In this document: piece after piece, positions 1-64,000 of the stretch | Layout: every line of letters begins with the position of its first letter | Position numbering within the stretch: position 1 is the first letter of the stretch | Origin: a virus | DNA: 64,000 bases | Virus record (IMG/VR): IMGVR_UViG_3300045988_115476 | Direction: 5' to 3' (one strand) | Translations under genes and position numbers: made by a program | Notes under the pieces: model-generated | The model's input: the letters and a program-made list of their open reading frames with translations, nothing else | The model's database searches: none | Told to the model about the DNA's origin: nothing

Positions 1-336
1 GAGCGTGCTATTGAATCGCAGCTTAGTAACGCACTCGCCAAAGAACACTTCCAGCTTGAGCAGCTTACTTCTGGTCTCAAATATCCTAATTCCATTGTGA
101 AAGCTGTCAACCAGAAGAACAAAGCTATCCAGGAGGCACAGAGAGCACTCAATGAGGTGGCCGTTAAGAAGGCCGAGGCAGAGAAGATGCTTGTGCAGGC
201 GCGTGCCGAACGAGAGGCTAACGAGCTGAAATCTGCATCACTTACTCCTGCCATTCTTAAAAAGATGTGGATTGAGAAGTGGGACGGCAAGCTTCCCGTT
301 TATGGAAATGTTCCGCAGATTATGATGACGAAGTAA
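1..336 (+). CDS. SPFH/band-7 (prohibitin/HflC-like) protein, C-terminal part; 5' end lies outside the window
   Basis: Frame 1 is open from base 1. Ala/Glu-rich coiled tail ...AEAEKMLVQARAEREANELKSASLTPAILKKMWIEKWDGKLP is typical of SPFH C-termini. Confidence 0.45.
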   Translation, partial: ERAIESQLSNALAKEHFQLEQLTSGLKYPNSIVKAVNQKNKAIQEAQRALNEVAVKKAEAEKMLVQARAEREANELKSASLTPAILKKMWIEKWDGKLPVYGNVPQIMMTK

Positions 337-397
337 ACAATGTGTGCCCAGTTCTAACGATTTGTTATGGACGGTGGCATCACTTTAATATTGAAAT

Positions 398-1323
398 ATG
401 AAAGAATTAAGAAGGAAAACATTTAAGAACGGCGTCGTATATTGCCTCCAGTTAGAAGATGGATTTCTTGTTGAGACCACAGACACTTTCTTGCCTTATT
501 ACACTAAAGATGCAATAGGCAGACGTCAAAACAAGTTAGACAACAATGAGCTTGGAGACCGCACAGAACGCTGGATGATTGGTGTGTCAACAATGTCTGG
601 ATGCCCAGTTCGTTGTAAGTTTTGCGCAACCGGAAACATGAAGCGTTATCGCAACCTTACTGCTAACGAAATTGTTGACCAGGTTGAATTTGCTATCAGT
701 CATGCTGGAGGCGCAGAGCCAACTAAGGCAAAGGAGTTTAAGATCAACTACACTCGTATGGGTGAGCCGTTCTTGAATATCGAAGCTGTGAAAGAAGCCA
801 TCCGTATCATCACAGAAAAATACCCAAACACACATCACTATGTGTCAACGATTGGTATTAAGGGGAGCGATTTTTCATTCATTAAGGGAAATATCACTCT
901 CCAGATAAGTCTTCACTCATTCGATGACGAGAAGCGCAACTGGCTCATTCCGTATAAGAACAAGATGTCAATCAAAGAGCTTGGTCAGATACGAACATAG
1001 AGTAATCTGAAAACGACAATCAACCTCACTCTTGTTGATACTTCTGACTTCGATGCAGAAAAGCTAAAGGAATGGTTTGACAAGGAACATTTCTTCGTGA
1101 AGTTGTCCCCCATCAATCCTAACAACATTTCTGAAAAAAATCACCTTGGCAATGGAGTTGTCGAAGGCGTAAATTTAGTATAAATCTTTAAATTCTTACA
1201 ACAATGACAGAAATCAAGAATCAATTGGATGCAATGGGCTACGATTATGCTGTGGCCATTGCGACAAAGGCTGAAATCGAAAACGGTGCGGCCTGCGGTC
1301 AGCTCGCTATCATTTGCGAGTAA
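398..1323 (+). pseudogene. RlmN/Cfr-family radical SAM methyltransferase, interrupted in three pieces
   Basis: Has CPVRCKFCATG (CxxxCxxC). Homology continues across an in-frame TAG (998-1000) to FVKLSPINPN and TAA 1181-1183. The last piece (ATG 1204) is in another frame and carries the family C-terminal AACGQLA motif. Confidence 0.6.
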
Positions 1324-1590
1324 GTAATTAACAAAGTCTCTCAATGCAGCAAGCACGGTACGATGTTGAGCCGTTTTAGACTGGTTGGCATTTGCTGTAG
1401 CCGTAAAATATCAATAACTGCTTAGACAATTCAGCACAGGTTTCAAGTCTTGATTTGTTAGGTAAGACTAATCATCAAGACAAGGAGCGTCCGCAATGAC
1501 GTTGGAAAAAACTACGGGTGAAAACCCCGACAAAACACCAGTTTGCCGTGCTTGTCTGTATTGAAGACTTAATTAGAATGTAAAATCAAA

Positions 1591-2172
1591 ATGGAAAAAA
1601 CTATAGAAGTCAAGGTTGAAGATATAAAGCGTGCTTTTTGCAAGATTGATGAGAATATCAAGGAAACCCTTCTTGATTTGATTCCTCAATTCAAAGAGGC
1701 TATTCCAATAACTGAACGAGTGAAGACCTTCGAGGATGCTTGCCGTGAGTTGGGAGAAGACAACCATCTCGTAGAGCAGTATCGTGTGATTGAGGAAAAC
1801 GCAGATTTTACAAGTGACGGTCACGACATTTTTACATACTTGAAGCTACGCATTGTCTTCGCCGCCCTGAATGAGGGGTGGAAACCTCAGTTCACAAAAG
1901 ACGAATGGCGTTATTATCCTCGTTTCGAGCTATGTACAAACATGACACTGACGGTTAAGGGTGACGAATGGAAAGCCAGCCGACACATCGCATCAATAGA
2001 AGACTATTTAGGATACTATGAGTACATAGTGTGTACGGGTTCGAATACCGCCAATCCAAATATTACTCCGTTAGCAGGTTGTCGTCTTTGTTTCAAAAAT
2101 GCAGATCTCGCCATATATTTCGGCGCACAATTCATCAACCTTTGGGCTGACTTCTGTTTGACAAAGAAGTAG
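1591..2172 (+). CDS. hypothetical protein (193 aa)
   Basis: Long ORF co-oriented with its neighbours; no motif recognised. Confidence 0.55.
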   Translation: MEKTIEVKVEDIKRAFCKIDENIKETLLDLIPQFKEAIPITERVKTFEDACRELGEDNHLVEQYRVIEENADFTSDGHDIFTYLKLRIVFAALNEGWKPQFTKDEWRYYPRFELCTNMTLTVKGDEWKASRHIASIEDYLGYYEYIVCTGSNTANPNITPLAGCRLCFKNADLAIYFGAQFINLWADFCLTKK

Positions 2173-2206
2173 CAAAACGTTTGTAACAACTTTTACGGAA
2201 CAAACA

Positions 2207-2491
2207 ATGATAACAATAAAAATCAAAACTTTTCCCGATTACAAGAAGATGTTTCTTGATTGGGTGAAAGAGCCGCGAAGAAAACGTTGCAAGGAGTTCG
2301 TTGACAACATGGCTTTTAAAATCTCAGAAGAATTAGGCAATGAATTTAACACGGATCCTCTTCTTAAGGAATTGGATGTTAAATATAATACTCTTTGGAT
2401 AAAGATAATAAGGGTTGTTATTCGTGTTCAACATGATACAAAAGATCTTATTGATGAAGTTCAACCAAGGGGTTTTACTGATACATTGTGA
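2207..2491 (+). CDS. hypothetical protein (94 aa)
   Basis: ORF packed tightly in the plus-strand cluster. Confidence 0.45.
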   Translation: MITIKIKTFPDYKKMFLDWVKEPRRKRCKEFVDNMAFKISEELGNEFNTDPLLKELDVKYNTLWIKIIRVVIRVQHDTKDLIDEVQPRGFTDTL

Positions 2492-2507
2492 TAAAAATGA
2501 TTGATAG

Positions 2508-3110
2508 ATGGAAATGCGTACTATTATATTTAACAACGTTTTCAACGATACAAGTAGCGTTTTGAACGGAACAAAAACGCAGATGAGATGCCGTGCTTGC
2601 TGCGGAGACAATGAAATATCTTTTTGCACTGACAAAGACGATGGACTGCTTACCGTATTTCACAACGGATATGATATTGCCAAAGCGAATTACAAAGTAG
2701 GAGAGGTGTTGCAAATTGGGATTTTGCAAAGGTTGAAAGAGATAGAGGTTTATTCGGCCCATGTTGGTGATAGCAAAATGATAATCACGGAACCCCCAGA
2801 AAGATACTGTAAAAAAACAATTCCTTTTAGCATTCAGATAACACGCGTCACCATTGAAAGGCTAAAAGACATTAGCGACGATGAATGCTTCAAAGATGGA
2901 GTATATCGTATTGGCGAGAAATACGGATATGAGTTTTGTAATAGTATTGAGGGTAATTTAGTTTTCCAAGAAGTCGTATTTGAATCTCCAAGAGAGGCTT
3001 TTGCTTCAAAAATAAACGAAGAAACTGGATTAAACGCATGGCGTTCAAACCCGTACATGTTCGTTTACGACTTTAAACTTATAAAAGATGGAACTAACGA
3101 AAAAAGATAA
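2508..3110 (+). CDS. ASCH/PUA-like domain protein (tentative)
   Basis: C-terminal half has ISDDECFKDG...SPREAFASKINEE...AWRSNPYMFVYDF, which resembles ASCH domains. Confidence 0.4.
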   Translation: MEMRTIIFNNVFNDTSSVLNGTKTQMRCRACCGDNEISFCTDKDDGLLTVFHNGYDIAKANYKVGEVLQIGILQRLKEIEVYSAHVGDSKMIITEPPERYCKKTIPFSIQITRVTIERLKDISDDECFKDGVYRIGEKYGYEFCNSIEGNLVFQEVVFESPREAFASKINEETGLNAWRSNPYMFVYDFKLIKDGTNEKR

Positions 3111-3297
3111 GAAGCACATTGAGGAAGAGGTCACCAAGCTGATGTTCAGATTCAATGTAGAATGTACGGAATACGCAAGGCTTTACGAGCGCACCTATCT
3201 GGAGGAACTTCAAAAAAAGATTGGTGAGAAAATAGAGATTCTTGACCTCTACGCACATCAACAAAGAATAGCGAGCGAAAACAAAGAAAGCAAATAA
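3088..3297 (+). CDS. hypothetical protein (69 aa)
   Basis: Small charged ORF overlapping the end of the previous gene. Confidence 0.4.
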   Translation: MELTKKDKKHIEEEVTKLMFRFNVECTEYARLYERTYLEELQKKIGEKIEILDLYAHQQRIASENKESK

Positions 3298-3334
3298 GTA
3301 TTTAATTCTCAAACAATAAAACAAAAACACATTT

Positions 3335-3775
3335 ATGAAAGTAAAGATCAAAATTGTTGACCCAAAGGCTGTTGTCCCATACAAAAAGTACGATAGAGAT
3401 TTCTGCTATGACTGCGTGGCGGTTTCAGAAGAGGAGGTTGCGCCTAATGTGTGGAAATACGGCCTCGGGTTTGCCTTACAGAGAGAGAAAATCACGAGAG
3501 GCAACACAATACCATGTTTCTCGTTTCGTGCCCGTTCTTCTGTATGGAAGACAGGTATGGTTCTCAGTAACGGAATAGGTACTATTGACGATATTTACAC
3601 GGGTGAAATATCTGCCGTATTCTATCACGTCATGCCCAATATGCCGCGCTACAAGGTGGGCGATAGGGTGTGCCAGATGCACATAGACGCTACCACTACA
3701 ATAGAATTTGTTGAGTGTGAAGAGTTGGAACAAACGGAGAGGGGATACAACGGCTATGGCTCGACTGGAAAATAG
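3335..3775 (+). CDS. dut: dUTP diphosphatase (trimeric dUTPase)
   Basis: Motifs GIGTIDDIYTGEI, GDRVCQM and the C-terminal RGYNGYGSTGK. Confidence 0.8.
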   Translation: MKVKIKIVDPKAVVPYKKYDRDFCYDCVAVSEEEVAPNVWKYGLGFALQREKITRGNTIPCFSFRARSSVWKTGMVLSNGIGTIDDIYTGEISAVFYHVMPNMPRYKVGDRVCQMHIDATTTIEFVECEELEQTERGYNGYGSTGK

Positions 3776-3783
3776 GTACAAAC

Positions 3784-3942
3784 ATGATTGTTATAGCAAG
3801 AACTTTCGTCAAAAAGAGACATTGGCAATTCTTTCTCCTTCCATGCATAGGAATTGATCGACACGGAGACCGCATTACAATCGGTATCATTTGGCTTGTG
3901 TTCTCTTTATATATTCGGTTCGAGCTCAATAGAGACGAATAG
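3784..3942 (+). CDS. small hypothetical protein (52 aa)
   Basis: ATG 3784 to TAG 3940-3942. Below the ORF-track cutoff, and lies just before a terminator hairpin. Confidence 0.3.
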   Translation: MIVIARTFVKKRHWQFFLLPCIGIDRHGDRITIGIIWLVFSLYIRFELNRDE

Positions 3943-3950
3943 GAAACATA

Positions 3951-3992
3951 GGTGGGGTTTGGCTTAACGGCTACTACCCCACCTGTGTTTTC
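3951..3992 (+). terminator. intrinsic terminator closing the plus-strand auxiliary cluster
   Basis: GGTGGGG (3951-3957) pairs with CCCCACC (3977-3983), followed by TGTGTTTTC. Convergent with the spanin gene end. Confidence 0.5.
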
Positions 3993-3997
3993 ATATA

Positions 3998-4456
3998 TTA
4001 CTCATTCCTGCCTCGACTTTTCTCACATAAGATATACTTGAGCGCGAATGATACTGCAAAGACGAATATAAGTACTATCGCAATATTTCCGATTGTCTCG
4101 GACACAATTTGAAAGAATCCAGTTTTCTTCTCTTTATAGACAACCTTTTCAACGGGTACTTCTACCTTATACGGAACAGAATCCTTTACGCGAATCGTGT
4201 CTGTTTTGCTTTTATAGACGATTCTGTCCTTGAGCTTGTAGTGCCAACGGTCATTGAATATCGTATCGCCACGGACCACAACAGACACACTGTCATGCAC
4301 CCATACAGAATCCGTCTTTACAAAGCTATCCGTTTGATGGATATAGCGGTCTCTATATTCCGTCATAGTGACCGGAACATACTTTGTCGTTTTGCACCCT
4401 AAAAGTACAGTACAAACGACTATAACCGCAAAAAGAATAAACAACTTGCTTCTCAT
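3998..4456 (-). CDS. unimolecular spanin-like lipoprotein
   Basis: N-terminal lipobox VLLGC plus a C-terminal transmembrane helix IAIVLIFVFAVSFAL. It is the last gene of the lysis cassette. Confidence 0.5.
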   Translation of the reverse strand: MRSKLFILFAVIVVCTVLLGCKTTKYVPVTMTEYRDRYIHQTDSFVKTDSVWVHDSVSVVVRGDTIFNDRWHYKLKDRIVYKSKTDTIRVKDSVPYKVEVPVEKVVYKEKKTGFFQIVSETIGNIAIVLIFVFAVSFALKYILCEKSRGRNE

Positions 4457-4459
4457 ACG

Positions 4460-4894
4460 CTATTTGATTTTGATGATTACTTTCTCCTTTTTGTCCCAAG
4501 CAGTCTTCATCGTCTGAATCAACTTGTTGGTCCAAAATCTCGAATCGCTCACCCACCCCACTTTGTCGTTTTTGCCACAAAGGATGCACCCCTCTGTGTC
4601 TTTTGCCGAGTTGCCAGAATGAATACGAACCCCCTCAAATCCCTTTACGTTCAGTAGCAAGGGTAGCATCTTCTTGAACCGAGCGGAATAGGTGTAGGCG
4701 CATTCATACTCGCCACTCGGGATAGCAGTCTGGCCATACACCTTCTTTGCCTTGATTTCGGATAGAGGCATGTCACTTCTGAGACCCCTATCCGTGTCCT
4801 CCAAGGCATTACACCCAAACAACATTCCGTTCACATAGATGCGGCTTATAGTATATCCCGCCTTCTTCCAGGCTCTGTCAATGGTGATGATCAT
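4460..4894 (-). CDS. putative cell-wall hydrolase (endolysin candidate, DUF5675/YkuD-like motif)
   Basis: Located between the holin and the spanin. Carries the motif VRIHSGNSAKDTEGCILCG. Confidence 0.4.
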   Translation of the reverse strand: MIITIDRAWKKAGYTISRIYVNGMLFGCNALEDTDRGLRSDMPLSEIKAKKVYGQTAIPSGEYECAYTYSARFKKMLPLLLNVKGFEGVRIHSGNSAKDTEGCILCGKNDKVGWVSDSRFWTNKLIQTMKTAWDKKEKVIIKIK

Positions 4895-5337
4895 GATTCA
4901 GCCTCCTTTTCTTCTCTGTGGCGCAGAATATCGACTACTGCCTTGGCAATGTCATCCTTATTTTCAAGGATCACCTGCATCGTCCTATCCTGCTTGCGTA
5001 TTTCCTCTTTCTCCCACGCCTTTTCTCTGACACTCTTGAACTCACAAAACACGACCCAGCAGGCCCACGTCATAGAGAAAAATGGGACGGGAATAATGAC
5101 GCATGTGATGATGTCTATGCACATCGCTACAAAGAACGGGCAAAAATACTTAATCGCCTTCGTGCATGACTTCTTGTAGCCCGTACTTGTACTTGCCCGG
5201 CCAAGTTCGCGGGCCTTGCGGACACCTGCAATCAAATCCACTGCCATAGACACAATGATTCCGAGGAAGCATAGGAATATCAACAGTGAGGTCTGATAGA
5301 AATGCTCGTTCATGAATGTAATCAATACTTCTTTCAT
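4891..5337 (-). CDS. holin (Phage_holin_4-like)
   Basis: ATG at 5337 (the track start at 5418 is TTG). Has 2-3 transmembrane helices and the loop DLIAGVRKARELGRASTSTGYKKS. Overlaps the lysin start. Confidence 0.6.
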   Translation of the reverse strand: MKEVLITFMNEHFYQTSLLIFLCFLGIIVSMAVDLIAGVRKARELGRASTSTGYKKSCTKAIKYFCPFFVAMCIDIITCVIIPVPFFSMTWACWVVFCEFKSVREKAWEKEEIRKQDRTMQVILENKDDIAKAVVDILRHREEKEAES

Positions 5338-5418
5338 TGTCGTTACCTTGAATAATTGTTGATAAAATTTTTCGTACAAATTTAATAAGAAAATTTCAAA
5401 CATCCAAGGTAACGACAA
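5337..5418 (-). promoter_or_regulatory. 14-bp perfect stem sequestering the holin start region
   Basis: TTGTCGTTACCTTG (5337-5350) is the reverse complement of CAAGGTAACGACAA (5405-5418). The A of the holin ATG is the last paired base. Confidence 0.4.
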
Positions 5419-5425
5419 AGAAACA

Positions 5426-5860
5426 TTATAAGTTCAAGTCATAGAATGGCTTTTTGCCCGAAGAAAGATAGTTTTTGCACTCATCAAGAATCTTTTGCTC
5501 AAAATCGAGCTCCTTGATATGCGGAAACCATCGGCGTATTTTCTCACCATGACGTTTGACCATTTCTCCCCAAAGGACAACAAAATCCCAACAAGAGATG
5601 TTTGTGTCTTTGATTGAGTTATAATTGGAAATTGCGGCCTCTTTGCAATGAACGTTCTTGATAAGGCACAGGTGTAGCATGGCCATGTCTTCGTCATAGA
5701 TGCACTCGCCGAGTTCACTCTTCACCTCTCGAAGCGTCTCAAGAAACGCTTCGCCATTCATCCCTATTTCGCAACTGTCAGCCAAGATGCGTATCACATT
5801 GTTCTTTACCTGCTGATCATCACAGGCAACTACTTGCTCAAAAATCCTTTTCATAATCAC
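5426..5860 (-). CDS. hypothetical protein (144 aa)
   Basis: ORF in the leftward late operon. Confidence 0.5.
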   Translation of the reverse strand: MIMKRIFEQVVACDDQQVKNNVIRILADSCEIGMNGEAFLETLREVKSELGECIYDEDMAMLHLCLIKNVHCKEAAISNYNSIKDTNISCWDFVVLWGEMVKRHGEKIRRWFPHIKELDFEQKILDECKNYLSSGKKPFYDLNL

Positions 5861-5864
5861 TGAA

Positions 5865-6296
5865 TTATTCTGTTATCAATTTTTTCAGCTCAGCAAAATC
5901 ATCTGTCGTGAACTGAATACTTTTCTTGCTGCCGAACAAAATAGAGGTAACGATGTTGTCCGGCAGGTCTATCGTCAATGCGCCGTTACCCACCGTTCCG
6001 CTAAAGACGCCAAGGTCGTAAGGCATAGGCTCTAAAGACTTGAAGATCTGAACCATATCGTTGAATACGGTTTCAACATTCATGTTCCCTTCTTCGTCGG
6101 CAATAAACAAAGCCACATTGTCAATGTTTCGCGAAAGCATCTCCTTGTTCTTTGCAATGATGTTGTGTGCCGCACGCTTCATGTAAACGGACGGGACGGC
6201 CAGTTTTGGATTACCCTGCACCATATCGTCAATTCTCGAATCTGCCCAAAGCTCTATTGATTGCAGCAGCTTTTCTTTCAATTCTGAAATGTTCAT
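5865..6296 (-). CDS. hypothetical protein (143 aa)
   Basis: ORF in the leftward late operon; its stop abuts the next gene. Confidence 0.5.
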   Translation of the reverse strand: MNISELKEKLLQSIELWADSRIDDMVQGNPKLAVPSVYMKRAAHNIIAKNKEMLSRNIDNVALFIADEEGNMNVETVFNDMVQIFKSLEPMPYDLGVFSGTVGNGALTIDLPDNIVTSILFGSKKSIQFTTDDFAELKKLITE

Positions 6297-6868
6297 TATT
6301 TACCTCCTTTGTTGCTTTGTTGTTTGTTACCTTTCTTCAACTCAATAAAGTCATTCCAGGCCATGTTCGAATACTTCTCAATGTATTCATTCAACAAGGC
6401 GTTTTTCTGCTCGTCTGCCTGTACGATTGATTTTTTCAATCTCTGCATAAGAGCAAGATGTTTGCGCAAAGCATCATTCCCCGTCTGTGTGGCTTCGATC
6501 CTTGGCCTTACAATGCGAAGGATCTCGTCTTGAACGAGTTTTGACACGTATTGATAACTCTCCACATACTCTTCGTTTTGGTTGAGTATTTGACGATGAC
6601 CACTTGTCAATCCATCCTCAATCTTGTCTATTTCGTCCCACAATGGAGTTTGGGACGGTTGGGCCTGCATGTTGATGGTTGCTCTCTGCTGTTGCAACTG
6701 TGCCAATTTCTTTGCAAACTCCTCGTTCTCTGCCTGCATCTGATTGGCTGGCGGATATTGACTGCCGAGGCCAAGCAACGGATCTTGCATATAGTTCATG
6801 TCGCAAATAATTCTAAGTTGGTGATTGATTTTGTAATTGGTGATTGGGCGCAAGCCACATGAGGCCAT
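6296..6868 (-). CDS. hypothetical coiled-coil protein (start may be the internal ATG near 6799)
   Basis: Gln/Glu-rich helical sequence; start/stop overlap with the downstream gene. Confidence 0.5.
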   Translation of the reverse strand: MASCGLRPITNYKINHQLRIICDMNYMQDPLLGLGSQYPPANQMQAENEEFAKKLAQLQQQRATINMQAQPSQTPLWDEIDKIEDGLTSGHRQILNQNEEYVESYQYVSKLVQDEILRIVRPRIEATQTGNDALRKHLALMQRLKKSIVQADEQKNALLNEYIEKYSNMAWNDFIELKKGNKQQSNKGGK

Positions 6869-6915
6869 ACGCCCATCACCAACTTACTTCTTACTTGACT
6901 TTTTTACAGTCTTCT

Positions 6916-7662
6916 TTACGCTCCCGCTGCCGCCGTTTGAGCCTGTCGGCAGTTGCACCCGAAAGGGTTAGCCCCCTCCAAAACCGTAACGGTCGGCGTG
7001 GAAGGAAGACCAACGACACCATAGATGCAACGGCAAGTCTTGCGGTCGGTGTAGCACATGTTGCGCTCGCCCATAGCATCAATCGCCTGCATAAGCAGCT
7101 TGTCCTGATACGGACGGGTGGCCTCCATGATGGCAACCTTCTTGTCAAGCTCGTTGAACTTGGCAGAGTACTTCTCGTTAAGGGCGTCGTATGCGTCGCG
7201 CTGATTCTTGTAAAGGCCAAACTCAGCAGCTACACTCCGGCGGTTCTCTGCATTGAGGCCCTCAACATAACCCTTGTAGAGGCTAAACTTCTCTGCAATG
7301 TCCGTCTCGCGCATTGCGTAGAACTTGTTAGCCGTATCGAGTTTCAGCCCGAACATGTCGGTGAGGAGTTTCACCTCGTCGGCACATTCCTTCTGCATCA
7401 CGTCATACGCGGATGGAGAAGCATTAACGCTTGAAAGCCCGCCGTAAGTGTTGATGTTCACATTGTCAGGCATATTGCCCGTGCCAAGCGAACCGAACAC
7501 ACCACGTCCGCCGCCAATACCACCAGCGAGCAGGCCGAGGGCCGTACCAGCGATGCCAAGGCCCAATGCCGTGCCGGCAACGCCCTTGCTCGCATACTCT
7601 TTCTTGCCGTCCTCGTAGATTTTCTTCTCCACGATACGCTCGTTATTATTCGTCATTTCCAT
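6916..7662 (-). CDS. hypothetical protein with a glycine-zipper segment
   Basis: GVAGTALGLGIAGTALGLLAGGIGGGRG followed by a helical domain. Confidence 0.5.
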   Translation of the reverse strand: MEMTNNNERIVEKKIYEDGKKEYASKGVAGTALGLGIAGTALGLLAGGIGGGRGVFGSLGTGNMPDNVNINTYGGLSSVNASPSAYDVMQKECADEVKLLTDMFGLKLDTANKFYAMRETDIAEKFSLYKGYVEGLNAENRRSVAAEFGLYKNQRDAYDALNEKYSAKFNELDKKVAIMEATRPYQDKLLMQAIDAMGERNMCYTDRKTCRCIYGVVGLPSTPTVTVLEGANPFGCNCRQAQTAAAGA

Positions 7663-7881
7663 ACTGAATGCTTTTTGTTATGACACATTAAAAAAACTAA
7701 CTCAAGTAACCGATTACGATGGCAAAGTTACTTATTCTGCTACTGAACAACAATAACTTTGTCAGGACTTTTGCAACAGTATGAATAACAAGGTGTTAGC
7801 GTGACAAAGCAATCTGTCTCGTCACGCTCAAAAAAGCATTTTACGCTACATTAAAAACAAACATGAGAATCCCAACCAGAA

Positions 7882-8232
7882 TCATTTCCCCTTCCTTCTT
7901 CTGAGGAACTCCCGCACATTCCACTTTTTGAAAAGATTAAAGTGACTTCCTGCGGTTTTCTTGCCTTGAAGATCACCGTCCCTTATAGCGCGATTGATGG
8001 TAGATTCACTCAGCCCGCTTTCGCGTTTAATGTCACCTATGGTCATATACGGATTGAAGAGATTCGGTAAGTAATCTTCGCAAAGGTCGGCAATGTCGTC
8101 ATTGCTCATACCACACGCCGTTACCGGCTCGCCACGTTCCTCTTGCTCGGAAGCGAGCTTCACACGTTCTGTAATGGCCTTTAGGAGCTCATACATCGTT
8201 CTGTAGTTGAATACCTTTCGTGGATTGCCCAT
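7882..8232 (-). CDS. HTH DNA-binding protein (excisionase/MerR-like HTH)
   Basis: MTIGDIKRESGLSESTINRAIRDGDL...WNVREFLRRR. Confidence 0.5.
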   Translation of the reverse strand: MGNPRKVFNYRTMYELLKAITERVKLASEQEERGEPVTACGMSNDDIADLCEDYLPNLFNPYMTIGDIKRESGLSESTINRAIRDGDLQGKKTAGSHFNLFKKWNVREFLRRRKGK

Positions 8233-8247
8233 AATATAGTAGATAAA

Positions 8248-8760
8248 TTAAGAAAAAAATCTTCGACCAAGTTTTGTGTTGTTGACAAACCAATCAAACG
8301 CCCCATATAGATAGAACAAGAGAATCATGAGCGACAAGCAATAGTGCGCCATCACCATGCTGTTTGTGGTGAATAGGCTACCGTATGCTATATGGATAGA
8401 GTTCACACCAAAGAAGTAAAAGAACGGTATTCTATACTTCCAGCATAGCCAAAAGAAACGACTTGCGAAAATAATTACCATAGGTAATATATAAACCATG
8501 AAGTAAATAAAACTATAGCAAGCCATATTCTCGCTTATCGAAATAAACATCTCCCTGGGATGCTGGCTAAACATAAAAACTCCATAGGAATGGAATACCA
8601 TGATGAAGATAGGTACGTATTTGCAAAACCACCTAAAAAACTTCAAGATACGCTTGTTGTACCTATTACTACCACGAAGCAATAGAGACATCACTTCGCT
8701 TATATCAAGGTCTCGTAAAACCCGAAGGGCTTGTTCTTCTTGCTCCTTATTCATAATCAC
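8248..8760 (-). CDS. polytopic membrane protein
   Basis: Four or five hydrophobic helices. Confidence 0.5.
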   Translation of the reverse strand: MIMNKEQEEQALRVLRDLDISEVMSLLLRGSNRYNKRILKFFRWFCKYVPIFIMVFHSYGVFMFSQHPREMFISISENMACYSFIYFMVYILPMVIIFASRFFWLCWKYRIPFFYFFGVNSIHIAYGSLFTTNSMVMAHYCLSLMILLFYLYGAFDWFVNNTKLGRRFFS

Positions 8761-8894
8761 ATAGAATTACTGGTTAATACTGCAAAATTAAACAAATTAC
8801 ATATCATAAATCCGTTTTACACAAAGCTTAACTGTTAAACTTTGCAAAGACCGCCATCTCAGGCCTTTACGACACAAGATAGCGGTCTATCAAT

Positions 8895-9140
8895 TCACAA
8901 AACCTTACACAAAGACACTATGGAAATACGGCCCAATACTACTCCTGCAACCGTGCATCCAAAGTCTATCCAATCCCACTTGCCACCCCAAAGACGATCC
9001 TTCAACTCCAGGGCCGCAGCCACGCCACAACCAGCATACATAGCACAATAGGTACTATCTGCGCCTACTCCAATCACAAATCCGCCAATAAAATGCTTAT
9101 AGCGATTACTGGCAAGAAACCATTTGAAAATTTTCTTCAT
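8895..9140 (-). CDS. small membrane protein (81 aa)
   Basis: Two hydrophobic, Gly-rich segments. Confidence 0.4.
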   Translation of the reverse strand: MKKIFKWFLASNRYKHFIGGFVIGVGADSTYCAMYAGCGVAAALELKDRLWGGKWDWIDFGCTVAGVVLGRISIVSLCKVL

Positions 9141-9151
9141 ACTTTCTGAAA

Positions 9152-9637
9152 TTATATTGAGTAAACAGAAAAGTCAACACTATCCTTCTCGGCCCATCCC
9201 TCTTGTAGCGTATCATTGATGAATTTGATGGCACTTGTGTAGAAGTCCGAGAGCTCATCAACCGTTTTGAAGTCGTAGTACTTTGGGGCTTTATCCGTTC
9301 CGAACTTGAAACGCACGGGGAGATTTTGACCATTGGTTTGTACGGCCAAGTCGAAGGACGCCTTGTAGTTGAACTGATTCTCTGACGACAGCCACACAGG
9401 CATGTCTTTCCAGGAGAATCCCGATAGAATCTTTGCATCCACTTGGCCATTGTGGAACTTAACGATCGTATCCCGAATCTCCTCCAATGTAGGCTTGTGG
9501 TCATAGTCCTGCTCGTACCAGTCGGAAGAACCATCCTCCTTCTCCGTAATGTTCCAACGGATTTTCCACTTGTTCTTGCGTGGGCTCACACACTCAATTG
9601 GCAAAACACCAATGCAACCATTTACTTTCATTACCAT
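9152..9637 (-). CDS. hypothetical protein (161 aa)
   Basis: ORF directly downstream of the giant fibre gene. Confidence 0.5.
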   Translation of the reverse strand: MVMKVNGCIGVLPIECVSPRKNKWKIRWNITEKEDGSSDWYEQDYDHKPTLEEIRDTIVKFHNGQVDAKILSGFSWKDMPVWLSSENQFNYKASFDLAVQTNGQNLPVRFKFGTDKAPKYYDFKTVDELSDFYTSAIKFINDTLQEGWAEKDSVDFSVYSI

Positions 9638-9740
9638 AATCTTAAAGTTTTAGCATAAGACATATCTATTAAATCCCTTGCAGCGAACCGTTTTGACGCT
9701 GCAACACACGCCCTTCTTTGCGTCTTCACTATTTTTGATT

Positions 9741-9799
9741 CATCCAAACGGCGGAGGCCGGGACGAATCCCGCCTCGCACCACGGATGGACGCTTTTTC
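9741..9799 (+). terminator. GC-rich hairpin plus T5, oriented against the flanking minus-strand genes
   Basis: CATCC...GGGA-CGAA-TCCC...GGATG followed by ACGCTTTTTCG on the plus strand. Confidence 0.3.
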
Positions 9800-9810
9800 G
9801 ACTTTCCGCA

Positions 9811-12800
9811 TCATGCTATCATGCTAATTGACAAGAACTGAGACACCGAAGACGCCTCCTTGATTGTTCCTCGGAAGGCAAGCCGAGACCCGAATGCCGT
9901 GTCCACGTCCGCAGAATCGTAAGCCGCACACACACACGACACACCGCTACGCGCATTCGCGCTGTAGCCCGACCGATAGGACACACGGAACGGTGAATTA
10001 TTTATAAAGATGTCGTCGTAGTAGTTAGAGGTCTCTGATCCTCCGCCTTTTGCCGTGACAATATCCATGAACCTGCCATGAACAACATTTTTGGGATAGG
10101 TACTACCATACAACTTCGCGCCCTGGATCTGACGCTCCGTACCGTCAGGCATAACGGAACGCCAAATGTAATCAACCTTTTCTTTGTTGATATACACCTC
10201 AACCCACTCTGCTTTGTTTCCTTGCCAGTTATCATAACCCATACATACGGGCGATCCGATTGGTGTACGCACCTCGTCGTCTTCGTTTTTGAGAACATAC
10301 GCATTCGCATTCCGATACGAACCATTGCTGATAACAGGAGGCGTATCGCCATCCTTTGCGGTAGGCTTGGTGTCCTGCATACCCGTGGCGTCGGAAGCAC
10401 CTGTTGCACGGCTGGTTGAAGAAGTACCTGCGCCGCACGTTCCTTGACTATCGCGCTCGCCATACTTGGCAAAGAAGAGATTGCCAACATCCTTGTGCAT
10501 TTCCCAGTCTATCAACTGGAATCCCTCGCCACGGTTTCTTGCGTAAATTTTGAAGTCTTCGTAGGAGATATTACCAGTTGATTGCACGCCGCTGATGGAA
10601 TAGAGATAGTCGTCACGCAGCAGGGCCTCATAAACGCCGACGAGACATTCTTCATGCTCAACCCAGTCAGGCTCAATGGCCTCTATTCTGTCGCTCTTCG
10701 TAAGGAGGACATAATCAAATGGGGCATCATTGGCAATGGTGAATGCGAGCGTAACGGCATTCTTTGGTATGCTGGTAAAGCAATACATTCCGGCAATGAG
10801 ACCACTATCCGATGAAGCCTTCATGCGCTTAACGATCGTCCCGTTAGCATCAAGCATAACTGCGCCATACAAGGCAGACGGCAGTGACGGGTATCTAACC
10901 TGCTTGTACCCACTGATTTCGACAGTTACATAACTATCCGAGCTCATCACGGTTTCTGCCTCTGCAAGCGTTGTGTAATCAAGGTTTGCACGAACCGCAT
11001 ACCCCTTCTTTACGGTGAGGGATTCAAACTCTATTTTTTTGAAATCAAACGATGCGGGACACTTCTTGAGGGAGCTAAACAATGAGTACTTTTCCTTGTT
11101 GAAAATATCGTTGATACCCTTGTACCAATAATGCGGCTCTCGCATCATTACATCACCCATCTCACCCGTCAGCTTGGCGGGTGTAGCCTTTGTCACGTCT
11201 GCCGCATCTGCGAAGAAATTGCTATTCTTGTCGTGAAGTTGACAAACAGTAACCTCCTTCACGCCAGTCTTCTTCGTAAGGACACGATGGCGATTCGACA
11301 GAATCTTTGCGACATGACCACTCGGTACAAACGCCTTGTCATATTCGTAGCCCGTCTCATTGTCAAGATTGGAAATGTTGGCACTATCTGAGACACTATC
11401 ATCAAACTTGATCATAGTGTATTCAGGTTGGCTCACATTGAGCTCGGGATAATGAGAGACGTATGCAGCAAATGTATCGTCGTCAACGTAACGGGTGAGC
11501 CTATACGACCCCACGAGGGCGCAGGTGTCCGTATAACTTCCTCCCTCATCAACACCGCCAACGTTCATATACTTATCAAGCAATGCGCCGTCACCCTCCA
11601 TGTCAATACCCGTTATGCGGATTCTTTTGACATTGACGCACTTGTCAAGCAGCGTTTTCCAGTCAAGATTTGGACAGCCAGAGAACACAAACGTATTCAC
11701 ATTGGTGAAACTTTCAACTGAAAGGCCCGACGGGGTGAGCTTTGACAAATATTCCAGCCTCAGCGAAGTAATGGTACCAGGGAGATAGGCCGATGTGACG
11801 GGAGCGCCCTTCGCAAAGTTGACGCTCTCAACATTTGTGCCCCTTGCGTCAAGATACTCAAGCCTTGTCTGACTGGAAAGATCAATTTCTTTCGACGTAT
11901 TGCTACCCGTCTTGGCCTGCGACTGGTTGCGAAGGTTTATGCGCTTGAGAGACTTGCACGCATTCAGAACAAGCCACCATCCGGTAGAGCCAGTCCCAGC
12001 AGATTGCAAATTCAACTCACGCAGCACATCACACTTGCCGAGATCAAGGCCATTCTTCAAGTGATCAGCTGCGCCCGTCATGTCAAGCACGCGCATTCTA
12101 CTTGCTCCGTACATTCTCAACGGGTCATTGACTGTATATGCGCCATTGATGGTAAGCGTGGCCACCTCTCCCTCCTTGACAATTCCCGTGTTTTCGATGT
12201 TCGGGGAGTTGTTTGTACCATATCCGAAGGCATACACCTCGTTGGCCGTTATCTTTACGCTATCTGCAGCATCGGCAGCATTGCGGGAAATGTACATGTC
12301 AACATTGTCCGAAGTGAAGTTGCTCGTCCCATACTTAGCATCAAGCAATGCGAAACGATTCTTGATAAAGTACTCACGATGGGAGATGTTAGAACCCTGC
12401 AAGGCATAGATAAACGGCCACAACTTTCCATACATTACCTGAACGGCAGGCTTGATATATTTCAACTCGCCAGACTTGTTAAATGCACGGTCTGACCAAT
12501 GGCCACTTTGTTCCTTGTTAAACATGTTGAGCACACGCTCGTTGGTCATTACCTGCCTCAGCTTCGCCGCACATCGCTTCAAATCATCTTGCAGGTTAGC
12601 AAGCACCAAGTTCCACAACCAACTATCACGGCCCTCGAATGCGTACTTACTTGCCTCTGCGTCGTAAGTATCTCTATCCGTCGTATATACATATACAAGG
12701 AAGCAGTCGTTGCGTTTACCAAGCTGAGTGTCTCCGTCATAGTAGGTGATATACCATTTCAGTCCGTCCCATGTACGAAGCATCATGTTCTTTGCCCGTT

Positions 12801-15800
12801 GATCAACTGACAAGAAATAGTCCGTCCACAGGTAGTAGGTCAGAATGAAATCCTTATCGAAATACTGATCAATCTCCTTGGCAAACTTCTCACTCTTGAA
12901 AGTTGAAAGGTCGTTTGGATTTGCACCTGCCGGGACACATGACCTTATCCATCCAAAGAGACGCTTCAAGGCGTTTTGGCGCGCCTCATCCAGTCCGGCC
13001 CACTTCACATCGTCGGGATAATTGGTTTCAAGTCCCTTGTCGAAATTGGCAACGAGGTCTTCATCGCTATCGCTTTGGAACAAGCAGGTCTTCTCGCCAT
13101 TGTTGAGCGTTTCCAGCGTGAGAGGACACTCGGGAGTAAACCCGTCCAATCCAGTCATGCCAAACAAGGTTTCACTCTTCGACTTCTCATTGTTGAAGTT
13201 GTACTGACCATAGTACTCACTCTCGCTATCTACCGTTTCGGAGCAAAAAATGTCGATAGGAATGCCATCAATAGCCGTGCGAATATTGACGGCAGACAAA
13301 GAGTTGCCGCCTTTCTCATACTGATAGCGTTGCGGAGGAGTAAGCAGGCCGAGCTCCTTGAACACGTCATTGAACAACTTTGCGCCACCCGTATTGAGCG
13401 ACATGGAGCTATCTGAGTAGTCAGACTTGCAGCAGAAGAGATTCATGAGGATAGCACCCGGCCGCATAGAGTAGCGATTCTTTCCGTTAGGATCCAAGAC
13501 GCCGCCAACGGTAAAGGAAAGTGTCTCTCCTCCCTTGGCGCAGTAAATACGAATATTTTTTGACGGGTACTTGGTTGAAGACGTTCCCTGGATGCGAATA
13601 TTGCAGTCGCGGAGAATGAAGTCATACTCCTTTCCATAGGGCGAGTAGAAATAAATGTCGGCCTTAAAGTCCGTCTTCTTATTGTTCTCGGCATACACGT
13701 CGTCGAGCTTGTTTGCGCGAACGATGCGCAGCACGCCCTTACCCTTTGCGCGGATTTTGTCAATATCCACGCCGCCAGTGTCTCCAAGAATGTTGTTCTC
13801 GTCAAACAAAGCCATCATCTCGTCGCTCGTATCGGCATCTACGGTGTTGTTGTCAAGCTCCTCATCGTCACTAATGGCACGACGATAGATGCGGACGTTT
13901 TTCACCTCCACATCGGCCTCAGAGCTCTCGATACTCAGCTTCTGAGGGTTGTCTTGCGCAAAATTGAACGAGTTGTCGTAAATATCCGCACCCGTTCTGT
14001 TTCCGTTGACATATAGGTGCATAAGGCGATGATTGTCTTTCGTGTCAATGGCAAGGGCAATCTTGTGGTACTTGTCAGGCACGAAGTTTGTTCCGAGCTT
14101 GATCTCACGGGTCACCTGTTCGTCATCCTCATTGGTGTAAGTGATCGTTTGTCCCGTCTTGAAACTCGCTTCCTCTGAGGTTACAAGCAGACCCTTACCG
14201 TTATCAATACAACTGATAACATTGGCCGACCGCTTCATAACCCTACTTACCTTGACGGTCATCTCAATGGTAAGACCGGTCGCCTTGACATCACGCTCGA
14301 ACGGCTTGTAGTCAAAGACAATCTTTGCGCCATTGGTCAGTTTGAGGCTATCGCCAGTCCAACCGTTACTACTCCAGTCGAATCCTTGAAACTCAGTAGT
14401 GATACCTCCTGATTCCCATTGCGCTGGATTGCTCTCTGAGTTGCTTCGTCCGGCAGCATCAAACTTTGCCACAAGGCCATAGGTGGCCTCGTTGAGATTG
14501 ATGCTACTTTCTGCCACTTCAATGCCAAGCTGATAACTCTTCGTTCCTACCTTCATAAGGAGGGTCTGCTTTCCCTTTGTGGTGAAACGGTTGGTGTAGT
14601 ACTGCATGGAACGCGGGGCATTGATGGTGTTCGTCAACTTCCCATTCAGATAGACCTCGACCAAGGCAGGAGTTGTCTCCGGATCGTAAGCAATGAAGGC
14701 AAACGTCGTCTGGTCGTACTGCGACGCAGGTAGCGACGGGCTAAGATGATTTGTGGTAAGGATTGTTCCCGTCTTATCGGTGTATTTCACGCCGATAAAC
14801 GGCTCTTTATTACCCGCTTTGAGAATATCCATGAAGATGCTATCACTCTTCAATCCGTCTCGCTCAGCAACAAGTTGAACCGTATGCCTTCCCGCAGAAA
14901 GCGTAGAGGCATTGATCGTAAATGAGCCATTCACCGTTCCACTCTTGCTGATAGTCTGTGACACGGGCGTAGAAGAACCGTCAACGTGCATTGATACGTC
15001 TTTCGTACCACTACCAGTAATCGTAAACGGAATCTCAATCGTTTCACCATTCTTGTAACCGCCTCCAATAATGGTAGAGCCAAGGTTGTACGAACTTGTG
15101 AGTTTGAGTGTGACAACAGTAACGGACGCATAGGCCCGCTTGGTCTGCTTCGTTCCATCTTCGGTAATGGCCACAACATCAACGTTTATGTCCGTGACAC
15201 CTACAAGCAAATAGTCAGACACGTCAAGCGTGTAGCTACCCGCGCTGACATTCTTCGTCGTTACTTGATAGGTTTGCGTAGTACCACGGGATATAGTAAT
15301 GGTTATGTCTGCCTTGATACCGTCGCTATCTCCACTCGAATTGACATGGTTGTATGTGTAGGACAACTGTACGTTATCGCCCTCTTTTACCTGCTTCTTG
15401 TCAACGGACGCAGATATTAAGATTTGGCTTGCGGTAGAACCACCACCGCCGCCACCACCGCCGCTAAATTCAGCGGAGGCAATAACAGTGCCCTTCTTAT
15501 TGCGAATATTGATGGTGTTCTTGTCTTCACTCTCAATCACCTCCATTCCACCAATGGCAGCGTCACTAATCTCGTTGACTTTTGCCGTAATGACCTTGTT
15601 TTGTACGGGATTGGTACTATCCTGGTCCAAACTCTCGTCCACGGCGATTTGGTCTATATTGAGCGACACATTCCCGTTGCCGTCCGGCGCGATCTCTGAT
15701 CCGTTGAGCGAAATAGATTTGATTTTCCCGCCGCCGTACTCTTCCCAACTCTCGGGAGTGAGAAATTTGTCAATACTACTGGCCGTAAAGCGGTAGTCGG

Positions 15801-16719
15801 CCCACACGCCAGCAGACTGCTCGAAAGTAAGGATCATGCCGGGCTTGTCCTCATCCTTTATTTTCGCATTGGCAAGTGCTGCAATGGCCGTCTGCTTGGT
15901 GTAGAATCCATTGCTAAGAGGCTGCTCATTCGTGACATTGTAGAATCCGCTACCCGAGCCACTTCCGCTTACCTCAGAAAGCGTGCCATCCTCTTCGCTC
16001 CATGCGTAGATAGATGCGCCGTGAAGATACACTTTGTCCTTCAAGACGCTCGTCCTGCTGTCGTCCATATAGAGACCGGCCTTGCCCCAGTTGTTGACAT
16101 AGTTTGTACCGCTTCGCCCGACAAATACCAGGCGGGCCGTATCAAAGAACACACCATCAACATCAATGACAGAAACCTGCTCAATGGTTACGTCCTCCAC
16201 AAAACCGTCGAAGCGGGCCGTAGCGCCATCCCTTGCAGAAATAGCCACCTCCTTGTAACCAGTCTCAACGGCCTCAGCACGTTCCGCAGCCGCATCAGCC
16301 GCCTCGGCAGACTTGGTGGCCTTGGCCGCAGCGTCCGTAGCGAGTTGCGCCGCCGTTTGTGCCGAGGAAGTTGCCGTGTCGGCCTTGGCCGCCGCATCCG
16401 TAGCTTTCTGTGCCGCCGCATCCGTCTTGGCCTTTGCTTCCTGCGTGGCCGCATCGGATCTCCCAATGGCTTCCTTTACCGCGCTATCGGCCTTGGCAAT
16501 TGCGTCCTGCGTGGCCACCTCTGCCTTGGCCGCTGCATCCGTAGCTGGCTTGGAGAGAAGATTCACGGGGGCACTTACAAGTTGGCCTCCCTTCATGGTA
16601 GGAAGGCTTTGCACGCCATCGAGGGTATCGACTACTTCGAGCTCGCTGACATCCTGCGATTCCGCCTGTATATCGGCGAGAACGGCTTTCTTAATCTCGT
16701 CTTTTTCCTCTGTTGTCAT
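9811..16719 (-). CDS. giant tail fibre / receptor-binding protein (2302 aa)
   Basis: Uninterrupted ORF. Contains an Ala-rich coiled N-terminus, a G7 linker, a CotH-like block (DQRAKNMMLRTWDGLKWYITYYDGDTQLG), a leucine-rich-repeat block, and a lectin/FGE-like tail ending GSRLAFRG. Confidence 0.75.
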   Translation of the reverse strand: MTTEEKDEIKKAVLADIQAESQDVSELEVVDTLDGVQSLPTMKGGQLVSAPVNLLSKPATDAAAKAEVATQDAIAKADSAVKEAIGRSDAATQEAKAKTDAAAQKATDAAAKADTATSSAQTAAQLATDAAAKATKSAEAADAAAERAEAVETGYKEVAISARDGATARFDGFVEDVTIEQVSVIDVDGVFFDTARLVFVGRSGTNYVNNWGKAGLYMDDSRTSVLKDKVYLHGASIYAWSEEDGTLSEVSGSGSGSGFYNVTNEQPLSNGFYTKQTAIAALANAKIKDEDKPGMILTFEQSAGVWADYRFTASSIDKFLTPESWEEYGGGKIKSISLNGSEIAPDGNGNVSLNIDQIAVDESLDQDSTNPVQNKVITAKVNEISDAAIGGMEVIESEDKNTINIRNKKGTVIASAEFSGGGGGGGGSTASQILISASVDKKQVKEGDNVQLSYTYNHVNSSGDSDGIKADITITISRGTTQTYQVTTKNVSAGSYTLDVSDYLLVGVTDINVDVVAITEDGTKQTKRAYASVTVVTLKLTSSYNLGSTIIGGGYKNGETIEIPFTITGSGTKDVSMHVDGSSTPVSQTISKSGTVNGSFTINASTLSAGRHTVQLVAERDGLKSDSIFMDILKAGNKEPFIGVKYTDKTGTILTTNHLSPSLPASQYDQTTFAFIAYDPETTPALVEVYLNGKLTNTINAPRSMQYYTNRFTTKGKQTLLMKVGTKSYQLGIEVAESSINLNEATYGLVAKFDAAGRSNSESNPAQWESGGITTEFQGFDWSSNGWTGDSLKLTNGAKIVFDYKPFERDVKATGLTIEMTVKVSRVMKRSANVISCIDNGKGLLVTSEEASFKTGQTITYTNEDDEQVTREIKLGTNFVPDKYHKIALAIDTKDNHRLMHLYVNGNRTGADIYDNSFNFAQDNPQKLSIESSEADVEVKNVRIYRRAISDDEELDNNTVDADTSDEMMALFDENNILGDTGGVDIDKIRAKGKGVLRIVRANKLDDVYAENNKKTDFKADIYFYSPYGKEYDFILRDCNIRIQGTSSTKYPSKNIRIYCAKGGETLSFTVGGVLDPNGKNRYSMRPGAILMNLFCCKSDYSDSSMSLNTGGAKLFNDVFKELGLLTPPQRYQYEKGGNSLSAVNIRTAIDGIPIDIFCSETVDSESEYYGQYNFNNEKSKSETLFGMTGLDGFTPECPLTLETLNNGEKTCLFQSDSDEDLVANFDKGLETNYPDDVKWAGLDEARQNALKRLFGWIRSCVPAGANPNDLSTFKSEKFAKEIDQYFDKDFILTYYLWTDYFLSVDQRAKNMMLRTWDGLKWYITYYDGDTQLGKRNDCFLVYVYTTDRDTYDAEASKYAFEGRDSWLWNLVLANLQDDLKRCAAKLRQVMTNERVLNMFNKEQSGHWSDRAFNKSGELKYIKPAVQVMYGKLWPFIYALQGSNISHREYFIKNRFALLDAKYGTSNFTSDNVDMYISRNAADAADSVKITANEVYAFGYGTNNSPNIENTGIVKEGEVATLTINGAYTVNDPLRMYGASRMRVLDMTGAADHLKNGLDLGKCDVLRELNLQSAGTGSTGWWLVLNACKSLKRINLRNQSQAKTGSNTSKEIDLSSQTRLEYLDARGTNVESVNFAKGAPVTSAYLPGTITSLRLEYLSKLTPSGLSVESFTNVNTFVFSGCPNLDWKTLLDKCVNVKRIRITGIDMEGDGALLDKYMNVGGVDEGGSYTDTCALVGSYRLTRYVDDDTFAAYVSHYPELNVSQPEYTMIKFDDSVSDSANISNLDNETGYEYDKAFVPSGHVAKILSNRHRVLTKKTGVKEVTVCQLHDKNSNFFADAADVTKATPAKLTGEMGDVMMREPHYWYKGINDIFNKEKYSLFSSLKKCPASFDFKKIEFESLTVKKGYAVRANLDYTTLAEAETVMSSDSYVTVEISGYKQVRYPSLPSALYGAVMLDANGTIVKRMKASSDSGLIAGMYCFTSIPKNAVTLAFTIANDAPFDYVLLTKSDRIEAIEPDWVEHEECLVGVYEALLRDDYLYSISGVQSTGNISYEDFKIYARNRGEGFQLIDWEMHKDVGNLFFAKYGERDSQGTCGAGTSSTSRATGASDATGMQDTKPTAKDGDTPPVISNGSYRNANAYVLKNEDDEVRTPIGSPVCMGYDNWQGNKAEWVEVYINKEKVDYIWRSVMPDGTERQIQGAKLYGSTYPKNVVHGRFMDIVTAKGGGSETSNYYDDIFINNSPFRVSYRSGYSANARSGVSCVCAAYDSADVDTAFGSRLAFRGTIKEASSVSQFLSISMIA

Positions 16720-16730
16720 ATATTCTTAGT

Positions 16731-19700
16731 TTAGTTTAAAACACTTGGGTTTAACACTGATTTTGCATAAATATACTTTAAGTCTGCATCCGTAGCCAAC
16801 TCAAAGTCAGATGTGTTGAGTATTGTCCACGAGCATCCGTCTGCACCAGGCTGAACAAATGCCTTCAAACGGACACGACAGAAGTTACCGCCCAACTTGA
16901 CACTCGTAATGTGCGTGTTGCGGTAAAGTAGGCATTGGGTTGGATCATTGTTTGACGGTATGTTAATGAACGTATCTGTGGCGGTAGCGTTAATAACATC
17001 ACATTCTACTCCGTCGATTTCCTTATATGCGGGCAGGACAAGGCCGGCTTCGGCCCGCTTGGTGTCACTTACCATCACGTTCATTCCCGTATCAACTGAC
17101 GGCCATTGCGTTTGAGCAGCGCCCACGTTATTGTATGGCGAACCGATTGCGCCAATAAACTTACCACTGTTTGCGACGACCGTTCCTTCATACCGGCCGT
17201 TCTTGGCAGCCATATTCCCCTCTTTATCAATTTTGAAGTTGCCGTTTATGGTCGCATAGCCTTCCAGTTGTATATTATCGGCAAACAGTTTGATGCTCGA
17301 CTTACCGTCCTCTCCCTTCACCTCAACACCTATGAGGGCAAACTTGCCATCACTACCCTGTGAATAGATACCGACTCCAGTAGGCTTCACCATAATACCG
17401 CTATCTGCCAATACATTTCCGTCCTTGTCAAAATTCTGTGCAGCAATATTGATTAGCTTGTCACTCTGTTCGAAGAGCGTGCGATACTTATAGGTGAGGC
17501 TATCCACTTTGTCTGTGCTTAGGACAAGCATGTACAGATAGATCTCGCCAGTGAACGACAACTTGAAGTCACCCGTGCCGTTCCAAATACCTTCACAAGT
17601 GAATTGCTGGTAGCCGTCCGTCACACCGACCTCCTGCTCAATGTTGAACGATTCAAAATCGGCAAATCCCGTCTTATCCACACCCTCAAAGGTGACTGTG
17701 AGTTTTCCAGCAGTAGCGCATCGGTAGAAGAAGGCAAGGTACACGGGTTGCGCCTCCTTCGTCCCGTCCGCATTCGTTGGCATGTCGGGTTTCTTTGCGA
17801 GATTCTTATTCTTCTGACAGATGTACTTGTTCTTGATATGTACGACCGTACGGCCCATGTCCTTGACAACAATGGCGCTATCGCCACGCTTGGATAGCAC
17901 GTTATTGTTCGCATATATCCATTTATTGCCAACGAGGAAGAATACCGTCTCGTTCTGTGTGCCCCATTTGTCAAAGCCTTCGTTGAATGATGGGTTGCTA
18001 AGATACCCCCTGTCAGGCATGAGGTCTTGGCGCACGCCCTCCACCGCACTCTCTATCTTTCCGTCCGTAATCTCGAAACGGGTCTTTACGTCTTCACCCG
18101 TCTCAAGCAGGAATGTACCCTTCAAAAAGGCATTGTCGCAATAAAGACCGTCACCGTTAGGCTGGTTCGAGGCAGGAAACCAATCATCATTGATTCCGTC
18201 AAGGTTGCCAAGCCGGGCGCGAAGAGATTTATCAAATCCTTTGTGATTCACGCCATTCACGACATCTATGCGAGGATTTCCATCCTCTGTTGCTGAAATC
18301 AGGACGAGATTCTGACGCTTTGTATTGATGGTGTTGCCCATAAGGACACACTCGTCTCCTACGGCTGGAAGGGAATTGGTAAACTCGCTTTTGGGAATAA
18401 TCACGCCGTCTTTCGTAACACTCGCCACCTCGGCCCAATAACTCTTCAAGTTTTTGCCTGTAAAGGTTTGGCAACGTACAAGATCGTGGGCAACAAACGT
18501 GTTCTCCTGCTCAAACTCAATAACATAGTTGTCCTCGTATTCTTTGACGGACTTGATTTTTCCATTGGCAGCACTCACGCATATCTGGCCTCCAACACTT
18601 CGGATTTTCTCGATCAGCAGCTCGAAAATAACCATCGTTTGGCGAACAGTAAGCCTATCAAGAGTAAGATTAGCGAGCTTTGAATCGTCTATCCAAAGCT
18701 TGAATCCGTTTCCGTTGAATCCGTCAACGAAGTTTGGCGTGCCCAAGTACCCGCGCAACTTCACAATATCAGTCTCACACATACCGTCATTGCCAAGTCG
18801 CGTGCCGTGGCCTTCCGCACCGCTAACGAATGTCCCGCTATCGGACACGATCACGTCGCCTTTTACTGTGGCGCGTCCATTGCTCTGAAATTCGCCGACG
18901 GTTAGCCTGTACTTGGTCGAATCATCATGCAGCTTGGACAGATAAGCCTTATCAGTGATTGACATATTGATGTTAGAGCCGCCGCCAGCAAGGTTGGCAA
19001 GTGGCCTTACCACCTCTCCCTTGACAGAATCGACGATATTCTTTACGTCACTTTGGGTTATTTCAAGAGACTTGACGAGCTCCACATCAACCTCCATCAA
19101 TACAGAGTTCTCTGCCTTGACCGTAAAGCTGCTGACAAAAAGCTCATATTGCTTGCCATTGTACTCAACCTTTATTTTTGAGTTTTCGTTCAACCTGCTC
19201 GCAAACGATGGATTCTCCTGCAAGAATACGCGAGAAAACTTGACATTGATGTTGAATTGGTCTTCGTTATTCTCGAACATATACTTGATAAGCGCATCAT
19301 CCAGTCGCTTCTCTGCTGCCGTAACGAGTGAATACGGCGCTTTGATGCCCGTGATAACAAACTTTTCGCCCTTCTTTGGCTTGAAGTTGTTCGCAGCGTT
19401 AGGCATGATGATGCCAAGTGTGCTTGCGTCTTTTTTCAGAGCAATCCACAATTCATGTTTGCGGGAATCTTGGTTGTATGTGTCCGACGCTGCCTCATCC
19501 GGAGAGAGAATATAGTCGCCAGTCTCTTTGCCGTCAATCTTTTTCAGGTTTCCGATAGCATCCGTGCTGACAGGATTGTAAAACTTCTTTCCATCCGAAC
19601 TCTTGTGTGTCTGAATTTCGAAGCTACAAGCGGGACAGCCAATACTATCTACCAAATTGATTTTAGCGGTATCTGACGCCAATGCACTTGCGAAGAGGTC

Positions 19701-21584
19701 GAACCCAAACTCTCCGCTAAACTTGTGCAACTTCAAGTAGAAATAGGGATGAATGTAATTCCCACTATCGTCCTTGATGTCGTTATCCTTTGCGTCAAAG
19801 GCCACATCGGCAATCTCACCGAACAGTTGGCCAAGGCCGTCGCTCTGTATAACGTCGTTACGGATTCCGTTGATTGTAGGCTTTATATCATCAAAAGAGA
19901 CGCTGCCCTGATGGGGCTTGCCTACCTTGTACAAGTTGGCGAATTGATAAAACTCACCGCTTCCATCCGGCTTCTCGTACTTACCATTCTCTGCCAAATA
20001 GAATCTGTTAGCGCCACCACTTTTTCTGTAGATACTCGGCATAAGGTTTTGGGACGGAAAAACAAACTTTCTATCCTTAATTTCCACCTTCGATGCTGTT
20101 TCCTCGCCAGTCAATCCATACGGCACAAAACCGTTGTAGTATTCCATCCCGCATATAGCAGGAACGGCCTTGGATATGTCGGCAAAGATTATCCCGCCAT
20201 CGTCATACCTAAACGACATTCCTTCGGAATAGAACCAAAGTTCCCCGTCACTCTTTTGGCATGAAACGCCTATCGAGCCTTGAATGGATGCGACGATGTT
20301 GAGGTAGCCACCCGTATGATCACCGTCTGACACTTGTTCGCGCTCTTTTACATAATACGAAACAAGATGAACAAACTTGTAGTCGCCAGGAACGGGGCAA
20401 ACAAAATTGTCGTCAAGTGAAACTTTCTCTGTTCTTGTCCCGTCAACAACTATCGAATATGACGATTCGACAATAGCGAAAAGGTTGTCACATTGATGCT
20501 TTTCGTAACGAACTTCACACCGTATTCCAGACAATTTGATGCGAGTGCCGGCATCACAATGTCCGATATGCCACTTTTGGGAAAATTCTTTAAAACACGG
20601 TTGGTAATTGCTCCACACTTCGCTGACATAGACATCAATGGTGTTGTCATACTGGCCATCCTTGATCTTGCAAAAGGTAAAAGTCCTGCCAATCGGGTTG
20701 TCCAGAGCATATAACTTTTCGAGATTAACCGTTACGTCCTCTTTGTCAATATTCGCAGTATTGAATACGGCAAGTCCAAACTCTCCATCATTGGGGTAGT
20801 ATTCCGGTATATTGTCGGAAGAGCCACGGCCCGTGATCATATCAACAATCTTCGTGTTTGCATTCTCACGAGATATGGATAACAATGCGTCATTGCGACC
20901 GTACCTCACAATGTCTTCATCGTTATCCGTCAAATCATGCTGGACTTTACCAACATGGCACACCGTTCCTACCCAATAGTAATCCAACTCAAACTCGGTA
21001 TTGATGAGCTGAATCACATTGGTGATATATTCGTCCTCAAACGATATTTCCTTCACATCGTCCGTACCATATCCGTTATCGACAACAACATAATACCCCC
21101 TATCCCCTTGGGCCTTTTGTGGAAAGTAAAGGCCACAGTAAGCAAGGGCACTATTGATTCTGCTGACAAACTCACGAATAGTACCTCCAAACTGAAATTT
21201 GGTCTGATTGCTAACATAACGGTCTCCTCCATGGGTGTCCTTGTCATAGTCTGACACGACATCAAAGAACAATGTATTGTCAAGAATCTCCCTTCGTGAC
21301 GTAAAGACAATCTCATGCTTGTACATCATGGATTCATTGTCCTTGCTCGAAGAAGGAATGGACGTTACGAAGAATCGCTCGCCAAGAAACTCTACAAATT
21401 CATCATACGTCCAATCATCATCAAGGGGACGCTCATAGTAGATGGTTGCCGTAAGCGTAGGCGCGCCACCCATACGCTTACCACTATAAGTATATGAGCC
21501 GACAATCGCCTCCTCGCCTTTGGCAGGAAAGCTCACGGCATTTCCATCCACAAGCCTTTGAATATGTAACGCGCTCGCCTTCAT
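16731..21584 (-). CDS. tail tip / baseplate-hub-like structural protein (1617 aa)
   Basis: Uninterrupted ORF between the portal and the fibre gene, with a beta-rich repetitive architecture. Confidence 0.6.
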   Translation of the reverse strand: MKASALHIQRLVDGNAVSFPAKGEEAIVGSYTYSGKRMGGAPTLTATIYYERPLDDDWTYDEFVEFLGERFFVTSIPSSSKDNESMMYKHEIVFTSRREILDNTLFFDVVSDYDKDTHGGDRYVSNQTKFQFGGTIREFVSRINSALAYCGLYFPQKAQGDRGYYVVVDNGYGTDDVKEISFEDEYITNVIQLINTEFELDYYWVGTVCHVGKVQHDLTDNDEDIVRYGRNDALLSISRENANTKIVDMITGRGSSDNIPEYYPNDGEFGLAVFNTANIDKEDVTVNLEKLYALDNPIGRTFTFCKIKDGQYDNTIDVYVSEVWSNYQPCFKEFSQKWHIGHCDAGTRIKLSGIRCEVRYEKHQCDNLFAIVESSYSIVVDGTRTEKVSLDDNFVCPVPGDYKFVHLVSYYVKEREQVSDGDHTGGYLNIVASIQGSIGVSCQKSDGELWFYSEGMSFRYDDGGIIFADISKAVPAICGMEYYNGFVPYGLTGEETASKVEIKDRKFVFPSQNLMPSIYRKSGGANRFYLAENGKYEKPDGSGEFYQFANLYKVGKPHQGSVSFDDIKPTINGIRNDVIQSDGLGQLFGEIADVAFDAKDNDIKDDSGNYIHPYFYLKLHKFSGEFGFDLFASALASDTAKINLVDSIGCPACSFEIQTHKSSDGKKFYNPVSTDAIGNLKKIDGKETGDYILSPDEAASDTYNQDSRKHELWIALKKDASTLGIIMPNAANNFKPKKGEKFVITGIKAPYSLVTAAEKRLDDALIKYMFENNEDQFNINVKFSRVFLQENPSFASRLNENSKIKVEYNGKQYELFVSSFTVKAENSVLMEVDVELVKSLEITQSDVKNIVDSVKGEVVRPLANLAGGGSNINMSITDKAYLSKLHDDSTKYRLTVGEFQSNGRATVKGDVIVSDSGTFVSGAEGHGTRLGNDGMCETDIVKLRGYLGTPNFVDGFNGNGFKLWIDDSKLANLTLDRLTVRQTMVIFELLIEKIRSVGGQICVSAANGKIKSVKEYEDNYVIEFEQENTFVAHDLVRCQTFTGKNLKSYWAEVASVTKDGVIIPKSEFTNSLPAVGDECVLMGNTINTKRQNLVLISATEDGNPRIDVVNGVNHKGFDKSLRARLGNLDGINDDWFPASNQPNGDGLYCDNAFLKGTFLLETGEDVKTRFEITDGKIESAVEGVRQDLMPDRGYLSNPSFNEGFDKWGTQNETVFFLVGNKWIYANNNVLSKRGDSAIVVKDMGRTVVHIKNKYICQKNKNLAKKPDMPTNADGTKEAQPVYLAFFYRCATAGKLTVTFEGVDKTGFADFESFNIEQEVGVTDGYQQFTCEGIWNGTGDFKLSFTGEIYLYMLVLSTDKVDSLTYKYRTLFEQSDKLINIAAQNFDKDGNVLADSGIMVKPTGVGIYSQGSDGKFALIGVEVKGEDGKSSIKLFADNIQLEGYATINGNFKIDKEGNMAAKNGRYEGTVVANSGKFIGAIGSPYNNVGAAQTQWPSVDTGMNVMVSDTKRAEAGLVLPAYKEIDGVECDVINATATDTFINIPSNNDPTQCLLYRNTHITSVKLGGNFCRVRLKAFVQPGADGCSWTILNTSDFELATDADLKYIYAKSVLNPSVLN

Positions 21585-21586
21585 TT

Positions 21587-23101
21587 CTATTCGTTAACAG
21601 TTTCCTTAGTCTGAATACGTCTCTCTTCCTTCTCGGGAGCAACCGCCTCGTTGCCCATACGGATTTCCTCGTCGGGAGTTGATACCGTGTTCTTCTCCAC
21701 GCCTGTCTTCGTTGAGATAAGTCCTGCTCCACGAAGCGTGCAAAGCATCTGGTTCCATGCTGCCTCGTCAAACGGTTGCCACGTCTTGAAGGAAGTGCTG
21801 ATACGCATTTCCTTGAAATCTGTTATGGCAGTCGGATTCTCACCAGACGAAACAAGTTGCTTGGCAAGTCCCTCCTTGAAAAGACGGGAATGTTTGCTGA
21901 CGAAGTTCTGCCACTCAATGACAGCATTTGATGCAGTCTCAATATCAAGCGAACGGGTCATTTGAATGGCCAGTCCACTAATGTCTCCACTCGACTTAAC
22001 GTCCTTCGGAAGGATGAATGTACAACCGCACCCAATCTGAATCAAATCAAGAATGGACTGCAAAAACTCTATCATGTTTGCAGGAGAAGGAGGTGCTTTG
22101 AACTCGGCGCTTCCCTTGCCGTCAATGCTGGAATCGTTCAAGATGATTGAGCCGGCTATCTTCTTGGCCGTCTCGTTGAACTTACCCTTGATGTAGAGAA
22201 TACCCCATCCATGACGCTTCTGAATCACGCCAAAGATATTGTACATAATCTCAAACAATTCGATAAGATTCTGCACATTGTTCCATGCTACATCACCACG
22301 CTTCGTAACAAGCGGGCTCTCGGAGAAGCCATGGACCTCCTCGTACTCCAAATTCCAACCCCGTTTTATCTCTTGCGTATCAACGTCTGTAACAAAAGAA
22401 TCCGTGAAATGGTAATGCTTCGTATCGTCGTAAGCATCAATGTGCCGAACATTGTCCTCCGTTCTGTAGTACACACAGTCAAGCAGAGGCTCGCCATTAT
22501 CATCCTTGTGCGTAATGATTTGGTAGCCGTCGGAGTAGGAGAAAAGACGGGACTTCACCTCGTTCTTCTCATTCATATAGATAAGGAGGCCAACGTCGCC
22601 ATTGCTCTGTTGGATCGATACGGCTTTAGTGCCAATTCCGTCCTGGTTGCTATTCTCCCAATGCCATTTGAAGTCGGCAAAGTTTTTCTTCAACTTCTCA
22701 CTTGGGTTGCTGTCGTGAAGTACATGAACACGCTTGTTTCCACCAAGAGAAAGCACGACTTTCTCCAAAATCCGCTTTTGGAACGGGATGCCGATACGCT
22801 GGAACTTAATCTCTTGGTAGCCGCCATCGTCGAGTTTCACGCATATACTCGGGAGGTTGTTGTCAAAAATGACATCATGGCTATACGGGTCAAGCTCCTT
22901 GGCAAACCGCTCCTGGCTGATAATGGTCTTGCTTACATGTGGAAGAATGGCCTCTCTGCGATAGTCCGTTCTTGTGTTCGCGCCGTCGGTAGAATCATTA
23001 ACGGACACTACGGACGTTCCTCTCAAAAACGGCTTCTTCAAAAGCAGCTTCTGAGGGTTGTTCAAAAAGTCGTTAATTATATCTTGTCTCTTCCTACTCA
23101 T
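21587..23101 (-). CDS. portal protein (SPP1 gp6-like, tentative)
   Basis: 504 aa, just downstream of TerL. Has a DISGLAIQMTRSLDIE-type core and an acidic C-terminal tail. Confidence 0.6.
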   Translation of the reverse strand: MSRKRQDIINDFLNNPQKLLLKKPFLRGTSVVSVNDSTDGANTRTDYRREAILPHVSKTIISQERFAKELDPYSHDVIFDNNLPSICVKLDDGGYQEIKFQRIGIPFQKRILEKVVLSLGGNKRVHVLHDSNPSEKLKKNFADFKWHWENSNQDGIGTKAVSIQQSNGDVGLLIYMNEKNEVKSRLFSYSDGYQIITHKDDNGEPLLDCVYYRTEDNVRHIDAYDDTKHYHFTDSFVTDVDTQEIKRGWNLEYEEVHGFSESPLVTKRGDVAWNNVQNLIELFEIMYNIFGVIQKRHGWGILYIKGKFNETAKKIAGSIILNDSSIDGKGSAEFKAPPSPANMIEFLQSILDLIQIGCGCTFILPKDVKSSGDISGLAIQMTRSLDIETASNAVIEWQNFVSKHSRLFKEGLAKQLVSSGENPTAITDFKEMRISTSFKTWQPFDEAAWNQMLCTLRGAGLISTKTGVEKNTVSTPDEEIRMGNEAVAPEKEERRIQTKETVNE

Positions 23102-23672
23102 TGCTATGATCTGTTACTTGTTCGTTATCAAAATCTTCATTGTTCTCCGACGGATCTATGAGGCCGTAATGGGTGCAGCAAGCCTTCTTCGCCGGCCAAT
23201 AGTTGCACTCTCGGTTGGTGTTAGGACAAACAATGTCGTGCTTGCTCGGAACTACGATGATGCGCCTTTGCTTTTGGCTCTCCTCCATCTCAAACTTATC
23301 GTTCAACTTCACGCGAATGTCGGCCTTCATCTTCAAAGCATCCTTGGCCTCCAAGTCTCCAGCGTTGAACGAATCCTCAATCTGCGTGAGCATTTTGAGC
23401 AGCTCGGCCTTGTTCTCCTCTCGCGTAATGGTTTTGTTGGTGACAACTCCGACACCGAAAGGCTCAAGCAAAACGAGTAGCTTCTTGAATCTCGGCGTAT
23501 TGTAGAATCGTTCAGCGTCCTTCTCGCTCTTGTTGTAGGCGAGGCGGTAGGCGAGCGACTTATCCTCAAGCGAATCGCACAGCACGGCAAATGCCACATC
23601 TTTTTCTGAGACAGATTGCCAATCCATGCGTGCGGATTCCAAAATCATTCTTACATCTTCTTTTTTTATCAT
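23094..23672 (-). CDS. hypothetical protein between TerL and portal (192 aa)
   Basis: ORF with stop/start overlap to the portal gene. C-terminal Cys cluster CPNTNRECNYWPAKKACC. Confidence 0.5.
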   Translation of the reverse strand: MIKKEDVRMILESARMDWQSVSEKDVAFAVLCDSLEDKSLAYRLAYNKSEKDAERFYNTPRFKKLLVLLEPFGVGVVTNKTITREENKAELLKMLTQIEDSFNAGDLEAKDALKMKADIRVKLNDKFEMEESQKQRRIIVVPSKHDIVCPNTNRECNYWPAKKACCTHYGLIDPSENNEDFDNEQVTDHSNE

Positions 23673-23684
23673 AAATCAATATCT

Positions 23685-26351
23685 TTAATACCACATTGTT
23701 TCGTCGAAAATGCTCTGCTTACCACGTCGGTCGCTATCCATATCGCTCTCCTCATAAGCGGCCTCAAAGCCTCGTTGAAGTTCCGTGCCATACTCCATAT
23801 CCACACATGGGTACATACGCATGGCGCACGGGTCAACCACATCCATAGAACGCCCTTTGCCAAGGTTGCGATTCATGTCCTTCTTGTTCATCAATCGCTT
23901 CTTTCCCGACTGCATTTTGAAGAACCGTACTACGCTACATTCCTCAAGAAATTCGTTCTGAAACGTAACACGATACTTTAAGTTTTGGTGAGTATATGTT
24001 GAATTTGCCACCACATCGGAGAAGGTCAACTGGCCACGCTTGATCATGTAGCACAGACGCATGTAGCAAATGTCTTTGAGCGTCATTCCCGTAAGAGCGT
24101 ACATGCCTATAGCACGAGAAGCTGAAATGTACGGGATCGCGTCGGGTATGTAGTCGCTGAAATATCGTCCAGCAGTAGCATCATAGATAATGTGGCTCTC
24201 TGATACTCCATTTCGGGCCGCGAACACTTTTGCCTTTTCTGCGTTAAGCCTTGGTGTTGTCTGCATGGCTATCTCTATGTCGAAACCGTGAAATCCATTC
24301 CACGCAATCATTACGGTGTTGTCACTTCCGTAGTCCGCAAGGTCGACTGTAACCCACTTGTCTCCATTGACGGCAGGGTCGTTCAGGAACACATCGCGGG
24401 CAGATTGGCTTGGTATCGGTATGCTTTCTTCCTCATCGGGATCAACATTGAAGTTTCCCTCCATGAGGGCCTGCGCCATCCTTCCACCAGATGCAGCAAC
24501 AGAACCGAGGTAGCCCGCATTGTTCTCAAGCATCTTTTTGTTTGATCCGAGTTTTCCCTGATAGAACACAAAACTCTTGATCATGACCTTATAGTCGAAG
24601 TTTCCACCAATGGCCTTCAACTTTCGGTCAATATCTATCTTACACCGCTCATAGACTTCACGCTTGGAATCACCCCATACGACATCCTTGACGGTAGGCC
24701 CATTGCAATAGAAATAGCGTACCTTGCCTTCACGTTCGGGTATGATGAATCCGTCCGCGCCGATATACCAATCAAGAAAAATGCGTGACCAATGGCTTCT
24801 TTTGGGGTTGAGTGTGGCAAAGAACTTTCCCGTGAATGTTTTGCTTTGGCCGCGGTTTCGCGTCATCACATAAGAAAACACCTCCCATGACATCTCGGTC
24901 AACTCGTCAATGGCAATCATGTCGTACTCCCATCCCTTTGCACGCTCACGCAACTTGTCCATGTTCGAATCGTCAAGGTACGTCAGGTCAACGAACGTTC
25001 CATTTGGAAATGTAACGCGCGGATGCTCGCTCTCCTTAATCCGAATGAAGTCAGTTCCGAATATCTGCTTGAACTTCTCGACAAAGCCACCACCAACCTT
25101 TTGGTTTCCAAGCGAACGACGAGAGATCATTGCACGAAAATCTGGGTCTGTCATAAGAGGCTCTGCCATCGCAAGGACAAGGCCAAAGGAATTGTGGGTA
25201 GTGATATAATCATCCGTGATATACAAATGTTTAGCATCGTCAACCAAGATACATTGGCACTCGTCCCTTCTAACCTTCTTGATAGATATTATTCTTGAAT
25301 GATCATTGCTACGAGCGTAACTTCTTCGTCCATTCCGTTCTTTGTTATATCTGGCTTTATGTTTTTCGCTCGTAAATATAAGATCATCCGTCCGAATAAC
25401 AATGTCGTATGCGACGCCTTTCGTGTATTTGTTGGCCCTTCTATCCTCTCGACAAGAGCACATATAACCAAGGCTTCGGCACAACTCAATGAATGTATCT
25501 TTTAGCTTTTCACTTGTCGTGCTAAAACTGTAGCTATTGTCGTATGGCTCTACGCTCCCATCGGTATCAAACAGACCTGCAAGGAGTTGCTTTCTTTGCT
25601 CAATGCTGGCATGCAGATATTCTTCTGGAATGAACTTGTTGTACGAGTAATCAAGCAATCCTTTTTCTAACAGAAAATCTCTATACTGCTTGTAGTGTGG
25701 AGTAAAGAAACTCTTTGTGTAGCAAGTTTTGTTGATGTATATCTTTGTCGAATCGGTTAGAGAATACACCTTATCTATTATATCCTCTTCACTGTTTGAT
25801 ATTTGAAAGTAATGTCCGTTCTTCCAATTTGTCAAACAGCCATCCCCAAGCATAACTCCCAGTACATAAGGTGGAATCGGTAAATCTTTCTCGCTGAACT
25901 CTATAGCCTTATTGTTCGGAATAAAGTACCTCTTACCTTTTGCAAGACCATCAATCAAATCTTTCGTTTGCAAGGTCGTAGTCCATCCCCATTCTTTGTT
26001 ATGCGCACGATACTTGTGCACCTGTTTTGGGGTTCGTACCGTCCACAGATGCTCAAGGCCACACTCACACTTTCTTCCGTCTAAAGTTTCAAGCTCGTAC
26101 ACATCCTTTATCCCTTGCGGGAACACACTTATCACGGTGGCAACTCCATCAAAGGGAGTCATCACCTTTGAGCCTACTTTCATGTCACCCATAGTTTGCC
26201 ATCCCGATGGTGTCAAAATCTTTGCATTCAAAGGCTGCTGCTTGCCTCCCCCGAGATTTCCGCCACCGAAAACCACGTCAACATTGCTCTGAACAAAGGA
26301 TTTCTGAAAACCCTCCTGCGGCTCAATCGTTATGTCTTTTACACTACTCAT
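23685..26351 (-). CDS. terL: terminase large subunit, interrupted by an intein
   Basis: Walker A is split as GGNLGGGK / SFGLVL. Walker B is YDMIAIDEL, followed by a nuclease-domain-sized C-terminus. Confidence 0.85.
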   Translation of the reverse strand: MSSVKDITIEPQEGFQKSFVQSNVDVVFGGGNLGGGKQQPLNAKILTPSGWQTMGDMKVGSKVMTPFDGVATVISVFPQGIKDVYELETLDGRKCECGLEHLWTVRTPKQVHKYRAHNKEWGWTTTLQTKDLIDGLAKGKRYFIPNNKAIEFSEKDLPIPPYVLGVMLGDGCLTNWKNGHYFQISNSEEDIIDKVYSLTDSTKIYINKTCYTKSFFTPHYKQYRDFLLEKGLLDYSYNKFIPEEYLHASIEQRKQLLAGLFDTDGSVEPYDNSYSFSTTSEKLKDTFIELCRSLGYMCSCREDRRANKYTKGVAYDIVIRTDDLIFTSEKHKARYNKERNGRRSYARSNDHSRIISIKKVRRDECQCILVDDAKHLYITDDYITTHNSFGLVLAMAEPLMTDPDFRAMISRRSLGNQKVGGGFVEKFKQIFGTDFIRIKESEHPRVTFPNGTFVDLTYLDDSNMDKLRERAKGWEYDMIAIDELTEMSWEVFSYVMTRNRGQSKTFTGKFFATLNPKRSHWSRIFLDWYIGADGFIIPEREGKVRYFYCNGPTVKDVVWGDSKREVYERCKIDIDRKLKAIGGNFDYKVMIKSFVFYQGKLGSNKKMLENNAGYLGSVAASGGRMAQALMEGNFNVDPDEEESIPIPSQSARDVFLNDPAVNGDKWVTVDLADYGSDNTVMIAWNGFHGFDIEIAMQTTPRLNAEKAKVFAARNGVSESHIIYDATAGRYFSDYIPDAIPYISASRAIGMYALTGMTLKDICYMRLCYMIKRGQLTFSDVVANSTYTHQNLKYRVTFQNEFLEECSVVRFFKMQSGKKRLMNKKDMNRNLGKGRSMDVVDPCAMRMYPCVDMEYGTELQRGFEAAYEESDMDSDRRGKQSIFDETMWY
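25191..26240 (-). mobile_element. intein (about 350 aa) with a LAGLIDADG homing-endonuclease domain, inserted in the TerL P-loop
   Basis: Two LAGLIDADG motifs (YVLGVMLGDGCL, LLAGLFDTDGSV). C-terminal ...YITTHN followed by +1 Ser. No Cys/Ser/Thr at the N-terminal junction (K|QQPLNAKILTPSGW). Confidence 0.75.
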
Positions 26352-26472
26352 ACTGCAAAAATACGAAGTAACACATTATTACATATATCGAAATAAATAT
26401 TTATTGGTCAGCTGACCAATATAGTTCGCATTTTATTTTTTTACTGTTAGTTATAGCCGTATTTTTGCAGTA
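26351..26472. promoter_or_regulatory. divergent late promoter region with concentric dyad symmetry
   Basis: TACTGCAAAAATACG (26351-26365) is the reverse complement of CGTATTTTTGCAGTA (26458-26472), and each arm carries TATTTTTG. A 20-bp palindrome TATTGGTCAGCTGACCAATA (26402-26421) shares the same centre. Confidence 0.55.
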
Positions 26473-26495
26473 CATTTGTTAAAATACGAGAAAGA

Positions 26496-27164
26496 ATGAA
26501 GTTTACAAAGAAGCAACTTTTAGACACCCTAAAGGGTAAGCTCACCGCAAATGGGAAACACCTTTCCATTAGCGACAAAACCATTACGAGCCTTAGTGAT
26601 TCCCACTACGACTTGTTGGTTAACGAAGAGACGGAACTGGACGACTTCGTGTCGAGGATTCTTCCGCAGTTTGTCACGCTTAATGGCAACTACGAGAAGG
26701 ACAACGCCGACTTCATCAAGTCTTGGCAGAAGGATCACCCTTCGGGCAATGGCGGCAAAGGTGAGGGCAATGGCAATGCCGACGACAATGGTAACGGAAA
26801 CGGAAATGGTAATAGCGGCGGGAGTAGTCCCGAGCTGACTGCATTGCTCGAACGGCTCAATAAGCTGGAGGAGAAAGAAGCCGCCGTTGAGGCCGAAAAG
26901 GTTCTGTCTCAGAAAAGAAGTGAACTTCGTGCCAAGTTGAAGGAGAAGGGTGTGAAGGACGACAAGTGGGCGGAGACGTACTTGAAGAAGCTGACCATCA
27001 CGAATGATTCAGACCTTGACAAGGAGGCCGCAGACGCTTTGGAGTTCTACAACATGGCCCATTCGTCCACCACGCACAACACGCCTGGAGGCAGCGGCGG
27101 TAGCGAGACGAAGACGGACTGGTCCGACGTAATCAACATCATCAACCCTGACGCTGGCAAGTAA
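26496..27164 (+). CDS. scaffolding-like protein
   Basis: First gene of the rightward late operon, with a Gly/Asn-rich linker and coiled coil LERLNKLEEKEAAVEAEK. Confidence 0.4.
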   Translation: MKFTKKQLLDTLKGKLTANGKHLSISDKTITSLSDSHYDLLVNEETELDDFVSRILPQFVTLNGNYEKDNADFIKSWQKDHPSGNGGKGEGNGNADDNGNGNGNGNSGGSSPELTALLERLNKLEEKEAAVEAEKVLSQKRSELRAKLKEKGVKDDKWAETYLKKLTITNDSDLDKEAADALEFYNMAHSSTTHNTPGGSGGSETKTDWSDVINIINPDAGK

Positions 27165-27191
27165 CAGTTTTCACCCTTAATTACAAGAATC

Positions 27192-27956
27192 ATGGCAAAG
27201 AATGATGATTTTTATTTGAATCGCGGCATTGGCGGTTATTTCAGTGGCCGCACCCTCATTCAGGCAAGCGGTAAGATTGGCGGCCATCGGTCTGTCTTCG
27301 TGAATATCGTTGGCAACCGCAAGGACGCGCTCCGTTATCCTACGTTTGGTGGCGTGCTGCTCAATCCGTTCAAGGGCCGTGCGAAAATCAACGCGGGCGA
27401 CCTTGTGGAGTACGACCCCGGCATTGAGGATCCCGAGACGGGCCCTTCTGTGAAGATCATGAAGATTTTCGAGCTCGCCAAGAATGTTGTCGCTACGGAC
27501 AAGACCATCAAGATCGTTCGCAATGGCTACCGCCACATCCCCTTCATTGGAGACAATATCATGGCCGCGCCTTCTACGCTCGACGGCAAGGGTACGGGAA
27601 TCACCGTTGTTGGTGTCACGGAGACAAAGGAAAGTGGCGTGGACGTATGGGAGCTTGCCCTCGGCGCAGAGTTTGGGGCTACGGCGAAAAAGGGAGACAT
27701 TTTGGTCGAGGCCGCAAAGGCAGGTGCAGAAACCACCGCAATGGTGACTAATCCCAATGCCTACGCGGATTCCGACATGGACTTCTTCTACGACCCGAAC
27801 ATCTCTCGTTCGTCCGAGGAGTATGGCGCACAGTATTCCTTCACGCCGGCCTTGGCCAACTCCGACACCATCCTGCACTTGAAGAAGATCAACAAGTTGC
27901 CGCCCGCCGTCCTCGCTCTCAACCAAAGCAAGGTGAAGGGCTGGTTCTATCTTTAA
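27192..27956 (+). CDS. head-associated structural protein (254 aa)
   Basis: Call is by position, between the scaffold and the capsid candidate. Confidence 0.35.
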   Translation: MAKNDDFYLNRGIGGYFSGRTLIQASGKIGGHRSVFVNIVGNRKDALRYPTFGGVLLNPFKGRAKINAGDLVEYDPGIEDPETGPSVKIMKIFELAKNVVATDKTIKIVRNGYRHIPFIGDNIMAAPSTLDGKGTGITVVGVTETKESGVDVWELALGAEFGATAKKGDILVEAAKAGAETTAMVTNPNAYADSDMDFFYDPNISRSSEEYGAQYSFTPALANSDTILHLKKINKLPPAVLALNQSKVKGWFYL

Positions 27957-27998
27957 GTTTCAGTCTCACAAACAGGTAAAAAATTAGTATTTAGGATT

Positions 27999-29177
27999 AT
28001 GCAGCAATTTGATTTTAACAATTCGAGATACGCCAAGCTCTTTTCGAGCAAGGACAACTTGAACTTCCTCAAGACTTTCCTTGATCAGAAGAATCTTCTC
28101 TACACCAACTATGGCTGGTACAGCACGCAGGGCCATCGCGCCTCCATGCCAACGCCTACCGACTATGACGGTGTGGCCACCTATAGCGTGAAGTCAAGGA
28201 AGGCCGAGGCCGCTCCGTTGATGCACCTCCGTGCCCCGCTTGGCGATGCTCCCGAGATGGACAGCGAGGGCATCAGCGTATATTCTGGCTCCATCCCCGA
28301 TTTTATCGGCTACAAGTGGTCGGAGAACGCTCAGCAGCGTGAATACAAAGAGAAGTTGTTCCAGCAGTTCGGCAACGATGCTGACCTCATTGCGGCTTGG
28401 GTTCGTGATGTCGTTCAGGTCGGTAAGAACTCTGCCGAGGCAACGCTCAGCAACCTTACGGCCCAGATCATGACGAAGGCTTCCATGTCTTGGAAGGGCA
28501 AGGGTGAGGGTTTGCAGCAGTTCTTGCAGAAGATTGAACCCTTCCCCGAGGAGAACAAGAAGAAGGCCGGCGTAAAGGCGTGGACTGACCCCGAGTGTAA
28601 GATTATCACTCAGATGCGCAAGATCGAGGACGACTACCGCGATGAGCGCGGCGGCTACGAGGGTGCGCTTGTGTGGAAGATGACCCGCAAGATGTACCGC
28701 GAGACCTTCCTGGAGAATGCCGAGGTCAAGGAGTGGTATCAGAAGTGGTGTGTGGCCAAGCGCATGGCCTATACCGACAGTATGCAGGTGCTCGATGAGG
28801 ACTTCAAGCGCACGCTCTCAGACATGACGGGCCTCTCGCCCATTGAGATTGTTGTCGAGAAGGAGCGCAACAAGACGGTGAACACAGACACCTTCGTGCA
28901 GGGTTGGGAGGACAAGTATGTAGTCTTGTGCCCCGCTGGCGATTCCGTTGAGTTTAAGTGGACACCTATCTACGACCAGGCTTTGCAGCAGAAGTACGGC
29001 GCAAAGAACATCGACGTTTCTTGGGCCTCCATTGCTAACGGCCTTGTCACCGTGGGCAACTATGCCATTGACAACGGCTTGTTCCGTGAGTGGCAGACCA
29101 AGGTAATGATGTCGGCTTGCCCCGTCCTTATCGACTTCATGAACCATGTGATCATCGACACCTCTACGGCAAACTAA
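27999..29177 (+). CDS. major capsid protein candidate (392 aa)
   Basis: Call is by size and position in the head module; no motif verified. Confidence 0.45.
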   Translation: MQQFDFNNSRYAKLFSSKDNLNFLKTFLDQKNLLYTNYGWYSTQGHRASMPTPTDYDGVATYSVKSRKAEAAPLMHLRAPLGDAPEMDSEGISVYSGSIPDFIGYKWSENAQQREYKEKLFQQFGNDADLIAAWVRDVVQVGKNSAEATLSNLTAQIMTKASMSWKGKGEGLQQFLQKIEPFPEENKKKAGVKAWTDPECKIITQMRKIEDDYRDERGGYEGALVWKMTRKMYRETFLENAEVKEWYQKWCVAKRMAYTDSMQVLDEDFKRTLSDMTGLSPIEIVVEKERNKTVNTDTFVQGWEDKYVVLCPAGDSVEFKWTPIYDQALQQKYGAKNIDVSWASIANGLVTVGNYAIDNGLFREWQTKVMMSACPVLIDFMNHVIIDTSTAN

Positions 29178-29226
29178 TCACATGGCACGACAACTGACAC
29201 GCTAACGTATAACTATCCTCACCATC

Positions 29227-29610
29227 ATGGCAGTTCAAAAATTCGACATACTGGACTATCTTAGCGGACTGACGAATTTCGTCTTTGACAAGTCTGTACT
29301 GAAAAGGGTTGCATTGGAATGCGGTGTTTCCGAAGTTGAAGCATACGCGGAGCTCACGGAGGAACATCGTGACCGATGCAAGGCGGCTCTGTTGGAGACG
29401 ATTGTCTTTGGTGTCTATCAAACGGCATCATCAACGACACAACACGGCTCTTACACCCTTACGGTTGGGTCTCAGACGATAACGCAGAAGTCCCTCGCCA
29501 GTATCAAGTCAGAACTTAAGCGGCTCTACGAGAAACTCGGCGAAGAAGACAAACTCGATGCTTTGAACGGCTCTGATGGCGATGTTAGGTGGATTAACGA
29601 ATACGAATGA
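29227..29610 (+). CDS. head-tail joining module protein (127 aa)
   Basis: Position; overlaps the next ORF by 4 nt. Confidence 0.4.
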   Translation: MAVQKFDILDYLSGLTNFVFDKSVLKRVALECGVSEVEAYAELTEEHRDRCKAALLETIVFGVYQTASSTTQHGSYTLTVGSQTITQKSLASIKSELKRLYEKLGEEDKLDALNGSDGDVRWINEYE

Positions 29611-29984
29611 CGATGTACACGGATAGAAACGCAATGGTAGAGTATGAGTACGACGGAACGTTCTACAAGAAGGGGTATGGCGTGCCCGATGATGGCGACC
29701 TGCTTTCTGACGAGCGGGACGACGAAACGGTCATTCTCACCACCAAATGCGACATTCAGAAGACGGACAAGTTGTTCACTTCGGGTGTGGTATCAATGGG
29801 ATATAGCATCTACTTTCCCATGCCACAGACGGACGAAGGCGAGGAACGCTTGCCGGAAGGAATGAAGGTGGGCATCAGATTTCGTGGCGAGATGTACGGA
29901 ATGCCCGTGGAGGGAATGGTCATTGGCATAGAGCCTACCAAACTTCATGGTTGTGTTGCGTACATCAAGGGAACGGACATTTAG
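29607..29984 (+). CDS. head-tail joining module protein (125 aa)
   Basis: ATGA overlap with the previous gene. Confidence 0.4.
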   Translation: MTMYTDRNAMVEYEYDGTFYKKGYGVPDDGDLLSDERDDETVILTTKCDIQKTDKLFTSGVVSMGYSIYFPMPQTDEGEERLPEGMKVGIRFRGEMYGMPVEGMVIGIEPTKLHGCVAYIKGTDI

Positions 29985-30014
29985 TCTCAATAGGTAACAT
30001 AGGATAACAGAATC

Positions 30015-30413
30015 ATGGCACATGGAATACAACGCAGGTTATCACGCATTGAGAATTTCTTTTCGATGCTGCTTGCAAAAAAGGGCATTGCGGATCAAGT
30101 GATTGTAGGCGAGCTCCCCCCAACTACGGACAAGGAGTGGGAGACGTTCGTCAACATTGATGTGGGGCAGCAGACGGACAAGGGGGCATACTCTACCGGC
30201 TTTGCCAACATCTATTTGTACGCAAGGCCCAAAGGCAGTCCTCCCGTGAAGAACGTAAAAGCCCTTGACAAGATGGAAGGTATTCTTGACGAGGTTATTG
30301 CTTCCTCACGGCATAAGGACTATTCCATCCATGAGTTGTACCGCGATAGCGGGTACGACACTCAGCGACAATTCCACTTCAATATAGTTAGCGTGTCAGT
30401 TATTACGAAATAA
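30015..30413 (+). CDS. head-tail joining module protein (132 aa)
   Basis: Position in the late operon. Confidence 0.4.
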   Translation: MAHGIQRRLSRIENFFSMLLAKKGIADQVIVGELPPTTDKEWETFVNIDVGQQTDKGAYSTGFANIYLYARPKGSPPVKNVKALDKMEGILDEVIASSRHKDYSIHELYRDSGYDTQRQFHFNIVSVSVITK

Positions 30414-30443
30414 CATATTTCCAAATTAAAAAAGAATACTATT

Positions 30444-31034
30444 ATGGCAAACAAAGTAATTCATACCAACACGGGATCATTCAAGTTTATCAAGCCCGAC
30501 TATATCGTGGCAACTATGTTCACGGGCGCAGAGGTTGACGAATCCAAGCCTCTTGGTGATTCGTACATCCTTGAGGACGTAGTGGAGGACACGACCTCTA
30601 TCTCTCAGGACGACAACGAGACCACGGACATTGAGTGCGAGACCTCCGATTCGCCCATCATCTCTATCGTAAAGCTCGGCAAGTATCAGCTTGCGGCAGA
30701 GGTCGGTGACACTCAGGCCGAGTTGCTCAAATCACTTTGCGGCTTCATTGCGGACGAGGCCGGCAAACGCACGATTGCGCCGTCGGCCTACAAGCCCATC
30801 TACGCTAAGTTTGACGTAGTGCAGACCCAGCCGGACGGCACGAAGATGGTAGCCTATGTGCTCCCGAAGGTGCAGCTCAATTCCAAGCTCACCATTGAGT
30901 CTCTGAACTCCAACTTGGCAAAGATTGCGCTTGCTGGAACGGCGAAGGACATTACCCTCACGATTGGCGCTAAGACCTACCGCACGCCGTTCTATATCAA
31001 CCACGACTACACCCTTCCTACCGCGACCGAGTAG
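30444..31034 (+). CDS. major tail protein candidate (196 aa)
   Basis: Call is by position upstream of the chaperone and tape measure genes. Confidence 0.4.
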   Translation: MANKVIHTNTGSFKFIKPDYIVATMFTGAEVDESKPLGDSYILEDVVEDTTSISQDDNETTDIECETSDSPIISIVKLGKYQLAAEVGDTQAELLKSLCGFIADEAGKRTIAPSAYKPIYAKFDVVQTQPDGTKMVAYVLPKVQLNSKLTIESLNSNLAKIALAGTAKDITLTIGAKTYRTPFYINHDYTLPTATE

Positions 31035-31120
31035 CGGCGTAGTGCATCTCTTGTCTTATACTATCATAATTCCAAAGTGGCGGCGGCTTCATGCCGTTCG
31101 CCATTTTTTAATGTACGAAT

Positions 31121-31561
31121 ATGGGTGCATTTTACGAAAAGGCTATCAACAAGCTGCTTGATTCGTTAGAGAACGACGCAAGGAGAATTTTGCGTGAATG
31201 CGTGGAGGAGAGAACGTACCAGCATAGGACACGAAACCTTTACGATTCATACGGGTATGGTATCTATGTGAATGGTGTGCTAAAGAGAACGGGGTATCTA
31301 TCTTCATCCCCTATGGCCAAAGTGCCGAGGCACATTTACGGAAAGGACGTGAGGGGACGTGAGGAAATACGCTCATACCTCGAAGGCAACAAGAAGAAAG
31401 GCGGCATTTCCCTGGCCATTGTTGCGGCCATGCCCTATGCAAAAATACTTGAGGAGGGAGGCGGCAGGCTCAAGCATTCCTATCGCGTCATTTCGATGTC
31501 GTTCCAAAAGTTGGAGCAGATAGCAGGAAAGTACAATGCGACCGTTTCGGCAATCAAATAG
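31121..31561 (+). CDS. hypothetical tail-module protein (146 aa)
   Basis: Position in the late operon. Confidence 0.4.
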   Translation: MGAFYEKAINKLLDSLENDARRILRECVEERTYQHRTRNLYDSYGYGIYVNGVLKRTGYLSSSPMAKVPRHIYGKDVRGREEIRSYLEGNKKKGGISLAIVAAMPYAKILEEGGGRLKHSYRVISMSFQKLEQIAGKYNATVSAIK

Positions 31562-31570
31562 ATAAATATC

Positions 31571-32125
31571 ATGGCAGTCTATAGAGCGAAAAAAGACAAA
31601 TCGCAGGAGGCCGTGGCCCGAAAGGAGAGAGAGAAGCGGGTGATGCCCGATTCGCCCATCTCTGACGAAGCTATGGAAAAACTAGCGAAGATAATGAACG
31701 ATTCTCCCACCATCGTCAAGCTGAAAGGCACGGTGTGGGAAATTCACGCCTTGAAGCCCGGCACGCAATGGCTTATTGCGGATGAGGCTTGCAAAATAAT
31801 TCGTGGCGAGAAGATGTCAATGGGCGACGTTATCAAGGAGTTTGCCACCAACCTTCCATCCGTGGCAAGGGTGATCACGCTTGCCCTGCTCAACGACAAG
31901 AAGCGAATATACTCTGACGAATATCAAGAAGTATATGAGCAACTCCTTTGGGGCGAGAGCGACGTGAGGGATTGGGCAACCATGCTCGTTGAAATCCTAA
32001 ACCTCCTCGACGTGGATTTTTTCTTCGCGAGTACCAATGTTATTCAGACCGTCCGCAATCAAGCCTTGACGAGGAAGACACAAGCAGCAGAATTGTCCCG
32101 TCAAGGACAGAATACGGACAGATGA
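31571..32125 (+). CDS. tail assembly chaperone (gpG-like)
   Basis: Immediately upstream of the tape measure gene and contains a slippery heptamer. Confidence 0.5.
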   Translation: MAVYRAKKDKSQEAVARKEREKRVMPDSPISDEAMEKLAKIMNDSPTIVKLKGTVWEIHALKPGTQWLIADEACKIIRGEKMSMGDVIKEFATNLPSVARVITLALLNDKKRIYSDEYQEVYEQLLWGESDVRDWATMLVEILNLLDVDFFFASTNVIQTVRNQALTRKTQAAELSRQGQNTDR

Positions 32126-32346
32126 TAGACTTTCTTAGGGCCAACACTTGGTGCTCGCAGGAAGAATACAAATGGGCAATGACCGTTCCGCAGGTGAGGC
32201 TCGCAAGTATGGACTTTACCCATGTGGAATACATCTCGGACAAAGAGACGAAGAGAAATGGTCGCGGCAAACGAAATAATGAGACCGTAATAGGGAGCGC
32301 AGACGACCTAAAGAGGCTCAACGATCTTGGCTTGCCGATTATATAA
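32017..32346 (+). promoter_or_regulatory. -1 programmed frameshift site and gpGT-like extension
   Basis: T TTT TTC at 32017-32023 in the zero frame (gaT TTT TTC). The -1 frame is open from 31993 to TAA 32344-32346. Confidence 0.4.
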
Positions 32347-32365
32347 ACTACTAAACATTCAAGTT

Positions 32366-35300
32366 ATGAGCGATGCAATAGGAAGCGAGCTTTTTATCAG
32401 CAAAGAAGCACTCAACGCTATTGAGCGTGCTGACAAGAGGTTGCAGAACATACAAGAGACCGCAAGGGCAATGGGAACTACTGTGAACAATGCCTTTACG
32501 GCCATGTCTGGCGGTGCTAATATGTTCGCCGACAACCTTGACAAAATCATTCAGAAGATGAGGGCTATCGGCACGAATGCCACCACTGCAGGCCAAAACC
32601 TCAACAACTCCTTCTCCAACATAGGAAATAGTGCAAGGGATATGGGTGGAAGCGTCACCAAAGCCTCCGAGGTCATTGATGGCATGCGGCAGAAGCTGTC
32701 AAGCATGAGTGGCATGGGCACGGGAGGCATCCAGCAGGCCGCATTGGCCTTAGAGAGGCTTCAAAAATCCATGCAGAACAAGAGTGGCATGAACATTGCC
32801 AACCTCAAGGAGGAAATTACTGCGATCAACAATATTCTCAAGGACAAATCATACAACCTTACGTCCTCTGAGCAAGACGAACTTGTGAAGCGCAAAAAGC
32901 TCTTGCAGGATGAGCTCAAGTATCAGGAGCAGATGTATCAGGAGCGGACTGTGGCCTACCAAAAGGCCCTTGACCGAATGGCAAGTGCGCAACAGTCATA
33001 CGAGAACAAGCAGCGAAAGAATGCTAACGAACGTGCGCAGAAAAATCGTGAGAAGAACTATGCCACAAACACGACGTACCAGGGTGCGCTCAAATTCTCT
33101 GATAGCGCAAATACGCTCAATAGGCAAGCCCTTGCAGTAAAATACCTTGAAGAGGCAAAGCACAAGTTGTCGAAGACGGATTCTGACTACACTACGAAGC
33201 TGAACGCACTCAATGCGGCCATAGAGAAGCACAATGCCGTGCTCAATGCGGCAAAGCCATTGACTGAGGCAGCGCAGGCGCGTCAGGCGAAGGAGCTTGC
33301 ACAGAAATATCGTGAGAAGAACTATGCCAAAAACACGACGTATCAAGGCGCAATAGATTTTTCTAATAACGCAAGGACGCTCAACAGACATGCGCAGGCA
33401 ATAGAGTATCTGAGAGCGGCCCGCATGAAACTATCTACGACGGATCAGGACTATAGCAAGAAGCTCATCGCCTTGAATACCACCATCGAAAAGCACGCGA
33501 AGGTGCTTCGTGATGCGGGTGTGTCCGTGCAGGGCCTCGGAAAGAAGTATTCTTACCTTGACAGGTACATATCCCAACTCATTCAACGCACGGCGGTACT
33601 CTTCACTTTCAACTCGGCCAAGGACTTCATACGACAGATTGCCGAGGTGAGGGGTCAGATGGAGATGTCGCAACGTTCCCTGGAATCTATGTTGCAGAAC
33701 AAGGTGCAGGCCGATGAGATATTCAACAAGACCGTACAACTGGCCGTCAAGTCGCCGTTCCGCATCAAAGACTTGGTGAATTACACCAAGCAGCTTGCGG
33801 CATACCGTATTGAGAACGACAAACTCTATGACACCACCAAGCGGCTCGCCGACGTTTCTGCGGGCCTTGGCGTGGACATGAGCCGCCTTATCCTCGCCTA
33901 CGGTCAGGTCAAGGCTGCGGCCTATCTTCGTGGCTCTGAGGTTCGCCAATTCACGGAGGCGGGCATCAATATGTATGGAGAGTTACAGGCCCTCTTCAAG
34001 GAACGAGACAATGCTGACTATACGACGGCACAAATCGTCGATATGATCTCGAAGAGAATGATCAAGTTCAAGGACGTGGAGCAGGTGTTCCAGCGGCTCA
34101 CGGACAAGGGTGGAATGTTCTACGAAATGCAGGAACGGCAGTCGCAGACCCTTTGGGGTATGATCCAAAAGGCGGGCGACGCCTTCGATGTAATGCTCAA
34201 CGAAATTGGCAAGAGTAATGAAGGCGTTTTGAAGGGCACGGTCGCCTCGGCCATTGAATTGTTGAAGCATTGGAAGAGCATTGCGTCGGTAGCCAAGACG
34301 GCAATCGCTTTCTTTTTGGCTATCAAGACACACTCTATTGTCATTGCAATGTATCATAGTAAAATCGTGACTATGCTTCGTTCTGAACAATTGATTTCAA
34401 AACTGATTCATGGACAATGGCGTGCTATAGGCTCGTCCATATCGAATGTCGTAAAGAGTACCGGGTTGCTAAAGTCGTTAGGTGTCGGCCTGGTTGGAAC
34501 GGCTGCTGCATTTGGTCTTGAGGCAATTATTAGACATTACCAAAAAGTTGCCGACATGGAACGAGAGATTGCACAGGTAAACAGAGAGTATGCGGAATCG
34601 TTCGACAAACTCCAAGAAATACGGAAGAGTTTTGGAACGGAAGACGACAACAAGAGCATTGAGGACAAAAAGAAGGCTTTTCAGGAGCTTGTCACTTTGA
34701 TGCAGAATGCGAACTTTGACATAAAGATCGACATTAAGGGCTTGTCGAAAGAAGAGCTTCAAAAGCAATTCAATGTGGCAGAGGGATTGTATCAAAATTT
34801 CATTGAGACAACCCGAATGATAGATTACCGCTTCAAGGAAGATTCCTCCATCAAAGAGGATTTGGACAAATACTCTGCACAATATACGAAGATCATTTCC
34901 AAGACGACCGACTTGCGCTCCGTTCTTGACAATATTGCTGTCGAATACAAGAACCTCAGCAAGGATGCACAGAAATATTACGACATAGCCGCAAAGCCAC
35001 GACAAGACAATGAGGATGAAATGGCGTATCTTGAGAGAACAAGGAACGCCATGCAGAAAATAGCTGATATTACCGCAAGAAATCAAAGAGCGGGAACGGC
35101 CCTGCCTGGATTTGTCAACGAAATAAACGATAATGTAAGACAGCTCAACGAAGAGATTGCCAAACTGGATCAACAGAAAAATTCGCTGCTCAAGTTTGAT
35201 AAAAACACAAAAACTTGGTCTGGTAGCCTTGAACCTATACGTAAGGAATTGGAACGGACGTTCAACGATGCGGTAGATAAAGGTATCAGAAAAGGATTGA

Positions 35301-38300
35301 CGAAAAGTGCGGCTGTCAAAGAGGCGAAAATGACTGTCAAGGCATCAATCGACGACCGTTTTACGAAGAACGAGATCGACCAACTTGGCGCTCAATTATT
35401 ATATAAGCCCTTTGGCATCAATGTCAATATCGACAAGGCGAACGTAGAGGAGGAGGTGTCATGGATTGACGACTACCTTGAGCAATACTTCAAGAACAAG
35501 AAGTACAAAATCAATGTAGAGGTTAACCAACTTGATGCATACGCCGAAGGATTCAAGAGCCTCCTTGAGCGTGGAGACAAAGCGAAGGAGCAGTACGAAG
35601 CAGCAAAGAAATTTCTTGAACGTTTCGGCAAAATGAAGAGTACGCGTAAAGGTTGGATTCTTGCGGACCAAGACATACGGACAATCATGGGATCTTCTTT
35701 ACCACTTGCGCAGAAGTATGTTCACAGGGACAAAGTAAAAGCGCAGGCACAGGAGCTCCTGCGCATATACAAAGACGAGGCTATTAGCCTTGGTGTTGAT
35801 CCAGACGAGAAAGAAAACAAAAAGAGGGGCAAAGAAAGGGAGAGACAGCAAAGAAGGGAACAGAAAGAGCAACGAGACATTCTTTCTGAGCGCATCAGCC
35901 TGCTCTCTGACATGAATAGCAAATACAATGAGCTGTTGAGGAACGAAAGCAAGGAGGACGCACTCCTTCACACTCGCAAGTACTTCAAAGAGGCGGCAGA
36001 GAACGTGGGATGGACTACGGACGACATCATGCCGGACGACAAGGCCGTGGCCGACCGCATCAGGAAGATTGGTCGCATGTTCAAAGAGTTCACGAAGCGG
36101 GGTGACGCATTCCGCAAGGCGGCTGACATCGAAATGAACGGAAGTCTCAAAGTTTACGAAAAGCTGAGAGACCAAGTTTCCACAGATATTGATGAGGCAT
36201 TCGCTGGCCTTGACCTCTACAAGAGGCTCAAAGACAATAACGTCAGCGAGACCGTTATCAGAAAGTCGTTCGGAGACCTTGCCCACTCATTTGATGATCT
36301 GCGCGACATGGTGAATCGTGTCTTCAACCAATACACCTCTGCCTACTTCGACAAAATGTATGGAAGCGACCCCAACAAATGGTCGCAGGAAGTACTAAAG
36401 GAGTATGAGGAGGCTATCAAAGATACGGGCAAGGCCATGCAGAAATACTTCGGAGAGGAGCAATACAAGCAGTACAAGGAGGCTATGGCCCGGATTACCA
36501 AGCAGCAGAACCAACAGACCATTGATGACTTCAACAGGCTGACCAGCGACTACAAAACGAAGCTGACGGAGCAACTGGAGCTCGACAAATGGTATGTGGA
36601 GGAACGTCGCAAGATATACGACGACGAGACGTTGAAGAATAATCCCGAATTACAGAAGGAAGATCTCGACAACCTCAAGAAACAGTACGACAAGAAGACT
36701 ACGGACAACTCCTGGAAGTCGTTCCAAGAAAGCGATATGTATATACGCCTCTTCGAGAACCTTGATCATGCTTCAACCGCCATGCTGACGGCCATGCGGG
36801 ACAAACTACAGTCCATCAAAGAGAGCCTCAAAGACCTCGATCCTGCACAAATCAAGCAAATTGTGCAACAAATGGAGAAGCTGGACGAAAGGATTCTTGC
36901 CAACAACCTCAATAAGAACCCGTTCAAAAACCTTGTGTCAAACATCAAGGAGTACGTCAAGTATGCAAAGGAACGTGAGCAGATTGAGAAACGATACACG
37001 GCCTACCTCAAAATGCAGAACCACCTCGAAACACAGAAGCGGGAAGAGGAGCTACTCGTGGCCGAGGCCGACGAAAAGTACAAAAACGACGAAAAGGTTC
37101 ATGGCGCGGATTCTGAGGAGGCTAAGTCGGCCAAGGCGGTGCTTGAGGTAAGAAAGCAGAACCTTGCCGTTATTTCCCACCAACTCAAAGAACAGGAGAA
37201 GATAACGAAAGAGGAGGCCAAGCAACTGAACAATGGCGAGAAGCTGAAGAAGGCCCTCATGGAGCAATCACAGAAGATTGGAGATTCCTTCGGAGATGCG
37301 GCATCGGCCATCAATGCGTCATTTGAGATGCTGGAAGACTGGGGCATCGACGCCGAAATCCCCGACGAAATGACGGAGATAGTGGGCGGCTTCGAAAAGA
37401 TTGATTCTTCCCTGCACCAGATAGCATCTGGCAAGTATATCACCGGCGCGGTATCGCTCATCGGCGGTATCGGCAAGTCCCTCGGCGGCATCTTCGGATG
37501 GGGCACGAAGGACAAGAAGCTGGAGAAGAAGATTGCCAAACACCAAAGGGCCATCGAAAGGCTCTCGGAGGCTTATGAAAAGCTAAAAGAGAGCATGGAT
37601 GATGCGTGGAGCATGGAGGACTTGAAAAAGTACAACGACGAGATGGTGAAGAACATCGAATTGCAGAACGCCAACCTTCGCTCCATGATTGCTGCGGAAA
37701 AGGACAAGAAAAAAACCGATAGCAACAAAATCCACGAGTACGAAAAGCAGCTTGAAGAGAACATGAAGGTGCTCAAGGAGATGAAGGAAAGCCTCATCGA
37801 GCAACTGGGTGGATTCGGAAGCGAGGCCAACTACAAGGCGGCGGCGCAAGCCTTCGCAGACGCATGGTTTGACGCTTTCAAAGAAGGCAGCAATGCACTC
37901 GACGCACTCAACGAGAAGTTTGAAGAGTACATTCAGAACCTTATCAAGAAGCAGCTCATGCTCCGGGTGGCACAGAAATACTTGAAGCCATTGCTTGAGA
38001 TGGTTGACAAGTCGCTGGAAGAAGGTAGCGACGGTGGCATGAAGCTCACGGACCAGGAACTTGCCGCAATCAACAAGCTTGGCGATTCAACAATGAAGCA
38101 GTTGGAAGAAGCATTCAAGAACGTGACGGATTCGATCGGTTTTGTTAGTAAGGCGAAAGACAACCTTTCTGGCCTCCAGCAGGGCATACAAGCCGTCACG
38201 GAGACTACGGCAAAATCGCTTGAGGGATTGCTGGGAAGTATGAGATACTACCTCGCAACACAACAGGCCGACGTGAGAATCATACGTGACACCCTCCTCG

Positions 38301-38470
38301 AAAGGCTCGGGACGATTGCTCAGCAGCAGGCAGGCGGTTCGTCAAACATCATGGTGGATCTCCTGCAACAGCAAGTGGAGTATATGAAGAGGCTATCGTC
38401 AAACTTTGAAAGCGTCATGAAGGCGGGACACTCCAAAGGTGGATATGGTCTGCGGGTATTCCTCAACTAA
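32366..38470 (+). CDS. tape measure protein (about 2034 aa from ATG 32366)
   Basis: Very long helical ORF after the chaperone pair, with a hydrophobic central segment and an internal 88-codon tandem duplication. Confidence 0.8.
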   Translation: MSDAIGSELFISKEALNAIERADKRLQNIQETARAMGTTVNNAFTAMSGGANMFADNLDKIIQKMRAIGTNATTAGQNLNNSFSNIGNSARDMGGSVTKASEVIDGMRQKLSSMSGMGTGGIQQAALALERLQKSMQNKSGMNIANLKEEITAINNILKDKSYNLTSSEQDELVKRKKLLQDELKYQEQMYQERTVAYQKALDRMASAQQSYENKQRKNANERAQKNREKNYATNTTYQGALKFSDSANTLNRQALAVKYLEEAKHKLSKTDSDYTTKLNALNAAIEKHNAVLNAAKPLTEAAQARQAKELAQKYREKNYAKNTTYQGAIDFSNNARTLNRHAQAIEYLRAARMKLSTTDQDYSKKLIALNTTIEKHAKVLRDAGVSVQGLGKKYSYLDRYISQLIQRTAVLFTFNSAKDFIRQIAEVRGQMEMSQRSLESMLQNKVQADEIFNKTVQLAVKSPFRIKDLVNYTKQLAAYRIENDKLYDTTKRLADVSAGLGVDMSRLILAYGQVKAAAYLRGSEVRQFTEAGINMYGELQALFKERDNADYTTAQIVDMISKRMIKFKDVEQVFQRLTDKGGMFYEMQERQSQTLWGMIQKAGDAFDVMLNEIGKSNEGVLKGTVASAIELLKHWKSIASVAKTAIAFFLAIKTHSIVIAMYHSKIVTMLRSEQLISKLIHGQWRAIGSSISNVVKSTGLLKSLGVGLVGTAAAFGLEAIIRHYQKVADMEREIAQVNREYAESFDKLQEIRKSFGTEDDNKSIEDKKKAFQELVTLMQNANFDIKIDIKGLSKEELQKQFNVAEGLYQNFIETTRMIDYRFKEDSSIKEDLDKYSAQYTKIISKTTDLRSVLDNIAVEYKNLSKDAQKYYDIAAKPRQDNEDEMAYLERTRNAMQKIADITARNQRAGTALPGFVNEINDNVRQLNEEIAKLDQQKNSLLKFDKNTKTWSGSLEPIRKELERTFNDAVDKGIRKGLTKSAAVKEAKMTVKASIDDRFTKNEIDQLGAQLLYKPFGINVNIDKANVEEEVSWIDDYLEQYFKNKKYKINVEVNQLDAYAEGFKSLLERGDKAKEQYEAAKKFLERFGKMKSTRKGWILADQDIRTIMGSSLPLAQKYVHRDKVKAQAQELLRIYKDEAISLGVDPDEKENKKRGKERERQQRREQKEQRDILSERISLLSDMNSKYNELLRNESKEDALLHTRKYFKEAAENVGWTTDDIMPDDKAVADRIRKIGRMFKEFTKRGDAFRKAADIEMNGSLKVYEKLRDQVSTDIDEAFAGLDLYKRLKDNNVSETVIRKSFGDLAHSFDDLRDMVNRVFNQYTSAYFDKMYGSDPNKWSQEVLKEYEEAIKDTGKAMQKYFGEEQYKQYKEAMARITKQQNQQTIDDFNRLTSDYKTKLTEQLELDKWYVEERRKIYDDETLKNNPELQKEDLDNLKKQYDKKTTDNSWKSFQESDMYIRLFENLDHASTAMLTAMRDKLQSIKESLKDLDPAQIKQIVQQMEKLDERILANNLNKNPFKNLVSNIKEYVKYAKEREQIEKRYTAYLKMQNHLETQKREEELLVAEADEKYKNDEKVHGADSEEAKSAKAVLEVRKQNLAVISHQLKEQEKITKEEAKQLNNGEKLKKALMEQSQKIGDSFGDAASAINASFEMLEDWGIDAEIPDEMTEIVGGFEKIDSSLHQIASGKYITGAVSLIGGIGKSLGGIFGWGTKDKKLEKKIAKHQRAIERLSEAYEKLKESMDDAWSMEDLKKYNDEMVKNIELQNANLRSMIAAEKDKKKTDSNKIHEYEKQLEENMKVLKEMKESLIEQLGGFGSEANYKAAAQAFADAWFDAFKEGSNALDALNEKFEEYIQNLIKKQLMLRVAQKYLKPLLEMVDKSLEEGSDGGMKLTDQELAAINKLGDSTMKQLEEAFKNVTDSIGFVSKAKDNLSGLQQGIQAVTETTAKSLEGLLGSMRYYLATQQADVRIIRDTLLERLGTIAQQQAGGSSNIMVDLLQQQVEYMKRLSSNFESVMKAGHSKGGYGLRVFLN

Positions 38471-38496
38471 CGGACGATAAGCCATACAAAGAATGC

Positions 38497-38536
38497 GGGC
38501 AGTACGGGTCTCACGACTGGTACTGCCCTATTTTTA
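38497..38536 (+). terminator. terminator after the tape measure gene
   Basis: GGGCAGTAC (38497-38505) pairs with GTACTGCCC (38520-38528), followed by TATTTTTATT. Confidence 0.5.
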
Positions 38537-38567
38537 TTGATATGAAAGCATAAAAGTACAAAACAAT

Positions 38568-39122
38568 CTATTTCCGATTATTCCATCGAGAAGACGGAAT
38601 ATGAGTTTTCGTGTATTTGATTGCGCCACGACAATGGTTCGTTATTCCAACATGGCTATCGTCGCCATAGACGTACACCTCGCAAGCACCAAAGACAGAA
38701 AGATGAATCTCAGAGCCACCACACACATACACACGGCCATAGGACGAAGGAGGCACGACAATATTAAGGCACTTGCATCCCGCAACAAGCGTTATGGTGG
38801 AATAAAGATAATACATTCCCTCCAGGCCAACGAGCATCTCGCTGGAATAGCCATGCGGCCCGCTATCCCGCTTGTATTTGCCGTTGATGTAGTCGGCAAA
38901 GTGCCTATTGAAGAAATCCACGCCCAATCCCCAACCGAAAGCGATGGAATCGGCAATGAAATCCACACCGTTAGAATCAAGGGCCAAATCCATCAACTGG
39001 CGCTTGTCGGTACATTCGTCCCACTTCTTCTTGTACTGGTCACAAAGACCAAGGGACATGGCAACACGCTTGAAAGACAACAAATCATTTACCATAGATC
39101 TCACGCAGTTTTGATAAGACAT
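38568..39122 (-). CDS. hypothetical protein (184 aa from ATG 39122)
   Basis: The N-terminal 93 codons of the track ORF overlap the upstream gene in another frame, so the MSYQNCV start is preferred. Confidence 0.45.
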   Translation of the reverse strand: MSYQNCVRSMVNDLLSFKRVAMSLGLCDQYKKKWDECTDKRQLMDLALDSNGVDFIADSIAFGWGLGVDFFNRHFADYINGKYKRDSGPHGYSSEMLVGLEGMYYLYSTITLVAGCKCLNIVVPPSSYGRVYVCGGSEIHLSVFGACEVYVYGDDSHVGITNHCRGAIKYTKTHIPSSRWNNRK

Positions 39123-39408
39123 GTTCGTAAGCGGCAGAATAGGCGGAATCACTCCTGCGGACATGGCGGCTCTTGCGGATACTGCGCATGATGCTCTCAC
39201 GAACCATACCCGCACGCTGGGAAATAACGGAATAAGAGAAGCCGTATTTGTTGTGGAAGATGTCAAAGACGAAGCCACGGGCCACGGAACGGCAAACGGG
39301 TATGTTGCCCGTGCCAGCGTACAAATCTTCAACAGAGACGGCAGCACGGCCCGTTGAGGCCAAAGCCTCAGAGACACCCTCGCAGACCAACACCTCCACA
39401 TTCATCAT
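39085..39408 (-). CDS. DnaA C-terminal-domain-like HTH protein
   Basis: IPVCRSVARGFVFDIFHNKYGFSYSVISQRAGMVRESIMRSIRKSRH resembles Bac_DnaA_C. Confidence 0.45.
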   Translation of the reverse strand: MMNVEVLVCEGVSEALASTGRAAVSVEDLYAGTGNIPVCRSVARGFVFDIFHNKYGFSYSVISQRAGMVRESIMRSIRKSRHVRRSDSAYSAAYEHVLSKLREIYGK

Positions 39409-39415
39409 GATGTAA

Positions 39416-39796
39416 TTATCCCTTTTTCTCATCGTCAAATATCCGTTCATAACCATAGTCGCTAACAATAAAACCTACATGGCCGACGGCCTTCTTGTCA
39501 GAAGGAGAAATGACACCGGCCTGTATCATACGCTCACGCATTTCAGCGGTAATAGTGGGAGTGAGGCGCTTGCCACGGCCATACGACTTCTTGTTCACAT
39601 GAAGCACCTGCTTGGGAGTGGCGCGACCGTTAGGGTCATACTCTATCCCGTTCTGAATAAACGGAATGAAGATGCCCTCGCGCACATTGCCCTGAGCGTC
39701 GGCCATGCGCACAATGCGATAGTCCCTATACAAAGAAAAGTATATGGAAACATAATACCGATCACGCCACTCCTTCGCGTCCCCCGTGTCAGCCAT
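39416..39796 (-). CDS. hypothetical protein (126 aa)
   Basis: ORF in the leftward early cluster. Confidence 0.5.
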   Translation of the reverse strand: MADTGDAKEWRDRYYVSIYFSLYRDYRIVRMADAQGNVREGIFIPFIQNGIEYDPNGRATPKQVLHVNKKSYGRGKRLTPTITAEMRERMIQAGVISPSDKKAVGHVGFIVSDYGYERIFDDEKKG

Positions 39797-40370
39797 TGTC
39801 CTCTTCTGCTAACATTTTCTGCACGTCCTCGGCAAAGGAGGCCCTGGCACCATCCTCAAAGTCCTTGCGGAGATCATCAGCACTCTCCTCCTTTACCTCG
39901 GCAGACATGGCCGCATCAAGTTCCTTCGTCTTCTCAATGAGCCATTCCATACGGCGGTTGGCATACTCAGAAGCCTTGTCAACATCGGTGAAGGCCGTCA
40001 AAGGATAGAGCATGTTGGTGACGGTCATGAAAGACAACGATTCGACAAGCGAACCATAGGTAGTACCCGTCTCGGGATATTCCTCGTCCTCCCGGCCAAC
40101 AGAGCTTTTCTTCAACTCAACAAGGTTGCAAAGCCAGGAATACAAAGAGGTACTACGGCTTTGGGCCGCAGTCGGGTCATAACACCAAGCCTTGCAGCGA
40201 ACCTCAAATCCCATAGAATTGCGGAAGATTGCGCCATCCTTAAGAATAAGGACAACAAACGATTCAAAATCGGCGGCATCCACCAATTTGTCCTCGTCAA
40301 CGCAATCAAGAACAGAGAGGATATGCGGCGGCCAACGCTCTTCGTTCTTTTCTTTTTCTGTTTTTTCCAT
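39789..40370 (-). CDS. hypothetical acidic protein (193 aa)
   Basis: ORF in the leftward early cluster. Confidence 0.5.
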   Translation of the reverse strand: MEKTEKEKNEERWPPHILSVLDCVDEDKLVDAADFESFVVLILKDGAIFRNSMGFEVRCKAWCYDPTAAQSRSTSLYSWLCNLVELKKSSVGREDEEYPETGTTYGSLVESLSFMTVTNMLYPLTAFTDVDKASEYANRRMEWLIEKTKELDAAMSAEVKEESADDLRKDFEDGARASFAEDVQKMLAEEDNG

Positions 40371-40401
40371 AATCTATTTTATAAGTTAAGTGGTAATCAT
40401 A

Positions 40402-40860
40402 CTACAACGAAAGACGACGGCCATACTCGGCTATCAGCAAGGCGTCACAGGTGGCAAGCGTGATCTTACGGCCAAGGGACGGAAACAACTGCTGGGCCTT
40501 GCCCTTCAAACGATTCTTCCATTCCGTCTTGCCATACTTGCCACTACTGCCAAGCTGAAAGGACTTCTCCCACTTGTTAGGGGTCACGTCGCTCGTGGGA
40601 ATACCAAGGGCCAACAACGCCATCTGCAAATGGCCGTAACCCTTGCCGAAATTGAACATGGCACTACCGCCATTGCCGGGCATGCCTCCTACCCTCTCCA
40701 AAACGCAGAAACTATCATCCTTGTGCCTGGAAAGGAAGTCCAGCAGGTCCATGGGGGTTGCGGGCATCTTTGCTACCTCAACAACAGAACCATCGGCGGA
40801 CAAAACGGCAATTCCACCATGGACGCCAGGGTCAATACCTATGTACTTTTTCATATACAC
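40402..40860 (-). CDS. RuvC-like Holliday junction resolvase
   Basis: KYIGIDPGVHGGIAVL near the N-terminus and a C-terminal CDALLIAEYGRR. Confidence 0.7.
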   Translation of the reverse strand: MYMKKYIGIDPGVHGGIAVLSADGSVVEVAKMPATPMDLLDFLSRHKDDSFCVLERVGGMPGNGGSAMFNFGKGYGHLQMALLALGIPTSDVTPNKWEKSFQLGSSGKYGKTEWKNRLKGKAQQLFPSLGRKITLATCDALLIAEYGRRLSL

Positions 40861-41375
40861 TATATTTTATCAGATTCAAATTCTGAGCAGGATTCACCCT
40901 CTTCGTCGCTGGTTTCGTCTGACTTTTCTATAAACAAACTGCAAGCCTCTTCATAAGGCCCAACCTCTGTGTATAAATCCTGCATGATACAATACGGGAA
41001 TCCGTCATCATGTAAAAACTCGCAGTGCTTACAAATCCTTCGTTCAATCTCAATGATAGTCAAAACAGCATAGTTGGCAAGGTCGTAGAGACTATCCAAC
41101 ATACTCTCGCCACCAACCTTGTGCTCACGGTCAGACAAAGTGTTAGCACGACGCAACTTCTCCTGCATGTGAATGTAACTATACGGAAAGCCCATCTCAG
41201 CATACAATTTGCGGAAACTATTGCCATAGTCCGCATTCTTTGCGGCAAAGAGGTCTAACATCTTTTTCGTGACCTCACGAAAATGTTCCGTGTCGCTATC
41301 ACAACCGGAAGAACTGACACCAAAGGCTTTTTTGGTGAAAGTCGCTAAATTGTCTGAAACAGAATTTTTATCCAT
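40860..41375 (-). CDS. DUF1599/MazG-like nucleotide-binding protein (tentative)
   Basis: AAKNADYGNSFRK...LDSLYDLANYAVLTIIE plus a C-terminal Cys cluster. Confidence 0.35.
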   Translation of the reverse strand: MDKNSVSDNLATFTKKAFGVSSSGCDSDTEHFREVTKKMLDLFAAKNADYGNSFRKLYAEMGFPYSYIHMQEKLRRANTLSDREHKVGGESMLDSLYDLANYAVLTIIEIERRICKHCEFLHDDGFPYCIMQDLYTEVGPYEEACSLFIEKSDETSDEEGESCSEFESDKI

Positions 41376-41380
41376 ATTAT

Positions 41381-42487
41381 TCAGTCTTTTTTTCTACTTT
41401 TTGCAACCTTAGAAGAAGAACGCTTCGTGCTATTCTTCGTCTTTGAACCCTTGGGACGGCCACGGGGTCTGCGGGGGGCATTCGCACGCTCGGCAGCTGC
41501 CTCCCTACGAGCCCTCATAGACTTGTCGCGCTCAAGAATCTTTTTCTGAGAAGCACTCGCGCTATCGGCTATCCCAATGGTCTCAACATCCTCAACCTCG
41601 CCATACTCATTGATGCACTGATTGCCATTGAGCAATTTGTCATAGCCTAAATTCTTGCGGGTAAACTTGCGCTTGGAAAGAAGACGCTGCTCATGACGGT
41701 ATTCCTCAGAAATACGACGAATCTTATCTATGTCTAAAGAAGGAGCATCAAACTCACCCGCAACGCTAACAACACCCGGATTCATAGCGGCAGCATCACG
41801 GGCCTCCATCTCCCTATGCAACTCGTCGGCAACAGACAACTCAGAATCGTCACACGACGCCTCAATGGACTGGGCAGCACGGTTGGCCGCTACCTCGTCC
41901 TCATGGGCACGGACAAAGGCATCAATCTCATCCCTGGAGACACAAGAGCTCTTCATGCGGGACAACTCGCGCTGAAACTCCATCTCCTGCAAGTCCTCAC
42001 GACGCGTACCGTCAAGGTCACTGCCCTCAAACTGAGCATTGCTGCGAAGGTCACTATCACAACTCAACAACTGACGACGAATACCCTCATCAATAAGGGC
42101 CATATCCACCTCAGCATCGGACATCTCTGCAACAGAAGAAGAATCTCCCGCATATTCAGCTAACTCGCGAGACAACAAACGACGCTTCTCCGCATAGCCA
42201 ACACGAGGAAAGAAACGAGCCTCATCCAAGTACATATAAGGATGGATGCTGATAACAGTATCAACAATGCCTAAGCCACTACCGCAATCCTTCACAATGC
42301 GCAACAAACCGTCACCACCACGACGATAGATACAGTAGCACTCCTCCAACGTGCTCTTGCGGACAAGAACAACCGCCATGAACCAAAATGGATCACGACC
42401 ATCTACATACAAACGAGGCAAACCATGAGACTGCAATGACGCATACTCCAATGCACGGTTCAAAGATTGTACCTTCAAACTTATCAT
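41381..42487 (-). CDS. hypothetical protein with a basic AT-hook-like tail
   Basis: ATG 42487 shares one base with the upstream stop. C-terminus has PRRPRGRPKGSKTK. Confidence 0.5.
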   Translation of the reverse strand: MISLKVQSLNRALEYASLQSHGLPRLYVDGRDPFWFMAVVLVRKSTLEECYCIYRRGGDGLLRIVKDCGSGLGIVDTVISIHPYMYLDEARFFPRVGYAEKRRLLSRELAEYAGDSSSVAEMSDAEVDMALIDEGIRRQLLSCDSDLRSNAQFEGSDLDGTRREDLQEMEFQRELSRMKSSCVSRDEIDAFVRAHEDEVAANRAAQSIEASCDDSELSVADELHREMEARDAAAMNPGVVSVAGEFDAPSLDIDKIRRISEEYRHEQRLLSKRKFTRKNLGYDKLLNGNQCINEYGEVEDVETIGIADSASASQKKILERDKSMRARREAAAERANAPRRPRGRPKGSKTKNSTKRSSSKVAKSRKKD

Positions 42488-43047
42488 CACAACACCTCCT
42501 TTCCACCATGAAGCAACCAAGAGGAAATCGTCTTGTCACCCAAAGGAAACGTCTTGCCAAAGACATTCTCAAACTTCACAGAACATTGCAAATAGGGAAT
42601 GCCATCAATCACGTCCTTGCTCGGCTCAACAGCATCCTTTACATAAAACAAGGCCAAACGCTGACGATAATCATCACGCCATAACAACAAAGCACCCTCC
42701 AAAAAATCAAAGAAACGATGCCAGTTGCTCTCAGCGGACAAAATAACCGAAGACAACGTAGCATCCTCGGGAAAAGACAAAGAAGGGTCATAGCCAAAAC
42801 TATAGACCTCCAAAGTGGAAGATATGGGAGAATTAACAGGCTTCGAAGACACAAAGACACGAGAAGACGTGCCGTCAGAATAGTCCTCAACGTAAACGCC
42901 AGACTGCTGACCACGACTGTTCATGCCAGATAAGGACTTGTAACGGAGAAAACCAAAATCGTCCTCCAAACTGCGCTCTGAACCATCAGGAACATAAATG
43001 CCCTGACTGTCACGAATGTAACGACGGATGAAAAATTTGCCTCCCAT
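42487..43047 (-). CDS. hypothetical protein (186 aa), first gene of the leftward early cluster
   Basis: ORF adjacent to the gene-free control region. Confidence 0.5.
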   Translation of the reverse strand: MGGKFFIRRYIRDSQGIYVPDGSERSLEDDFGFLRYKSLSGMNSRGQQSGVYVEDYSDGTSSRVFVSSKPVNSPISSTLEVYSFGYDPSLSFPEDATLSSVILSAESNWHRFFDFLEGALLLWRDDYRQRLALFYVKDAVEPSKDVIDGIPYLQCSVKFENVFGKTFPLGDKTISSWLLHGGKEVL

Positions 43048-43585
43048 AAAACCAATTCTTTATACTTTTACAGCCGCAAAAGTAAAAAACATTTCCGACA
43101 TGACCAAAAGAAATATAAACAAATGTCCAAAAACAAAGATTTTTACAACAAAACACACAAACGCAACAAAACAAGGATTCATGCCTAAATCACAACTTTT
43201 CAACCCGTGTAAACCTTTTTCATCTACGTATTTCATACACAAAAAACGCATACAAAAGCATATTTTCCGAAATTCATACTGACACACACAACAACACACA
43301 AAAATAACTTCGACAAAAACAACAAAAACCATAGACAACCGCATTCATGAATAACACCAAATCATAAAACAACAATTTACACCCGTTAACACTCTTGGTG
43401 AAAAAAAATAAAAAAATTTTCGGAAAAGAGCGGACTAACGAGCGAGAGAGAGGAAGCGGGGGGGGTGGGTATGGCTTTTGCCCTGGAGGCCGCAAACAGG
43501 GGAGGCCATGGAGGCTTTTTGCTGGATCAAAAGCACAAAAAGCATATTGTTTGCGTGCAAAACATACCTTTCCCCGCAAATTCGG

Positions 43586-43618
43586 GCCAAAAATAGCCAA
43601 AAATAGCCGAAAATAGCC
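43586..43618 (-). promoter_or_regulatory. three tandem 10-11 bp repeats, each a -7-box-like element on the minus strand
   Basis: Plus strand reads CCAAAAATAGCC AAAAATAGCC GAAAATAGCC. The minus strand reads GGCTATTTTTGG twice and GGCTATTTTCGG once. Confidence 0.45.
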
Positions 43619-43824
43619 GCATTCATGTTTGCCAGTGGAAGGAGTGGCCGCCGTGAGATCTAACCACCTGAAAGCAGGAGGAAGGCGGGCAGCGTGACGG
43701 CCTGAGAGGAAAATACAGAAAGTTTTTGCGTTAACGTTTGTTGGTTACGAATTGTTTCAAAACCTTAAAACACATTTTACCCCTTTTCTTTCTTATAGTT
43801 TCGCGCATGAAACATTAGATACTA

Positions 43825-43860
43825 CAAAATTGCACATTTTGCCGTTTTTGTGCAAAATTT
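43825..43860. promoter_or_regulatory. operator-like dyad (copy 1)
   Basis: CAAAATTGCACA, a 12-nt spacer, then TGTGCAAAATTT. The same 12-mer and spacing recur at 62164-62197. Confidence 0.4.
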
Positions 43861-43975
43861 GGTATATGGAGGCATTTTGTATCTTTATTCTTATGCTTTT
43901 GTAAAGTTTGGCGAAAACATGCCCGTTTTTTAAAAGAAAATCACGGAAATATTTGGCAGAGTGTGAAAATAGTCG

Positions 43976-44100
43976 TACCTTTGCAAGCGTGATAAGGGAG
44001 GTAAAACTTCCGTTACAAGTCAGGCGCTTTTTGTGCCTGGTCGTTCTTTGAATAGGTGTAAAATAAAAATCCCGCTTCTGGTTGCAGCCAGAAGCGGGAC
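43976..44100 (+). ncRNA. candidate small RNA from a rightward promoter to a shared hairpin
   Basis: -7 box TACCTTTG at 43976-43983 with no ATG downstream. Has an internal hairpin CAGGC...GCCTG and ends at the 11-bp stem 44071-44098. Confidence 0.3.
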
Positions 44101-44149
44101 GGTTAAGCTACTTAAAGCCGTTAACCTTAAAAGAGGTCCGGCAAAGGTA
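44060..44149 (-). ncRNA. candidate convergent small RNA sharing the same hairpin as a terminator
   Basis: Minus-strand -7 box TACCTTTG (plus strand CAAAGGTA, 44142-44149). The hairpin 44098-44071 is followed on the minus strand by ATTTTTATTTT. Confidence 0.3.
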
Positions 44150-44317
44150 GCAATTTTCTAAAACTCGCGCAAATTTTTTTGCATGTTTTTTTAGAAAAGA
44201 TTTTCCCCCTGTTTAAAAGATTCGTTCTTTGGCTTATTGATACAAAAAGATTCAGCAAAGCACGTTTAAGGTTTTGCGGTCCTGGTGGCCTGAATGAGGC
44301 CGCGGGATCGCTTAGAG

Positions 44318-44427
44318 TTTCAGGCGTCAGGATTGAAGACGTTAGGAGAGAAACGGACGATGATTTTTATCTAAATCTATCGAAGTAGTTAAGACAGCTT
44401 CTAACGATTTGAAACTGACGCCTGAAA
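44318..44427. repeat. long imperfect inverted repeat (110 nt)
   Basis: TTTCAGGCGTCAG (44318-44330) is the exact reverse complement of CTGACGCCTGAAA (44415-44427). An inner CGTTAGGAG / CTTCTAACG pairing extends it. Confidence 0.5.
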
Positions 44428-44456
44428 TTTCATCCAAAAGAAAAGAACCAAAAGAA

Positions 44457-44554
44457 AAGTTTATATATATATTATTCTTAAGTTAAGTATATTATATTAT
44501 ATAATTATATTATTATATATACTATATATACGCGTGTGCGCGCCCGCGCGCGCG
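44457..44554. other. about 74 bp of almost pure A/T abutting a 24-bp alternating CG/TG tract (DNA-unwinding-element / Z-DNA-prone junction)
   Basis: ttatatatatattattc...tatatata followed by cgcgtgtgcgcgcccgcgcgcgcg (44531-44554). Confidence 0.45.
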
Positions 44555-44636
44555 AGGAAAGACGAAGTTATATATTTGCTTACAGTTTTTTTGTTGCTTT
44601 TCCCGTGCTTTTTTCCTTTAAGGTTTAAGGCCTGAA

Positions 44637-44655
44637 TTTCGGTTCAAGTCCGGAA
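44637..44655 (+). other. T-arm-like hairpin
   Basis: TTCGG-TTCAAGT-CCGGA. No acceptor partner was found. Confidence 0.25.
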
Positions 44656-44694
44656 GTTGGAACTAATAAAAACACAATTAAAAATATTATCGAT

Positions 44695-44988
44695 ATGGAA
44701 AATATGAATACATGGCGCTTGTCTTTGTATATTGACAATAGCCGCGAAATCTATTCTATTACTGAATCCCTTTCTAATTCTTTGGCAAAGAAAATCAAGA
44801 AGGGCGTTAAACTTAGTGCTGAAACTTTGGCAAACTGCAGCACGATGAAGCGTATTGTTTCGATGGCTGCAAAGATGGTCAAAGAATACGACGGCGCAAC
44901 TGTCAGCACGAAGGAGCGCAAAGAAGCAGCATTAAAGCACGCGGAATATATTATGGAGTGGGCGGAGTATAAAGCTAACGAGAAGTAA
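44695..44988 (+). CDS. hypothetical protein (97 aa)
   Basis: First ORF of the rightward accessory cluster. Confidence 0.5.
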   Translation: MENMNTWRLSLYIDNSREIYSITESLSNSLAKKIKKGVKLSAETLANCSTMKRIVSMAAKMVKEYDGATVSTKERKEAALKHAEYIMEWAEYKANEK

Positions 44989-45000
44989 ATAACAAAAGAT

Positions 45001-45240
45001 ATGAAAAAAATTAACTGGTTCAATTTGAAGGCGGGGAAAGAAATTAGGGTGCAAACTCTGATACAGGCGGGATTTAATTTAGAGGCGGATTTTTTTAGCC
45101 TCAGCAGTTCAAAAACTGGTATTTTGTGCGAGTGCATGAAAGCCGATGGATACAAATACGATTCCCCCCTGGGGCGTTCTCGCTTGCGCTCTTACTGGTA
45201 TAGCTTGCAGCGCGTTTATTCTAAAATGAATAACAACTAA
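45001..45240 (+). CDS. hypothetical protein (79 aa)
   Basis: ORF followed by a strong terminator. Confidence 0.5.
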   Translation: MKKINWFNLKAGKEIRVQTLIQAGFNLEADFFSLSSSKTGILCECMKADGYKYDSPLGRSRLRSYWYSLQRVYSKMNNN

Positions 45241-45244
45241 CACG

Positions 45245-45282
45245 CCTTTAGCCCCTTCCCCCTGGTAGGGGCAAAGGTTTTT
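45245..45282 (+). terminator. intrinsic terminator
   Basis: CCTTT(A)GCCCCT pairs with AGGGGCAAAGG, followed by TTTTT. Confidence 0.6.
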
Positions 45283-45306
45283 ACCAACAATCAAATATAA
45301 CACGAT

Positions 45307-45483
45307 ATGAAAAAGCATTTAAAAGATATAATGGTGTCATTATTGATAGTGTTTATCTTGGTATCAATCGTTTTGCAATTAGTCGGCCTTATTATAGGTG
45401 ATTTCCTAACCTGTGGTATTGGCCTTATATTCTTTGGCTTTGCGCCTGGTTTTGCAATTCCTATTTTGTTTAAGTGGGTGTAA
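45307..45483 (+). CDS. small hydrophobic protein (58 aa, two transmembrane helices)
   Basis: MKKHLKDIMVSLLIVFILVSIVLQLVGLIIGDFLTCGIGLIFFGFAPGFAIPILFKWV. Below the ORF-track cutoff. Confidence 0.4.
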   Translation: MKKHLKDIMVSLLIVFILVSIVLQLVGLIIGDFLTCGIGLIFFGFAPGFAIPILFKWV

Positions 45484-45484
45484 T

Positions 45485-45577
45485 ATGAACATGACGGGAT
45501 TTATTTTAACGGCGCTTGCCTTCTATGTTATTGGGGTAGCTGTTGGCCGTAATTGGGACGAGTTTGCAAATGAGTGA
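45485..45577 (+). CDS. 30-aa single-transmembrane peptide
   Basis: MNMTGFILTALAFYVIGVAVGRNWDEFANE, starting 1 nt after the previous stop. Confidence 0.3.
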   Translation: MNMTGFILTALAFYVIGVAVGRNWDEFANE

Positions 45578-45707
45578 TTACTAACCAGCCGCCGGGGGTT
45601 AACCTGGTGGCACAAATAGCCCTATTTAGGGCTCCAGGCGCGACGGATAGGCCGTTAACGGGTGATCGTTCCACCCCGCGCCACAATAACCAATAAAACA
45701 AAAGAAA

Positions 45708-45935
45708 ATGGAAACAATAATTATTTATGAGGTGCCAGGGCTCAAAGTGTCTTCCAAAATGCGAAAAGGTATTGCGAAGTTAGAACGAAAGTTCGGGAAA
45801 CTCAATAAGCGGTTTTTTATTGAGCGTAACGAGGGGGAACGTGTTGGCCGTGGCTTCTATGATGGGTGCAAGCTAACATGTAGTATTATTCAAAGTTTAG
45901 ATTTCGTCGTCGCACATGATGGCACGAGAAGTTAA
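45708..45935 (+). CDS. hypothetical protein (75 aa)
   Basis: ORF preceded by a structured GC-rich leader (45596-45700). Confidence 0.45.
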   Translation: METIIIYEVPGLKVSSKMRKGIAKLERKFGKLNKRFFIERNEGERVGRGFYDGCKLTCSIIQSLDFVVAHDGTRS

Positions 45936-45961
45936 CCAAGTAGCCGCCGGCCTTCCTGGTT

Positions 45962-46189
45962 ATGTGGCTATCTAAATACTTTAGACTTATGAAATATCAA
46001 ACTTTGCAAAATACCTGTTGCGCCGTCTTTAAACTGCTCGGGGGCTGTTGGCTCCTATCTGGTGGCGTGGTGGGCCGTGATGCTTTCAGGAACGCCGAAA
46101 GCGGCGCGGTGCTTTATGTTTTCAGTAACGAATACATAAAGGGATACGGGAACGAGAAGTACGGAAAAATACTTTGCCCGTCGTGTTAA
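45962..46189 (+). CDS. hypothetical protein (75 aa)
   Basis: ORF followed by a long hairpin (TATCTTTTCC / GGAAAAGATA). Confidence 0.4.
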   Translation: MWLSKYFRLMKYQTLQNTCCAVFKLLGGCWLLSGGVVGRDAFRNAESGAVLYVFSNEYIKGYGNEKYGKILCPSC

Positions 46190-46575
46190 TTTGAGTGGTA
46201 ATAATTGATTGTGCGCCTTTATCTTTTCCTATTGGTGTACTTTACCAAGTGGGAAAAGATAGGGCTATATAGAGTAAATAAACGGCTAAATTTATAAAGA
46301 TATGTTTTACCAGCAAGTAACAAATAACAAATGGTTTTCATTTTGGGTAAACTGGTACAATAAACACGGATGGAAAACCGAAAGCAAAAACGAAAAAAAA
46401 GCAGTTGTTAGTAAGAATTGTAAAGGTATTAAAATATACACTACGTTATATATACACTAATTATAGATAGGAAGGTATGAATATTGCTTAAAAGTTACTA
46501 TTGCCGTGTGTGGTTAACGTCCACCTCCTGGCCCGTGACCAGGCACGGCACAAATTAAAGATAGGAGTAAAGAAC

Positions 46576-46980
46576 ATGAAAAAGTACAAAGTTATTATCA
46601 CGTCTGCAAAAGACGTAAAGCTGTTAAACGACAAAATATCTATAGATAGTTTGTTTACAGTTGGCGAAACAATAAACAACAATCTTTTGCATGTTGGTGT
46701 CAACGTGGCAACTGATAAGCGCGTTATTGATGGTATGAAGGAGTTAGCGCATAAGCGCGGATATTGCACTAATAAAGACTGGATGACGTTTGATGATGAT
46801 TTGTGCGGCCACAAATACGCCGTGTGCTGTAAGCACAAAAATATTGCTTCTAAGCAGTATATTGTGAATGAATGCGAATGCCTGGAAGACGCAACAAACG
46901 ACTTGAACAAGTGGCGACACTCTGGTACAGATTACTCTTACTACATATTAGATACTGATAACAATAAAATACTGAATTGA
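46576..46980 (+). CDS. hypothetical Cys-rich protein (134 aa from ATG 46576)
   Basis: The MKKYKVII start lies after a three-way-junction-like leader (46502-46549). Confidence 0.5.
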   Translation: MKKYKVIITSAKDVKLLNDKISIDSLFTVGETINNNLLHVGVNVATDKRVIDGMKELAHKRGYCTNKDWMTFDDDLCGHKYAVCCKHKNIASKQYIVNECECLEDATNDLNKWRHSGTDYSYYILDTDNNKILN

Positions 46981-46984
46981 GATC

Positions 46985-47227
46985 ATGTTAGCAACAGACA
47001 AACAAATAAACTACCTTTGCAAATTAGCCAACAAGATAGAACTGATAAAGAATATCAATAAGGAAAAGAAGGCTATATTAGTACCGCTTCCAAATTACAT
47101 TGATTGGCAAGAGGAGCGCCATTTGGGCGTCACGGTTACTGATGCGAGTGTGCGTATTCAAGCATACAAAAAAATAATTCGTGCTTGCAATTTCACTTTT
47201 TTGTTGTGTAACATTCCGCAAATATAA
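46985..47227 (+). CDS. hypothetical protein (80 aa)
   Basis: ORF 4 nt after the previous stop. Confidence 0.45.
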   Translation: MLATDKQINYLCKLANKIELIKNINKEKKAILVPLPNYIDWQEERHLGVTVTDASVRIQAYKKIIRACNFTFLLCNIPQI

Positions 47228-47237
47228 TGGTATTACA

Positions 47238-47286
47238 GGCGTTATTGGTCCGGCAATCTTTGGCGGGTTCGATTCCCGCAACGTCA
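47238..47286 (+). other. truncated tRNA-like element (acceptor-like stem plus canonical T-arm, no D or anticodon arms)
   Basis: GGCGTT (47238-47243) pairs with AACGTC (47280-47285). The T-arm is GCGGG-TTCGATT-CCCGC (47263-47279). Confidence 0.35.
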
Positions 47287-47308
47287 CAAATTTTAAAAAG
47301 TTCATGTT

Positions 47309-49171
47309 ATGACTGACAAAGAGAAGAATTTTGCCATATTAAGCAAACTATATGAGTTTGCGGATGAGATTTGGGAAAATGTGGAGGATAAACGGGCCGG
47401 AGTTTTCACGGCCTCAGAGATAGCGCGATCCATCAAATCATGTAAGGATGTAATAGTCTGTTTTGGGGATTTAGGTGACGAGCAAATAACGGTCGAGGTG
47501 GATTCTTTTAGTTGCTCTATCCCGAAAAGCCGTATCTTTGAGTATATCCGCGTAGTTGAACGTTTGGCCGGTGTTAGTAGCAATAAGGCGAAGACGTTTG
47601 TGTACGAGGAGGAGAAGGGGGACGTATTAGGCAGCTGTAAGTTTGAATTTACGAAGGACTTTGCCGATCTGGTGCATTTTATAGCAAAAGACGAATTGCG
47701 GCCTTCACTTATGAACGTTGCCCTTAACGTCGATTTGTCGTGCCTGGTTGCGTCAGATGGCAAAGTACTAAAAGCCTATCCCGTGCGTATTATCGAAACG
47801 TCAGGGGATATGCACGACTTCCAAATAGATGGCGCATTGTTTTCCAAGATTTGCAAAAGATTGGGCGCCAGGGAAACGTATATTGCGGAGTGTACAAATT
47901 ACGGCGGTTCTGGCTGCATAGAAAAATGCGTGTTTAGCTGTGGCAGCCTATCTATTACGACGAAATATAGTGGGCGCTATCTTAACGTTAAAGGCGTCAT
48001 AAGGGACGTTAGGGAGGCCGGGCGGATGATCCTTTGCCCTGATGCCTGGAAGGACGCAACCAAGTTCTTTAAAAGCTCAAAGGGCCAAACGGTCAAAATA
48101 ACTGCAAATGTGGGTGATGACTTCGCCGTGTTGTCTAACGAGGATGGCAGCGAGTGTGTTATTAAGACGTTGCAGAATCCCGCCCAAAATGTGGAAAGCA
48201 CACATAAAGCGGATTCTTTGCGCCTGTTTGGAAATGTGTGCGAAATATTCTTTAATGGCCAAAATTGTCCCCTCACCTTCATTAGTGGTGATGCCTCGAT
48301 GGGATTAGTCATGCCATGTTGTAGCGATCAGTATTACGAGTTAGGCGAAAGCGAGCGGCACAATCCAATAGAGCTTGCAAAAGCGGCCCGTATCGACAAG
48401 AAAGCGGCAAAGGTGGATAGTAGTCGGCCCGCAAAGGAAAAGGCCCGCAAAACGCCTCCTACGGCCTCATGTGGGAAAGATATGGCAAGCGCGGCCCGCG
48501 GGAAAAGATTCAGCTTCGAAGCCGTCGGCGTGAATGTTGGCGATGTGCTGTCGTTTATTGATGGCACGGAAGTGGTGGCCGTCGCTGGCAATAAGGTGGA
48601 GTTTTGCGGCGAAGTATTTACTTTGTCCGGATTCTGCAAGGAGTTCATGCCCGACGACAAACGGACAAAAAGCAACTCGTACCGCGGTTGTAACTTCTTC
48701 TTCCTGGATGGTGTGTGCCTTGGGAAGATATTCCGTGAAGTTATGGAGGCAGCACCAGAATACGTGCCCACTATCGACGAGGGGGAAGATGCTACCTTTG
48801 AGCCTCAACGGGCGGACGGGATCCAGGAAACGGGCCATATTAGCCATGAGGCGAATAACTTTGAGCACAAAGAATGCGAAGAAAAGCCGCATAAGGGCCA
48901 AACGGGCCGCTTTGACGGCAAAATAACTCTTCACCCTACAGTTGTCCCACTTATTGTGAGAAAACGCAATACAGGCCGTTTTTGGCCGTTATTTGGACGT
49001 GTGGGGGCGATGGAGGCCACCGCGGCCCGTCGTGTGCGTGCAAAGGTATTGCGCCGTCGTGCTCCCACATTTGTGGCTGGCAGGGTTAGGCCACCACCAT
49101 ATTACGCGCATAACGAGGGGCGGATGAATAGTTTTAGGTTTTACAACAATTTCAAAATATCAAAAGAATGA
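47309..49171 (+). CDS. 620-aa protein with a sliding-clamp (DnaN)-like segment
   Basis: AKDELRPSLMNVALNVDLSCLVASDGKVLKAYPV resembles the DnaN ...TRYYLNGV...VATDGHRLA motif. The C-terminus is low complexity. Confidence 0.35.
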   Translation: MTDKEKNFAILSKLYEFADEIWENVEDKRAGVFTASEIARSIKSCKDVIVCFGDLGDEQITVEVDSFSCSIPKSRIFEYIRVVERLAGVSSNKAKTFVYEEEKGDVLGSCKFEFTKDFADLVHFIAKDELRPSLMNVALNVDLSCLVASDGKVLKAYPVRIIETSGDMHDFQIDGALFSKICKRLGARETYIAECTNYGGSGCIEKCVFSCGSLSITTKYSGRYLNVKGVIRDVREAGRMILCPDAWKDATKFFKSSKGQTVKITANVGDDFAVLSNEDGSECVIKTLQNPAQNVESTHKADSLRLFGNVCEIFFNGQNCPLTFISGDASMGLVMPCCSDQYYELGESERHNPIELAKAARIDKKAAKVDSSRPAKEKARKTPPTASCGKDMASAARGKRFSFEAVGVNVGDVLSFIDGTEVVAVAGNKVEFCGEVFTLSGFCKEFMPDDKRTKSNSYRGCNFFFLDGVCLGKIFREVMEAAPEYVPTIDEGEDATFEPQRADGIQETGHISHEANNFEHKECEEKPHKGQTGRFDGKITLHPTVVPLIVRKRNTGRFWPLFGRVGAMEATAARRVRAKVLRRRAPTFVAGRVRPPPYYAHNEGRMNSFRFYNNFKISKE

Positions 49172-49740
49172 GAAAGAAGACGATTGAGATGATGGTGCAT
49201 CAGCGTGACCGGATTTGCCAAATGTGCTATGATGGCAGATACGACCACCTTCCGAAGGAGGAGCGCGAAGCGAAAGTGGGCGCAATCCTCCAGCGTGCGG
49301 GCGACCTGGTAAACAAATATAGCAACCTTCTGTTTGATAACCTGGCGATCAACCTTGGTGATGCCAGCCATGAGGCAATTACCTTTGTCGTGTGCAACTA
49401 TCACGCCAGTAGGGAGGAGTACATGAAGCGCAATGGCTGCCGCCAGGAGTATGTGGCTGTGCTGGTAGTCCGCCACCATCCGAAGAAGGTCTTACAATGT
49501 GGCCGTATGCGCCATAGTGAGGCAATAGCCTGGGGAGCGGGTGCTTCTACCATGGCGAGCACGCAATACACAAAAGCGTCCATCGTGATCTACATTAAAG
49601 ACGGATCACTCGGGTTTAGCTTTGTGGCCGACTTCGAGCATCAGATTGGGGACTGGGCGCCCAAATATGTCACAAGCGCCCAAATGGAAAGTATTATCAA
49701 GGCCACCACCAAGGCTGAGGAAAAATCCACAAAAAAATAA
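49168..49740 (+). CDS. hypothetical protein (190 aa)
   Basis: ATGA overlap with the previous gene. Confidence 0.5.
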   Translation: MRKKTIEMMVHQRDRICQMCYDGRYDHLPKEEREAKVGAILQRAGDLVNKYSNLLFDNLAINLGDASHEAITFVVCNYHASREEYMKRNGCRQEYVAVLVVRHHPKKVLQCGRMRHSEAIAWGAGASTMASTQYTKASIVIYIKDGSLGFSFVADFEHQIGDWAPKYVTSAQMESIIKATTKAEEKSTKK

Positions 49741-49755
49741 ACGATTCCTGGAGAT

Positions 49756-49947
49756 ATGAGTATGAATAAGAATGAATTTAATTCTGTCTTAGAAGAACAG
49801 TCCTTTAACCTTGTCGAAATAATGGGCGCCCTTAACGGGCTGTTGGTCGCCGAAGGCGTGACCAGTTTCGAGCAGGATGCCATAAGTAATTTGCGTGACC
49901 AGATATTGCAGGCGGATGACGCGATCGAAACATTGTACCGAGAGTGA
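49756..49947 (+). CDS. hypothetical protein (63 aa)
   Basis: Small acidic ORF. Confidence 0.4.
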   Translation: MSMNKNEFNSVLEEQSFNLVEIMGALNGLLVAEGVTSFEQDAISNLRDQILQADDAIETLYRE

Positions 49948-50010
49948 ATTATTTTTCCCAAATGTGGCAATATGTGTTGCTAAACTACGTTATATCTATT
50001 ATAGGAGGTT

Positions 50011-50880
50011 ATGAAAGTAATTATCTACAGTCGTGTTTCGACCGACAAACAAACGTTTGCTCAGCAGGAGCGGACGGTCAACGAATGGTTGTCTTGCCAC
50101 GGCCTGACTGCCACCGACGAAGTGAGTGAGGCGGGTGTCAGCGGTAAGGTGTCGTACAAGTCGCGAAACCTTGGCCGCGTCGTCCTCCCCATGCTTGAAC
50201 GTGGCGACATTCTCATCGTGTCTGAGGTGAGCCGTATTGGCCGTTCTATGTGCGATATTAACAAGTTCGTGAATGACGAGCTCAAACCAAGGGGCGTGCG
50301 CCTGGTGATCGTGCAAATGGGCCTTGATATAGATTGTGCCAACTTGAAGGCCATCGACGAGATGTTGCTGTTCTCCTTCTCCTTTGCGGCTCAGCTCGAA
50401 AGGGAATTGATTCAGGAGCGCACACAGTCGGCCATCGAGGTCTTGAAGCGGAAGCTAAAGGATGACGGCCAGTTTGTGTCGAAGAAAGGCCGGGTGTGTC
50501 ACGCCCTTGGGCGCCCGAAGGAGACTGACACCACGGTGGCCACTACAGAATCGGCCATCAATCGGAAGGAGGAGGCCCGCCAAAAGCCCTACAATAAGGC
50601 CATCTGGCAGGTGTTGAAGGCATGTACGGAGAATTTCTCGGTCCTGGGATCTGACCGGTTTGACAAAGGGGTAGAGATACTCAACGGTATGGGCGTGAAG
50701 TCGGCCACGGGCAAGGAGTTTTCCCGTGCCAGGCTTCGTAGTGCTTACTATAACCTTCGGTCAGTATTCACGGACTATCGGCCCATCAGGAAGGATAGCG
50801 CCGTCTATCGCAATATGATAGAGCAGGGCGAGGATTCGCGTACTGGTTGGCGTGAATATAGGCAAGAAAATGGGATTTAG
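50011..50880 (+). CDS. serine recombinase (resolvase/invertase family)
   Basis: N-terminal VIIYSRVSTDKQ (catalytic Ser), ...VSEVSRIGRS and ...AQLERELIQERT. Confidence 0.75.
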   Translation: MKVIIYSRVSTDKQTFAQQERTVNEWLSCHGLTATDEVSEAGVSGKVSYKSRNLGRVVLPMLERGDILIVSEVSRIGRSMCDINKFVNDELKPRGVRLVIVQMGLDIDCANLKAIDEMLLFSFSFAAQLERELIQERTQSAIEVLKRKLKDDGQFVSKKGRVCHALGRPKETDTTVATTESAINRKEEARQKPYNKAIWQVLKACTENFSVLGSDRFDKGVEILNGMGVKSATGKEFSRARLRSAYYNLRSVFTDYRPIRKDSAVYRNMIEQGEDSRTGWREYRQENGI

Positions 50881-50914
50881 AATCAATAAATATCACTCGG
50901 AAATATAAAGCAAT

Positions 50915-51289
50915 ATGGCAAAAGTAGTTCCTATAAACAAGAAAGAGAGGAAACTTTGGAAAAAATGGGAAAGACAAGGTTTCTCAGAACGGCAACGGAG
51001 GAGTTTCTTGAACCAAGAGAGACGGTTTCAACGAAAGATGGAAGAACGCAAAGCTCGCCTGCCGGAGCTTTATAAACAGGGAAAGGCGAGTGCAGAAGAG
51101 CTTCTGCTATATTACGAGGAGACAGACCCAAAGACGCAAAGGGCGAACGACATATTTGTTGCGTGCATTCTTGCCATACCCGTCCTCCTCATTGTCCTGG
51201 TGGTCTTCTTCTTTGTCAGTCAGCCCATGATATTGATGTGTATCTGCTGGGCAATAGGCATGTTGCTGGCAATGGCCTTCGGACGATGA
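50915..51289 (+). CDS. tail-anchored membrane protein (124 aa)
   Basis: Basic N-terminus with two C-terminal transmembrane helices. Confidence 0.45.
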   Translation: MAKVVPINKKERKLWKKWERQGFSERQRRSFLNQERRFQRKMEERKARLPELYKQGKASAEELLLYYEETDPKTQRANDIFVACILAIPVLLIVLVVFFFVSQPMILMCICWAIGMLLAMAFGR

Positions 51290-51347
51290 ATCCCCCACAC
51301 ATTTTGCAGAATCAATCAATCTAACCATATAAGTTAAGTCAGTATAT

Positions 51348-51617
51348 ATGAAGAAGTTTGGAGTTTATTACAAGACGAATGTAGAGAGTTTCATGATTGC
51401 AGAGTTTGATACCCTGGCCGAGGCCAAGGAGTATTGCACGAATGAGACCAAGGGCTGCATCCCGGTGTCTGAGGATGATACCCGCGTTGACAATCACAAT
51501 ATCAGCTTTTATTACGAGGTCTATGATGGTGACCCCCTGGTCAGGGACGAGGACGGGGATGTGACCGGGCTAAAGGATCCCGTCTATGAGACGGACACAT
51601 TCTATAGCGAAGACTAA
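51348..51617 (+). CDS. hypothetical acidic protein (89 aa)
   Basis: ORF in the rightward accessory cluster; no motif recognised. Confidence 0.45.
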   Translation: MKKFGVYYKTNVESFMIAEFDTLAEAKEYCTNETKGCIPVSEDDTRVDNHNISFYYEVYDGDPLVRDEDGDVTGLKDPVYETDTFYSED

Positions 51618-51699
51618 TCCACACATGAATTAGCAGGGGAAACAAATCCGTTCCCTTTGCCGCTATTGATAGTTCAATCATCAAATATATTTCAGAGTT

Positions 51700-52062
51700 A
51701 TGAAGAAAGTAATATTTGGAGAGTTAGAGAAAATAGTCGGTGAGTACGGACACATGACTGTTTTCGTGCATGAAGAAACCCACACGCTATCAAGCTTTTT
51801 TGCCGAGGTTAACGAGAAGTCTATGGGTATTTCTTTCTGGTTAGCTCCTGAGATAACCATTTACACCTTGGCGGAAGTGCCCGAGATAGCGTCCGCTATG
51901 GAGGAGCTTGTGTTTAGCCGCAAACCCCACAACTATGTGGAGGATGAAGACTACGAGCAAATGAAAAAGGACTTTGCGGAGAGGCGAGGCACGGTTGCCT
52001 ATGCAAAAGGTCCGTTCTTCACGACTTACATGCTCCTTAGTCTGGGTGATTCAAACGCATAG
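51700..52062 (+). CDS. hypothetical protein (120 aa)
   Basis: ORF in the rightward accessory cluster; no motif recognised. Confidence 0.45.
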   Translation: MKKVIFGELEKIVGEYGHMTVFVHEETHTLSSFFAEVNEKSMGISFWLAPEITIYTLAEVPEIASAMEELVFSRKPHNYVEDEDYEQMKKDFAERRGTVAYAKGPFFTTYMLLSLGDSNA

Positions 52063-52088
52063 CAGTAACCGCATTCTCTTTTCCAAAA

Positions 52089-52207
52089 TCAAGAATAGAA
52101 ATCTGAAAAGGAATAGAGAAAAGGAATAGAGAAAAGCGAAGTAATTGATTATTAAAAGATTACTCGTTTCCATAGTCAAGAATAGAATCCTGAAATGGAA
52201 TTGAGAA
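52089..52207. repeat. two 32-bp purine-rich direct repeats (28/32 identical) plus a tandem GGAATAGAGAAAA x2
   Basis: TCAAGAATAGAAATCTGAAAAGGAATAGAGAA (52089-52120) versus TCAAGAATAGAATCCTGAAATGGAATTGAGAA (52176-52207). Confidence 0.6.
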
Positions 52208-52266
52208 TCTGAATAGAGACTATGATAATTCATTCATTAAATAACAACCAATCAAAAACTAAAGTT

Positions 52267-52785
52267 ATGAAGAAATTTTTATCGGTAATGGCAATTATGT
52301 TTGCCGTGGTTTTGCAAACAAATGCACAGACAACAAACAATGTTCACAACGGAACTAATTACTCTGTAACAATCGAAGAGGTCGTTCCTGTAAAGGGTAT
52401 GGATGCAAAACAGATGTACAATAACGCTTTATTGTGGGTAAACAACACTTTCTCTTCTCCTAAATCTGTAATTCAATCAAGAGAGGAAAGCCTTGGCTTA
52501 ATAACAATCCATTTGTGTACACAAAATAAGTCTGGTTCTTGGTTGGAAGCTACATTAAAGTTGCAGTTCAAAGATGGCAGATATAAATATACGTATGATA
52601 ACATTTGGTTAAAATGGGATTCAGATTTTAAGTCTCTTGGTGCTGAAGATGAACCTTATGGCAAATGGATAACCCATATTACCGATAACGCAAAAGCGAA
52701 TTGGAAGTCTGATTTGTTGGATTATTTGCGTCCGTATATTATGAGTATGAAAAACGGGATAATATCAACAAACAATGATTGGTAG
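52267..52785 (+). CDS. secreted DUF4468-like protein (moron candidate)
   Basis: Signal peptide MKKFLSVMAIMFAVVLQTNAQ, then ...AKQMYNNALLWVNNTFSSPKSVIQSREESLGLI...KDGRYKY. Confidence 0.5.
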   Translation: MKKFLSVMAIMFAVVLQTNAQTTNNVHNGTNYSVTIEEVVPVKGMDAKQMYNNALLWVNNTFSSPKSVIQSREESLGLITIHLCTQNKSGSWLEATLKLQFKDGRYKYTYDNIWLKWDSDFKSLGAEDEPYGKWITHITDNAKANWKSDLLDYLRPYIMSMKNGIISTNNDW

Positions 52786-52793
52786 TATTTACG

Positions 52794-52826
52794 GCTGGCT
52801 CACATGGTTGTGGGCCAGCTTTTTTT
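52794..52826 (+). terminator. strong intrinsic terminator
   Basis: GCTGGCTCAC pairs with GTGGGCCAGC, followed by T7. Confidence 0.7.
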
Positions 52827-53061
52827 GTGTCAACCAAAATATATGATCAATAATTGTCAAAAGTTAAAGTCTGGTCAAAATCCGCTTGGTTACACGAATG
52901 GAAGAAAAGCAGTAGCCGATCACGTTGAAAGGGGGGATGTAACGAAACGTGACACCCCTATCCCGAGCCAACATGGGGTGTTAGTGAATCAGTCCGTGAC
53001 CTATATCACAGAGAGCGGTGTTTATGCCCTAATCTTTGGCAGTAAGCAGGTTGTGTCGTAG
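52804..53061 (+). pseudogene. truncated Bro-N (antirepressor N-terminal) fragment
   Basis: LGYTNGRKAVADHV...ITESGVYALIFGSK, then an abrupt end. Its apparent ATG lies in the loop of the preceding terminator. Confidence 0.5.
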
Positions 53062-53117
53062 AGTGTTAAAGTAACGTTAAATCCTGCAATCTCATATTTC
53101 GTTTGGAAGAATTATCT

Positions 53118-53125
53118 TATCTTTG
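53118..53125 (+). promoter_or_regulatory. Bacteroides-type -7 box
   Basis: TATCTTTG followed by CA. Confidence 0.5.
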
Positions 53126-53128
53126 CAT

Positions 53129-53342
53129 TGTCAACAAGATAATGGTAAGCCATTCCGTCCGAGCAGCGGTCTTTGCTCATTCGTTATGTGTGAGTATTTT
53201 GTACCCACACACGACCAAATACGGTCGCCTATACGTAAGATAAAAACGAAGCTCTTTCGGAGTGGACTACCATCTTGTTGACAGCGTATATGGCGACCGC
53301 TTTTTGTTTGCCTATAATTCTTCTAATTAGTCAACAAGATGG
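53129..53342 (+). ncRNA. structured leader / cis-regulatory RNA of the antirepressor gene
   Basis: TGTCAACAAGAT (53129-53140) and GTCAACAAGATGG (53330-53342, which contains the ATG) can each pair with CCATCTTGTTGACA (53270-53283). A terminator-like stem pairs 53222-53235 with 53285-53299 and is followed by CTTTTTG. Confidence 0.5.
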
Positions 53343-54136
53343 AAGAAATTAGAGTTATTAGTAAATCAACCTTTTTGGGTAGGGAGATTGATGTGTACGG
53401 AACGGCTTATGAACCTTTGTTCAAAGCGAAAGATGTTGCAGAATGGATAGAACTATCCAACGTCTCTGACATGGTAAACCGGATAGACTGCGAAGAGGTG
53501 ACTAAGTTCAACTTAGGCGGCTTACAGGGCGAGACGTGGTTTCTAACCGAGGACGGTTTGTACGAAGTACTGATGCAAAGCCGCAAGCCAATTGCCAAGC
53601 AATTCAAGAAAGGAGTGAAAACTATCCTAAGGCAAATCCGCAAGACGGGCCAGTACAATGCTTTCCAGCAGCCACAGGCAAGCCTCAACGAACGAATGAG
53701 CGCGAGCTTAACGTTCGCCGACTGGAGCGCAAAGTTCCTCAACCTGAACGATGCAAGCAAGCAGGGTATGGCAAAGCGTATTGGCAAAATGGTGGGCCTT
53801 GAAGACACCTTTCCAATGGCCGTGAATGCGGGCACGGAGAAGCCCGTGACGCACGCCTCCCGCGATCTTCTTCTTTCTCATGGTGTGGGAATATCCACAC
53901 AGGCTTTCAACAAGGTTTTGGAGATAAAGGGAATTGTCAAACAGGCCACACGCCCTGGACGTGGCGGGAAAGTGCATAAATGGATGGTATTGCAGCCCGC
54001 ATTTGACAAGTACGGACAAAACCAACAGCATCCCAACTACCAGCAGCAGACGCAGATACGATGGTATGATGCTACTTTTGCCGAGTTGCTTACCATTGTC
54101 GGCCTCAACAAACAAACGTCGCTCTCCATTCAATAG
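53339..54136 (+). CDS. Bro-N domain antirepressor-like protein
   Basis: FLGREIDVYGTAYEPLFKAKDVAEWIELSN...EDGLYEVLMQSRKPIAKQFKKGVKTILRQIRKTGQY. Confidence 0.7.
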   Translation: MEEIRVISKSTFLGREIDVYGTAYEPLFKAKDVAEWIELSNVSDMVNRIDCEEVTKFNLGGLQGETWFLTEDGLYEVLMQSRKPIAKQFKKGVKTILRQIRKTGQYNAFQQPQASLNERMSASLTFADWSAKFLNLNDASKQGMAKRIGKMVGLEDTFPMAVNAGTEKPVTHASRDLLLSHGVGISTQAFNKVLEIKGIVKQATRPGRGGKVHKWMVLQPAFDKYGQNQQHPNYQQQTQIRWYDATFAELLTIVGLNKQTSLSIQ

Positions 54137-54200
54137 TGTGCGCGATAACACAAAAATGAAACGGAGGAAATCAATTTTTACATATCAATTATAATAAACA

Positions 54201-54503
54201 ATGGAAAAAACCGTTATGAATGAGAGTGCAAAGAACAGAGTGTTGAACCCGAAGCTGGCCAAGGTGCTTGTCAGCCTCCACGCCGTCTATAAGGACTTCA
54301 CGGAAGAGACCGATCGGGCGCAGGGCGAATACGGCGTCCACCTAAGCAGCCGGGTAGATGACTTTGTGGAGCACTACAATGCCATGTGCGACGACATAAC
54401 CGACGCTATGGGCAAGATCATGGCCGTGGAGGTCAATAGCATAGAAGAGGACGACGAGAGCGGTCGCCAGGAAGAGGAGGCCACTACTTCAAGCCTCGAA
54501 TAG
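54201..54503 (+). CDS. hypothetical acidic protein (100 aa)
   Basis: ORF immediately before the gene-free RNA/repeat island; no motif recognised. Confidence 0.45.
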   Translation: MEKTVMNESAKNRVLNPKLAKVLVSLHAVYKDFTEETDRAQGEYGVHLSSRVDDFVEHYNAMCDDITDAMGKIMAVEVNSIEEDDESGRQEEEATTSSLE

Positions 54504-54542
54504 AATAGGGAAAGAGTTTTTGATTATTATATAAATCCATTT

Positions 54543-54572
54543 CCTGCTGGTTCGTGAGAATAGGCAGGTTTT
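54543..54572 (+). terminator. GNRA-capped terminator hairpin h1
   Basis: CCTGCT-GG-TTC-GTGA-GAA-TA-GGCAGG followed by TTTT. Confidence 0.55.
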
Positions 54573-54825
54573 CCCTTCAAGCCAAGAAGACATAGAACCT
54601 CGGATGACCCAGGGAGGGAGGCGCGCGGGCAATGTGCTCCCGCCTCCTCTTCCTTTCCTTTGGACAGGATAAACTTTTCCCTTCAAACCAAAAAGAGATA
54701 CAGGTTCTTGTAAAACCCGTGGGGGCGTGCGGGTCAGGTGTGCGTCCCCATCCTTTTTCCTTTGAACCGGACAAACTCAGATGCTTTTAGTACTGGTTAG
54801 TTTTTAGTTAATTGTGTTATTCCAT

Positions 54826-54858
54826 AACAAACCGTTCGCGAGAATAGTTAGTTCTTTT
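54826..54858 (+). terminator. GNRA-capped terminator hairpin h2
   Basis: AACAAAC-CG-TTC-GCGA-GAA-TA-GTTAGTT followed by CTTTT. Confidence 0.5.
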
Positions 54859-54883
54859 GTTTATGGTTAATTAAAAGTGTTCA

Positions 54884-54917
54884 GAGTTGGTTGCCCGCGA
54901 GGGTAGCCAACTTCTTT
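54884..54917 (+). terminator. GNRA-capped terminator hairpin h3
   Basis: GAGTTGGTTG-CCC-GCGA-GGG-TAGCCAACTT followed by CTTTC. Confidence 0.5.
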
Positions 54918-55009
54918 CAACGAGACTTCAACTGTTGCAGACCTACGACATACTCATAGTTAATACACATAGAAAGGTTTTGTTTTTTAGTTTCGAGTGA
55001 ATATTTTGC

Positions 55010-55046
55010 GGGGATGGCCGTCCGTGAGGATAGCAGCCCCTTTCAT
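55010..55046 (+). terminator. GNRA-capped terminator hairpin h4
   Basis: GGGGATGGC-CG-TCC-GTGA-GGA-TA-GCAGCCCC followed by TTTCATT. Confidence 0.5.
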
Positions 55047-55143
55047 TAGTCTTACGAATGATAATATTTGTACATCCCCAGCGGGGGGAATGCCATTATT
55101 CAATATAGTGTGGCTTTATTCACATTTTTGTGTGTCTTTTTTC

Positions 55144-55174
55144 CCCTGTCGTCCGTGAGGATAGCAGGGTTTTT
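55144..55174 (+). terminator. GNRA-capped terminator hairpin h5
   Basis: CCCTGT-CG-TCC-GTGA-GGA-TA-GCAGGG followed by TTTTT. Confidence 0.55.
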
Positions 55175-55256
55175 CTTTTCCTTCAAACCTACCCTACACT
55201 TAGAATCATCTGTAATGATGAGGTGTTTGGCCGTACCGAGCCCGCAAGGGCGTACT

Positions 55257-55296
55257 GGATGGGAGAGGGCACGTTCCTTTCCCATCCGCTTTTTCT
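55257..55296 (+). terminator. strong intrinsic terminator, preceded by a GCAA-capped hairpin at 55233-55255
   Basis: GGATGGGAGAGG pairs with CCTTTCCCATCC, followed by GCTTTTTCTG. Confidence 0.6.
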
Positions 55297-55497
55297 GACC
55301 GCCAGGCATCCCAAAATCATTCCTTCATGATATGGCAATCGTGCCAATATGGCCTCAACAATGGCCGTCGCCCTGCCCTTCCTGGCTCCCACCGATTCAT
55401 GTAACTATGTGGACGGAAGACGGGATGGTGATAGGCGCAAAAAGTAACTATCCGTAAGTAGCACTTCGCCCAAAATCTGCAAGGCAAACCGTATTGC

Positions 55498-55632
55498 AAC
55501 TGTTTCATAACTGTTGCAGAACCGTTTACAAGGCGTTTCAACACCTTTGTAAATAGTTGTGTTTTAGAAAGTTACAAGCCAATTACTGTTGCACAACTGT
55601 TTCAAACTGTTTGTAACTGTTTGCGAACCGTT
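55498..55632. repeat. eight helically phased AACYGTT boxes in two clusters (iteron-like)
   Basis: Box starts are at 55498, 55509 and 55520, then at 55584, 55595, 55605, 55615 and 55626, with 10-11 bp spacing. A related box lies at 54930. Confidence 0.65.
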
Positions 55633-55794
55633 TACGGGTGTGTTTTTGGGCAGGATTGCTTACAGACCAATAGTTAAGCAATATTGCCGATTTTGCGTTA
55701 ATCTGTTAGTTTTCTCCCAGTTTCTTGGCGTGTAACCACCATGTAACTGCGGGGGAAGTCGAGGACTGATATACAAACTTTAACACTTGTGTTA

Positions 55795-55865
55795 TTATTG
55801 TACTTATAACTCGGGGCAACACCAAATATGTGCCGTAGTCTTAACTTTTGTTATTGTACTTATAA
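55795..55865. repeat. 15-bp perfect direct repeat TTATTGTACTTATAA x2
   Basis: Copies at 55795-55809 and 55851-55865, within roughly 28-bp similar blocks, upstream of the promoter at 55935. Confidence 0.6.
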
Positions 55866-55934
55866 ACGAAGCGTAACACATTGAGCATCAAATATTTACG
55901 GCGTTTTTATTTGGAAGTTTGGTATCAAAACGCT

Positions 55935-55942
55935 TATCTTTG
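55935..55942 (+). promoter_or_regulatory. Bacteroides-type -7 box
   Basis: TATCTTTG followed by CA, the same extended box as at 53118. Confidence 0.5.
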
Positions 55943-55949
55943 CACCGAC

Positions 55950-56295
55950 AATTCTTTTCATTAAGTCCTGCTTGGGGTTGCGGCGGAGGAGATCACCCGC
56001 TGCTTCCCAAGGCCCTGCCAAGTGGATTTGGTGCATCCTTCGTGGAGGGTAGCGGGTTCGACTCCCGCCAGAGCCGCCAGGACAAAGTGAGAGAATAACT
56101 TGGAAGTCGCGCTCCATGTCTCAAATAGGATTAAGTCCATCTTTATAGGTAACACTATATATGCCCCTATCCTGAGTTCGTTGTGCGCGACACGAGCAAA
56201 GGATGGGGGATTTTCGTCCCATGAATTTAGGATGTATTTTCCAGTAACTAAGTTATGCATTTTTCCTGCTGGTTCGTGAGAATAGGCGGGTTTTT
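55950..56295 (+). ncRNA. roughly 340-nt promoter-to-terminator noncoding leader containing a tRNA-like 3' module
   Basis: No credible ORF. Contains GCGGG-TTCGACT-CCCGC-CAGAGCC-G-CCA (56052-56079) and ends at hairpin h6, just upstream of ORF 56332. Confidence 0.4.
56265..56295 (+). terminator. GNRA-capped terminator hairpin h6 (near-identical to h1)
   Basis: CCTGCT-GG-TTC-GTGA-GAA-TA-GGCGGG followed by TTTTT. Confidence 0.55.
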
Positions 56296-56331
56296 CAAAA
56301 GAATACAACATTAAACAAAATATAGAACGAA

Positions 56332-57231
56332 ATGAAAAGAATGACAAGAAAAGAAGCTGCCGAGTATCTCGGCGTTTCAATCAGCACTATCTCCAACTAC
56401 ATGGCAGAGGGTGTTCTTGGTGGTTTCAAGGATCACAAAAACCTCATCTATGTGAATGCTGAGGACGTGGAGAAGTATGCAAAGCAATACCGCATGATTC
56501 CTGCCAGCGAGAAACTGCTCCAGGAGAAGCTTGATGAGTTGGAACGGTTGCGCAATGAGGCAAAAGAAGAGATTGCCGAGTTGCGGAAAGGATTCCTTGG
56601 CCCTACTTTGTCTCGTTTCAATCATCCAGCCATAGGATGGGCCATTATGGCCTTGAACAGGATTGTAGGAGACGTCCATATTCCGCGTAGAGAAGAAAGT
56701 GTGTTGCTTAGAGTGTTCGTAGGTGAAGATTTGGTCGATATTGCCGAAGAAAAAGGCGTGACGATAGAACGCATACGGCAGATAACAATCAGCGCCTGCC
56801 GACACCTCTGCGACAAAGAGCAAGAGTTAATGAAAGACTTAAAGAGCAATGCCAGGCTATTGAAGGAGAATGAGGCCCTTTGCCATGATGTAATCGTTCT
56901 CCAAGAATTTATCAAAAACATACCCGGCGTAAAATTTGAACGGGAGCTCCTTACGCCTCCTGCCTTGTTCTACAAGAAAATATCTAATTGTGGATTCAGC
57001 GTCCGAGTAACAAATAGTCTGACCTTCGGAGGTATTGAGACCGTAGGCGACATGATAACGAAATTCAACAGCTTTCAGCACATGTTGGACATGAGTGGTC
57101 TTGGCCGGGTAAACCTCCGTGAGATTGAAGCCTTCATGAAGGAGAACCATCTGGTGTTCCGAAGAAAAAACGAAGGCTACAAGGAGTACTTTGCCCGATT
57201 GACCAAATACGGAAAGTATAAGAAATGCTGA
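56332..57231 (+). CDS. composite transcription regulator: N-terminal HTH, sigma-70 region-4-like segment, RpoA alpha-CTD-like C-terminus
   Basis: MTRKEAAEYLGVSISTISNYM; ESVLLRVFVGEDLVDIAEEKGVTIERIRQITISACRHL; FSVRVTNSLTFGGIETVGDM...GLGRVNLREIEAFMKE. Confidence 0.55.
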   Translation: MKRMTRKEAAEYLGVSISTISNYMAEGVLGGFKDHKNLIYVNAEDVEKYAKQYRMIPASEKLLQEKLDELERLRNEAKEEIAELRKGFLGPTLSRFNHPAIGWAIMALNRIVGDVHIPRREESVLLRVFVGEDLVDIAEEKGVTIERIRQITISACRHLCDKEQELMKDLKSNARLLKENEALCHDVIVLQEFIKNIPGVKFERELLTPPALFYKKISNCGFSVRVTNSLTFGGIETVGDMITKFNSFQHMLDMSGLGRVNLREIEAFMKENHLVFRRKNEGYKEYFARLTKYGKYKKC

Positions 57232-57274
57232 TAGAGACTATTTGAAATGGTTCAACTGAACAGACGACAATAAC

Positions 57275-57976
57275 ATGATAGAGCTTAACAAAATATACAA
57301 CGAAGATTGCCTGAATGGAATGAAAAAGATTCCAGATTCGAGTGTTTCGTTAGTAGTGACAGACCCTCCGTATTTGTTAGACAATATCGGGGGTGGTATT
57401 TATTCGCAAGACGACAAGCGTTATGCAAAAGAGCTCGAAGATATAAAAAGTGGATTCGACCTAAAGGTTTTAGATGAATGTTGCAGGGTTTTAAAGAAGA
57501 TAAATATATACTTGTGGTGCAGTCAAAAACAAATACCGATTTACTTAGATTACTTTGTACGAGGTAAAGGCTGTTACTGGAATTTGCTTACATGGCACAA
57601 GACAAATCCCGTTCCTGCGTGTGGAAACAAATACGTTAGCGACACCGAGTATTGTTTGTTCTTTAGAGAAAAAGGCGTACCGATATACGGGAACGTTCAT
57701 ACTAAAGGGACATTCTTCGTTACGCCCCTAAATACTACCGACAAGAAAACTTGGGGGCACCCAACAATAAAGCCTTTGCGGTTCTTTGAAAACCATATCA
57801 TCAATTCAAGTCAAGAAGGCGACATAGTTCTCGACCCATTTATGGGTAGCGGAACCACCGCCATAGCGGCCATCCGCGAGAAACGCAACTTTATCGGCTT
57901 TGAACTCAACAACGAGTATTACGACAAGGCTTGCAAGCGCATCCGCTTGGAAATGGCGCAACAGACATTGTTTTGA
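57275..57976 (+). CDS. beta-class N6-adenine/N4-cytosine DNA methyltransferase
   Basis: Motif IV VVTDPPY precedes motif I DPFMGSGTT. Confidence 0.85.
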   Translation: MIELNKIYNEDCLNGMKKIPDSSVSLVVTDPPYLLDNIGGGIYSQDDKRYAKELEDIKSGFDLKVLDECCRVLKKINIYLWCSQKQIPIYLDYFVRGKGCYWNLLTWHKTNPVPACGNKYVSDTEYCLFFREKGVPIYGNVHTKGTFFVTPLNTTDKKTWGHPTIKPLRFFENHIINSSQEGDIVLDPFMGSGTTAIAAIREKRNFIGFELNNEYYDKACKRIRLEMAQQTLF

Positions 57977-57998
57977 TTAACAAACAGTAGTAACTAAT

Positions 57999-58100
57999 AT
58001 GAAACGCAAGGCAGAAGGTGTTAAGGCGGATCCAGCCCAACTTGTTCATTTGATACGAAAGGCGGGCCATTATAAACAACGAAACAACATAAGACAATGA
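57999..58100 (+). CDS. basic mini-ORF (33 aa)
   Basis: ATG 57999. Its TGA overlaps the next ATG as ATGA (58097-58100). Confidence 0.3.
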   Translation: MKRKAEGVKADPAQLVHLIRKAGHYKQRNNIRQ

Positions 58101-58231
58101 AAGTAAGATTAGCAAAGAAACTTGCGCTCAGGCCGATGTGCAAACTGTCAACACGATGGATCATGCGGTACTTCAACAATGACGCGAGGTTTAACAAAGC
58201 GTTTAGGATGATTAAGCGAAAGCGCAAATGA
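58097..58231 (+). CDS. basic mini-ORF (44 aa)
   Basis: ATGA overlaps at both ends (58097-58100 and 58228-58231). Confidence 0.3.
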   Translation: MKVRLAKKLALRPMCKLSTRWIMRYFNNDARFNKAFRMIKRKRK

Positions 58232-58359
58232 CCAATATAAGCGTATCTGTGCATCCAATAAGTCACCATGTGGAATGGAGTGGATGGGTGGCAGTCTCTC
58301 CTGCCCTTCGTGCCACGGACTACAAGTGTCCTCATTGTGTGTTGATAGAGTATGAGTAG
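58228..58359 (+). CDS. TRD-like minigene a (43 aa)
   Basis: ...VAVSPALRATDYKCPHCVLIEYE followed by a stop. Confidence 0.4.
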   Translation: MTNISVSVHPISHHVEWSGWVAVSPALRATDYKCPHCVLIEYE

Positions 58360-58517
58360 CGACAAAACATACCACCACGCCAAGAAGGTTATGTGTGTGG
58401 TGGGGGGGGGTATATACGAGTGTGTCCGCAAAGTTCAATCGTGGAAGCCTTGTGGGACTAAGCCGATGCCTAAAATCTACTACGAATGATGCGGGGATAA
58501 TGATTGAGTATGAGTAA
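58352..58517 (+). pseudogene. TRD-like cassette b, split by a G9 tract (58402-58410); out of frame as sequenced
   Basis: The ATG frame reads MSSDKTYHHAKKVMCVVGGG... and ends at TGA 58487-58489. The frame after the tract reads GGVYTSVSAKFNRGSLVGLSRCLKSTTNDAGIMIEYE and ends at TAA 58515-58517. Confidence 0.4.
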
Positions 58518-58836
58518 AGACGATAGTATCATATATAAGCGTGGAACTATCCGCAAGGATGGAAAGCTGTATGGCCGCTATCCCGACGGTTCGCTCTATC
58601 GCATCTACTCTACCAGCGACCGGCCCTTCCTTCAGCTGGTGGACATTGGAGGGGAGACATTTCTTCGCATACGCCAAGCCACCGAACAAGGATACACCGA
58701 CTGTCCCTGTCCTGGAGCCGCCGACCTCAGCTATCCGTCCTCGGCTTTGAGGCGCAGTCGCACAGTCGGCGGGGGTAAGATCACGAACACTCTGACCGCT
58801 GCAAGTGGCGGAATCTGCGTGTTTGTTGAATTATAA
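58510..58836 (+). CDS. TRD-like minigene c (108 aa)
   Basis: IRQATEQGYTDCPCPGAADLSYPSSALRRSRTVGGGKITNTLTAASGGICVFVEL. Confidence 0.5.
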   Translation: MSKDDSIIYKRGTIRKDGKLYGRYPDGSLYRIYSTSDRPFLQLVDIGGETFLRIRQATEQGYTDCPCPGAADLSYPSSALRRSRTVGGGKITNTLTAASGGICVFVEL

Positions 58837-58939
58837 AATTTTGATAGAGATGGATTTTACGGACTATGATCCCCGCAAGGGTCTCCGATGTGAATCATAT
58901 TTTGGTAAAGATTTACGATAAACAAAGAAATACAACGAT

Positions 58940-59083
58940 ATGACAGAAGAATATTTGAAAAGGAAATATGAAGAGCTTGAATCAATGAAAGATGAGCAAA
59001 GAACGGACTGCACGGTGATACTGCTTTTGTGTGTACTTTTGCTATTGCAAATGCTTTTTCTATTGCTTTTCGCCTTTGCTTGA
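58940..59083 (+). CDS. 47-aa tail-anchored peptide
   Basis: MTEEYLKRKYEELESMKDEQRTDCTVILLLCVLLLLQMLFLLLFAFA. Confidence 0.3.
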   Translation: MTEEYLKRKYEELESMKDEQRTDCTVILLLCVLLLLQMLFLLLFAFA

Positions 59084-59091
59084 ATATAAAA

Positions 59092-59217
59092 ATGTATGAC
59101 ATATATCAAAGGCCTCGTGGTTACAACAAGGGTGGACGTTTGCGGACGGACGTCTGCCCAACTATCACGGAATCTGATTGGCAACAGAACTGCTTCCTTA
59201 TAGAGGAATTTTCATAA
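59092..59217 (+). CDS. TRD-like minigene d (41 aa), in frame with the core methyltransferase across a single TAA
   Basis: MYDIYQRPRGYNKGGRLRTDVCPTITESDWQQNCFLIEEFS, then TAA 59215-59217. Confidence 0.45.
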   Translation: MYDIYQRPRGYNKGGRLRTDVCPTITESDWQQNCFLIEEFS

Positions 59218-59235
59218 CTAAATATATCATCAACT

Positions 59236-60549
59236 ATGATAACAAAAATAAACTTCGAAGATAGAACCATTAAGAGCTATGCCATACGCAAGTTTACGCC
59301 ATTTGAGTGTTTCCGCCTGATGGGCGTGCGTGACGACGTTATCAAAGCCATGCAGAGCAACAATGCCCGGGCCGCAGAGATTGTTCCCGAGTACAAGGGG
59401 ATGGGAAAGCCCGAAGACATGGCCATATCTGCCAGCCAGCAATACAAAATGGCGGGCAATAGTATCGTCGTAGATGTGCTTGCGGCCATATATGAGCAGC
59501 TGTGGTTTCCAAAGGCAACAAAGGCCAAGGGCGTGCAGTTGTCACTCTTCGAAGAAGAGACATTGCCCGACACTCCAGTAGAGGCCGATTCCGCCAACAA
59601 AGAGAAAGTCTTCCTGACCCTATTCTCTGGCTATGATTCGCAACTCATGGCAGCAGACGTTCTCCGCAAGCGCCATCCCGAGTTCAAATGGACGTGCGCA
59701 GGATGGAGCGACATTGACAAATACGCCTGCATGATGCACAACCTCGTATTTCCTCAGTATGCCGACAAAGCATTGGGAGACATTACGAAGATAGATTGGC
59801 GAAAAGTGAAGAATACCTTAGCGGGGAGGCAAATTGTAGATATGCTCACTTACAGTTCGCCTTGTCAAGATATTTCACAATGTGGCAAGCAGATGGGGTT
59901 GAAGGAAGGATCCGGCACTCGTTCTGCCCTATTGTGGAACGTGGTGGACGCAATAGAGGTGTTGCGCCCCAAGTATCTGTTGCAGGAGAATGTGGCCGCA
60001 TTGGTGAGCAAGAAGTTCATGCCCGACTTCCAGCGGTGGCTTGATAAACTCTCTTCGCTCGGATATGTGTCAAAATGGGCACGGCTCAATGCGCGAGACT
60101 ATGGCGTACCACAAAACAGAGACAGAGTGTTTTGCTTAAGCATGCGAAAAGAAGTTGCCTTCAACAACCAGTTCCCAGAACCCATAGCACTTCAACGAAG
60201 ATTGGAGGACGTACTTGAAGAGGAGGTGGCCGACCGATATTTTCTCAAAGATGATGCCGTAGGAAAGTTCCTTGAGGCCAACAACTCGGACAACGCCCTA
60301 TTCGTTCAGTTTGACCTTCCACCAACACACGAGGAAGCAATGTTTCTCAAGACATGGCTCACCATGTGGATGCAATCAGCCGATGGTTGGGAAATGACAT
60401 CCGTAAGTCTTCAACGCGCCCTTTGCTCCGCAAAGCAGGAAATGGAGTTGTCTTATTCCGTATTCAAGGACAAGGGGGTGACCGCATTAGGCGAAGAGTT
60501 TGAACGGCTATTCTCGAAGAATATGGAGAGGAAGAATGATGGAGTGTAG
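59236..60549 (+). CDS. C5-cytosine DNA methyltransferase with circularly permuted motif order (IX-X, then I-VIII)
   Basis: RKFTPFECFRLMG and QYKMAGNSIVV come first, then LFSGYDS, SSPCQDIS, QENVAAL and PQNRDRVF. Confidence 0.8.
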   Translation: MITKINFEDRTIKSYAIRKFTPFECFRLMGVRDDVIKAMQSNNARAAEIVPEYKGMGKPEDMAISASQQYKMAGNSIVVDVLAAIYEQLWFPKATKAKGVQLSLFEEETLPDTPVEADSANKEKVFLTLFSGYDSQLMAADVLRKRHPEFKWTCAGWSDIDKYACMMHNLVFPQYADKALGDITKIDWRKVKNTLAGRQIVDMLTYSSPCQDISQCGKQMGLKEGSGTRSALLWNVVDAIEVLRPKYLLQENVAALVSKKFMPDFQRWLDKLSSLGYVSKWARLNARDYGVPQNRDRVFCLSMRKEVAFNNQFPEPIALQRRLEDVLEEEVADRYFLKDDAVGKFLEANNSDNALFVQFDLPPTHEEAMFLKTWLTMWMQSADGWEMTSVSLQRALCSAKQEMELSYSVFKDKGVTALGEEFERLFSKNMERKNDGV

Positions 60550-60727
60550 GATTACCCGCGTCTCGCCATTATTTACACTTTCGGGTGGAGCAAACGGGCA
60601 AATGGTGAACGTGACGGACGGACATTGTTCGGCCACCATAACAACAAGATACGAGGCGATAGGCCCTACCAATATCATCACGCTCGCCCACTATCCAATG
60701 ACAGTAGTATTGTATGAGTTTGAATAA
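60536..60727 (+). CDS. TRD-like minigene e (63 aa)
   Basis: Its start overlaps the core gene stop. ...DGHCSATITTRYEAIGPTNIITLAHYPMTVVLYEFE. Confidence 0.45.
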   Translation: MMECRITRVSPLFTLSGGANGQMVNVTDGHCSATITTRYEAIGPTNIITLAHYPMTVVLYEFE

Positions 60728-60869
60728 GACAGTCGTAAACGCAGCAGGTGGGGGTATTACCCTTGTCCGAACGATAAAGGCAAACTACTTCAAAATGGGA
60801 GCGCAGAATTTGCTATTCACGAAGAGAAATAGTTTTTTGGCTACGGGAGTAATTTTAGAGTATGAATAA
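60714..60869 (+). CDS. TRD-like minigene f (51 aa)
   Basis: MSLNKTVVNAAGGGITLVRTIKANYFKMGAQNLLFTKRNSFLATGVILEYE. Confidence 0.4.
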   Translation: MSLNKTVVNAAGGGITLVRTIKANYFKMGAQNLLFTKRNSFLATGVILEYE

Positions 60870-60886
60870 ACAAAAACAATGATAAA

Positions 60887-61255
60887 ATGATTACTATCAA
60901 TAAAATGACAAACAAAGGATGTGTCCAAATTTATAGTGGCAACATCGATCTGACGGGAAAGCGCATCACCATGACATCCGACGGCTTCTTTGTGGACGGG
61001 AAACCGATTGTAGAGTTTGATGAGAGCGAGACACCCGTCCTGAAAATTGAGATAACGGGAAACGTTGAAAGCCTGACAACAGAAGACGGAGAGATTACCG
61101 TGAATGGGCATGTCGGAACGGTTGTTTCAAAGGACGGAGACATCAAATGTCGGACGGTTGGTGGCAATGTGGAGAACAAGGACGGAGACATCTATTGCGG
61201 AAAAGTCATGGGAAACTGTTACACAAAGAACGGCGACATTTACTGCAACAAATAG
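60887..61255 (+). CDS. beta-helix repeat protein (bactofilin/DUF583-like repeats), inserted in the cassette array
   Basis: Repeats GNVESL, GHVGTV, GDIKCRTVGGNV, GDIYCGKVMGNC and GDIYC. Confidence 0.4.
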   Translation: MITINKMTNKGCVQIYSGNIDLTGKRITMTSDGFFVDGKPIVEFDESETPVLKIEITGNVESLTTEDGEITVNGHVGTVVSKDGDIKCRTVGGNVENKDGDIYCGKVMGNCYTKNGDIYCNK

Positions 61256-61279
61256 GTGTGAATAATGTGCGAACAATAA

Positions 61280-61399
61280 ACTGCCCCCCAGATAAGTGCG
61301 ACCATCACGGCCCATTACCGCAAGGAAGGCTTCGGGAACATCCTTCACGGGATGAGCTCGATGACCAAGGCACCAGCAATATTGGTAGAATATGAGTAA
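61280..61399 (+). pseudogene. TRD-like cassette g, lacking its own start codon
   Basis: Open frame reading TAPQISATITAHYRKEGFGNILHGMSSMTKAPAILVEYE. Confidence 0.35.
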
Positions 61400-61562
61400 C
61401 CGCAGTAGAATCACAACCAAGCTTCAGCCAATCATCCTTGGCTATTACAGTCCATCGCAGAACGGAATAGTCGTGTCGCCGCATGGTATAGCACATTGCC
61501 TATCTGGGGGGGGTAAAGGCCACGACGTGGATAAACCAAAAATATTGATTGAATATGATTAA
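61392..61562 (+). CDS. TRD-like minigene h (56 aa), contains an in-frame G8 tract (61506-61513)
   Basis: ...GIVVSPHGIAHCLSGGGKGHDVDKPKILIEYD. Confidence 0.45.
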   Translation: MSNRSRITTKLQPIILGYYSPSQNGIVVSPHGIAHCLSGGGKGHDVDKPKILIEYD

Positions 61563-61743
61563 AAAAACTAATCACGAGTGGTTGCAAATCGGATGTATCT
61601 GCGTAGGTCGTCTGATTCCTCCAACACCAGGATGGCATGAGCTGTGCCTTCGCATTTATTCACCTCGTGGTTGCAGCCCCTGCATCCCAGCAAGAGCAGC
61701 AGACGCAACCGTCTGTCCGAAAATACTCATAGAATATGCTTAG
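61555..61743 (+). CDS. TRD-like minigene i (62 aa)
   Basis: ...LRIYSPRGCSPCIPARAADATVCPKILIEYA. Confidence 0.45.
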   Translation: MIKKTNHEWLQIGCICVGRLIPPTPGWHELCLRIYSPRGCSPCIPARAADATVCPKILIEYA

Positions 61744-61900
61744 AAAGAATACCAGGTTAGAGATAATGTTTCAGCATGGTTTCCGGCCATCGCATGGAAT
61801 GTGGATAGACACATACAACCAGCAGTTTGGTAGGATTGTCACATTCACCATTCTTTCGACGGTTGGAAAGAATAACTATTTTGTGGTAAAAGAGCTATGA
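61736..61900 (+). CDS. TRD-like minigene j (54 aa)
   Basis: ...FGRIVTFTILSTVGKNNYFVVKEL. Confidence 0.35.
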   Translation: MLRKNTRLEIMFQHGFRPSHGMWIDTYNQQFGRIVTFTILSTVGKNNYFVVKEL

Positions 61901-62046
61901 GAAAATTGATTCCGTTCGTACAAAGAACCTCACGGGTATATCCGAGGCAAGGCTACTCAACGGCTATCTCCGCACGATACGACGGTTGGGCCGGCCTTTA
62001 CGACATGCACGGGCAGCACACGATCATATTGGTAGAATATGGATGA
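61897..62046 (+). CDS. TRD-like minigene k (49 aa)
   Basis: MRKLIPFVQRTSRVYPRQGYSTAISARYDGWAGLYDMHGQHTIILVEYG. Confidence 0.45.
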   Translation: MRKLIPFVQRTSRVYPRQGYSTAISARYDGWAGLYDMHGQHTIILVEYG

Positions 62047-62163
62047 ACAGATTGTAACAAAAACGAACTTGCGGAGCGCATTGTGCGCCTCCTGCCAAAG
62101 CGCACACACCTCGTGGATTTGTTTTGCGAGGAAACAAGAGAGTGCAGCTTAGTTTGTTCTAAA

Positions 62164-62197
62164 CAAAATTGCACAAATCTTCAAAAGTGTGCAATTT
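62164..62197. promoter_or_regulatory. operator-like perfect dyad (copy 2)
   Basis: AAATTGCACA (62166-62175), a 12-nt spacer, then TGTGCAATTT (62188-62197). The 12-mer CAAAATTGCACA is shared with 43825. Confidence 0.45.
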
Positions 62198-62319
62198 CTG
62201 ATTATACGGACTGATTGAAATTACCAAATACCTTATTTCGTTTTATGTCTATTTAAGTGGCGGGGGATGCGTGAGCACCTCTCGCCATGCTTTTAGTATG
62301 CTCGTACTAAAGAACATGT

Positions 62320-62369
62320 TAGCCAAAACGCCGTTTCCTTAACACGTTTCATGCAACATGTTAAGGAAA
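62320..62369 (-). terminator. terminator downstream of the integrase gene
   Basis: TTTCCTTAACA (62334-62344) pairs with TGTTAAGGAAA (62359-62369). On the minus strand it is followed by CGGCGTTTTGGC. Confidence 0.5.
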
Positions 62370-62437
62370 TGACATTTTGTTAACATGATAACTCAAACAG
62401 ATTACACCTTGCCATGGTTGTGATTAGTGTTTACCTC

Positions 62438-63643
62438 CTAATCGGTCCTGCTTAGGGCCAAGTCGGCATTGAGCGCATTGATAACTTTCCTGTTGGCCTC
62501 ATCTATCTTTCGGTTGTCGAAATTGATGTATAGGTCAGTTGTCGTCGAATCCCATTCGCTATGGCCGAGGGCCTTTCCTATCACCTCCTTCGGAATGTCA
62601 AGGCTGGCCGCTATCGTGGCCCATGAACGCCTGGCCGTGTACCACACAATATCATCGTGCAATGGCTTCAACTGCTTCTTGATAAGTGCGCCCCTGCGAT
62701 TCTTCACCAATTCTACCTTTCCTATCCTCTTGATGTAGTCTCCAAGCCGTCGCTTGAAACTCGACAACTTTGTGCCATCATCCAGGAAACGAACAAGATG
62801 CTTCGTACCATGGTACTTGTTGATAATCTCCAGGGCCTCGGGCTCTACCTTGATGTCGTACAGACGGCCCGTCTTCTTGCGTCGATATACAATGCGTCCG
62901 TGCTTGATAGCATTCGCTGGCAGCTCAAGAAGGTCAGAAAGATTGATGCCGATAAGATAGAATCCGAGCAGGAACATGTCACGGTACTTCTCCATGAAAT
63001 CCTCTACCTCAATGTCTCTGTATTCGCGCATCTCCTCTATGGATAGGTACAGAAACTTTTGTCGTTCCGTCTTGATGGTGAACTTGCGGAACGGGTAATT
63101 CTTCGTTTCCTCGTTGTCTATGGCCCAGTTGAATACGGCCCGCATGTTGCGGAAGTCAATGGCAATTCCATTCATCTTGCGGCCACGCATGATTTCGTGT
63201 GCCAAGAAACCGTCAAGCCACCTACGGTCAATATCATCGATCAATGCCTTTTCGTCGTACATGACCAGCCGCTTTCTCGTAGTCTCATAGATACCACGGG
63301 TGCTTTCGTTGGTCTTTGTCTCCATAAACTCCTCGAAGTAGTGGACGAGTGATTGTCCCGACTGAGGCTCCTCGCCGTTAATGATAGCTTTGATATTGCG
63401 CCTCATCAACTCGAAGGGTTCATTCAGGTGTTTCTCCATATATGCGTCTATGGAGGAATAGAGACTTGCAAGGCGTGCCGTCTTTGCCGTACTGTTTGGC
63501 GTACTGTTTGGAAACACGAGGCCCGAGAATTTTTCGCTACTCCTCATGCCAGTACTTACTTGGAATCTTTTCTTCTTGTAAGAAATAATGAAGTACACAC
63601 AATTCGTCTTTCCATCGACGTATGGCTTAATGCTCGTTATCAT
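62438..63643 (-). CDS. int: tyrosine integrase (Bacteroidota phage-integrase type)
   Basis: Has an N-terminal SAM-like domain and a catalytic region: ...RIVYRRKKTG..., YTARRSWATIAA, ALGHSEWDSTTTDLYINF. Confidence 0.85.
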   Translation of the reverse strand: MITSIKPYVDGKTNCVYFIISYKKKRFQVSTGMRSSEKFSGLVFPNSTPNSTAKTARLASLYSSIDAYMEKHLNEPFELMRRNIKAIINGEEPQSGQSLVHYFEEFMETKTNESTRGIYETTRKRLVMYDEKALIDDIDRRWLDGFLAHEIMRGRKMNGIAIDFRNMRAVFNWAIDNEETKNYPFRKFTIKTERQKFLYLSIEEMREYRDIEVEDFMEKYRDMFLLGFYLIGINLSDLLELPANAIKHGRIVYRRKKTGRLYDIKVEPEALEIINKYHGTKHLVRFLDDGTKLSSFKRRLGDYIKRIGKVELVKNRRGALIKKQLKPLHDDIVWYTARRSWATIAASLDIPKEVIGKALGHSEWDSTTTDLYINFDNRKIDEANRKVINALNADLALSRTD

Positions 63644-63689
63644 AATTTATACAGGTGTTTTTTCACTGATAATCAAACCTGCCGTTTTT

Positions 63690-63950
63690 TACTCACAGAT
63701 TTACCCACAAAATCGCCAGATTTAGCCACGTTTATGATGGGTTATTTGCCAAATTTTCCGTATGAATATAGCTGTTTTCTGATTTCTTTTTTACAGAGAA
63801 ATTTTGTAAGGTGTTGATTTTCAGTGTATTCCTGCTAAAGAGCGGAATACGGGAGTCGAACCCGCCTCCTCGGCTTGGGAAGTTTTTACGTCTCCCGAAA
63901 ATACGCTTATTACCAGGGGTTTACGTTATCAATAGAATACCTACTCACAG
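63690..63950. other. att region: tRNA-3'-half core (63841-63885, tRNA sense on the minus strand) flanked by direct arm-type repeats
   Basis: The minus strand reads CTTCCCAAGCCGAGGAGGCGGGTTCGACTCCCGTATTCCGCT. TACTCACAG occurs at 63690-63698 and 63942-63950. No matching 5' acceptor strand lies to the right. Confidence 0.5.
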
Positions 63951-64000
63951 TTTGCTCACACCTCGTGCGAACGACTTTGGAAAGCGTACATGGAGTAAGA

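Follow-up and report, generated by a model that had tools for sequence, protein, structure and literature searches.

A candidate c4/CI-like antisense RNA module and cis switch in front of a Bro-N antirepressor gene of a probable Bacteroidales phage

The antirepressor gene and the element that precedes it

What is the role of a short sequence that occurs in front of a putative antirepressor gene in two direct copies, with an inverted copy between them? The question is raised by a viral DNA of 64,000 nt (IMG/VR record IMGVR_UViG_3300045988_115476; by the window we mean this whole stretch). A sequence-only reading had seen that the inverted copy can pair with either of the direct ones, and had proposed a riboregulator with an anti-sequestor/sequestor/terminator logic. 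The gene concerned, ant (53339..54136, + strand, ATG at 53339), encodes a protein of 265 amino acids which matches the Pfam family PF02498, Bro-N (2e-14, 54.4 bits for a cut-off of 25.6) and the PHROG anti-repressor families (3.9e-30 for phrog_130, ‘anti-repressor Ant’); its function as an antirepressor is thus that of its family annotation. An 85-aa open reading frame located further upstream (52804..53061, + strand) also matches the PHROG anti-repressor families, and PF02498 over profile positions 23-79 of 96 only (1.7e-7). Because the profile match is partial, we regard it, as had the sequence-only reading, as the remnant of a truncated Bro-N gene; it lies outside the RNA element and could mark a past recombination event upstream of the cassette. 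The viral contig L007 also has tandem or truncated Bro-N genes.

The window, which is part of an 82-kb metagenome scaffold, also contains genes for an integrase (62438-63643), a resolvase-type recombinase (50011-50880) and two DNA methyltransferases, as well as a 620-aa protein whose only relatives are in the Bacteroides/Phocaeicola phages LoVEphage, PV4-TP1 and BI-TP1. From this gene content, the window most likely belongs to a temperate Bacteroidales phage, and the type of promoter, together with the phage relatives, points to a Bacteroidales host. A tRNA scan of the window found no tRNA genes.

All the parts of the element are on the + strand. It starts with a -7 promoter box, TATCTTTG (53118..53125), which fits the consensus TAnnTTTG of the Bacteroidetes sigma-ABfr factor (PMC7366714) and predicts a transcription start around position 53129. 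Directly after the box, as previously noted, comes the 5′-terminal copy, c1 (TGTCAACAAGAT, RNA UGUCAACAAGAU; 53129..53140), which pairs with c2 and for which a role of anti-sequestor or decoy is proposed. The inverted, antisense segment c2 (CCATCTTGTTGACA, RNA CCAUCUUGUUGACA; 53270..53283) can pair with c1 or with the third copy, c3 (GTCAACAAGATGG, RNA GUCAACAAGAUGG; 53330..53342), which covers positions -9 to +4 of the translation-initiation region of ant, ATG included. The coordinates and sequences first given for the three copies were all exact. In a repeat search, c1 was complementary to 53272-53283 at 12 of 12 positions and c3 to 53270-53282 at 13 of 13, so that the 13 perfect base pairs announced for c2:c3 are indeed present; the search returned c1/c2 as a perfect inverted repeat of 12 nt, c2/c3 as an inverted repeat of 16 nt (94%), and c1/c3 as a direct repeat of 11 nt. 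The spacing of the two direct copies, to which attention had been drawn, is exactly 200 nt in the window but varies from 199 to 213 nt in homologues, and is therefore incidental. As for the pairing of c1 with c2, the 12 bp, the 3-nt bulge and the following 4 bp (GGUA:UACC, 53144-47:53268-71, called P1b) were found as described, but the helix had been underestimated: 8 additional base pairs, CCAUUCCG:CGGAGUGG (53150-57:53258-65, called P1c), extend it to about 24 bp and about -36 kcal/mol.

The segment 53141..53157, which extends c1, has alternative partners: it can form a hairpin, H0, or contribute P1b and P1c with the c2 side. Two hairpins of the minimum free energy (MFE) fold come next, HA (53161-65:53174-78; 93.5% paired) and HB (53187-53211; 80.6% paired, with both sides changed in four pairs). 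They are followed by a core hairpin of 78 nt (53222..53299), whose closing stem, T, is formed by CGGTCGCCTATACG and CGTATATGGCGACCG (53222-35:53285-99; 14 bp with one bulge) and whose loop holds an A-rich stretch, a small hairpin, SH (53251-55:53259-63), and c2. Stem T is followed by CTTTTTGTTTG; the U tract that comes after the stem, CUUUUUGUUUG (53300..53310), gives the whole the appearance of an intrinsic terminator, i.e. a G+C-rich stem directly 5′ of a U tract, and termination there would yield a transcript of about 180 nt. Both the terminator-like stem and its U tract, which had been pointed out, are thus present, and they are conserved as well. A simple terminator scan of the window did not list stem T, because of its 49-nt loop. 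Inside the element there is no evident promoter from which a short RNA could start.

Folding with RNAfold, which the sequence-only reading had suggested as a check, gave -76.6 kcal/mol for 53125-53360 (z=-5.5), with c1 paired to c2 in the MFE structure, and -28.9 kcal/mol (z=-3.5) for the core hairpin 53222..53299 folded by itself. The duplex energies calculated for the window are -35.9 kcal/mol for c1:c2 and -23.2 kcal/mol for c3:c2. Near-matches to the 13-mer number five in the window for 1.9 expected, which is not a significant enrichment; one near-match, at 58147-58159 with one mismatch, was rejected as a second target of c2, since it is situated within a small ORF and not at a start codon, and is probably due to chance. 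Taken by itself, the window offers moderate evidence, more suggestive than compelling; it is the comparison with homologues that takes the finding far beyond chance.

Covariation and the two alternative folds

A blastn search against deposited phages revealed two Porphyromonas gingivalis phages that match 53222-53344 with 78% identity, and in this alignment all three copies differ from those of the window, and do so jointly. Pattern scans of viral and metagenome contigs gave a total of 22 distinct family members, window included, which come from gut viral and metagenomic contigs and from the Porphyromonas gingivalis phages. They display at least nine types of the repeated sequence, which we call the seed: GTCAACAAGATGG, GCTACAAGATGG, GTTCACAGATGG, GCTCAAAGATGA, GTTCACAAGATGG, GCTAACAAGATGA/GG, GTCAACAGATGG, GTCAAGAAAATGG and GCTAAAGAAAATGG. 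An example of a seed that is non-cognate to GUCAACAAGAUGG is GUUCACAGAUGG. Within each family sequence the three copies match one another (c2 as its reverse complement), and insertions or deletions in the seed are coordinated across the three copies.

Base pairs of c1:c2 and c2:c3 were counted in an ungapped, anchored concatenation of 13 distinct seed combinations (alignment A3). For c1:c2, 92.9% of the positions are paired, as against 28-49% when the partner is slid, both sides are changed in seven of the 12 pairs, and a value as high was reached in none of 500 shuffles. The figures are similar for c2:c3: 91.2% paired versus 24-51% with the partner slid, both sides changed in 8 of 14 pairs and, again, 0/500 shuffles equally high. 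The c2:c3 pairing spans the start codon through base +4 (ATGG goes with CCAT, and ATGA with TCAT), and the pair at base +4 itself covaries (CG:11, UA:2). This three-way covariation argues that both pairings are under selection. The covariance analysis in homologous phages that had been called for thus speaks for the proposal, the repeats being present in homologous loci; judged from these alignments, the element is a conserved RNA element with unusually clear three-way covariation. Most of the one-sided changes create G-U pairs that are possible on the + strand only, and the UA to UG changes of stem T are likewise compatible with that strand only, from which the RNA is predicted to be the + strand, the same as ant; counter to this pattern, a c3 mismatch in contig L004 could be a wobble on the minus strand only.

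The boundaries of the predicted transcript are conserved too. In all homologues, and in unrelated cassette families too (see below), a box of the form TAnnTT[T/A]G precedes c1 by 3-4 nt; this constant distance designates c1 as the predicted 5′ end of the transcript, and its first base as the probable start. At the other end, the U tract after stem T is kept in all family members, and T-rich tracts are also found 3′ of the closing stems in the unrelated families, which is consistent with transcription termination at stem T and its U tract.

Two folds can be drawn for this RNA, and each is supported by covariation. Fold I is the helix of about 24 bp, in three parts; it was also counted in a natural MAFFT alignment of 16 sequences (A2), where P1a, the 12 bp of c1:c2, is 97% paired with five double-change pairs, P1b is 82.8% paired, and P1c is 94.9% paired with a UA to CG change in four sequences. 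Fold II consists of H0 (53141-45:53150-54), SH and stem T, and leaves c2 single-stranded in the T loop. For H0, RNAalifold indicated compensatory changes (GC:9/AU:7 and AU:11/GC:5). Stem T is 99.6% paired in the 16 sequences, with one compensatory change, CG to UA; it shows little covariation, and its conservation has to be read with an ascertainment bias in mind, the pattern used for the homologue search lying inside T. An additional indication is provided by the stem T of a paralogous cassette, where TATTACG/CGTAATA amounts to a compensatory inserted pair. MAFFT followed by RNAalifold on the entire element recovered stem T and H0 and did not recover the c1:c2 helix.

How the two folds exclude each other differs somewhat from what had been supposed. 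The first pairing and the terminator-like stem do interleave, as stated, but they have no nucleotides in common, i.e. there is no antiterminator helix overlapping the nucleotides of the terminator stem; the c1:c2 helix is rather predicted to compete with two local hairpins, H0 and SH, and, through topology, only indirectly with stem T. Between c2 and the 3′ strand of T there is a single nucleotide, which gives the combination of T with c2:c3 the geometry of a classical H-type pseudoknot. In the MFE fold calculated from the start site to the U tract, c1:c2 is present in 22 out of 22 members, and duplex energies across the family range from -28 to -41 kcal/mol for c1:c2 versus -18 to -25 kcal/mol for c3:c2. 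A crude estimate nevertheless places fold I, at -74.6, and the pseudoknot of T and c2:c3, at -70 to -79, in near-isoenergetic positions versus each other; rough as the estimate is, near-equal energies are what a bistable switch would need.

Variability of the seeds and recurrence of the layout

Variation is greatest in the seeds, while the rest of the element is conserved. An illustration is provided by two near-identical P. gingivalis phages, phage023a (strain KCOM 2797) and phage024a (strain F0570), which differ at 14 of 26 seed positions versus 7 of 198 elsewhere (p=1.3e-10); the window and L004 differ at 8/27 versus 15/202 (p=0.002), and contigs L003 and L019 at 14/25 versus 27/205 (p=4e-6). 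The mean energy of the c2:c3 duplex is -20.8 kcal/mol for cognate and -10.8 kcal/mol for non-cognate combinations. Each of the Porphyromonas phages carries two tandem paralogous cassettes with different seeds, whose cross-pairing, at -6.4 and -6.8 kcal/mol, is so weak that they are mutually orthogonal. The regulated gene there is a different one: each of these cassettes precedes a paralogue of an unknown 111-aa protein.

A survey of relatives of Ant, which covered 80 viral loci and combined a scan for the three-copy pattern with nhmmer, found the cassette family of the window only in contigs that were already in our collection. It also brought to light at least three further cassettes of the same layout, without detectable sequence similarity to that of the window, in front of other Bro-N genes. 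In all of them a -7 box stands 3-4 nt upstream of c1, a stem followed by a T tract closes a loop in whose 3′ part c2 is found (1-11 nt before the 3′ strand of that stem), and c3 is at the Bro-N start codon. One such unrelated cassette is found in L104/L105 and as a second cassette, L007b, in L007. Another family, that of L042/L048, accounts for 21 of the 80 Ant loci; its seeds are bipartite, covary in all three copies, have a non-complementary spacer in c2 alone, and recall the a and b sites of P1. Further cassettes occur in the P. gingivalis phage005a_ATCC49417 and in the faecal contig MT836351. Phage BF702P1 of B. fragilis was not counted: the loop of a leader hairpin matches the 5′ leader there, and a start-codon copy was not found.

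The search of species-representative genomes was negative. The pattern scan gave 0 matches, and a protein-based scan of the same genomes returned 45 loci with relatives of Ant, mostly from Firmicutes, in which the cassette families A, B and C were absent and no three-copy pattern was present. Families B and C are also absent from deposited phage genomes.

Known systems, rival explanations and a proposed mechanism

Does the element belong to a described family? The Rfam scan that had been recommended gave no family match: at gathering scores, neither C4 (RF01695) nor c4-a1b1 (RF03163; clan CL00128) was found in the 64-kb window, and searches of 801 nt and 231 nt at E<=10 gave no match to C4, c4-a1b1 or isrK. 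As a positive control, the P1 genome scored 68.8 bits for C4, 51 bits for c4-a1b1 and 35 bits for isrK. No Rfam riboswitch family matched in the window or in the 801-nt and 231-nt scans. RNA-OUT of IS10 (RF00240) appeared on the minus strand with 27.5 bits for a gathering score of 41 and was rejected, the match being the c2/c3 hairpin read backwards; there is no transposase near the element in the window. A literature search did not bring up any paper on an RNA of this kind in phages of Bacteroidota.

The closest parallel in layout is the c4 system in the immI operon of coliphages P1 and P7, which underlies their heteroimmunity (PMC12197685). The deposited annotation of P1 lists, in order, the promoter P1c4, a putative a1, b1, the 77-nt C4 (48343-48419), a2, b2, icd and ant1. 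Shared with our element are the succession on one strand of a promoter, an upstream target, an antisense RNA of about 77-78 nt and a downstream target where translation of the antirepressor operon begins, the display of a single-stranded antisense seed beside the 3′ strand of the closing stem and near a small UUCG-type hairpin, and the setting of phage specificity by seed differences, established for P1/P7 (PMC12197685) and putative in the family of the window. The differences are as clear. There is no similarity in sequence or to the covariance model; c4 is found in hosts of the Proteobacteria, and its source paper in Rfam lists c4 and c4-a1b1 for Proteobacteria and their phages only (PMC2864571), whereas the window element belongs to Bacteroidota; c4 has two seeds, a and b, while the family of the window has one contiguous seed. 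Furthermore, the transcript in the window is predicted to begin with the upstream copy, which can engage the antisense segment in a helix of about 24 bp; the core finishes with a U tract like that of an intrinsic terminator, where the end of c4 is generated by RNase P or processing; and instead of the ribosome-binding site of icd, the target is the initiation region of ant around its start codon. This region is A-rich and devoid of a Shine-Dalgarno sequence, with A at -3 and -6 within c3, and A-rich translation signals of this kind have been described (PMC7366714). With a c4-like layout and no Rfam match, the element is not a detectable member of the c4 family.

Other systems resemble it in part. 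The CI RNA of the satellite phage P4 (order seqA - cI/seqB - seqC) is an immunity RNA encoded in the leader of the operon that it controls; its partners are seqA, on the upstream side, and seqC, on the downstream side (PMC4825925), thus one complementary site on either side as in our element, and its outcome includes premature termination, to which the conserved terminator-like stem and U tract of the window may be compared; CI, however, controls replication genes and not an antirepressor, is produced by processing, and belongs to the C4 structural family, which the window element does not match. In IsrK of Salmonella Gifsy-1, as would be the case here, read-through of a terminator sets the share of short RNA versus mRNA, and the short form of IsrK targets, in trans, alternative helices that belong to the long form; but IsrK activates translation of its target, is Hfq-associated and proteobacterial, and its Rfam model has no match in the window. 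The sar RNA of P22 blocks translation of ant (PMC12197685) and is thus also a small RNA directed against the initiation of antirepressor translation, but it is made from the opposite strand, overlaps ant, and has neither the three-copy arrangement nor an upstream decoy. Finally, attenuators and riboswitches share with the element the alternative folds, one of them with a terminator hairpin and U tract, and the pair of start-codon sequestor and anti-sequestor. Unlike in these, c1:c2 interleaves with the terminator stem in place of overlapping it, no aptamer or leader peptide was identified in the window element, and the paired segments are hypervariable. What is new is therefore a c4/CI-type layout, in unrelated sequence, in Bacteroidota phages; the three-site layout itself is known from P1/P7 and P4. 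The anti-sequestor/sequestor/terminator logic was a fair reading, given the covariation and the conservation of the stem, which missed the c4/CI layout and the variability of the seeds.

The explanation that we favour, and hold to be somewhat more probable than all others together, is a c4/CI-like antisense RNA module, unrelated in sequence to c4 and CI, combined with a cis switch, which controls the antirepressor gene. It would control the translation of ant, and probably read-through too. The sigma-ABfr promoter (-7 box at 53118-25) would start the transcript at c1. In fold I, c1 and its extension would be paired with c2 and its extension, c3 would remain free and ant would be translated. 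In fold II, H0, SH and T would form and c2 would be displayed unpaired in the loop of T; transcription could then end at T and its U tract to give the RNA of about 180 nt, and c2 could pair with c3, from -9 to +4, and block initiation, either in the same molecule, as an H-type pseudoknot stacked on T, or between molecules. The terminated or processed RNA would most likely also act in trans on c1 and c3 of the same or of an incoming phage, because a stable hairpin exposes c2 and the seed is hypervariable; such an action would keep ant off in a seed-specific manner and confer an immunity specificity like that of P1 versus P7. The direction of regulation, the processing, the trans action and the balance between cis and trans are what we infer from the sequences. 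There is a counterpoint. In the calculated energies c1 is always the better partner of c2, and the default state in cis would then be ‘on’; it follows that a released RNA retaining c1 could mask its own c2, and trans action would seem to require 5′ processing or kinetic partitioning.

The main rival explanation is a purely cis-acting 5′-UTR riboregulator that would be flipped by some cue, for instance a ligand, a protein, temperature, the speed of transcription or processing by an RNase, without any RNA in trans. All three copies are indeed on one transcript, both alternative cis folds covary, the long extension of c1:c2, absent from c3, makes sense only as an intramolecular helix, and T with c2:c3 has, thanks to the 1-nt junction, an ideal H-type pseudoknot geometry. 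However, such a regulator needs neither seeds that are hypervariable between near-identical phages nor orthogonal seeds in tandem cassettes; neither an aptamer-like conserved pocket nor an Rfam riboswitch match was found, and the known systems of the same layout (P1 c4, P4 CI, IsrK) also act in trans. We consider regulation in cis only as possible, but on balance unlikely.

Two further explanations were considered. Covarying repeated sites are typical of the immunity regions of heteroimmune phages, c1 adjoins the promoter, and the start of the gene falls in c3, so one might see in the three copies DNA operators of a sequence-specific protein (a repressor or a regulator of Ant), RNA pairing being incidental. 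Yet the differences between copies are mostly compatible with G-U pairs on the + strand, c1 and c2 have complementary extensions that are missing in c3, c2 is always in a conserved hairpin loop beside a U tract, the bipartite seeds of L042/L048 have their non-complementary spacer in c2 alone, and the mixed direct and inverted orientation, with spacings of 140 nt and 60 nt, is unlike known operators; all this makes the operator explanation very improbable. Lower still do we rate a DNA rearrangement, which could be either an inverton, using the c1/c2 or c2/c3 repeats and the invertase of 50011-50880, or an insertion of about 200 bp with c1/c3 as its 11-bp target-site duplication. The perfect inverted repeats of 12-13 bp, the 11-bp direct repeat and the presence of a resolvase/DNA invertase gene 2.3 kb upstream would suit it, but 36 of 36 family loci, window included, are collinear over the whole element with the same orientation of the segment, and the repeats keep to the promoter and the start codon in place of arbitrary targets, two facts that disfavour both versions; in addition an empty site did not turn up, the covariation of the repeats is that of RNA helices, wobble pairs included, and cassettes of unrelated sequence have the layout too.

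Going beyond the locus, the recurrence of the layout makes us consider, more hesitantly and with the balance of our judgement slightly against it, a general principle: in temperate phages of Bacteroidota, antirepressors could be under a programmable, self-addressed RNA code, present in at least four unrelated families that converged or diverged, with a seed of about 10 nt as the immunity specificity and with the properties of a self-reinforcing bistable switch. The common design would consist of a 5′-terminal decoy copy, an antisense segment in a terminator hairpin and a start-codon copy. In the bistable version, released RNA would capture the 5′ ends of new transcripts and drive them into the terminating and sequestering fold.

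To our knowledge, almost nothing is known of how the lysis-lysogeny decision is controlled in Bacteroidales and Porphyromonas phages. Induction of Bacteroidales prophages of the LoVE type is reported to involve early expression of an anti-repressor (preprint 10.64898/2026.06.25.734096). If the module described here gates the antirepressor, it would be a concrete and mutable switch by which prophages of dominant bacteria of the gut and the mouth are induced. Its short, swappable seed might provide an orthogonal RNA regulator part for Bacteroides engineering. The c4/CI principle, if our interpretation is true, would be a general one, which recurs in a phylum with other promoters and without Shine-Dalgarno-based initiation, and the seed would be a predictor of mutual phage immunity that can be read from sequence, and by which heteroimmunity groups could be recognized in the gut and oral virome.

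Variants and duplicates of the cassette in related loci

Several of the compared loci carry the cassette, i.e. the leader RNA in which the inverted antisense segment c2 can pair either with the upstream copy c1 or with c3, the copy holding the start codon of the Bro-N antirepressor-family gene ant, in an altered setting. At L024 1431-2063 (-), ant is kept only through its third codon (MEE...), after which an HNH/NUMOD4 homing-endonuclease gene takes its place; neither the RNA cassette nor c3 is damaged. A deletion variant is provided by L009 9311-9420, where cassette 1 retains c1, c2 and stem T (the terminator-like stem), whereas c3 is missing and the downstream gene lacks its 5′ portion. Three Bro-N genes lie in tandem at L007 5274-7292 (192 aa, 107 aa and truncated, 259 aa); the first and the third each have a three-copy cassette, and these two cassettes are not of one sequence family. 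The remains of another cassette are found at 5721-5884.

In each Porphyromonas phage the cassette has a paralogue (L001 4060-4300; L009 7650-7900; L002 about 4213-4338) whose seed, the paired stretch, is its own, and the gene behind this second cassette encodes a paralogue of the 111-aa protein encoded behind the first. The annotation of BK068104 places short CDSs on the minus strand here (locus 4055-4228 and 4271-4510), across the RNA element and the start of the paralogue; these CDSs look spurious.

In the B. fragilis phage BF702P1 (L164 560-700), a Bro-N-like gene is preceded by a leader with a hairpin of 16 bp. The 10 nt of the hairpin loop, UGUUUGGCGG, could pair with CCGCCAACA in the 5′ leader. 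A copy at the start codon of this gene was looked for and none was found. The BF702P1 leader may be a two-site variant of the layout.

Seed-like matches and other genes of the window

Five loci (L010, L013, L015, L024 and L035) have a fourth, partial copy, (A/G)GTTCGCAGAT, upstream of the promoter, ∼30 nt before the -7 box; its complementarity to c2 includes one G-U pair. In the window, GTCAACACGATGG (58147-58159) has one mismatch to c3; it is located within a 44-aa ORF, away from the ORF start, and is probably a chance match. The a1/a2 sites TTGACAG of phage P1 (L036 256-262 and 424-430) and its C4 a′ segment CUGUCAA resemble the window seed TGTCAAC/GTTGACA, a likeness that we regard as coincidence.

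A resolvase/DNA-invertase family gene (50011-50880; PF00239, 1.3e-24; phrog_125) is situated 2.3 kb upstream of the element. The possibility that it encodes an invertase acting on the inverted repeats was weighed; no inverted variants of the element were seen among the homologues. The 299-aa protein encoded at 56332-57231 combines HTH_17, sigma-70 region 4 and an RNA polymerase alpha-CTD-like segment, which is unusual for a phage regulator. The window also contains three very large ORFs, of 2302 aa (9811-16719, -), 1617 aa (16731-21584, -) and 2047 aa (32327-38470, +).

Vestiges around the Bro-N remnant

Vestiges resembling the ends of the cassette occur in and upstream of the Bro-N remnant, the truncated ORF preceding the cassette (window 52827-52907). 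There, GTGTCAACCAAAAT (52827-52840) resembles c1/c3, and the first 10 nt of ant recur identically as ATGGAAGAAA (52898-52907), followed by a stop after five codons. The arrangement suggests that a former ant copy was wrecked through recombination.

Follow-up and report, generated by a model that had tools for sequence, protein, structure and literature searches.

A widespread family of GNRA-capped RNA hairpins in gut Bacteroidales phages and its possible role in marking RNA 3' ends

Intrinsic terminators with GNRA or UUCG loops are stem-loops followed by a U-rich tract after genes, and the hairpins described here resemble them in the T-rich tails of about two thirds of the family. Unlike terminators, however, the family conserves its inner 14 nt, which include a destabilising N·A mismatch and a G·U pair. 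The RNase III sites of phage T7 (R0.3, R1.1 and others) are likewise intergenic phage hairpins that combine a conserved, irregular centre with variable stems; they punctuate polycistronic RNA, and the upstream product keeps a protective hairpin as its 3' end, frequently 20–40 nt ahead of the next start codon. A T7 site spans at least about 20 bp and is cleaved inside the hairpin, whereas our hairpins comprise 12–14 layers and the known cuts nearby, by RNase P and hatchet ribozymes, fall beyond the stem. The boxB hairpin of the lambda nut site is also small, with a GNRA-type loop and a conserved top that suggests protein recognition, and some of our hairpins have U/A-rich tails loosely like boxA. 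In contrast to boxB, a 5-bp stem under a GNRA-like pentaloop that occurs twice per genome at operon starts, the family places a tetraloop on a 3-bp stem, followed by an irregular region (G·U, then N·A) and a long outer stem, and is found in up to 8 copies per array; no N-like protein accompanies it in the loci analysed.

Like the RAGATH motifs (RNAs associated with genes associated with twister and hammerhead ribozymes; RF03146, RF03152, RF03159 and others), our hairpins have no assigned function. They share phage non-coding arrays with hammerhead, twister, hatchet, RAGATH-7 and RAGATH-9 RNAs, but no RAGATH or other Rfam 15 model matches them. Theta (HDV-like) ribozymes lie downstream of phage tRNAs and cleave at the tRNA 3' end (PMC10879173). 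They share with our family the tight association of a small RNA element with tRNA ends in gut phage tRNA arrays; our hairpin, however, lies upstream of the tRNA 5' end, is too small for an HDV-like fold and stands 19–122 nt from the preceding tRNA. The idea that it forms part of an HDV-like or theta ribozyme was rejected, as the hairpin is followed by only 2–5 nt and its spacing from the preceding tRNA is variable. No such hairpin is mentioned in the theta ribozyme study (PMC10879173) or in the phi14:2 transcription paper, and a literature search by sequence and topic found no description of the family.

Six of these hairpins lie in a gene-free island of the window, by which we mean the whole 64-kb stretch of viral DNA that was analysed; its phage is temperate and tape-measure-bearing. 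The sequence-only reading had seen no credible ORF between 54504 and 56331, and the ten small ORFs inside this interval indeed had no Pfam or PHROGs match. It had also described six hairpins of one architecture, each of which folds as described. They are given here with their scores under the covariance model R1 and their folding energies:

54543..54568, + strand: h1, inner stem TTC/GAA, GTGA loop, then TTTT; 45.4 bits; -13.2 kcal/mol
54826..54853, + strand: h2, TTC/GAA, GCGA loop, weak outer stem with an A·A mismatch; 33.1 bits; -5.2 kcal/mol
54884..54913, + strand: h3, CCC/GGG, GCGA loop; 31.7 bits; -22.0 kcal/mol
55010..55040, + strand: h4, TCC/GGA, GTGA loop, bulged, imperfect outer stem; 28.2 bits; -15.2 kcal/mol
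55144..55169, + strand: h5, TCC/GGA, GTGA loop, then TTTTTCTTTT; 36.0 bits; -16.2 kcal/mol
56265..56290, + strand: h6, near-copy of h1, then TTTTTC, 41 nt 5' of the ATG of gene 56332–57231; 43.4 bits; -12.5 kcal/mol

The motif GYYCGYGAGRRTAG has six exact matches in the window, all on the + strand (54550, 54834, 54893, 55020, 55151 and 56272), compared with a mean of 0.31 in shuffled windows, none of the 100 shuffles reaching six. With filters off, R1 recovered the same six hairpins at 28.2–45.4 bits (E 1e-10 to 1e-5), the runner-up in the whole window scoring 14.5 bits. The inner-stem variants noted earlier, TTC/GAA in h1, h2 and h6, TCC/GGA in h4 and h5 and CCC/GGG in h3, can be read directly from the sequence, and the near-identity of h1 and h6 amounts to 97% over 33 nt. 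An N/A mismatch had been attributed to all six; it holds except in h3, whose N position is occupied by a U that forms a pair with the conserved A. All six tails are T-rich (TTTT, (C)TTTTG, CTTTC, TTTCATT, TTTTTCTTTT and TTTTTC). A recurring tail, TTTTCCCTTCAARCC, said to follow several units, was found 3' of h1 and, loosely, of h5, while a third copy adjoins no family hairpin.

The island contains further features, all on the + strand:

54569..54777, + strand: duplication of two tandem units, 102–106 nt each
54797..54812, 54856–54871 and 54987–55002, + strand: three copies of the repeat TTWGTTTnnrGTKAAT
55233..55288, + strand: GCAA-capped hairpin and strong intrinsic-terminator-like hairpin, then CTTTTTCTG; -33.4 kcal/mol for the pair
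55910..55942, + strand: promoter-like site of the Bacteroidetes type, TTTG-N21-TATCTTTG, found by eye
56011..56079, + strand: tRNA-like module with acceptor GGCCCTG/CAGAGCC and T arm GCGGG-TTCGACT-CCCGC, then G and CCA

The tandem units end in GC-rich terminator-like hairpins (54611–54654 and 54719–54751) with T-rich tails. These had been taken for degenerate family copies at 54617–54660 and 54720–54765, but R1 gives no match there and they are unrelated to the family. Copies of the repeat TTWGTTTnnrGTKAAT begin 33–37 nt 5' of the cores of h2, h3 and h4, which makes the duplicated unit about 55 nt long, more than the hairpin alone. The GCAA hairpin (55233–55255) and the strong terminator seen earlier are both present, the latter with boundaries at 55256–55288, and the pair is likely to be the end of the h1–h5 array transcript. 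The promoter-like site, assigned by the Bacteroidetes consensus, is perfectly conserved in four relatives. The tRNA-like module scores 22.3 bits with the Rfam mascRNA-menRNA model and 16.6 bits with that of the tmRNA T arm; ARAGORN called no tRNA there or anywhere else in the window. This module is a possible RNase P processing signal 5' of h6. Iteron-like repeats are present at 55497–55635. The 45 nt 5' of each of h1–h6 were compared with the window in search of antisense targets and gave nothing past chance complementarity of 10–12 nt, and no recognisable structured RNA or gene was found directly 3' of h1–h5. In close relatives (L015 and L147–L150) the island is almost identical, the sole changes being loop changes that keep GNRA. 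That the island holds several short RNA units, as first proposed, is plausible.

The six window hairpins are members of a large RNA hairpin family in gut Bacteroidales phages. We found the module, in more than 200 distinct copies, in viral-contig loci that fall into at least 84 distinct groups at the DNA level, with the cultured phage crAss001 among them; it is thus not a paralogous set private to one phage. The single crAss001 copy (positions 1878–1909) lies 5 nt 5' of tRNA-Glu, near the start of a long + strand block. A copy at this place is kept in crAss001 and about six more lineages with the same core and wholly different outer stems; it is orthologous and has been retained over time. Searching the whole window with Rfam 15 gave no match at the gathering score, and the Rfam search proposed for 54500–56330, run on 54300–56500, matched no hairpin at E up to 10. 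Rfam models also gave no match to the hairpins in 12 related loci, and the island with the 24 kb around it showed no sequence similarity to 50,697 phage records. Apparently, the family is uncatalogued.

In the module, an outer stem of 6–9 bp of free sequence is followed by a Y-G pair, then by an N that faces an invariant A, and then by a G·U pair; the top is a 3-bp YYY/RRR stem under a GNGA loop, mostly GUGA. Across 102 distinct copies, 97.9% of cells are paired, against 69% after shuffling, double changes occur in 10 of the 11 pairs, and the G·U pair is retained in 101 copies, a core conservation that is partly circular, both collections of copies having been seeded with exact core words. Of 77 unique copies found with one 16-mer, 60 have at least six contiguous, mutually different outer-stem pairs, compared with about 5% in mismatched controls. 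A census of GNRA-capped hairpins, which corrects the circularity in part, found the G..UA layers in 89 of 187 non-seed hairpins (the full census criteria gave only 20 hairpins on shuffled sequence); among these 89, 79% have a GUGA loop and 87% a G after UA. Inner stems in the census covary as UUC/GAA, UCU/AGA, UCC/GGA, CUU/AAG, UUU/AAA, UAU/AUA and CCC/GGG. The earlier claim of selection on RNA structure is therefore upheld for the family by its pairing, double changes and retained G·U pair. Hairpin length peaks at 28–30 nt and the stack has 10–14 layers (mode 12–13; peak 13–14 in non-seed members), whereas an RNase III site has about two helical turns of double-stranded RNA around an internal loop. 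Compared with SRP RNA domain IV, 5S loop E, the sarcin-ricin loop, group II intron domains V/VI, Y RNA and CRISPR repeats, the hairpin fails each at conserved positions.

G·U and U·G pairs exist solely on the strand of the flanking genes and tRNAs, which bears on whether the element works as DNA, be it as a single-stranded hairpin for recombination, replication or transposition or as an N4-type hairpin promoter. Such a role is extremely unlikely. One-orientation arrays, adjoining iteron-like repeats in the window and a spread over many unrelated phages, as of a mobile element, would agree with it, but the strand that carries the wobble pairs is the transcribed-sense one, and every hairpin has the same orientation as the tRNA or gene beside it. 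Moreover, integron attC and REP/RAYT sites conserve the foot of the stem, vary at the centre and have an associated integrase or transposase; here the inner stem and loop are conserved, the foot is free and no transposase or HUH gene recurs in the neighbourhood. The N4-type promoter was rejected on the wobble pairs and because no phage RNA polymerase was detected in the window of this temperate phage.

The hairpins are positioned closely against whatever RNA follows them. Among copies near a same-strand downstream tRNA, 48 of 54 lie -3 to 11 nt from the tRNA 5' end (median about 4 nt), and 25 of 26 hairpins between two tRNAs are closer to the downstream one. In L003 and L123, a hatchet ribozyme starts at the hairpin 3' end, which places its cleavage 2 nt past the stem (site as located in PMC6561176), and in L128 a weak twister-P1 match begins at the hairpin 3' end. 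In L052 and L040, where a hairpin abuts tRNA-Gln, a hammerhead cut lies 33–42 nt 5' of the hairpin, a layout that would release a discrete RNA of 65–80 nt. Ribozymes and associated motifs in related loci include hatchet (L003, L097 and L123), RAGATH-1 hammerhead (L060, L110 and L128), type III hammerhead (L039), RAGATH-7 (L003 and L097), RAGATH-9 (L003) and a sub-threshold twister-P1 (L060). This recurrent ribozyme neighbourhood of the RAGATH type belongs to the related loci; in the 64-kb window, Rfam 15 found no ribozymes accompanying the hairpins.

Could the hairpins simply be ordinary intrinsic terminators that stop host RNA polymerase, their core reflecting common descent and a handy, stable GNRA nucleus with no factor involved? 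T makes up 60–68% of positions +1 to +4 after the stem, and a T tract directly follows it in 64% of 131 unique copies (at least four T in the first 5 nt in 38%, three in 6 nt in 26%; the remaining 36% have none, or a tRNA or ribozyme instead). A co-directional stop codon lies 11–60 nt 5' of the hairpin in 33 of 82 copies, h1 with its TTTT starts 40 nt past the stop codon of ORF 54201–54503, and a copy at L113 2137 with a T6 tail sits between convergent genes. Against this, at least 48 copies stand at the tRNA 5' end and others abut hatchets, with no space for a U tract or promoter; at least a quarter of members lack room for a U tract, a tRNA or ribozyme beginning 2–11 nt on. Copies abutting a tRNA or hatchet are read through, because no promoter fits in the gap, and h2 and h3 are only 30 nt apart, so that these hairpins do not mark the end of a transcription unit. 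While h1, h3, h5 and h6 fold at -12.5 to -22 kcal/mol and h4 reaches -15.2 kcal/mol with bulges, h2 at -5.2 kcal/mol is too weak for efficient termination. The most conserved features, the N·A mismatch and the G·U pair, weaken the stem, and the core is retained in at least 84 locus groups despite complete turnover of the outer stem. The motif, searched as an 18-mer, has 26 matches among 185,579 cellular genomes; it is rare there and therefore not the host's usual terminator. We consider the ordinary terminator doubtful. The specialised shared terminator of the sequence-only reading stands in part: it suits the two thirds of copies with a T tract, but not those that are read through, nor h2.

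The same tight gap to a downstream tRNA, hatchet or twister-like RNA, set beside the variable gap to the upstream tRNA, would also be expected of a leader or insulator for the downstream RNA, which might sequester upstream sequence and so let the next tRNA or ribozyme fold and be cut properly, stabilise a 5' end or act as a nut/put-like loading site for a factor that acts on RNA polymerase or on translation of the following gene. An ATG lies 16–42 nt 3' of the hairpin in 20 of 77 copies. Other copies are found in the space between divergent genes, or 40 nt 3' of a canonical promoter and 27 nt 5' of an ATG (L107, L044, L031 and L037); in these, the hairpin is a 5'-leader element, with a useful upstream RNA not evident. 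The single crAss001 copy near the start of its long block agrees with this role, as do tails such as TTCTTTGAAA and CTTTCAAC, which loosely resemble boxA. Yet such a tail is impossible, and absent, where a tRNA starts 2–5 nt on, and T enrichment after the stem and copies at convergent gene ends are unexpected for a pure leader. Insulation has no need of a conserved core, no N-like or NusG-like gene recurs, and nothing recognisable as a gene or a structured RNA directly follows h1–h5. A leader or insulator thus keeps a modest chance, although it is not the reading we prefer. A fixed host promoter upstream was rejected, TAnnTTTG boxes occurring in only 10 of 131 copies at scattered distances. 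An EM motif search in the 40 nt 5' of the hairpins gave only a weak AT-rich pattern of 4–5 bits, and the enrichment of the k-mers TTAGTT and GTTAAT upstream is real but diffuse.

Residence in tRNA arrays raises a further alternative, a mimic of the tRNA minihelix, whose stack of about 12–14 layers and tetraloop would be seen by RNase P or RNase Z as an acceptor/T-arm helix. The hairpins would then punctuate polycistronic RNAs, in the way that stem-loops stand in for tRNAs in the mitochondrial 'tRNA punctuation' model. The 28–30-nt length peak corresponds to 12–13 stacked layers, the median hairpin–tRNA gap is like the short mode of tRNA–tRNA gaps (0–19 nt), and the commonest core, GGTTCG...GAAT, is reminiscent of a T arm. 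This mimicry is nevertheless very unlikely. An RNase P minihelix substrate has a 12-bp coaxial helix, a T loop and a 3' RCCA; the hairpins are compatible in helix length alone, with no 7-nt T loop and a U-rich tail in place of RCCA. Non-seed members peak at 13–14 layers, the UCU/AGA, CUU/AAG and CCC/GGG variants are unlike a T arm, and neither ARAGORN nor the Rfam tRNA model matches the hairpins.

The reading we favour, with a confidence that falls a little short of even, is that the hairpin works at the level of RNA, where it marks and caps a 3' end that forms immediately downstream, its inner part probably being bound by a protein. The family, its covarying structure, its strand and its placement against tRNAs, hatchet ribozymes and T tracts are observed; from these we infer termination, cleavage and protection at the hairpins: in the transcript, the hairpin would serve as a punctuation element, with a 3' end formed a few nt after it. 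This end could arise by intrinsic termination at a short U tract, which fits about two thirds of copies, or by a cut 2–11 nt downstream, for which either RNase P, acting at the tRNA 5' end, or a ribozyme of the hatchet or twister-like kind would be responsible. The hairpin would then stay on the upstream RNA as a protective 3' cap, its inner module presumably contacting a host or phage protein. In the window, h1 would close the upstream operon, h2–h5 would punctuate a series of short non-coding units up to the strong terminator, and h6 would end a transcript begun at the promoter near 55910–55942 while also lying within the leader of gene 56332.

Several observations count against 3'-end punctuation. 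The leader-type copies have no upstream RNA of evident use, and the 16–42 nt spacing to a start codon equally fits a role for the downstream gene. Recognition by a factor, proposed earlier, is suggested by the conserved inner module; however, when 1,998 ORFs from the loci were clustered, no partner protein family recurred, the best being present in just 10 of 75 locus groups. The most frequent clusters near hairpins are an integrase, DUF4494 and proteins without assigned function. The antiterminator that had been envisaged as a partner found no candidate among them, no N-like or NusG-like gene recurring.

A more speculative possibility, which we regard as unlikely, is that each hairpin serves as the conserved 3' handle of a small phage RNA, and that these RNAs form a new class with a variable single-stranded 5' part, bound by a dedicated host or phage protein through the GUGA/G·U/A module and acting as guide-like or decoy ribonucleoproteins in Bacteroidales infection. 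RNase P, RNase Z and self-cleaving ribozymes would free such RNAs from arrays of tRNAs and ribozymes or, as in this island, they would be made as short terminated transcripts. If true, this would be the first functional explanation of why self-cleaving ribozymes cluster in gut phages.

The family would bring a well-defined structured RNA to the non-coding arrays of gut phages, which are poorly understood, and its one common geometry links termination and tRNA processing with hatchet, twister and hammerhead ribozymes. For annotation, the motif flags phage non-coding RNA islands and cautions against labelling each such hairpin a terminator. The copy in cultured crAss001 makes the family open to direct experiment. 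To our knowledge, Bacteroidales conduct their RNA biology without Hfq and without Shine-Dalgarno-led initiation. If the inner module binds a protein, it would represent a new RNA–protein interaction controlling the fate of phage RNA in these bacteria.

The gene-free island (54504–56331) is flanked by an ORF at 54201–54503 on one side and a gene at 56332–57231 on the other. It lies in a phage or prophage of the Bacteroidota type, temperate and with a tape measure protein (2047 aa), whose window also encodes a terminase, a portal and a major head protein, as well as a tyrosine integrase with a SAM_5 domain, a resolvase, a Bro-N/Ant protein and two DNA methyltransferases. We detected no phage RNA polymerase in the window. 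None of the ten small ORFs in the island matched Pfam or PHROGs, in line with the sequence-only reading that it holds no credible ORF. The island contains the following features.

54543–54568, + strand: hairpin h1
54569–54777: tandem duplication of a 102–106-nt unit (two copies), each beginning TTTTCCCTTCAARCCAARAAGASATA and ending in a GC-rich hairpin whose tail is T-rich
54826–54853, + strand: hairpin h2
54884–54913, + strand: hairpin h3
55010–55040, + strand: hairpin h4
55144–55169, + strand: hairpin h5
55233–55288: GCAA hairpin and strong terminator, previously proposed and both confirmed by folding
55497–55635: at least five iteron-like repeats, AACTGTTKCA / TAACTGTT..AACCGTTTAC
55785–55865: two direct repeats, ACTTKTGTTATT..GTACTTATAA, spaced 56–59 nt
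55910–55942: promoter-like site of the Bacteroidetes type, TTTG-N21-TATCTTTG
56011–56079: tRNA-like module with acceptor GGCCCTG/CAGAGCC and a canonical T arm, then G and CCA
56265–56290, + strand: hairpin h6

The six hairpins were all recovered where they had been described. The degenerate core GYYCGYGAGRRTAG has exactly six matches in the 64-kb window, all on the + strand (54550–56285), compared with 0.31 expected in shuffled sequence, and none of 100 shuffles reached six. A covariance model of the family (R1), trained on the six window hairpins and 30 diverse copies from other loci, scored h1–h6 at 28–45 bits when the whole window was searched with all filters off; no other window site exceeded 14.5 bits. 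In each, folding gave, from the outer stem inwards, a 1x1 N/A position, a G·U pair, three base pairs and a GYGA loop. The mismatch and wobble pair attributed to every hairpin hold in general, except that in h3 the N is a U paired with the A. The near identity of h1 and h6 amounts to 97% across 33 nt, and h2–h4 have in common a duplicated ~55-nt module including the repeat TTWGTTTnnrGTKAAT. The supposed degenerate copies at 54617–54660 and 54720–54765 do not belong to the family; they are GC-rich, terminator-like hairpins closing the units of the tandem duplication. The two units may represent paralogous small RNAs or small-peptide genes.

Four close relatives carry the same set of six hairpins, which differ among them by loop changes only, with GNRA retained. 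Across these relatives 55926–56225 is invariant and 55700–55925 variable; the direct repeats fall within this sole island part that differs. The iteron-like array beside the hairpins may be a replication origin or operator array. The tRNA-like module forms the 3′ part of the RNA downstream of the promoter-like site; ARAGORN made no tRNA call for it, and it matched mascRNA-menRNA weakly (22 bits). Candidate identities are an RNase P processing signal in the style of MALAT1/mascRNA, a Y-RNA-like molecule and an attachment-site tRNA fragment.

The observation is confirmed, and the family is bigger than first thought. A scan of viral contigs with the exact word GGTTCGTGAGAATAGG gave at least 120 loci. 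Among the matches listed, 60 of 77 unique copies have an outer stem of at least six contiguous pairs, all differing in sequence, compared with about 5% of mismatched outer-stem controls; R1 found at least 149 copies in 100 of the loci listed, often clustered on a single strand (up to eight in one locus, six in another, five to six in a third). A second scan for the UCU/AGA variant, with the exact word GGTCTGTGAAGATAG, added at least 54 unique hairpins. Combined, the scans yielded at least 268 loci in at least 105 DNA-level groups, at least 84 of them with viral contigs, so that the set is not a paralogous one private to a single phage. In cellular genomes (one genome for each of 185,579 species) an 18-mer version had only 26 matches, about 21 of which form the hairpin, the majority in Bacteroidales assemblies. 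This makes the motif in essence a feature of the phages of that host group, though one not strictly limited to phage DNA, since two Prevotella assemblies (L134, 3298–3315; L135, 3497–3514) carry the hairpin with a T run (T9 and T6, respectively), 94 nt ahead of a gene for glycyl-tRNA synthetase. No Rfam 15 family was matched by h1–h6 or by the hairpins of 12 related loci, and no description of the family was found in the searchable literature.

The proposed covariation was borne out by 102 distinct aligned copies, in which 97.9% of cells pair, as against 69% after shuffling, double changes occur at 10 of 11 pairs and the G·U pair is retained in 101. To lower seed bias, a census of GNRA-capped hairpins (3-bp top, two unconstrained layers, six or more outer pairs) left out seed-containing copies; it yielded 187 hairpins compared with 20 in shuffled sequence. 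G..UA layers occur in 89 of the 187. In these 89, N is G in 46, U in 25, C in 9 and A in 9, GUGA accounts for 79% of loops and U·G or C-G for 87% of first outer pairs; covariation in the inner stem is wide, with pyrimidines always on its 5′ side and purines on its 3′ side. The core G-UGA-RRR-UAG also spells two in-frame stops, UGA and UAG, with one purine codon between them, probably by coincidence, because 21% of loops are GAGA, GCGA, GGGA, GAAA or GUAA. UAG or UGA is reassigned in many gut phages.

In phage tRNA arrays the hairpin lies directly 5′ of a same-strand tRNA, at a gap of −3 to 11 nt in 48 of 54 cases (median ~4), equal to the short mode of tRNA-to-tRNA gaps. The preceding tRNA is 19–122 nt away, and hairpins between two tRNAs are closer to the downstream one in 25 of 26 cases. 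Bacteroides phage crAss001 (MH675552) has a single copy (1878–1909, 30.1 bits), 5 nt 5′ of tRNA-Glu and preceded by a canonical TTTG/TAtcTTTG promoter, tRNA-Gln, tRNA-Arg and a T10 run. The orthologous tRNA-Glu hairpin of some six other lineages retains the core with a wholly replaced outer stem. Also encoded by crAss001 is gp96, a TROVE (Ro60-like) protein. Helix length and array position agree with a tRNA-minihelix mimic cleaved by RNase P or Z, which is nevertheless very unlikely, as the hairpin has neither a T loop nor RCCA.

Ribozymes adjoin the hairpin as well. Hatchet ribozymes do so at three loci (L003, L097 and L123), and because they cleave at the 5′ end of their P1 stem (PMC6561176), the cut would fall 2 nt past the last hairpin pair. 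At another locus (L128) a weak, sub-threshold twister-P1 match (23 bits) starts at the hairpin 3′ end. At two loci (L052, L040) a type I hammerhead cuts 33–42 nt upstream of a hairpin that lies 2–3 nt 5′ of tRNA-Gln; the L052 phage contig also has a circularly permuted tmRNA match (12111–12325, RF04321, 65.6 bits, above threshold). RAGATH-7, RAGATH-9 and RAGATH-1 hammerhead RNAs occur in the same arrays. Two one-strand, non-coding arrays of about 2–4 kb on phage contigs carry RAGATH-7, RAGATH-9 and hairpin then hatchet (L003, 171–3932), or RAGATH-7 and hairpin then hatchet (L097, 6723–8870).

Elsewhere, positions +1 to +4 after the stem are 60–68% T, followed by an A-rich stretch. A set of 131 unique copies divides into 64% with a T tract, 11% with a tRNA no more than 15 nt away, 4% with a hammerhead core no more than 45 nt away and 21% lacking all three. 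By crude ORF calls, a co-directional stop codon lies 11–60 nt upstream in 33 of 82 copies and a co-directional ATG 16–42 nt downstream in 20 of 77; convergent and divergent gene contexts both occur.

That the hairpin functions at the transcript level is indicated by its wobble pairs and by the orientation it shares with genes and tRNAs; a DNA-level site, which the strand and conservation patterns contradict, is highly improbable. Where only a few nucleotides separate the hairpin from a following tRNA or ribozyme, there is no room for a promoter and the hairpin must be transcribed through. The earlier idea of a specialised shared terminator is partly right. Ordinary terminators, which explain neither these read-through copies nor core conservation, are an improbable account. 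A leader, insulator or nut-like element acting on the downstream RNA would suit the tight spacing and the copies in 5′ UTRs and divergent regions; it fits T tracts and convergent-gene copies poorly, and we consider it unlikely.

We infer that one geometry fits most cases, namely an RNA 3′ end formed immediately 3′ of the hairpin, whether through termination at a short U tract, through RNase P or through a ribozyme cutting at its own 5′ end. The hairpin would then stay on the upstream RNA as its 3′ cap, and this geometry leads us to favour, tentatively and at slightly below even odds, an RNA-end or punctuation module. The mismatch, wobble pair and loop are the most conserved parts yet weaken the stem, which argues for probable recognition by a protein; no partner was identified among the proteins encoded around the loci. 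The formation, protection and binding of such ends are all steps that we infer. In the island, h1 would close the upstream operon and h2–h5 would punctuate short non-coding units in a run ending at 55256–55288. Hairpin h6, 41 nt upstream of the start codon of gene 56332–57231, would end an RNA starting near 55948; it also lies within the leader of that gene. The 299-aa product combines HTH_17 (excisionase-like), sigma-70 region 4 and RNA polymerase alpha C-terminal-like domains, which is unusual for a phage regulator.

The element is best filed as a conserved terminator or processing hairpin, probably protein-recognised and absent from Rfam. It is tied to the ribozyme and tRNA arrays, themselves unexplained, that gut phages carry, and its function is open to testing in the cultured phage crAss001.

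Follow-up and report, generated by a model that had tools for sequence, protein, structure and literature searches.

Several Bacillus phages encode multispecific C5-cytosine methyltransferases (C5-MTases), such as M.SPRI, M.Phi3TI, M.H2I and M.Rho11sI, in which the target-recognition domains (TRDs) follow one another within a single chain, between motifs VIII and IX. Other C5-MTases are naturally permuted ('Type H': M.BssHII, M.Alw26I, M2.Eco31I, M.Esp3I and M2.BsaI; PMC5944983). Precedents for fragment complementation are provided by the two-polypeptide enzymes M.AquI and M.EcoHK31I and by the engineered split permuted M.MpeI and M.SssI (PMC3404938, PMC5944983). In phase-variable Type I and Type III methyltransferases ('phasevarions'), simple-sequence repeats switch specificity or expression (PMC7383803, PMC10123105). 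The locus studied here lies in a 64,000-nucleotide stretch of DNA (the window) from a temperate, Prevotella-type phage, and consists of a permuted C5-MTase core surrounded by an array of TRD minigenes (Table 1). The literature searched contained no description of a split core with free-standing TRD minigenes, and we know of no direct natural precedent for a stand-alone TRD of 40-60 residues that binds a core cut at both of its covalent connections.

Table 1 Features of the core and its surroundings in window coordinates; TRD units are predicted and labelled by family
Feature	Position	Strand	Description
Basic mini-ORF	57999..58100	+	33 aa, not TRD-like; ATGA overlap with next ORF
Basic mini-ORF	58097..58231	+	44 aa, not TRD-like; overlaps both neighbours by ATGA
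TRD minigene, family U	58228..58359	+	43 aa; ...SPALRATDYKCPHCVLIEYE
TRD minigene, family T	58352..58517	+	out of frame in the window; frames 58352-58489 and 58395-58517
TRD minigene, family L	58510..58836	+	108 aa, large TRD ending ...TNTLTAASGGICVFVEL
Small hydrophobic ORF	58940..59083	+	47 aa, in the upstream-array gap, not TRD-like
TRD minigene, family H	59092..59217	+	41 aa; ...CPTITESDWQQNCFLIEEFS
Catalytic core	59236..60549	+	437 aa, TRD-less circularly permuted C5-cytosine methyltransferase
Core N-terminal beta-hairpin	residues 1-15		
Core block, motifs IX-X	59287-59472		linker next
Core motif IX	59287-59325	+	RKFTPFECFRLMG
Core motif X	59440-59472	+	QYKMAGNSIVV
Core block, motifs I-VIII	59620-60132		proximal variable region after
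Core motif I	59620-59640	+	LFSGYDS
Core motif IV	59854-59877	+	SSPCQDIS
Core motif VI	59983-60003	+	QENVAAL
Core motif VIII	60109-60132	+	PQNRDRVF
Core C-terminal extension	60298..60546	+	strand 355-359, helices 365-381, 389-413, 415-430 (AF2)
TRD minigene, family M	60536..60727	+	63 aa; ...SATITTRYEAIGPTN...VVLYEFE
TRD minigene, family D	60714..60869	+	51 aa; ...TIKANYFKMG...GVILEYE
Non-TRD ORF	60887..61255	+	122 aa, 48-nt internal repeats; inside array
TRD unit, family S	61265..61399	+	...ISATITAHYRKEG...AILVEYE; C6 run at 61284-61289
TRD minigene, family B	61392..61562	+	56 aa; ...GIAHCLSGGGKGHDVDKPKILIEYD; G8 run 61506-61513, in frame
TRD minigene, family I	61555..61743	+	62 aa; HhaI-like ...LCLRIYSPRGCSPCIPA...KILIEYA
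TRD minigene, family G	61736..61900	+	54 aa; ...MWIDTYNQQFGRIVTFTIL...YFVVKEL
TRD minigene, family E	61897..62046	+	49 aa; ...YSTAISARYDGWAGLYD...ILVEYG; closes the array
First terminator-like hairpin downstream of array	62271..62285	+	consensus match only, weak evidence

ORF 59236-60549 had been read from its motifs as a permuted C5-MTase, and this identification is borne out: all the quoted motifs are present, with IX-X before I-VIII, and a profile search matches the ORF to PF00145 (E 1e-49). In alignments, motifs IX/X at the C-terminus of M.MpeI correspond to core residues 15-91, and motifs I-VIII to residues 152-353, so that the motif order is permuted. The AF2 model of the core (pLDDT 85.6, pTM 0.81) has M.MpeI, M.HhaI and M.HaeIII as its best structural matches. 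This permuted C5-MTase core lacks a TRD of its own. Its C-terminal extension is missing in canonical single-chain relatives; in those of L002, L028 and L025 the proximal variable region leads directly into the TRDs. The extension has conserved ends (FDLPPTHEAAMFLKT and ENMERKK) around a variable middle and is, by inference, a candidate docking or adaptor element for TRD subunits.

The core is flanked by 11 same-strand mini-ORFs, nine of them intact, one frameshifted at a G9 run and one with an early stop. All 11 had been listed in the sequence-only reading, and their positions, their + strand orientation and the hydrophobic strand in which they all end were correct; two entries need amendment, as 58352-58517 comprises two frames and 61280-61399 has no start codon. 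The latter unit (family S) has an in-frame ATG at 61265 which is cut off by a TAA at 61277-61279, so it is probably dead in the window phage; its orthologs are intact in L006, L010 and L031. The disruption of two of the 11 window units is a point against a functional array. The tail pattern is matched 16 times on the + strand of the 64-kb window, 11 of them in the 3.8-kb stretch of the array, and six times in total on the - strand. The family M unit overlaps the core ORF, its ATG being placed 14 nt before the end of the latter, and the family H unit is in the frame of the core, from which it is separated by TAA and 15 nt.

The relationship of these units to known TRDs was studied by alignment. 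Placed between core 122-352 and core 1-93 in a de-permuted construct, unit I is collinear with the TRD of M.HhaI (residues about 224-251, RIYSTRGIAITL), and the construct aligns without interruption to M.HhaI 35-251. Nine families match TRD segments inside single-chain enzymes encoded at L025, L002 and L028, and family Q gives the closest of these matches, to L028 (56% over 46 aa, E 1e-11); among the others, family L matches residues 414-458 of the 627-aa enzyme of L025 (42% identity over 45 aa), family H residues 336-367 of that of L002 (44% identity over 34 aa) and family D its residues 295-315. The homologous TRDs are in frame within these multispecific enzymes. The recognition core of family U (SPALRATDYKCPP) is also found just upstream of motif IX (RIRKITPRE) in a Bacteroidales MAG locus (L001), a segment similar to family G is read in L020-type arrays, and family I corresponds to a stand-alone 62-aa protein call in two database clusters. 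Covalent variants exist as well: P0235 and P0276 carry at the N-terminus of the core a TRD similar by eye to family G, and an A-like TRD (also by eye) is fused to the C-terminus of the core in P0166. On the evidence of homology, the units are real TRDs.

Other ORFs accompany the array. The first basic mini-ORF has no Pfam match and is, like the small hydrophobic ORF, conserved only in the near-identical L016; the second has a pN/pS of 0.78 at very little divergence, which makes the value uninformative. The 122-aa ORF matches phrog_3163 (function unknown) and occurs within the array in this phage only. No terminator-like hairpin was found on the + strand within 58000-62046.

Of the three mechanisms envisaged earlier (complementation of the core in trans, or recombination or frameshifting onto it), trans-complementation fits. 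There are no experimental data, but we consider it likely that the locus encodes a multispecific anti-restriction methylase in which one catalytic core is complemented by interchangeable TRD subunits of 40-110 residues. In that case, a single gene would encode the core, in the order IX-X-I-VIII and without a TRD, and the TRDs would be supplied as small proteins (about 40-110 residues) from minigenes on the same strand and on both sides of it. Since each start codon falls within the final codons of the unit before it, the minigenes are inferred to be translated one by one, by termination-reinitiation. Translation initiation in Bacteroidota is not well modelled, so the efficiency of reinitiation along about 7 cistrons is uncertain. 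Each TRD subunit is inferred to dock non-covalently in the gap between the two termini of the core, where its conserved C-terminal strand ([ILV]3-E-Y-D/E) would adjoin the N-terminal hairpin. Every core-TRD pair would then methylate its own DNA motif, and the phage DNA would consequently be protected from many host restriction systems simultaneously; the activity, the specificities and the anti-restriction role are likewise inferences. A single enzyme could probably shield the DNA of the phage at numerous different sites.

AF2 gave no placement of the TRD relative to the core (pLDDT <50 for its residues, without a confident docking geometry) and assembly with the core has not been shown, which leaves a slim chance that the mini-proteins, real and under selection, have another role, for example acting on host methyltransferases or restriction enzymes as TRD-derived decoys or inhibitors, or on the core as regulators. 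Nevertheless, wherever they occur they share a strand with a TRD-less core and are translationally coupled, they retain the full recognition-loop architecture of catalytically used TRDs, relatives have them covalently fused to the core, and a core without them would have no means of sequence recognition.

Under trans-complementation, cassettes would be gained, lost and moved between phages via their short conserved junctions, and cassette turnover is seen in L003-L008, whose cores are 94-98% identical and whose arrays differ. Array differences between near-identical phages could also be explained by a silent cassette store, from which DNA recombination (shufflon, invertase or gene conversion) would bring one TRD into an expressed site fused to the core. 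The window encodes a tyrosine integrase (62438-63643) and a serine resolvase/invertase (50011-50880), the junctions have about 15-20 nt of similar sequence in common, and fused variants are known (P0235, P0276, P0166). Yet the integrase is at the prophage end, as an ordinary phage integrase would be, the units are all in direct orientation, and a search of the region for inverted repeats yielded only short, poorly matched ones. Junction homology did not extend beyond about 20 nt, conservation ending with the coding tail; every cassette has its own start and stop codons, and of the approximately 190 homolog clusters listed essentially all have a TRD-less core (434-463 aa), P0166 alone being fused. 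Recombination onto the core, as proposed earlier, is thus not supported as a means of switching, although cassettes have evidently been gained and lost in the course of evolution, and the prospects of the silent store are equally slim.

Trans-complementation by individually switched subunits is suggested by the poly-G runs. The arrays contain 25 G/C runs of at least 7 in 31 kb vs 5 in 146 kb outside (about 23-fold, p 7e-15), and GGG makes up 19% of the Gly codons in the units vs 6.5-7.6% elsewhere. Between near-identical genomes, the gain or loss of a single G takes units into or out of frame. The two frames of the family T unit in the window are separated by a G9 run (58402-58410); the unit has G8 and is intact in L015 and in L016 (97-99% identical locus), where it is a single 54-codon ORF. 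The family B unit is broken at its poly-G site in L009, L015 (G7) and L031; no run of at least 5 G was found in that of L009. In principle, assembly errors could account for the differences in poly-G length; these are also present in L031, which has a SPAdes-style contig name (NODE, cov 260) and no stated sequencing platform. The runs, present in many cassettes, point to phase-variable specificities that would be toggled individually, switching within populations being inferred.

The final codons of one ORF contain the ATG of the next, and at 62 of 120 junctions stop and start overlap by 8 or 4 nt. Both the ATGA overlaps (58097 and 58228) and those of 8 nt (TATGNNTRR) conform to the original description. 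In 64 non-redundant tails, picked by protein sequence alone, the terminal Tyr codon is TAT in 62 cases and TAC in 2 (background 49%, p 5e-17), and the codon of the last residue begins with G in 60. Selection thus acts on these embedded start codons. A programmed frameshift or bypass at every junction, which would give covalent core-TRD or tandem-TRD polypeptides like the classical multispecific enzyme, could be invoked for overlapping units in different frames, the more so as relatives have single-chain tandem-TRD enzymes (L025, 627 aa), a rare in-frame core-TRD fusion exists (P0166) and several pieces in the L017-L030 family lack an ATG. However, the geometry of the junctions is mixed (overlaps of 8, 4 and 14 nt, gaps of +3 and more) and would demand different shifts, all three stop codons are in use (TAA 67, TGA 29, TAG 24), neither a conserved sequence 3' of the stop codons nor an Rfam element was found, and the selected ATG would be needless for frameshifting. 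The earlier suggestion that TRDs are frameshifted onto the core is therefore not supported, and the chances of this scenario are slimmer still.

Trans-complementation is also supported by the conservation of the layout: arrays occur in all 14 related phage loci L003-L016 (core identity 66-99%), in the independent SPAdes contig L031 and in L034, with a TRD-less core of 357 aa at just 44% identity. The best 120 matches of two core searches are all 434-491 aa long, and core homologs of 434-463 aa form hundreds of clusters. Within each of the TRD families (more than 21 mini-ORF families) pN/pS is 0.16-0.53, at pS of 0.04-0.85, vs 0.8-2.8 in most off-frame controls. For the window units pooled against their nearest orthologs it is 0.28 (p 8e-37); individual examples are family L vs L014 (pN 0.079, pS 0.386), family M vs L004 (pN 0.208, pS 0.714) and family E vs L010 (78% aa identity; pN 0.149, pS 0.788). 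The minigenes are under purifying selection. The view that the array is not debris but a conserved and selected set of stand-alone TRDs, translationally coupled and placed around a permuted core that has none, has thus survived two possible refutations, one intact conventional enzyme in close relatives, which instead show the same split layout, and a dN/dS near 1, the values being well below 1. Distant relatives include single-chain multispecific enzymes with homologous TRDs, which explain the origin of the system without refuting the split reading. In some relatives (L010, L013 and L014) the core is interrupted by nonsense mutations, and frameshifted units are numerous, so part of the family may be decaying. 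A decaying, non-functional remnant of a former single-chain multispecific methyltransferase, to which these core mutations, the two broken units of the window and the frequent frameshifts in related canonical enzymes (L017-L030) could point, is nevertheless the least tenable scenario, since the minigene frames are under purifying selection at saturating synonymous divergence, the split architecture and embedded ATGs are regular and kept over core identities of 44% to 99%, the core belongs to a very large family of uniform length, and an intein in the catalytic motif of a close relative is compatible with an expressed core (although there is no established rule).

As in the Bacillus phage enzymes, one catalytic framework would be served by several independent TRDs of about 40-50 residues, each thought to bring one specificity, in a phage-borne system with a putative anti-restriction role; the enzymes of L025, L002 and L028 have exactly this single-chain form, with homologous TRDs. 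Unlike in those enzymes, each TRD is here its own cistron and the core has none, and TRDs are more numerous (up to 11-15 per phage, from more than 21 families). The core shares with Type H the order IX-X before I-VIII and a permutation point in the variable region, and P0235 and P0276 (TRD-IX-X-I-VIII) are true Type H enzymes. Type H keeps an N-terminal covalent TRD, whereas the window core starts after and ends before the TRD, so that both connections are cut. A separate, exchangeable specificity subunit is reminiscent of the logic of Type I R-M (HsdM + HsdS); yet the enzyme class (N6-adenine), fold and subunit architecture of Type I R-M and phasevarions are unrelated, and known hsdS switching operates on full-size genes, through inversions or repeats, and does not draw on arrays of 50-residue minigenes. 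By analogy, the nearest counterparts are the two-polypeptide and split C5-MTases, M.AquI, M.EcoHK31I and split M.MpeI/M.SssI, which likewise form an active enzyme from separate fragments split in the variable region. Those enzymes have one fixed partner, and their small fragment also bears motif IX and/or X, whereas the small subunit here would be a TRD alone, with many alternative partners competing for the core.

The TRD-less core methyltransferase of the window (437 aa) matches PF00145 (E = 1e-49). The hallmarks of this C5-methyltransferase family are motifs I (FxGxG), IV (PCQ, with the catalytic Cys), VI (ENV), VIII (QxRxR), IX and X, and all of them can be read directly in the core ORF. 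Residues 15-91 align with motifs IX and X at the C-terminal end of M.MpeI and motifs I-VIII occupy residues 152-353, which makes the motif order a circular permutation, as the sequence-only reading had proposed. The breakpoint is the variable region, which matches the definition of the 'Type H' permuted C5-MTases, where motifs IX-X come before motif I and the break falls in that region (PMC5944983). The target-recognition domain (TRD) expected between motifs VIII and IX is absent from the polypeptide: motif VIII is followed by a proximal variable region of the usual kind (FPEP...DRYFLKDDAVGKFLEANN), a helical extension of ~85 residues and the stop codon. The N-terminus (MITKINF...) begins 17 residues ahead of motif IX, at the hairpin just before this motif, and unit H, the minigene that precedes the core, stops (TAA) 18 nt upstream of it, so the window core has no N-terminal covalent TRD. 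The AlphaFold2 model obtained with a diverse alignment (pLDDT 85.6, pTM 0.81) consists of an N-terminal beta-hairpin (residues 1-6 and 11-15), the catalytic domain and a C-terminal strand with three helices, and its best Foldseek matches are M.MpeI, M.HhaI and M.HaeIII.

The eleven small units reported around the core by the same reading are all on the + strand and bear the hydrophobic-strand tails quoted for them; 11 of the 16 + strand matches to the tail pattern in the 64-kb window sit in the 3.8-kb array. Nine of the units are intact and two are disrupted. The unit at 58352-58517 (family T) is frameshifted at a run of nine G that is a G8 in the near-identical relative L016 (97-99% identical), where the unit is a single intact ORF. 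The unit at 61280-61399 (family S) has no start codon, and a reading frame opened by the ATG at 61265 closes at a TAA (61277-61279). A single catalytic framework is accompanied by several independent TRDs in the window (11 units, 9 of them intact). The array is missed by standard annotation because its minigenes lack a Pfam or PHROG family and are called only in part by gene callers: searches of both databases returned nothing for nine of ten minigenes, the exception being a weak PHROG match of unit L (phrog_8411, E = 3e-4, function unknown). A word-indexed homologue search with unit I recovered only two stand-alone clusters of 62 aa.

IMG/VR was scanned with the core, which yielded 28 loci, and clustering separated at least 21 TRD-like families (labelled A-U), each present in 2-12 loci. 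Two lines of comparison bear on the identity of these families. First, a de-permuted construct (core 122-352, unit I, core 1-93) aligns continuously to M.HhaI residues 35-251, running on through the artificial junction as far as the TRD of HhaI (KTVRLGIVGK...RIYSTRGIAITL versus LQIGCICVGRL...RIYSPRGCSPCI); M.HaeIII aligns over both junctions of the construct. Second, nine minigene families significantly match TRD segments embedded in single-chain enzymes from more distant loci: A, K, L and N match L025, H and D match L002, and F, O and Q match L028, the best case being Q against L028 residues 254-297 (56% identity, E = 1e-11). As far as sequence comparison can tell, the minigene units are genuine TRDs.

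Start and stop codons are separate for every unit, so the TRDs are not contiguous in one polypeptide. Consecutive units were compared at 120 junctions: at 51 of them the two units overlap by 8 nt (TAT-GNN-stop), a stretch that encloses the ATG of the next unit, and at 11 more the overlap is ATGA; the stop codons are TAA (67), TGA (29) and TAG (24). The constraint on this overlap was studied in 64 non-redundant ORF ends chosen by their protein tail alone ([ILVMF]2-[EK]-Y-x-stop). The Tyr codon of the tail is TAT in 62 of them and TAC in two, against a background of 49% TAT in the large genes of the window (p = 5e-17), and 60 of the 64 tails finish with D, E, A or G, whose codons all start with G. 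Both the synonymous site and the final residue are thus constrained to preserve the ATG, a pattern to be expected if each following cistron is (re)initiated independently. The minigenes could instead be joined into one protein by frameshifting or bypassing, an explanation which is not supported, since neither process needs an ATG preserved at the unit tails. The nucleotide conservation at the junctions fades within ~20 nt upstream and is absent downstream. No Rfam family was found in 56000-64000 and the promoter and terminator scan found no + strand terminator-like site inside the array; the overall promoter and terminator counts were at chance level, and the scan is unsuited to Bacteroidota promoters. 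The inverted repeats of the array region are only short and weak and every unit is on the + strand, so that the flanking inverted repeats and opposed cassettes of a shufflon are missing.

The split layout is shared by close relatives: the 14 closest loci (L003-L016, cores 66-99% identical) each have mini-ORF arrays whose members share these tails, located 3' of the core and often also 5' of it. The order of the families is roughly collinear among loci, with presence/absence differences and moves from one side of the core to the other. Six of these loci (L003-L008) have cores that are 94-98% identical at the DNA level and arrays that are unlike each other (M-D-F-A; M-D-P-I-J-G-B-E-N-A; C-D-G-B-F-A; and others), therefore the cassettes turn over quickly. 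Every TRD family has a pN/pS of 0.16-0.53, for synonymous divergences of 0.04-0.85, versus 0.8-2.8 for most off-frame control ORFs of the same DNA. This difference, together with the conservation of the layout across loci, bears out the earlier view that the array is not random debris. When the window units are pooled and compared with their nearest non-trivial orthologues, pN/pS is 0.28 (p = 8e-37), and the true value is lower because the synonymous sites are near saturation. The layout recurs in an independent ENA contig (L031), where five units precede the core and ten follow it. Two protein searches each returned ~7,000 C5-MTase matches, the best 120 of which are in both cases all 434-491 aa long and 67-99% identical to the core; at least 190 permuted-core clusters occur among the matches listed, and some of the permuted-core records are named 'uncultured Prevotella sp.' or 'Caudoviricetes sp.'. 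A much more distant TRD-less permuted core of 357 aa (P0324, only 44% identical to that of the window) is directly followed, in its locus L034, by two overlapping TRD minigenes, and the other neighbouring genes differ from those of the window.

Some of the related cores are interrupted. In L016 (IMGVR_UViG_3300045988_093531) a 358-aa intein (4942-6015), with Hint_2, Intein_splicing and LAGLIDADG_3 domains, interrupts motif IV precisely at its catalytic Cys (TYSSP|C FVAGT...IVHN|CQDIS); the window core has no intein, and its matching site is 59857-59862. Nonsense mutations are present in the cores of L010 (6001-7317, TAG at a Trp codon) and of L013 and L014 (6001-7350, TAA at a Tyr codon and TGA at a Trp codon), therefore the system has been lost in some lineages, even though the arrays of these three loci are still mostly open. 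A reassignment of stop codons was considered for these cores and rejected: three different codons at Trp or Tyr positions are plain nonsense mutations, and recoding would require one stop to be always in frame at sense positions, which is not the case, as the unit ends use all three stops.

Other relatives carry their TRDs within the methyltransferase chain. L002/L026 (455 aa) and L028 (440 aa) encode single chains in the canonical order that contain three or four TRDs in tandem, and L025 (5998-7863) encodes an intact canonical-order multispecific C5-MTase of 627 aa with many tandem TRDs. In this second phage family (L017-L030), the L025-type enzyme is frameshifted at varying points in most of the loci besides L025; these frameshifts often adjoin GGG-coding stretches. 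To judge from the sequences, such distant single-chain relatives show the putative ancestral states. Fusions are also found among permuted cores. P0235 and P0276 have a TRD that by eye resembles family G fused ahead of the 'MIAQIN...' hairpin, which is the true M.BssHII-type order, and P0166, a natural variant of 491 aa, has a TRD that by eye resembles family A in frame on the core C-terminus (...ENMERK); either core terminus can therefore bear a tethered TRD, which fits with the TRD sitting in the gap between both termini. The exhaustive search of representatives that added these three variants also gave a core with two N-terminal TRDs (P0204) and further TRD-less cores (P0210, P0207). In L032 three free TRD ORFs precede the TRD-fused core P0235, therefore fused and free forms coexist. 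The protein-level matches in Bacillus phages were rejected as permuted enzymes. In Deep Blue (NC_031056, 72150-77920; L035), which has three consecutive genes annotated as DNA methyltransferases, the tblastn match bridges two adjacent canonical genes, covering the last part of one and the first part of the other and so imitating a permuted enzyme. A fusion of tandem MTase genes such as these could be at the origin of the permuted core.

The minigenes have a further feature that the sequence-only reading had not seen, namely poly-G runs. G/C runs of at least 7 nt number 25 in 31 kb of arrays, whereas the flanking phage DNA has five in 146 kb (p = 7e-15), and several of these five belong to unannotated units. 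Almost all of the array runs (23/25) are G on the coding strand, poly-C being rare, and two of the three runs of at least 8 nt in the window are in the array. GGG makes up 19% of the Gly codons in the units, 7.6% in the large genes of the window and 6.5% in the cores, and Gly-Gly pairs of the units are most often encoded by GGGGGG. L013 and L014 have only four internal differences in 13.3 kb, and two of the four are changes of G-run length, in units C and O. The length of the run sets the reading frame: family E is ON with G7 and OFF with G8, family O ON with G8 and OFF with G7, family T ON with G8 and OFF with G9 (the window state), and family B ON with G8 (the window state) and OFF with G7. 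Across loci, nine run-bearing units are ON and 11 are OFF; in L031, whose record name is SPAdes-style (NODE, cov 260), units B and L are broken at G runs. Contingency genes are recognized by over-represented coding homopolymers and by frame-changing length differences among near-identical genomes, and both are found here. The poly-G toggling is the signature of contingency loci and may reflect phase variation of single specificities, but reversible switching within a population has not been shown.

The window represents a temperate phage or prophage and encodes a terminase, a portal, a major head protein, an anti-repressor and an integrase. No tRNA genes were found in it and no GenBank phage matches it at the DNA level. 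Three very large ORFs (2302, 1617 and 2047 aa), at 9811-21584 (-) and 32327-38470 (+), fill much of the genome. The middle of the TRD array is interrupted, in the window phage only, by a non-TRD ORF. No inverted repeats that the upstream serine recombinase could use were found within the array. In the distant locus L034, an RNA_pol_A_CTD protein, a C5 core and an N6_N4 MTase are paired similarly to the window, which suggests that they form a conserved methylation module.

Positions of the array features and neighbouring genes in the window
Feature	Position	Strand	Remarks
Serine recombinase, Resolvase N-terminal domain, PHROG 'DNA invertase'	50011-50880	+	~8 kb upstream of array
Protein with HTH_17, sigma-70 region 4 and RNA polymerase alpha-CTD-like domain	56332-57231	+	just 5' of array
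N6/N4 DNA methylase (PF01555)	57275-57976	+	just 5' of array
Homopolymer run in minigene	58402-58410		G9
Permuted C5-MTase core	59236-60549	+	no TRD
Non-TRD ORF, 122 aa, phrog_3163 (function unknown)	60887-61255	+	48-nt internal repeats (G-D-I motifs)
Homopolymer run in minigene	61284-61289		C6
Homopolymer run in minigene	61506-61513		G8

It seems likely, although assembly and methylation are inferred, that the TRD-less core is complemented in trans by the free-standing minigenes. The core would bring catalysis and cofactor binding, each mini-protein would supply the recognition loops of the small domain by binding the core non-covalently, and each core-TRD pair would methylate its own motif. 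The need for separately translated polypeptides is inferred from the absence of a TRD in the core and from the selection acting on the minigenes. Modelling gave no docked complex: AlphaFold2 with unit G and a diverse alignment modelled the core well and left the TRD unplaced (TRD pLDDT <50), and unit I with the core and a shallow alignment gave no usable model (pLDDT 33.7). Multispecific phage methyltransferases are known to serve self-protection from host restriction, and by analogy the same natural function may be inferred for the array. A more tentative extension, to which we give rather less than even credence, is a phase-variable combinatorial epigenetic coat, in which the minigenes would be independent diffusible specificity subunits of one core and frequent poly-G slippage would turn them ON and OFF, producing many m5C patterns (up to 2^n) per phage population. 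If true, it would be a hedge between hosts with methylation-sensitive Type II and methyl-dependent Type IV restriction. It would then also be the first Type II-like m5C methyltransferase whose specificity subunits are free-standing and can be exchanged, and would provide a natural platform to program m5C specificity with ~50-residue peptides.

The array bears on how TRDs reach the active site; to our knowledge, the presentation of several TRDs to one active site in multispecific C5-methyltransferases has never been structurally resolved. Natural separate TRD proteins of 40-110 residues would imply that a TRD is able to dock and to work without either of its covalent links to the catalytic domain. 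If so, m5C sequence specificity would be a swappable small subunit, like HsdS in Type I enzymes, and the array would offer a natural design for programmable m5C enzymes; in the engineering of targeted methyltransferases, the exchange of one small peptide could be enough to alter specificity. The poly-G runs are a possible route to stochastic switching of specificities, unit by unit. The question also concerns phage-host arms races, given a core family this widespread (the at least 190 clusters among the matches listed), and metagenomic methylomes, where many motifs could come from one MTase gene.

Among known systems, the majority of natural permuted enzymes seem to retain a covalent TRD, the 'Type H' arrangement (PMC3404938, PMC5944983). 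In M.BssHII it is at the N-terminus (TRD-IX-X-I-VIII), as in P0235 and P0276 and unlike in the window core. Assembly from fragments has precedents in M.AquI and M.EcoHK31I, which are natural two-polypeptide enzymes (PMC3404938, PMC5944983) and offer a partial analogy, as their small subunit carries motif IX and/or X, whereas both motifs are here in the core. Multispecific phage C5-MTases likewise have several TRDs on one framework, but contiguous in one chain, while each TRD is here its own cistron. No description of free-standing C5-MTase TRD genes was found in the literature searched, the coverage of which is incomplete. C5-MTase chemistry, multispecific phage enzymes, circular permutation, two-subunit enzymes and homopolymer phase variation are each already known singly. 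No description of their combination was found in the literature searched: a TRD-less permuted core, up to a dozen or more translationally coupled free-standing TRD minigenes, and poly-G runs within these minigenes.
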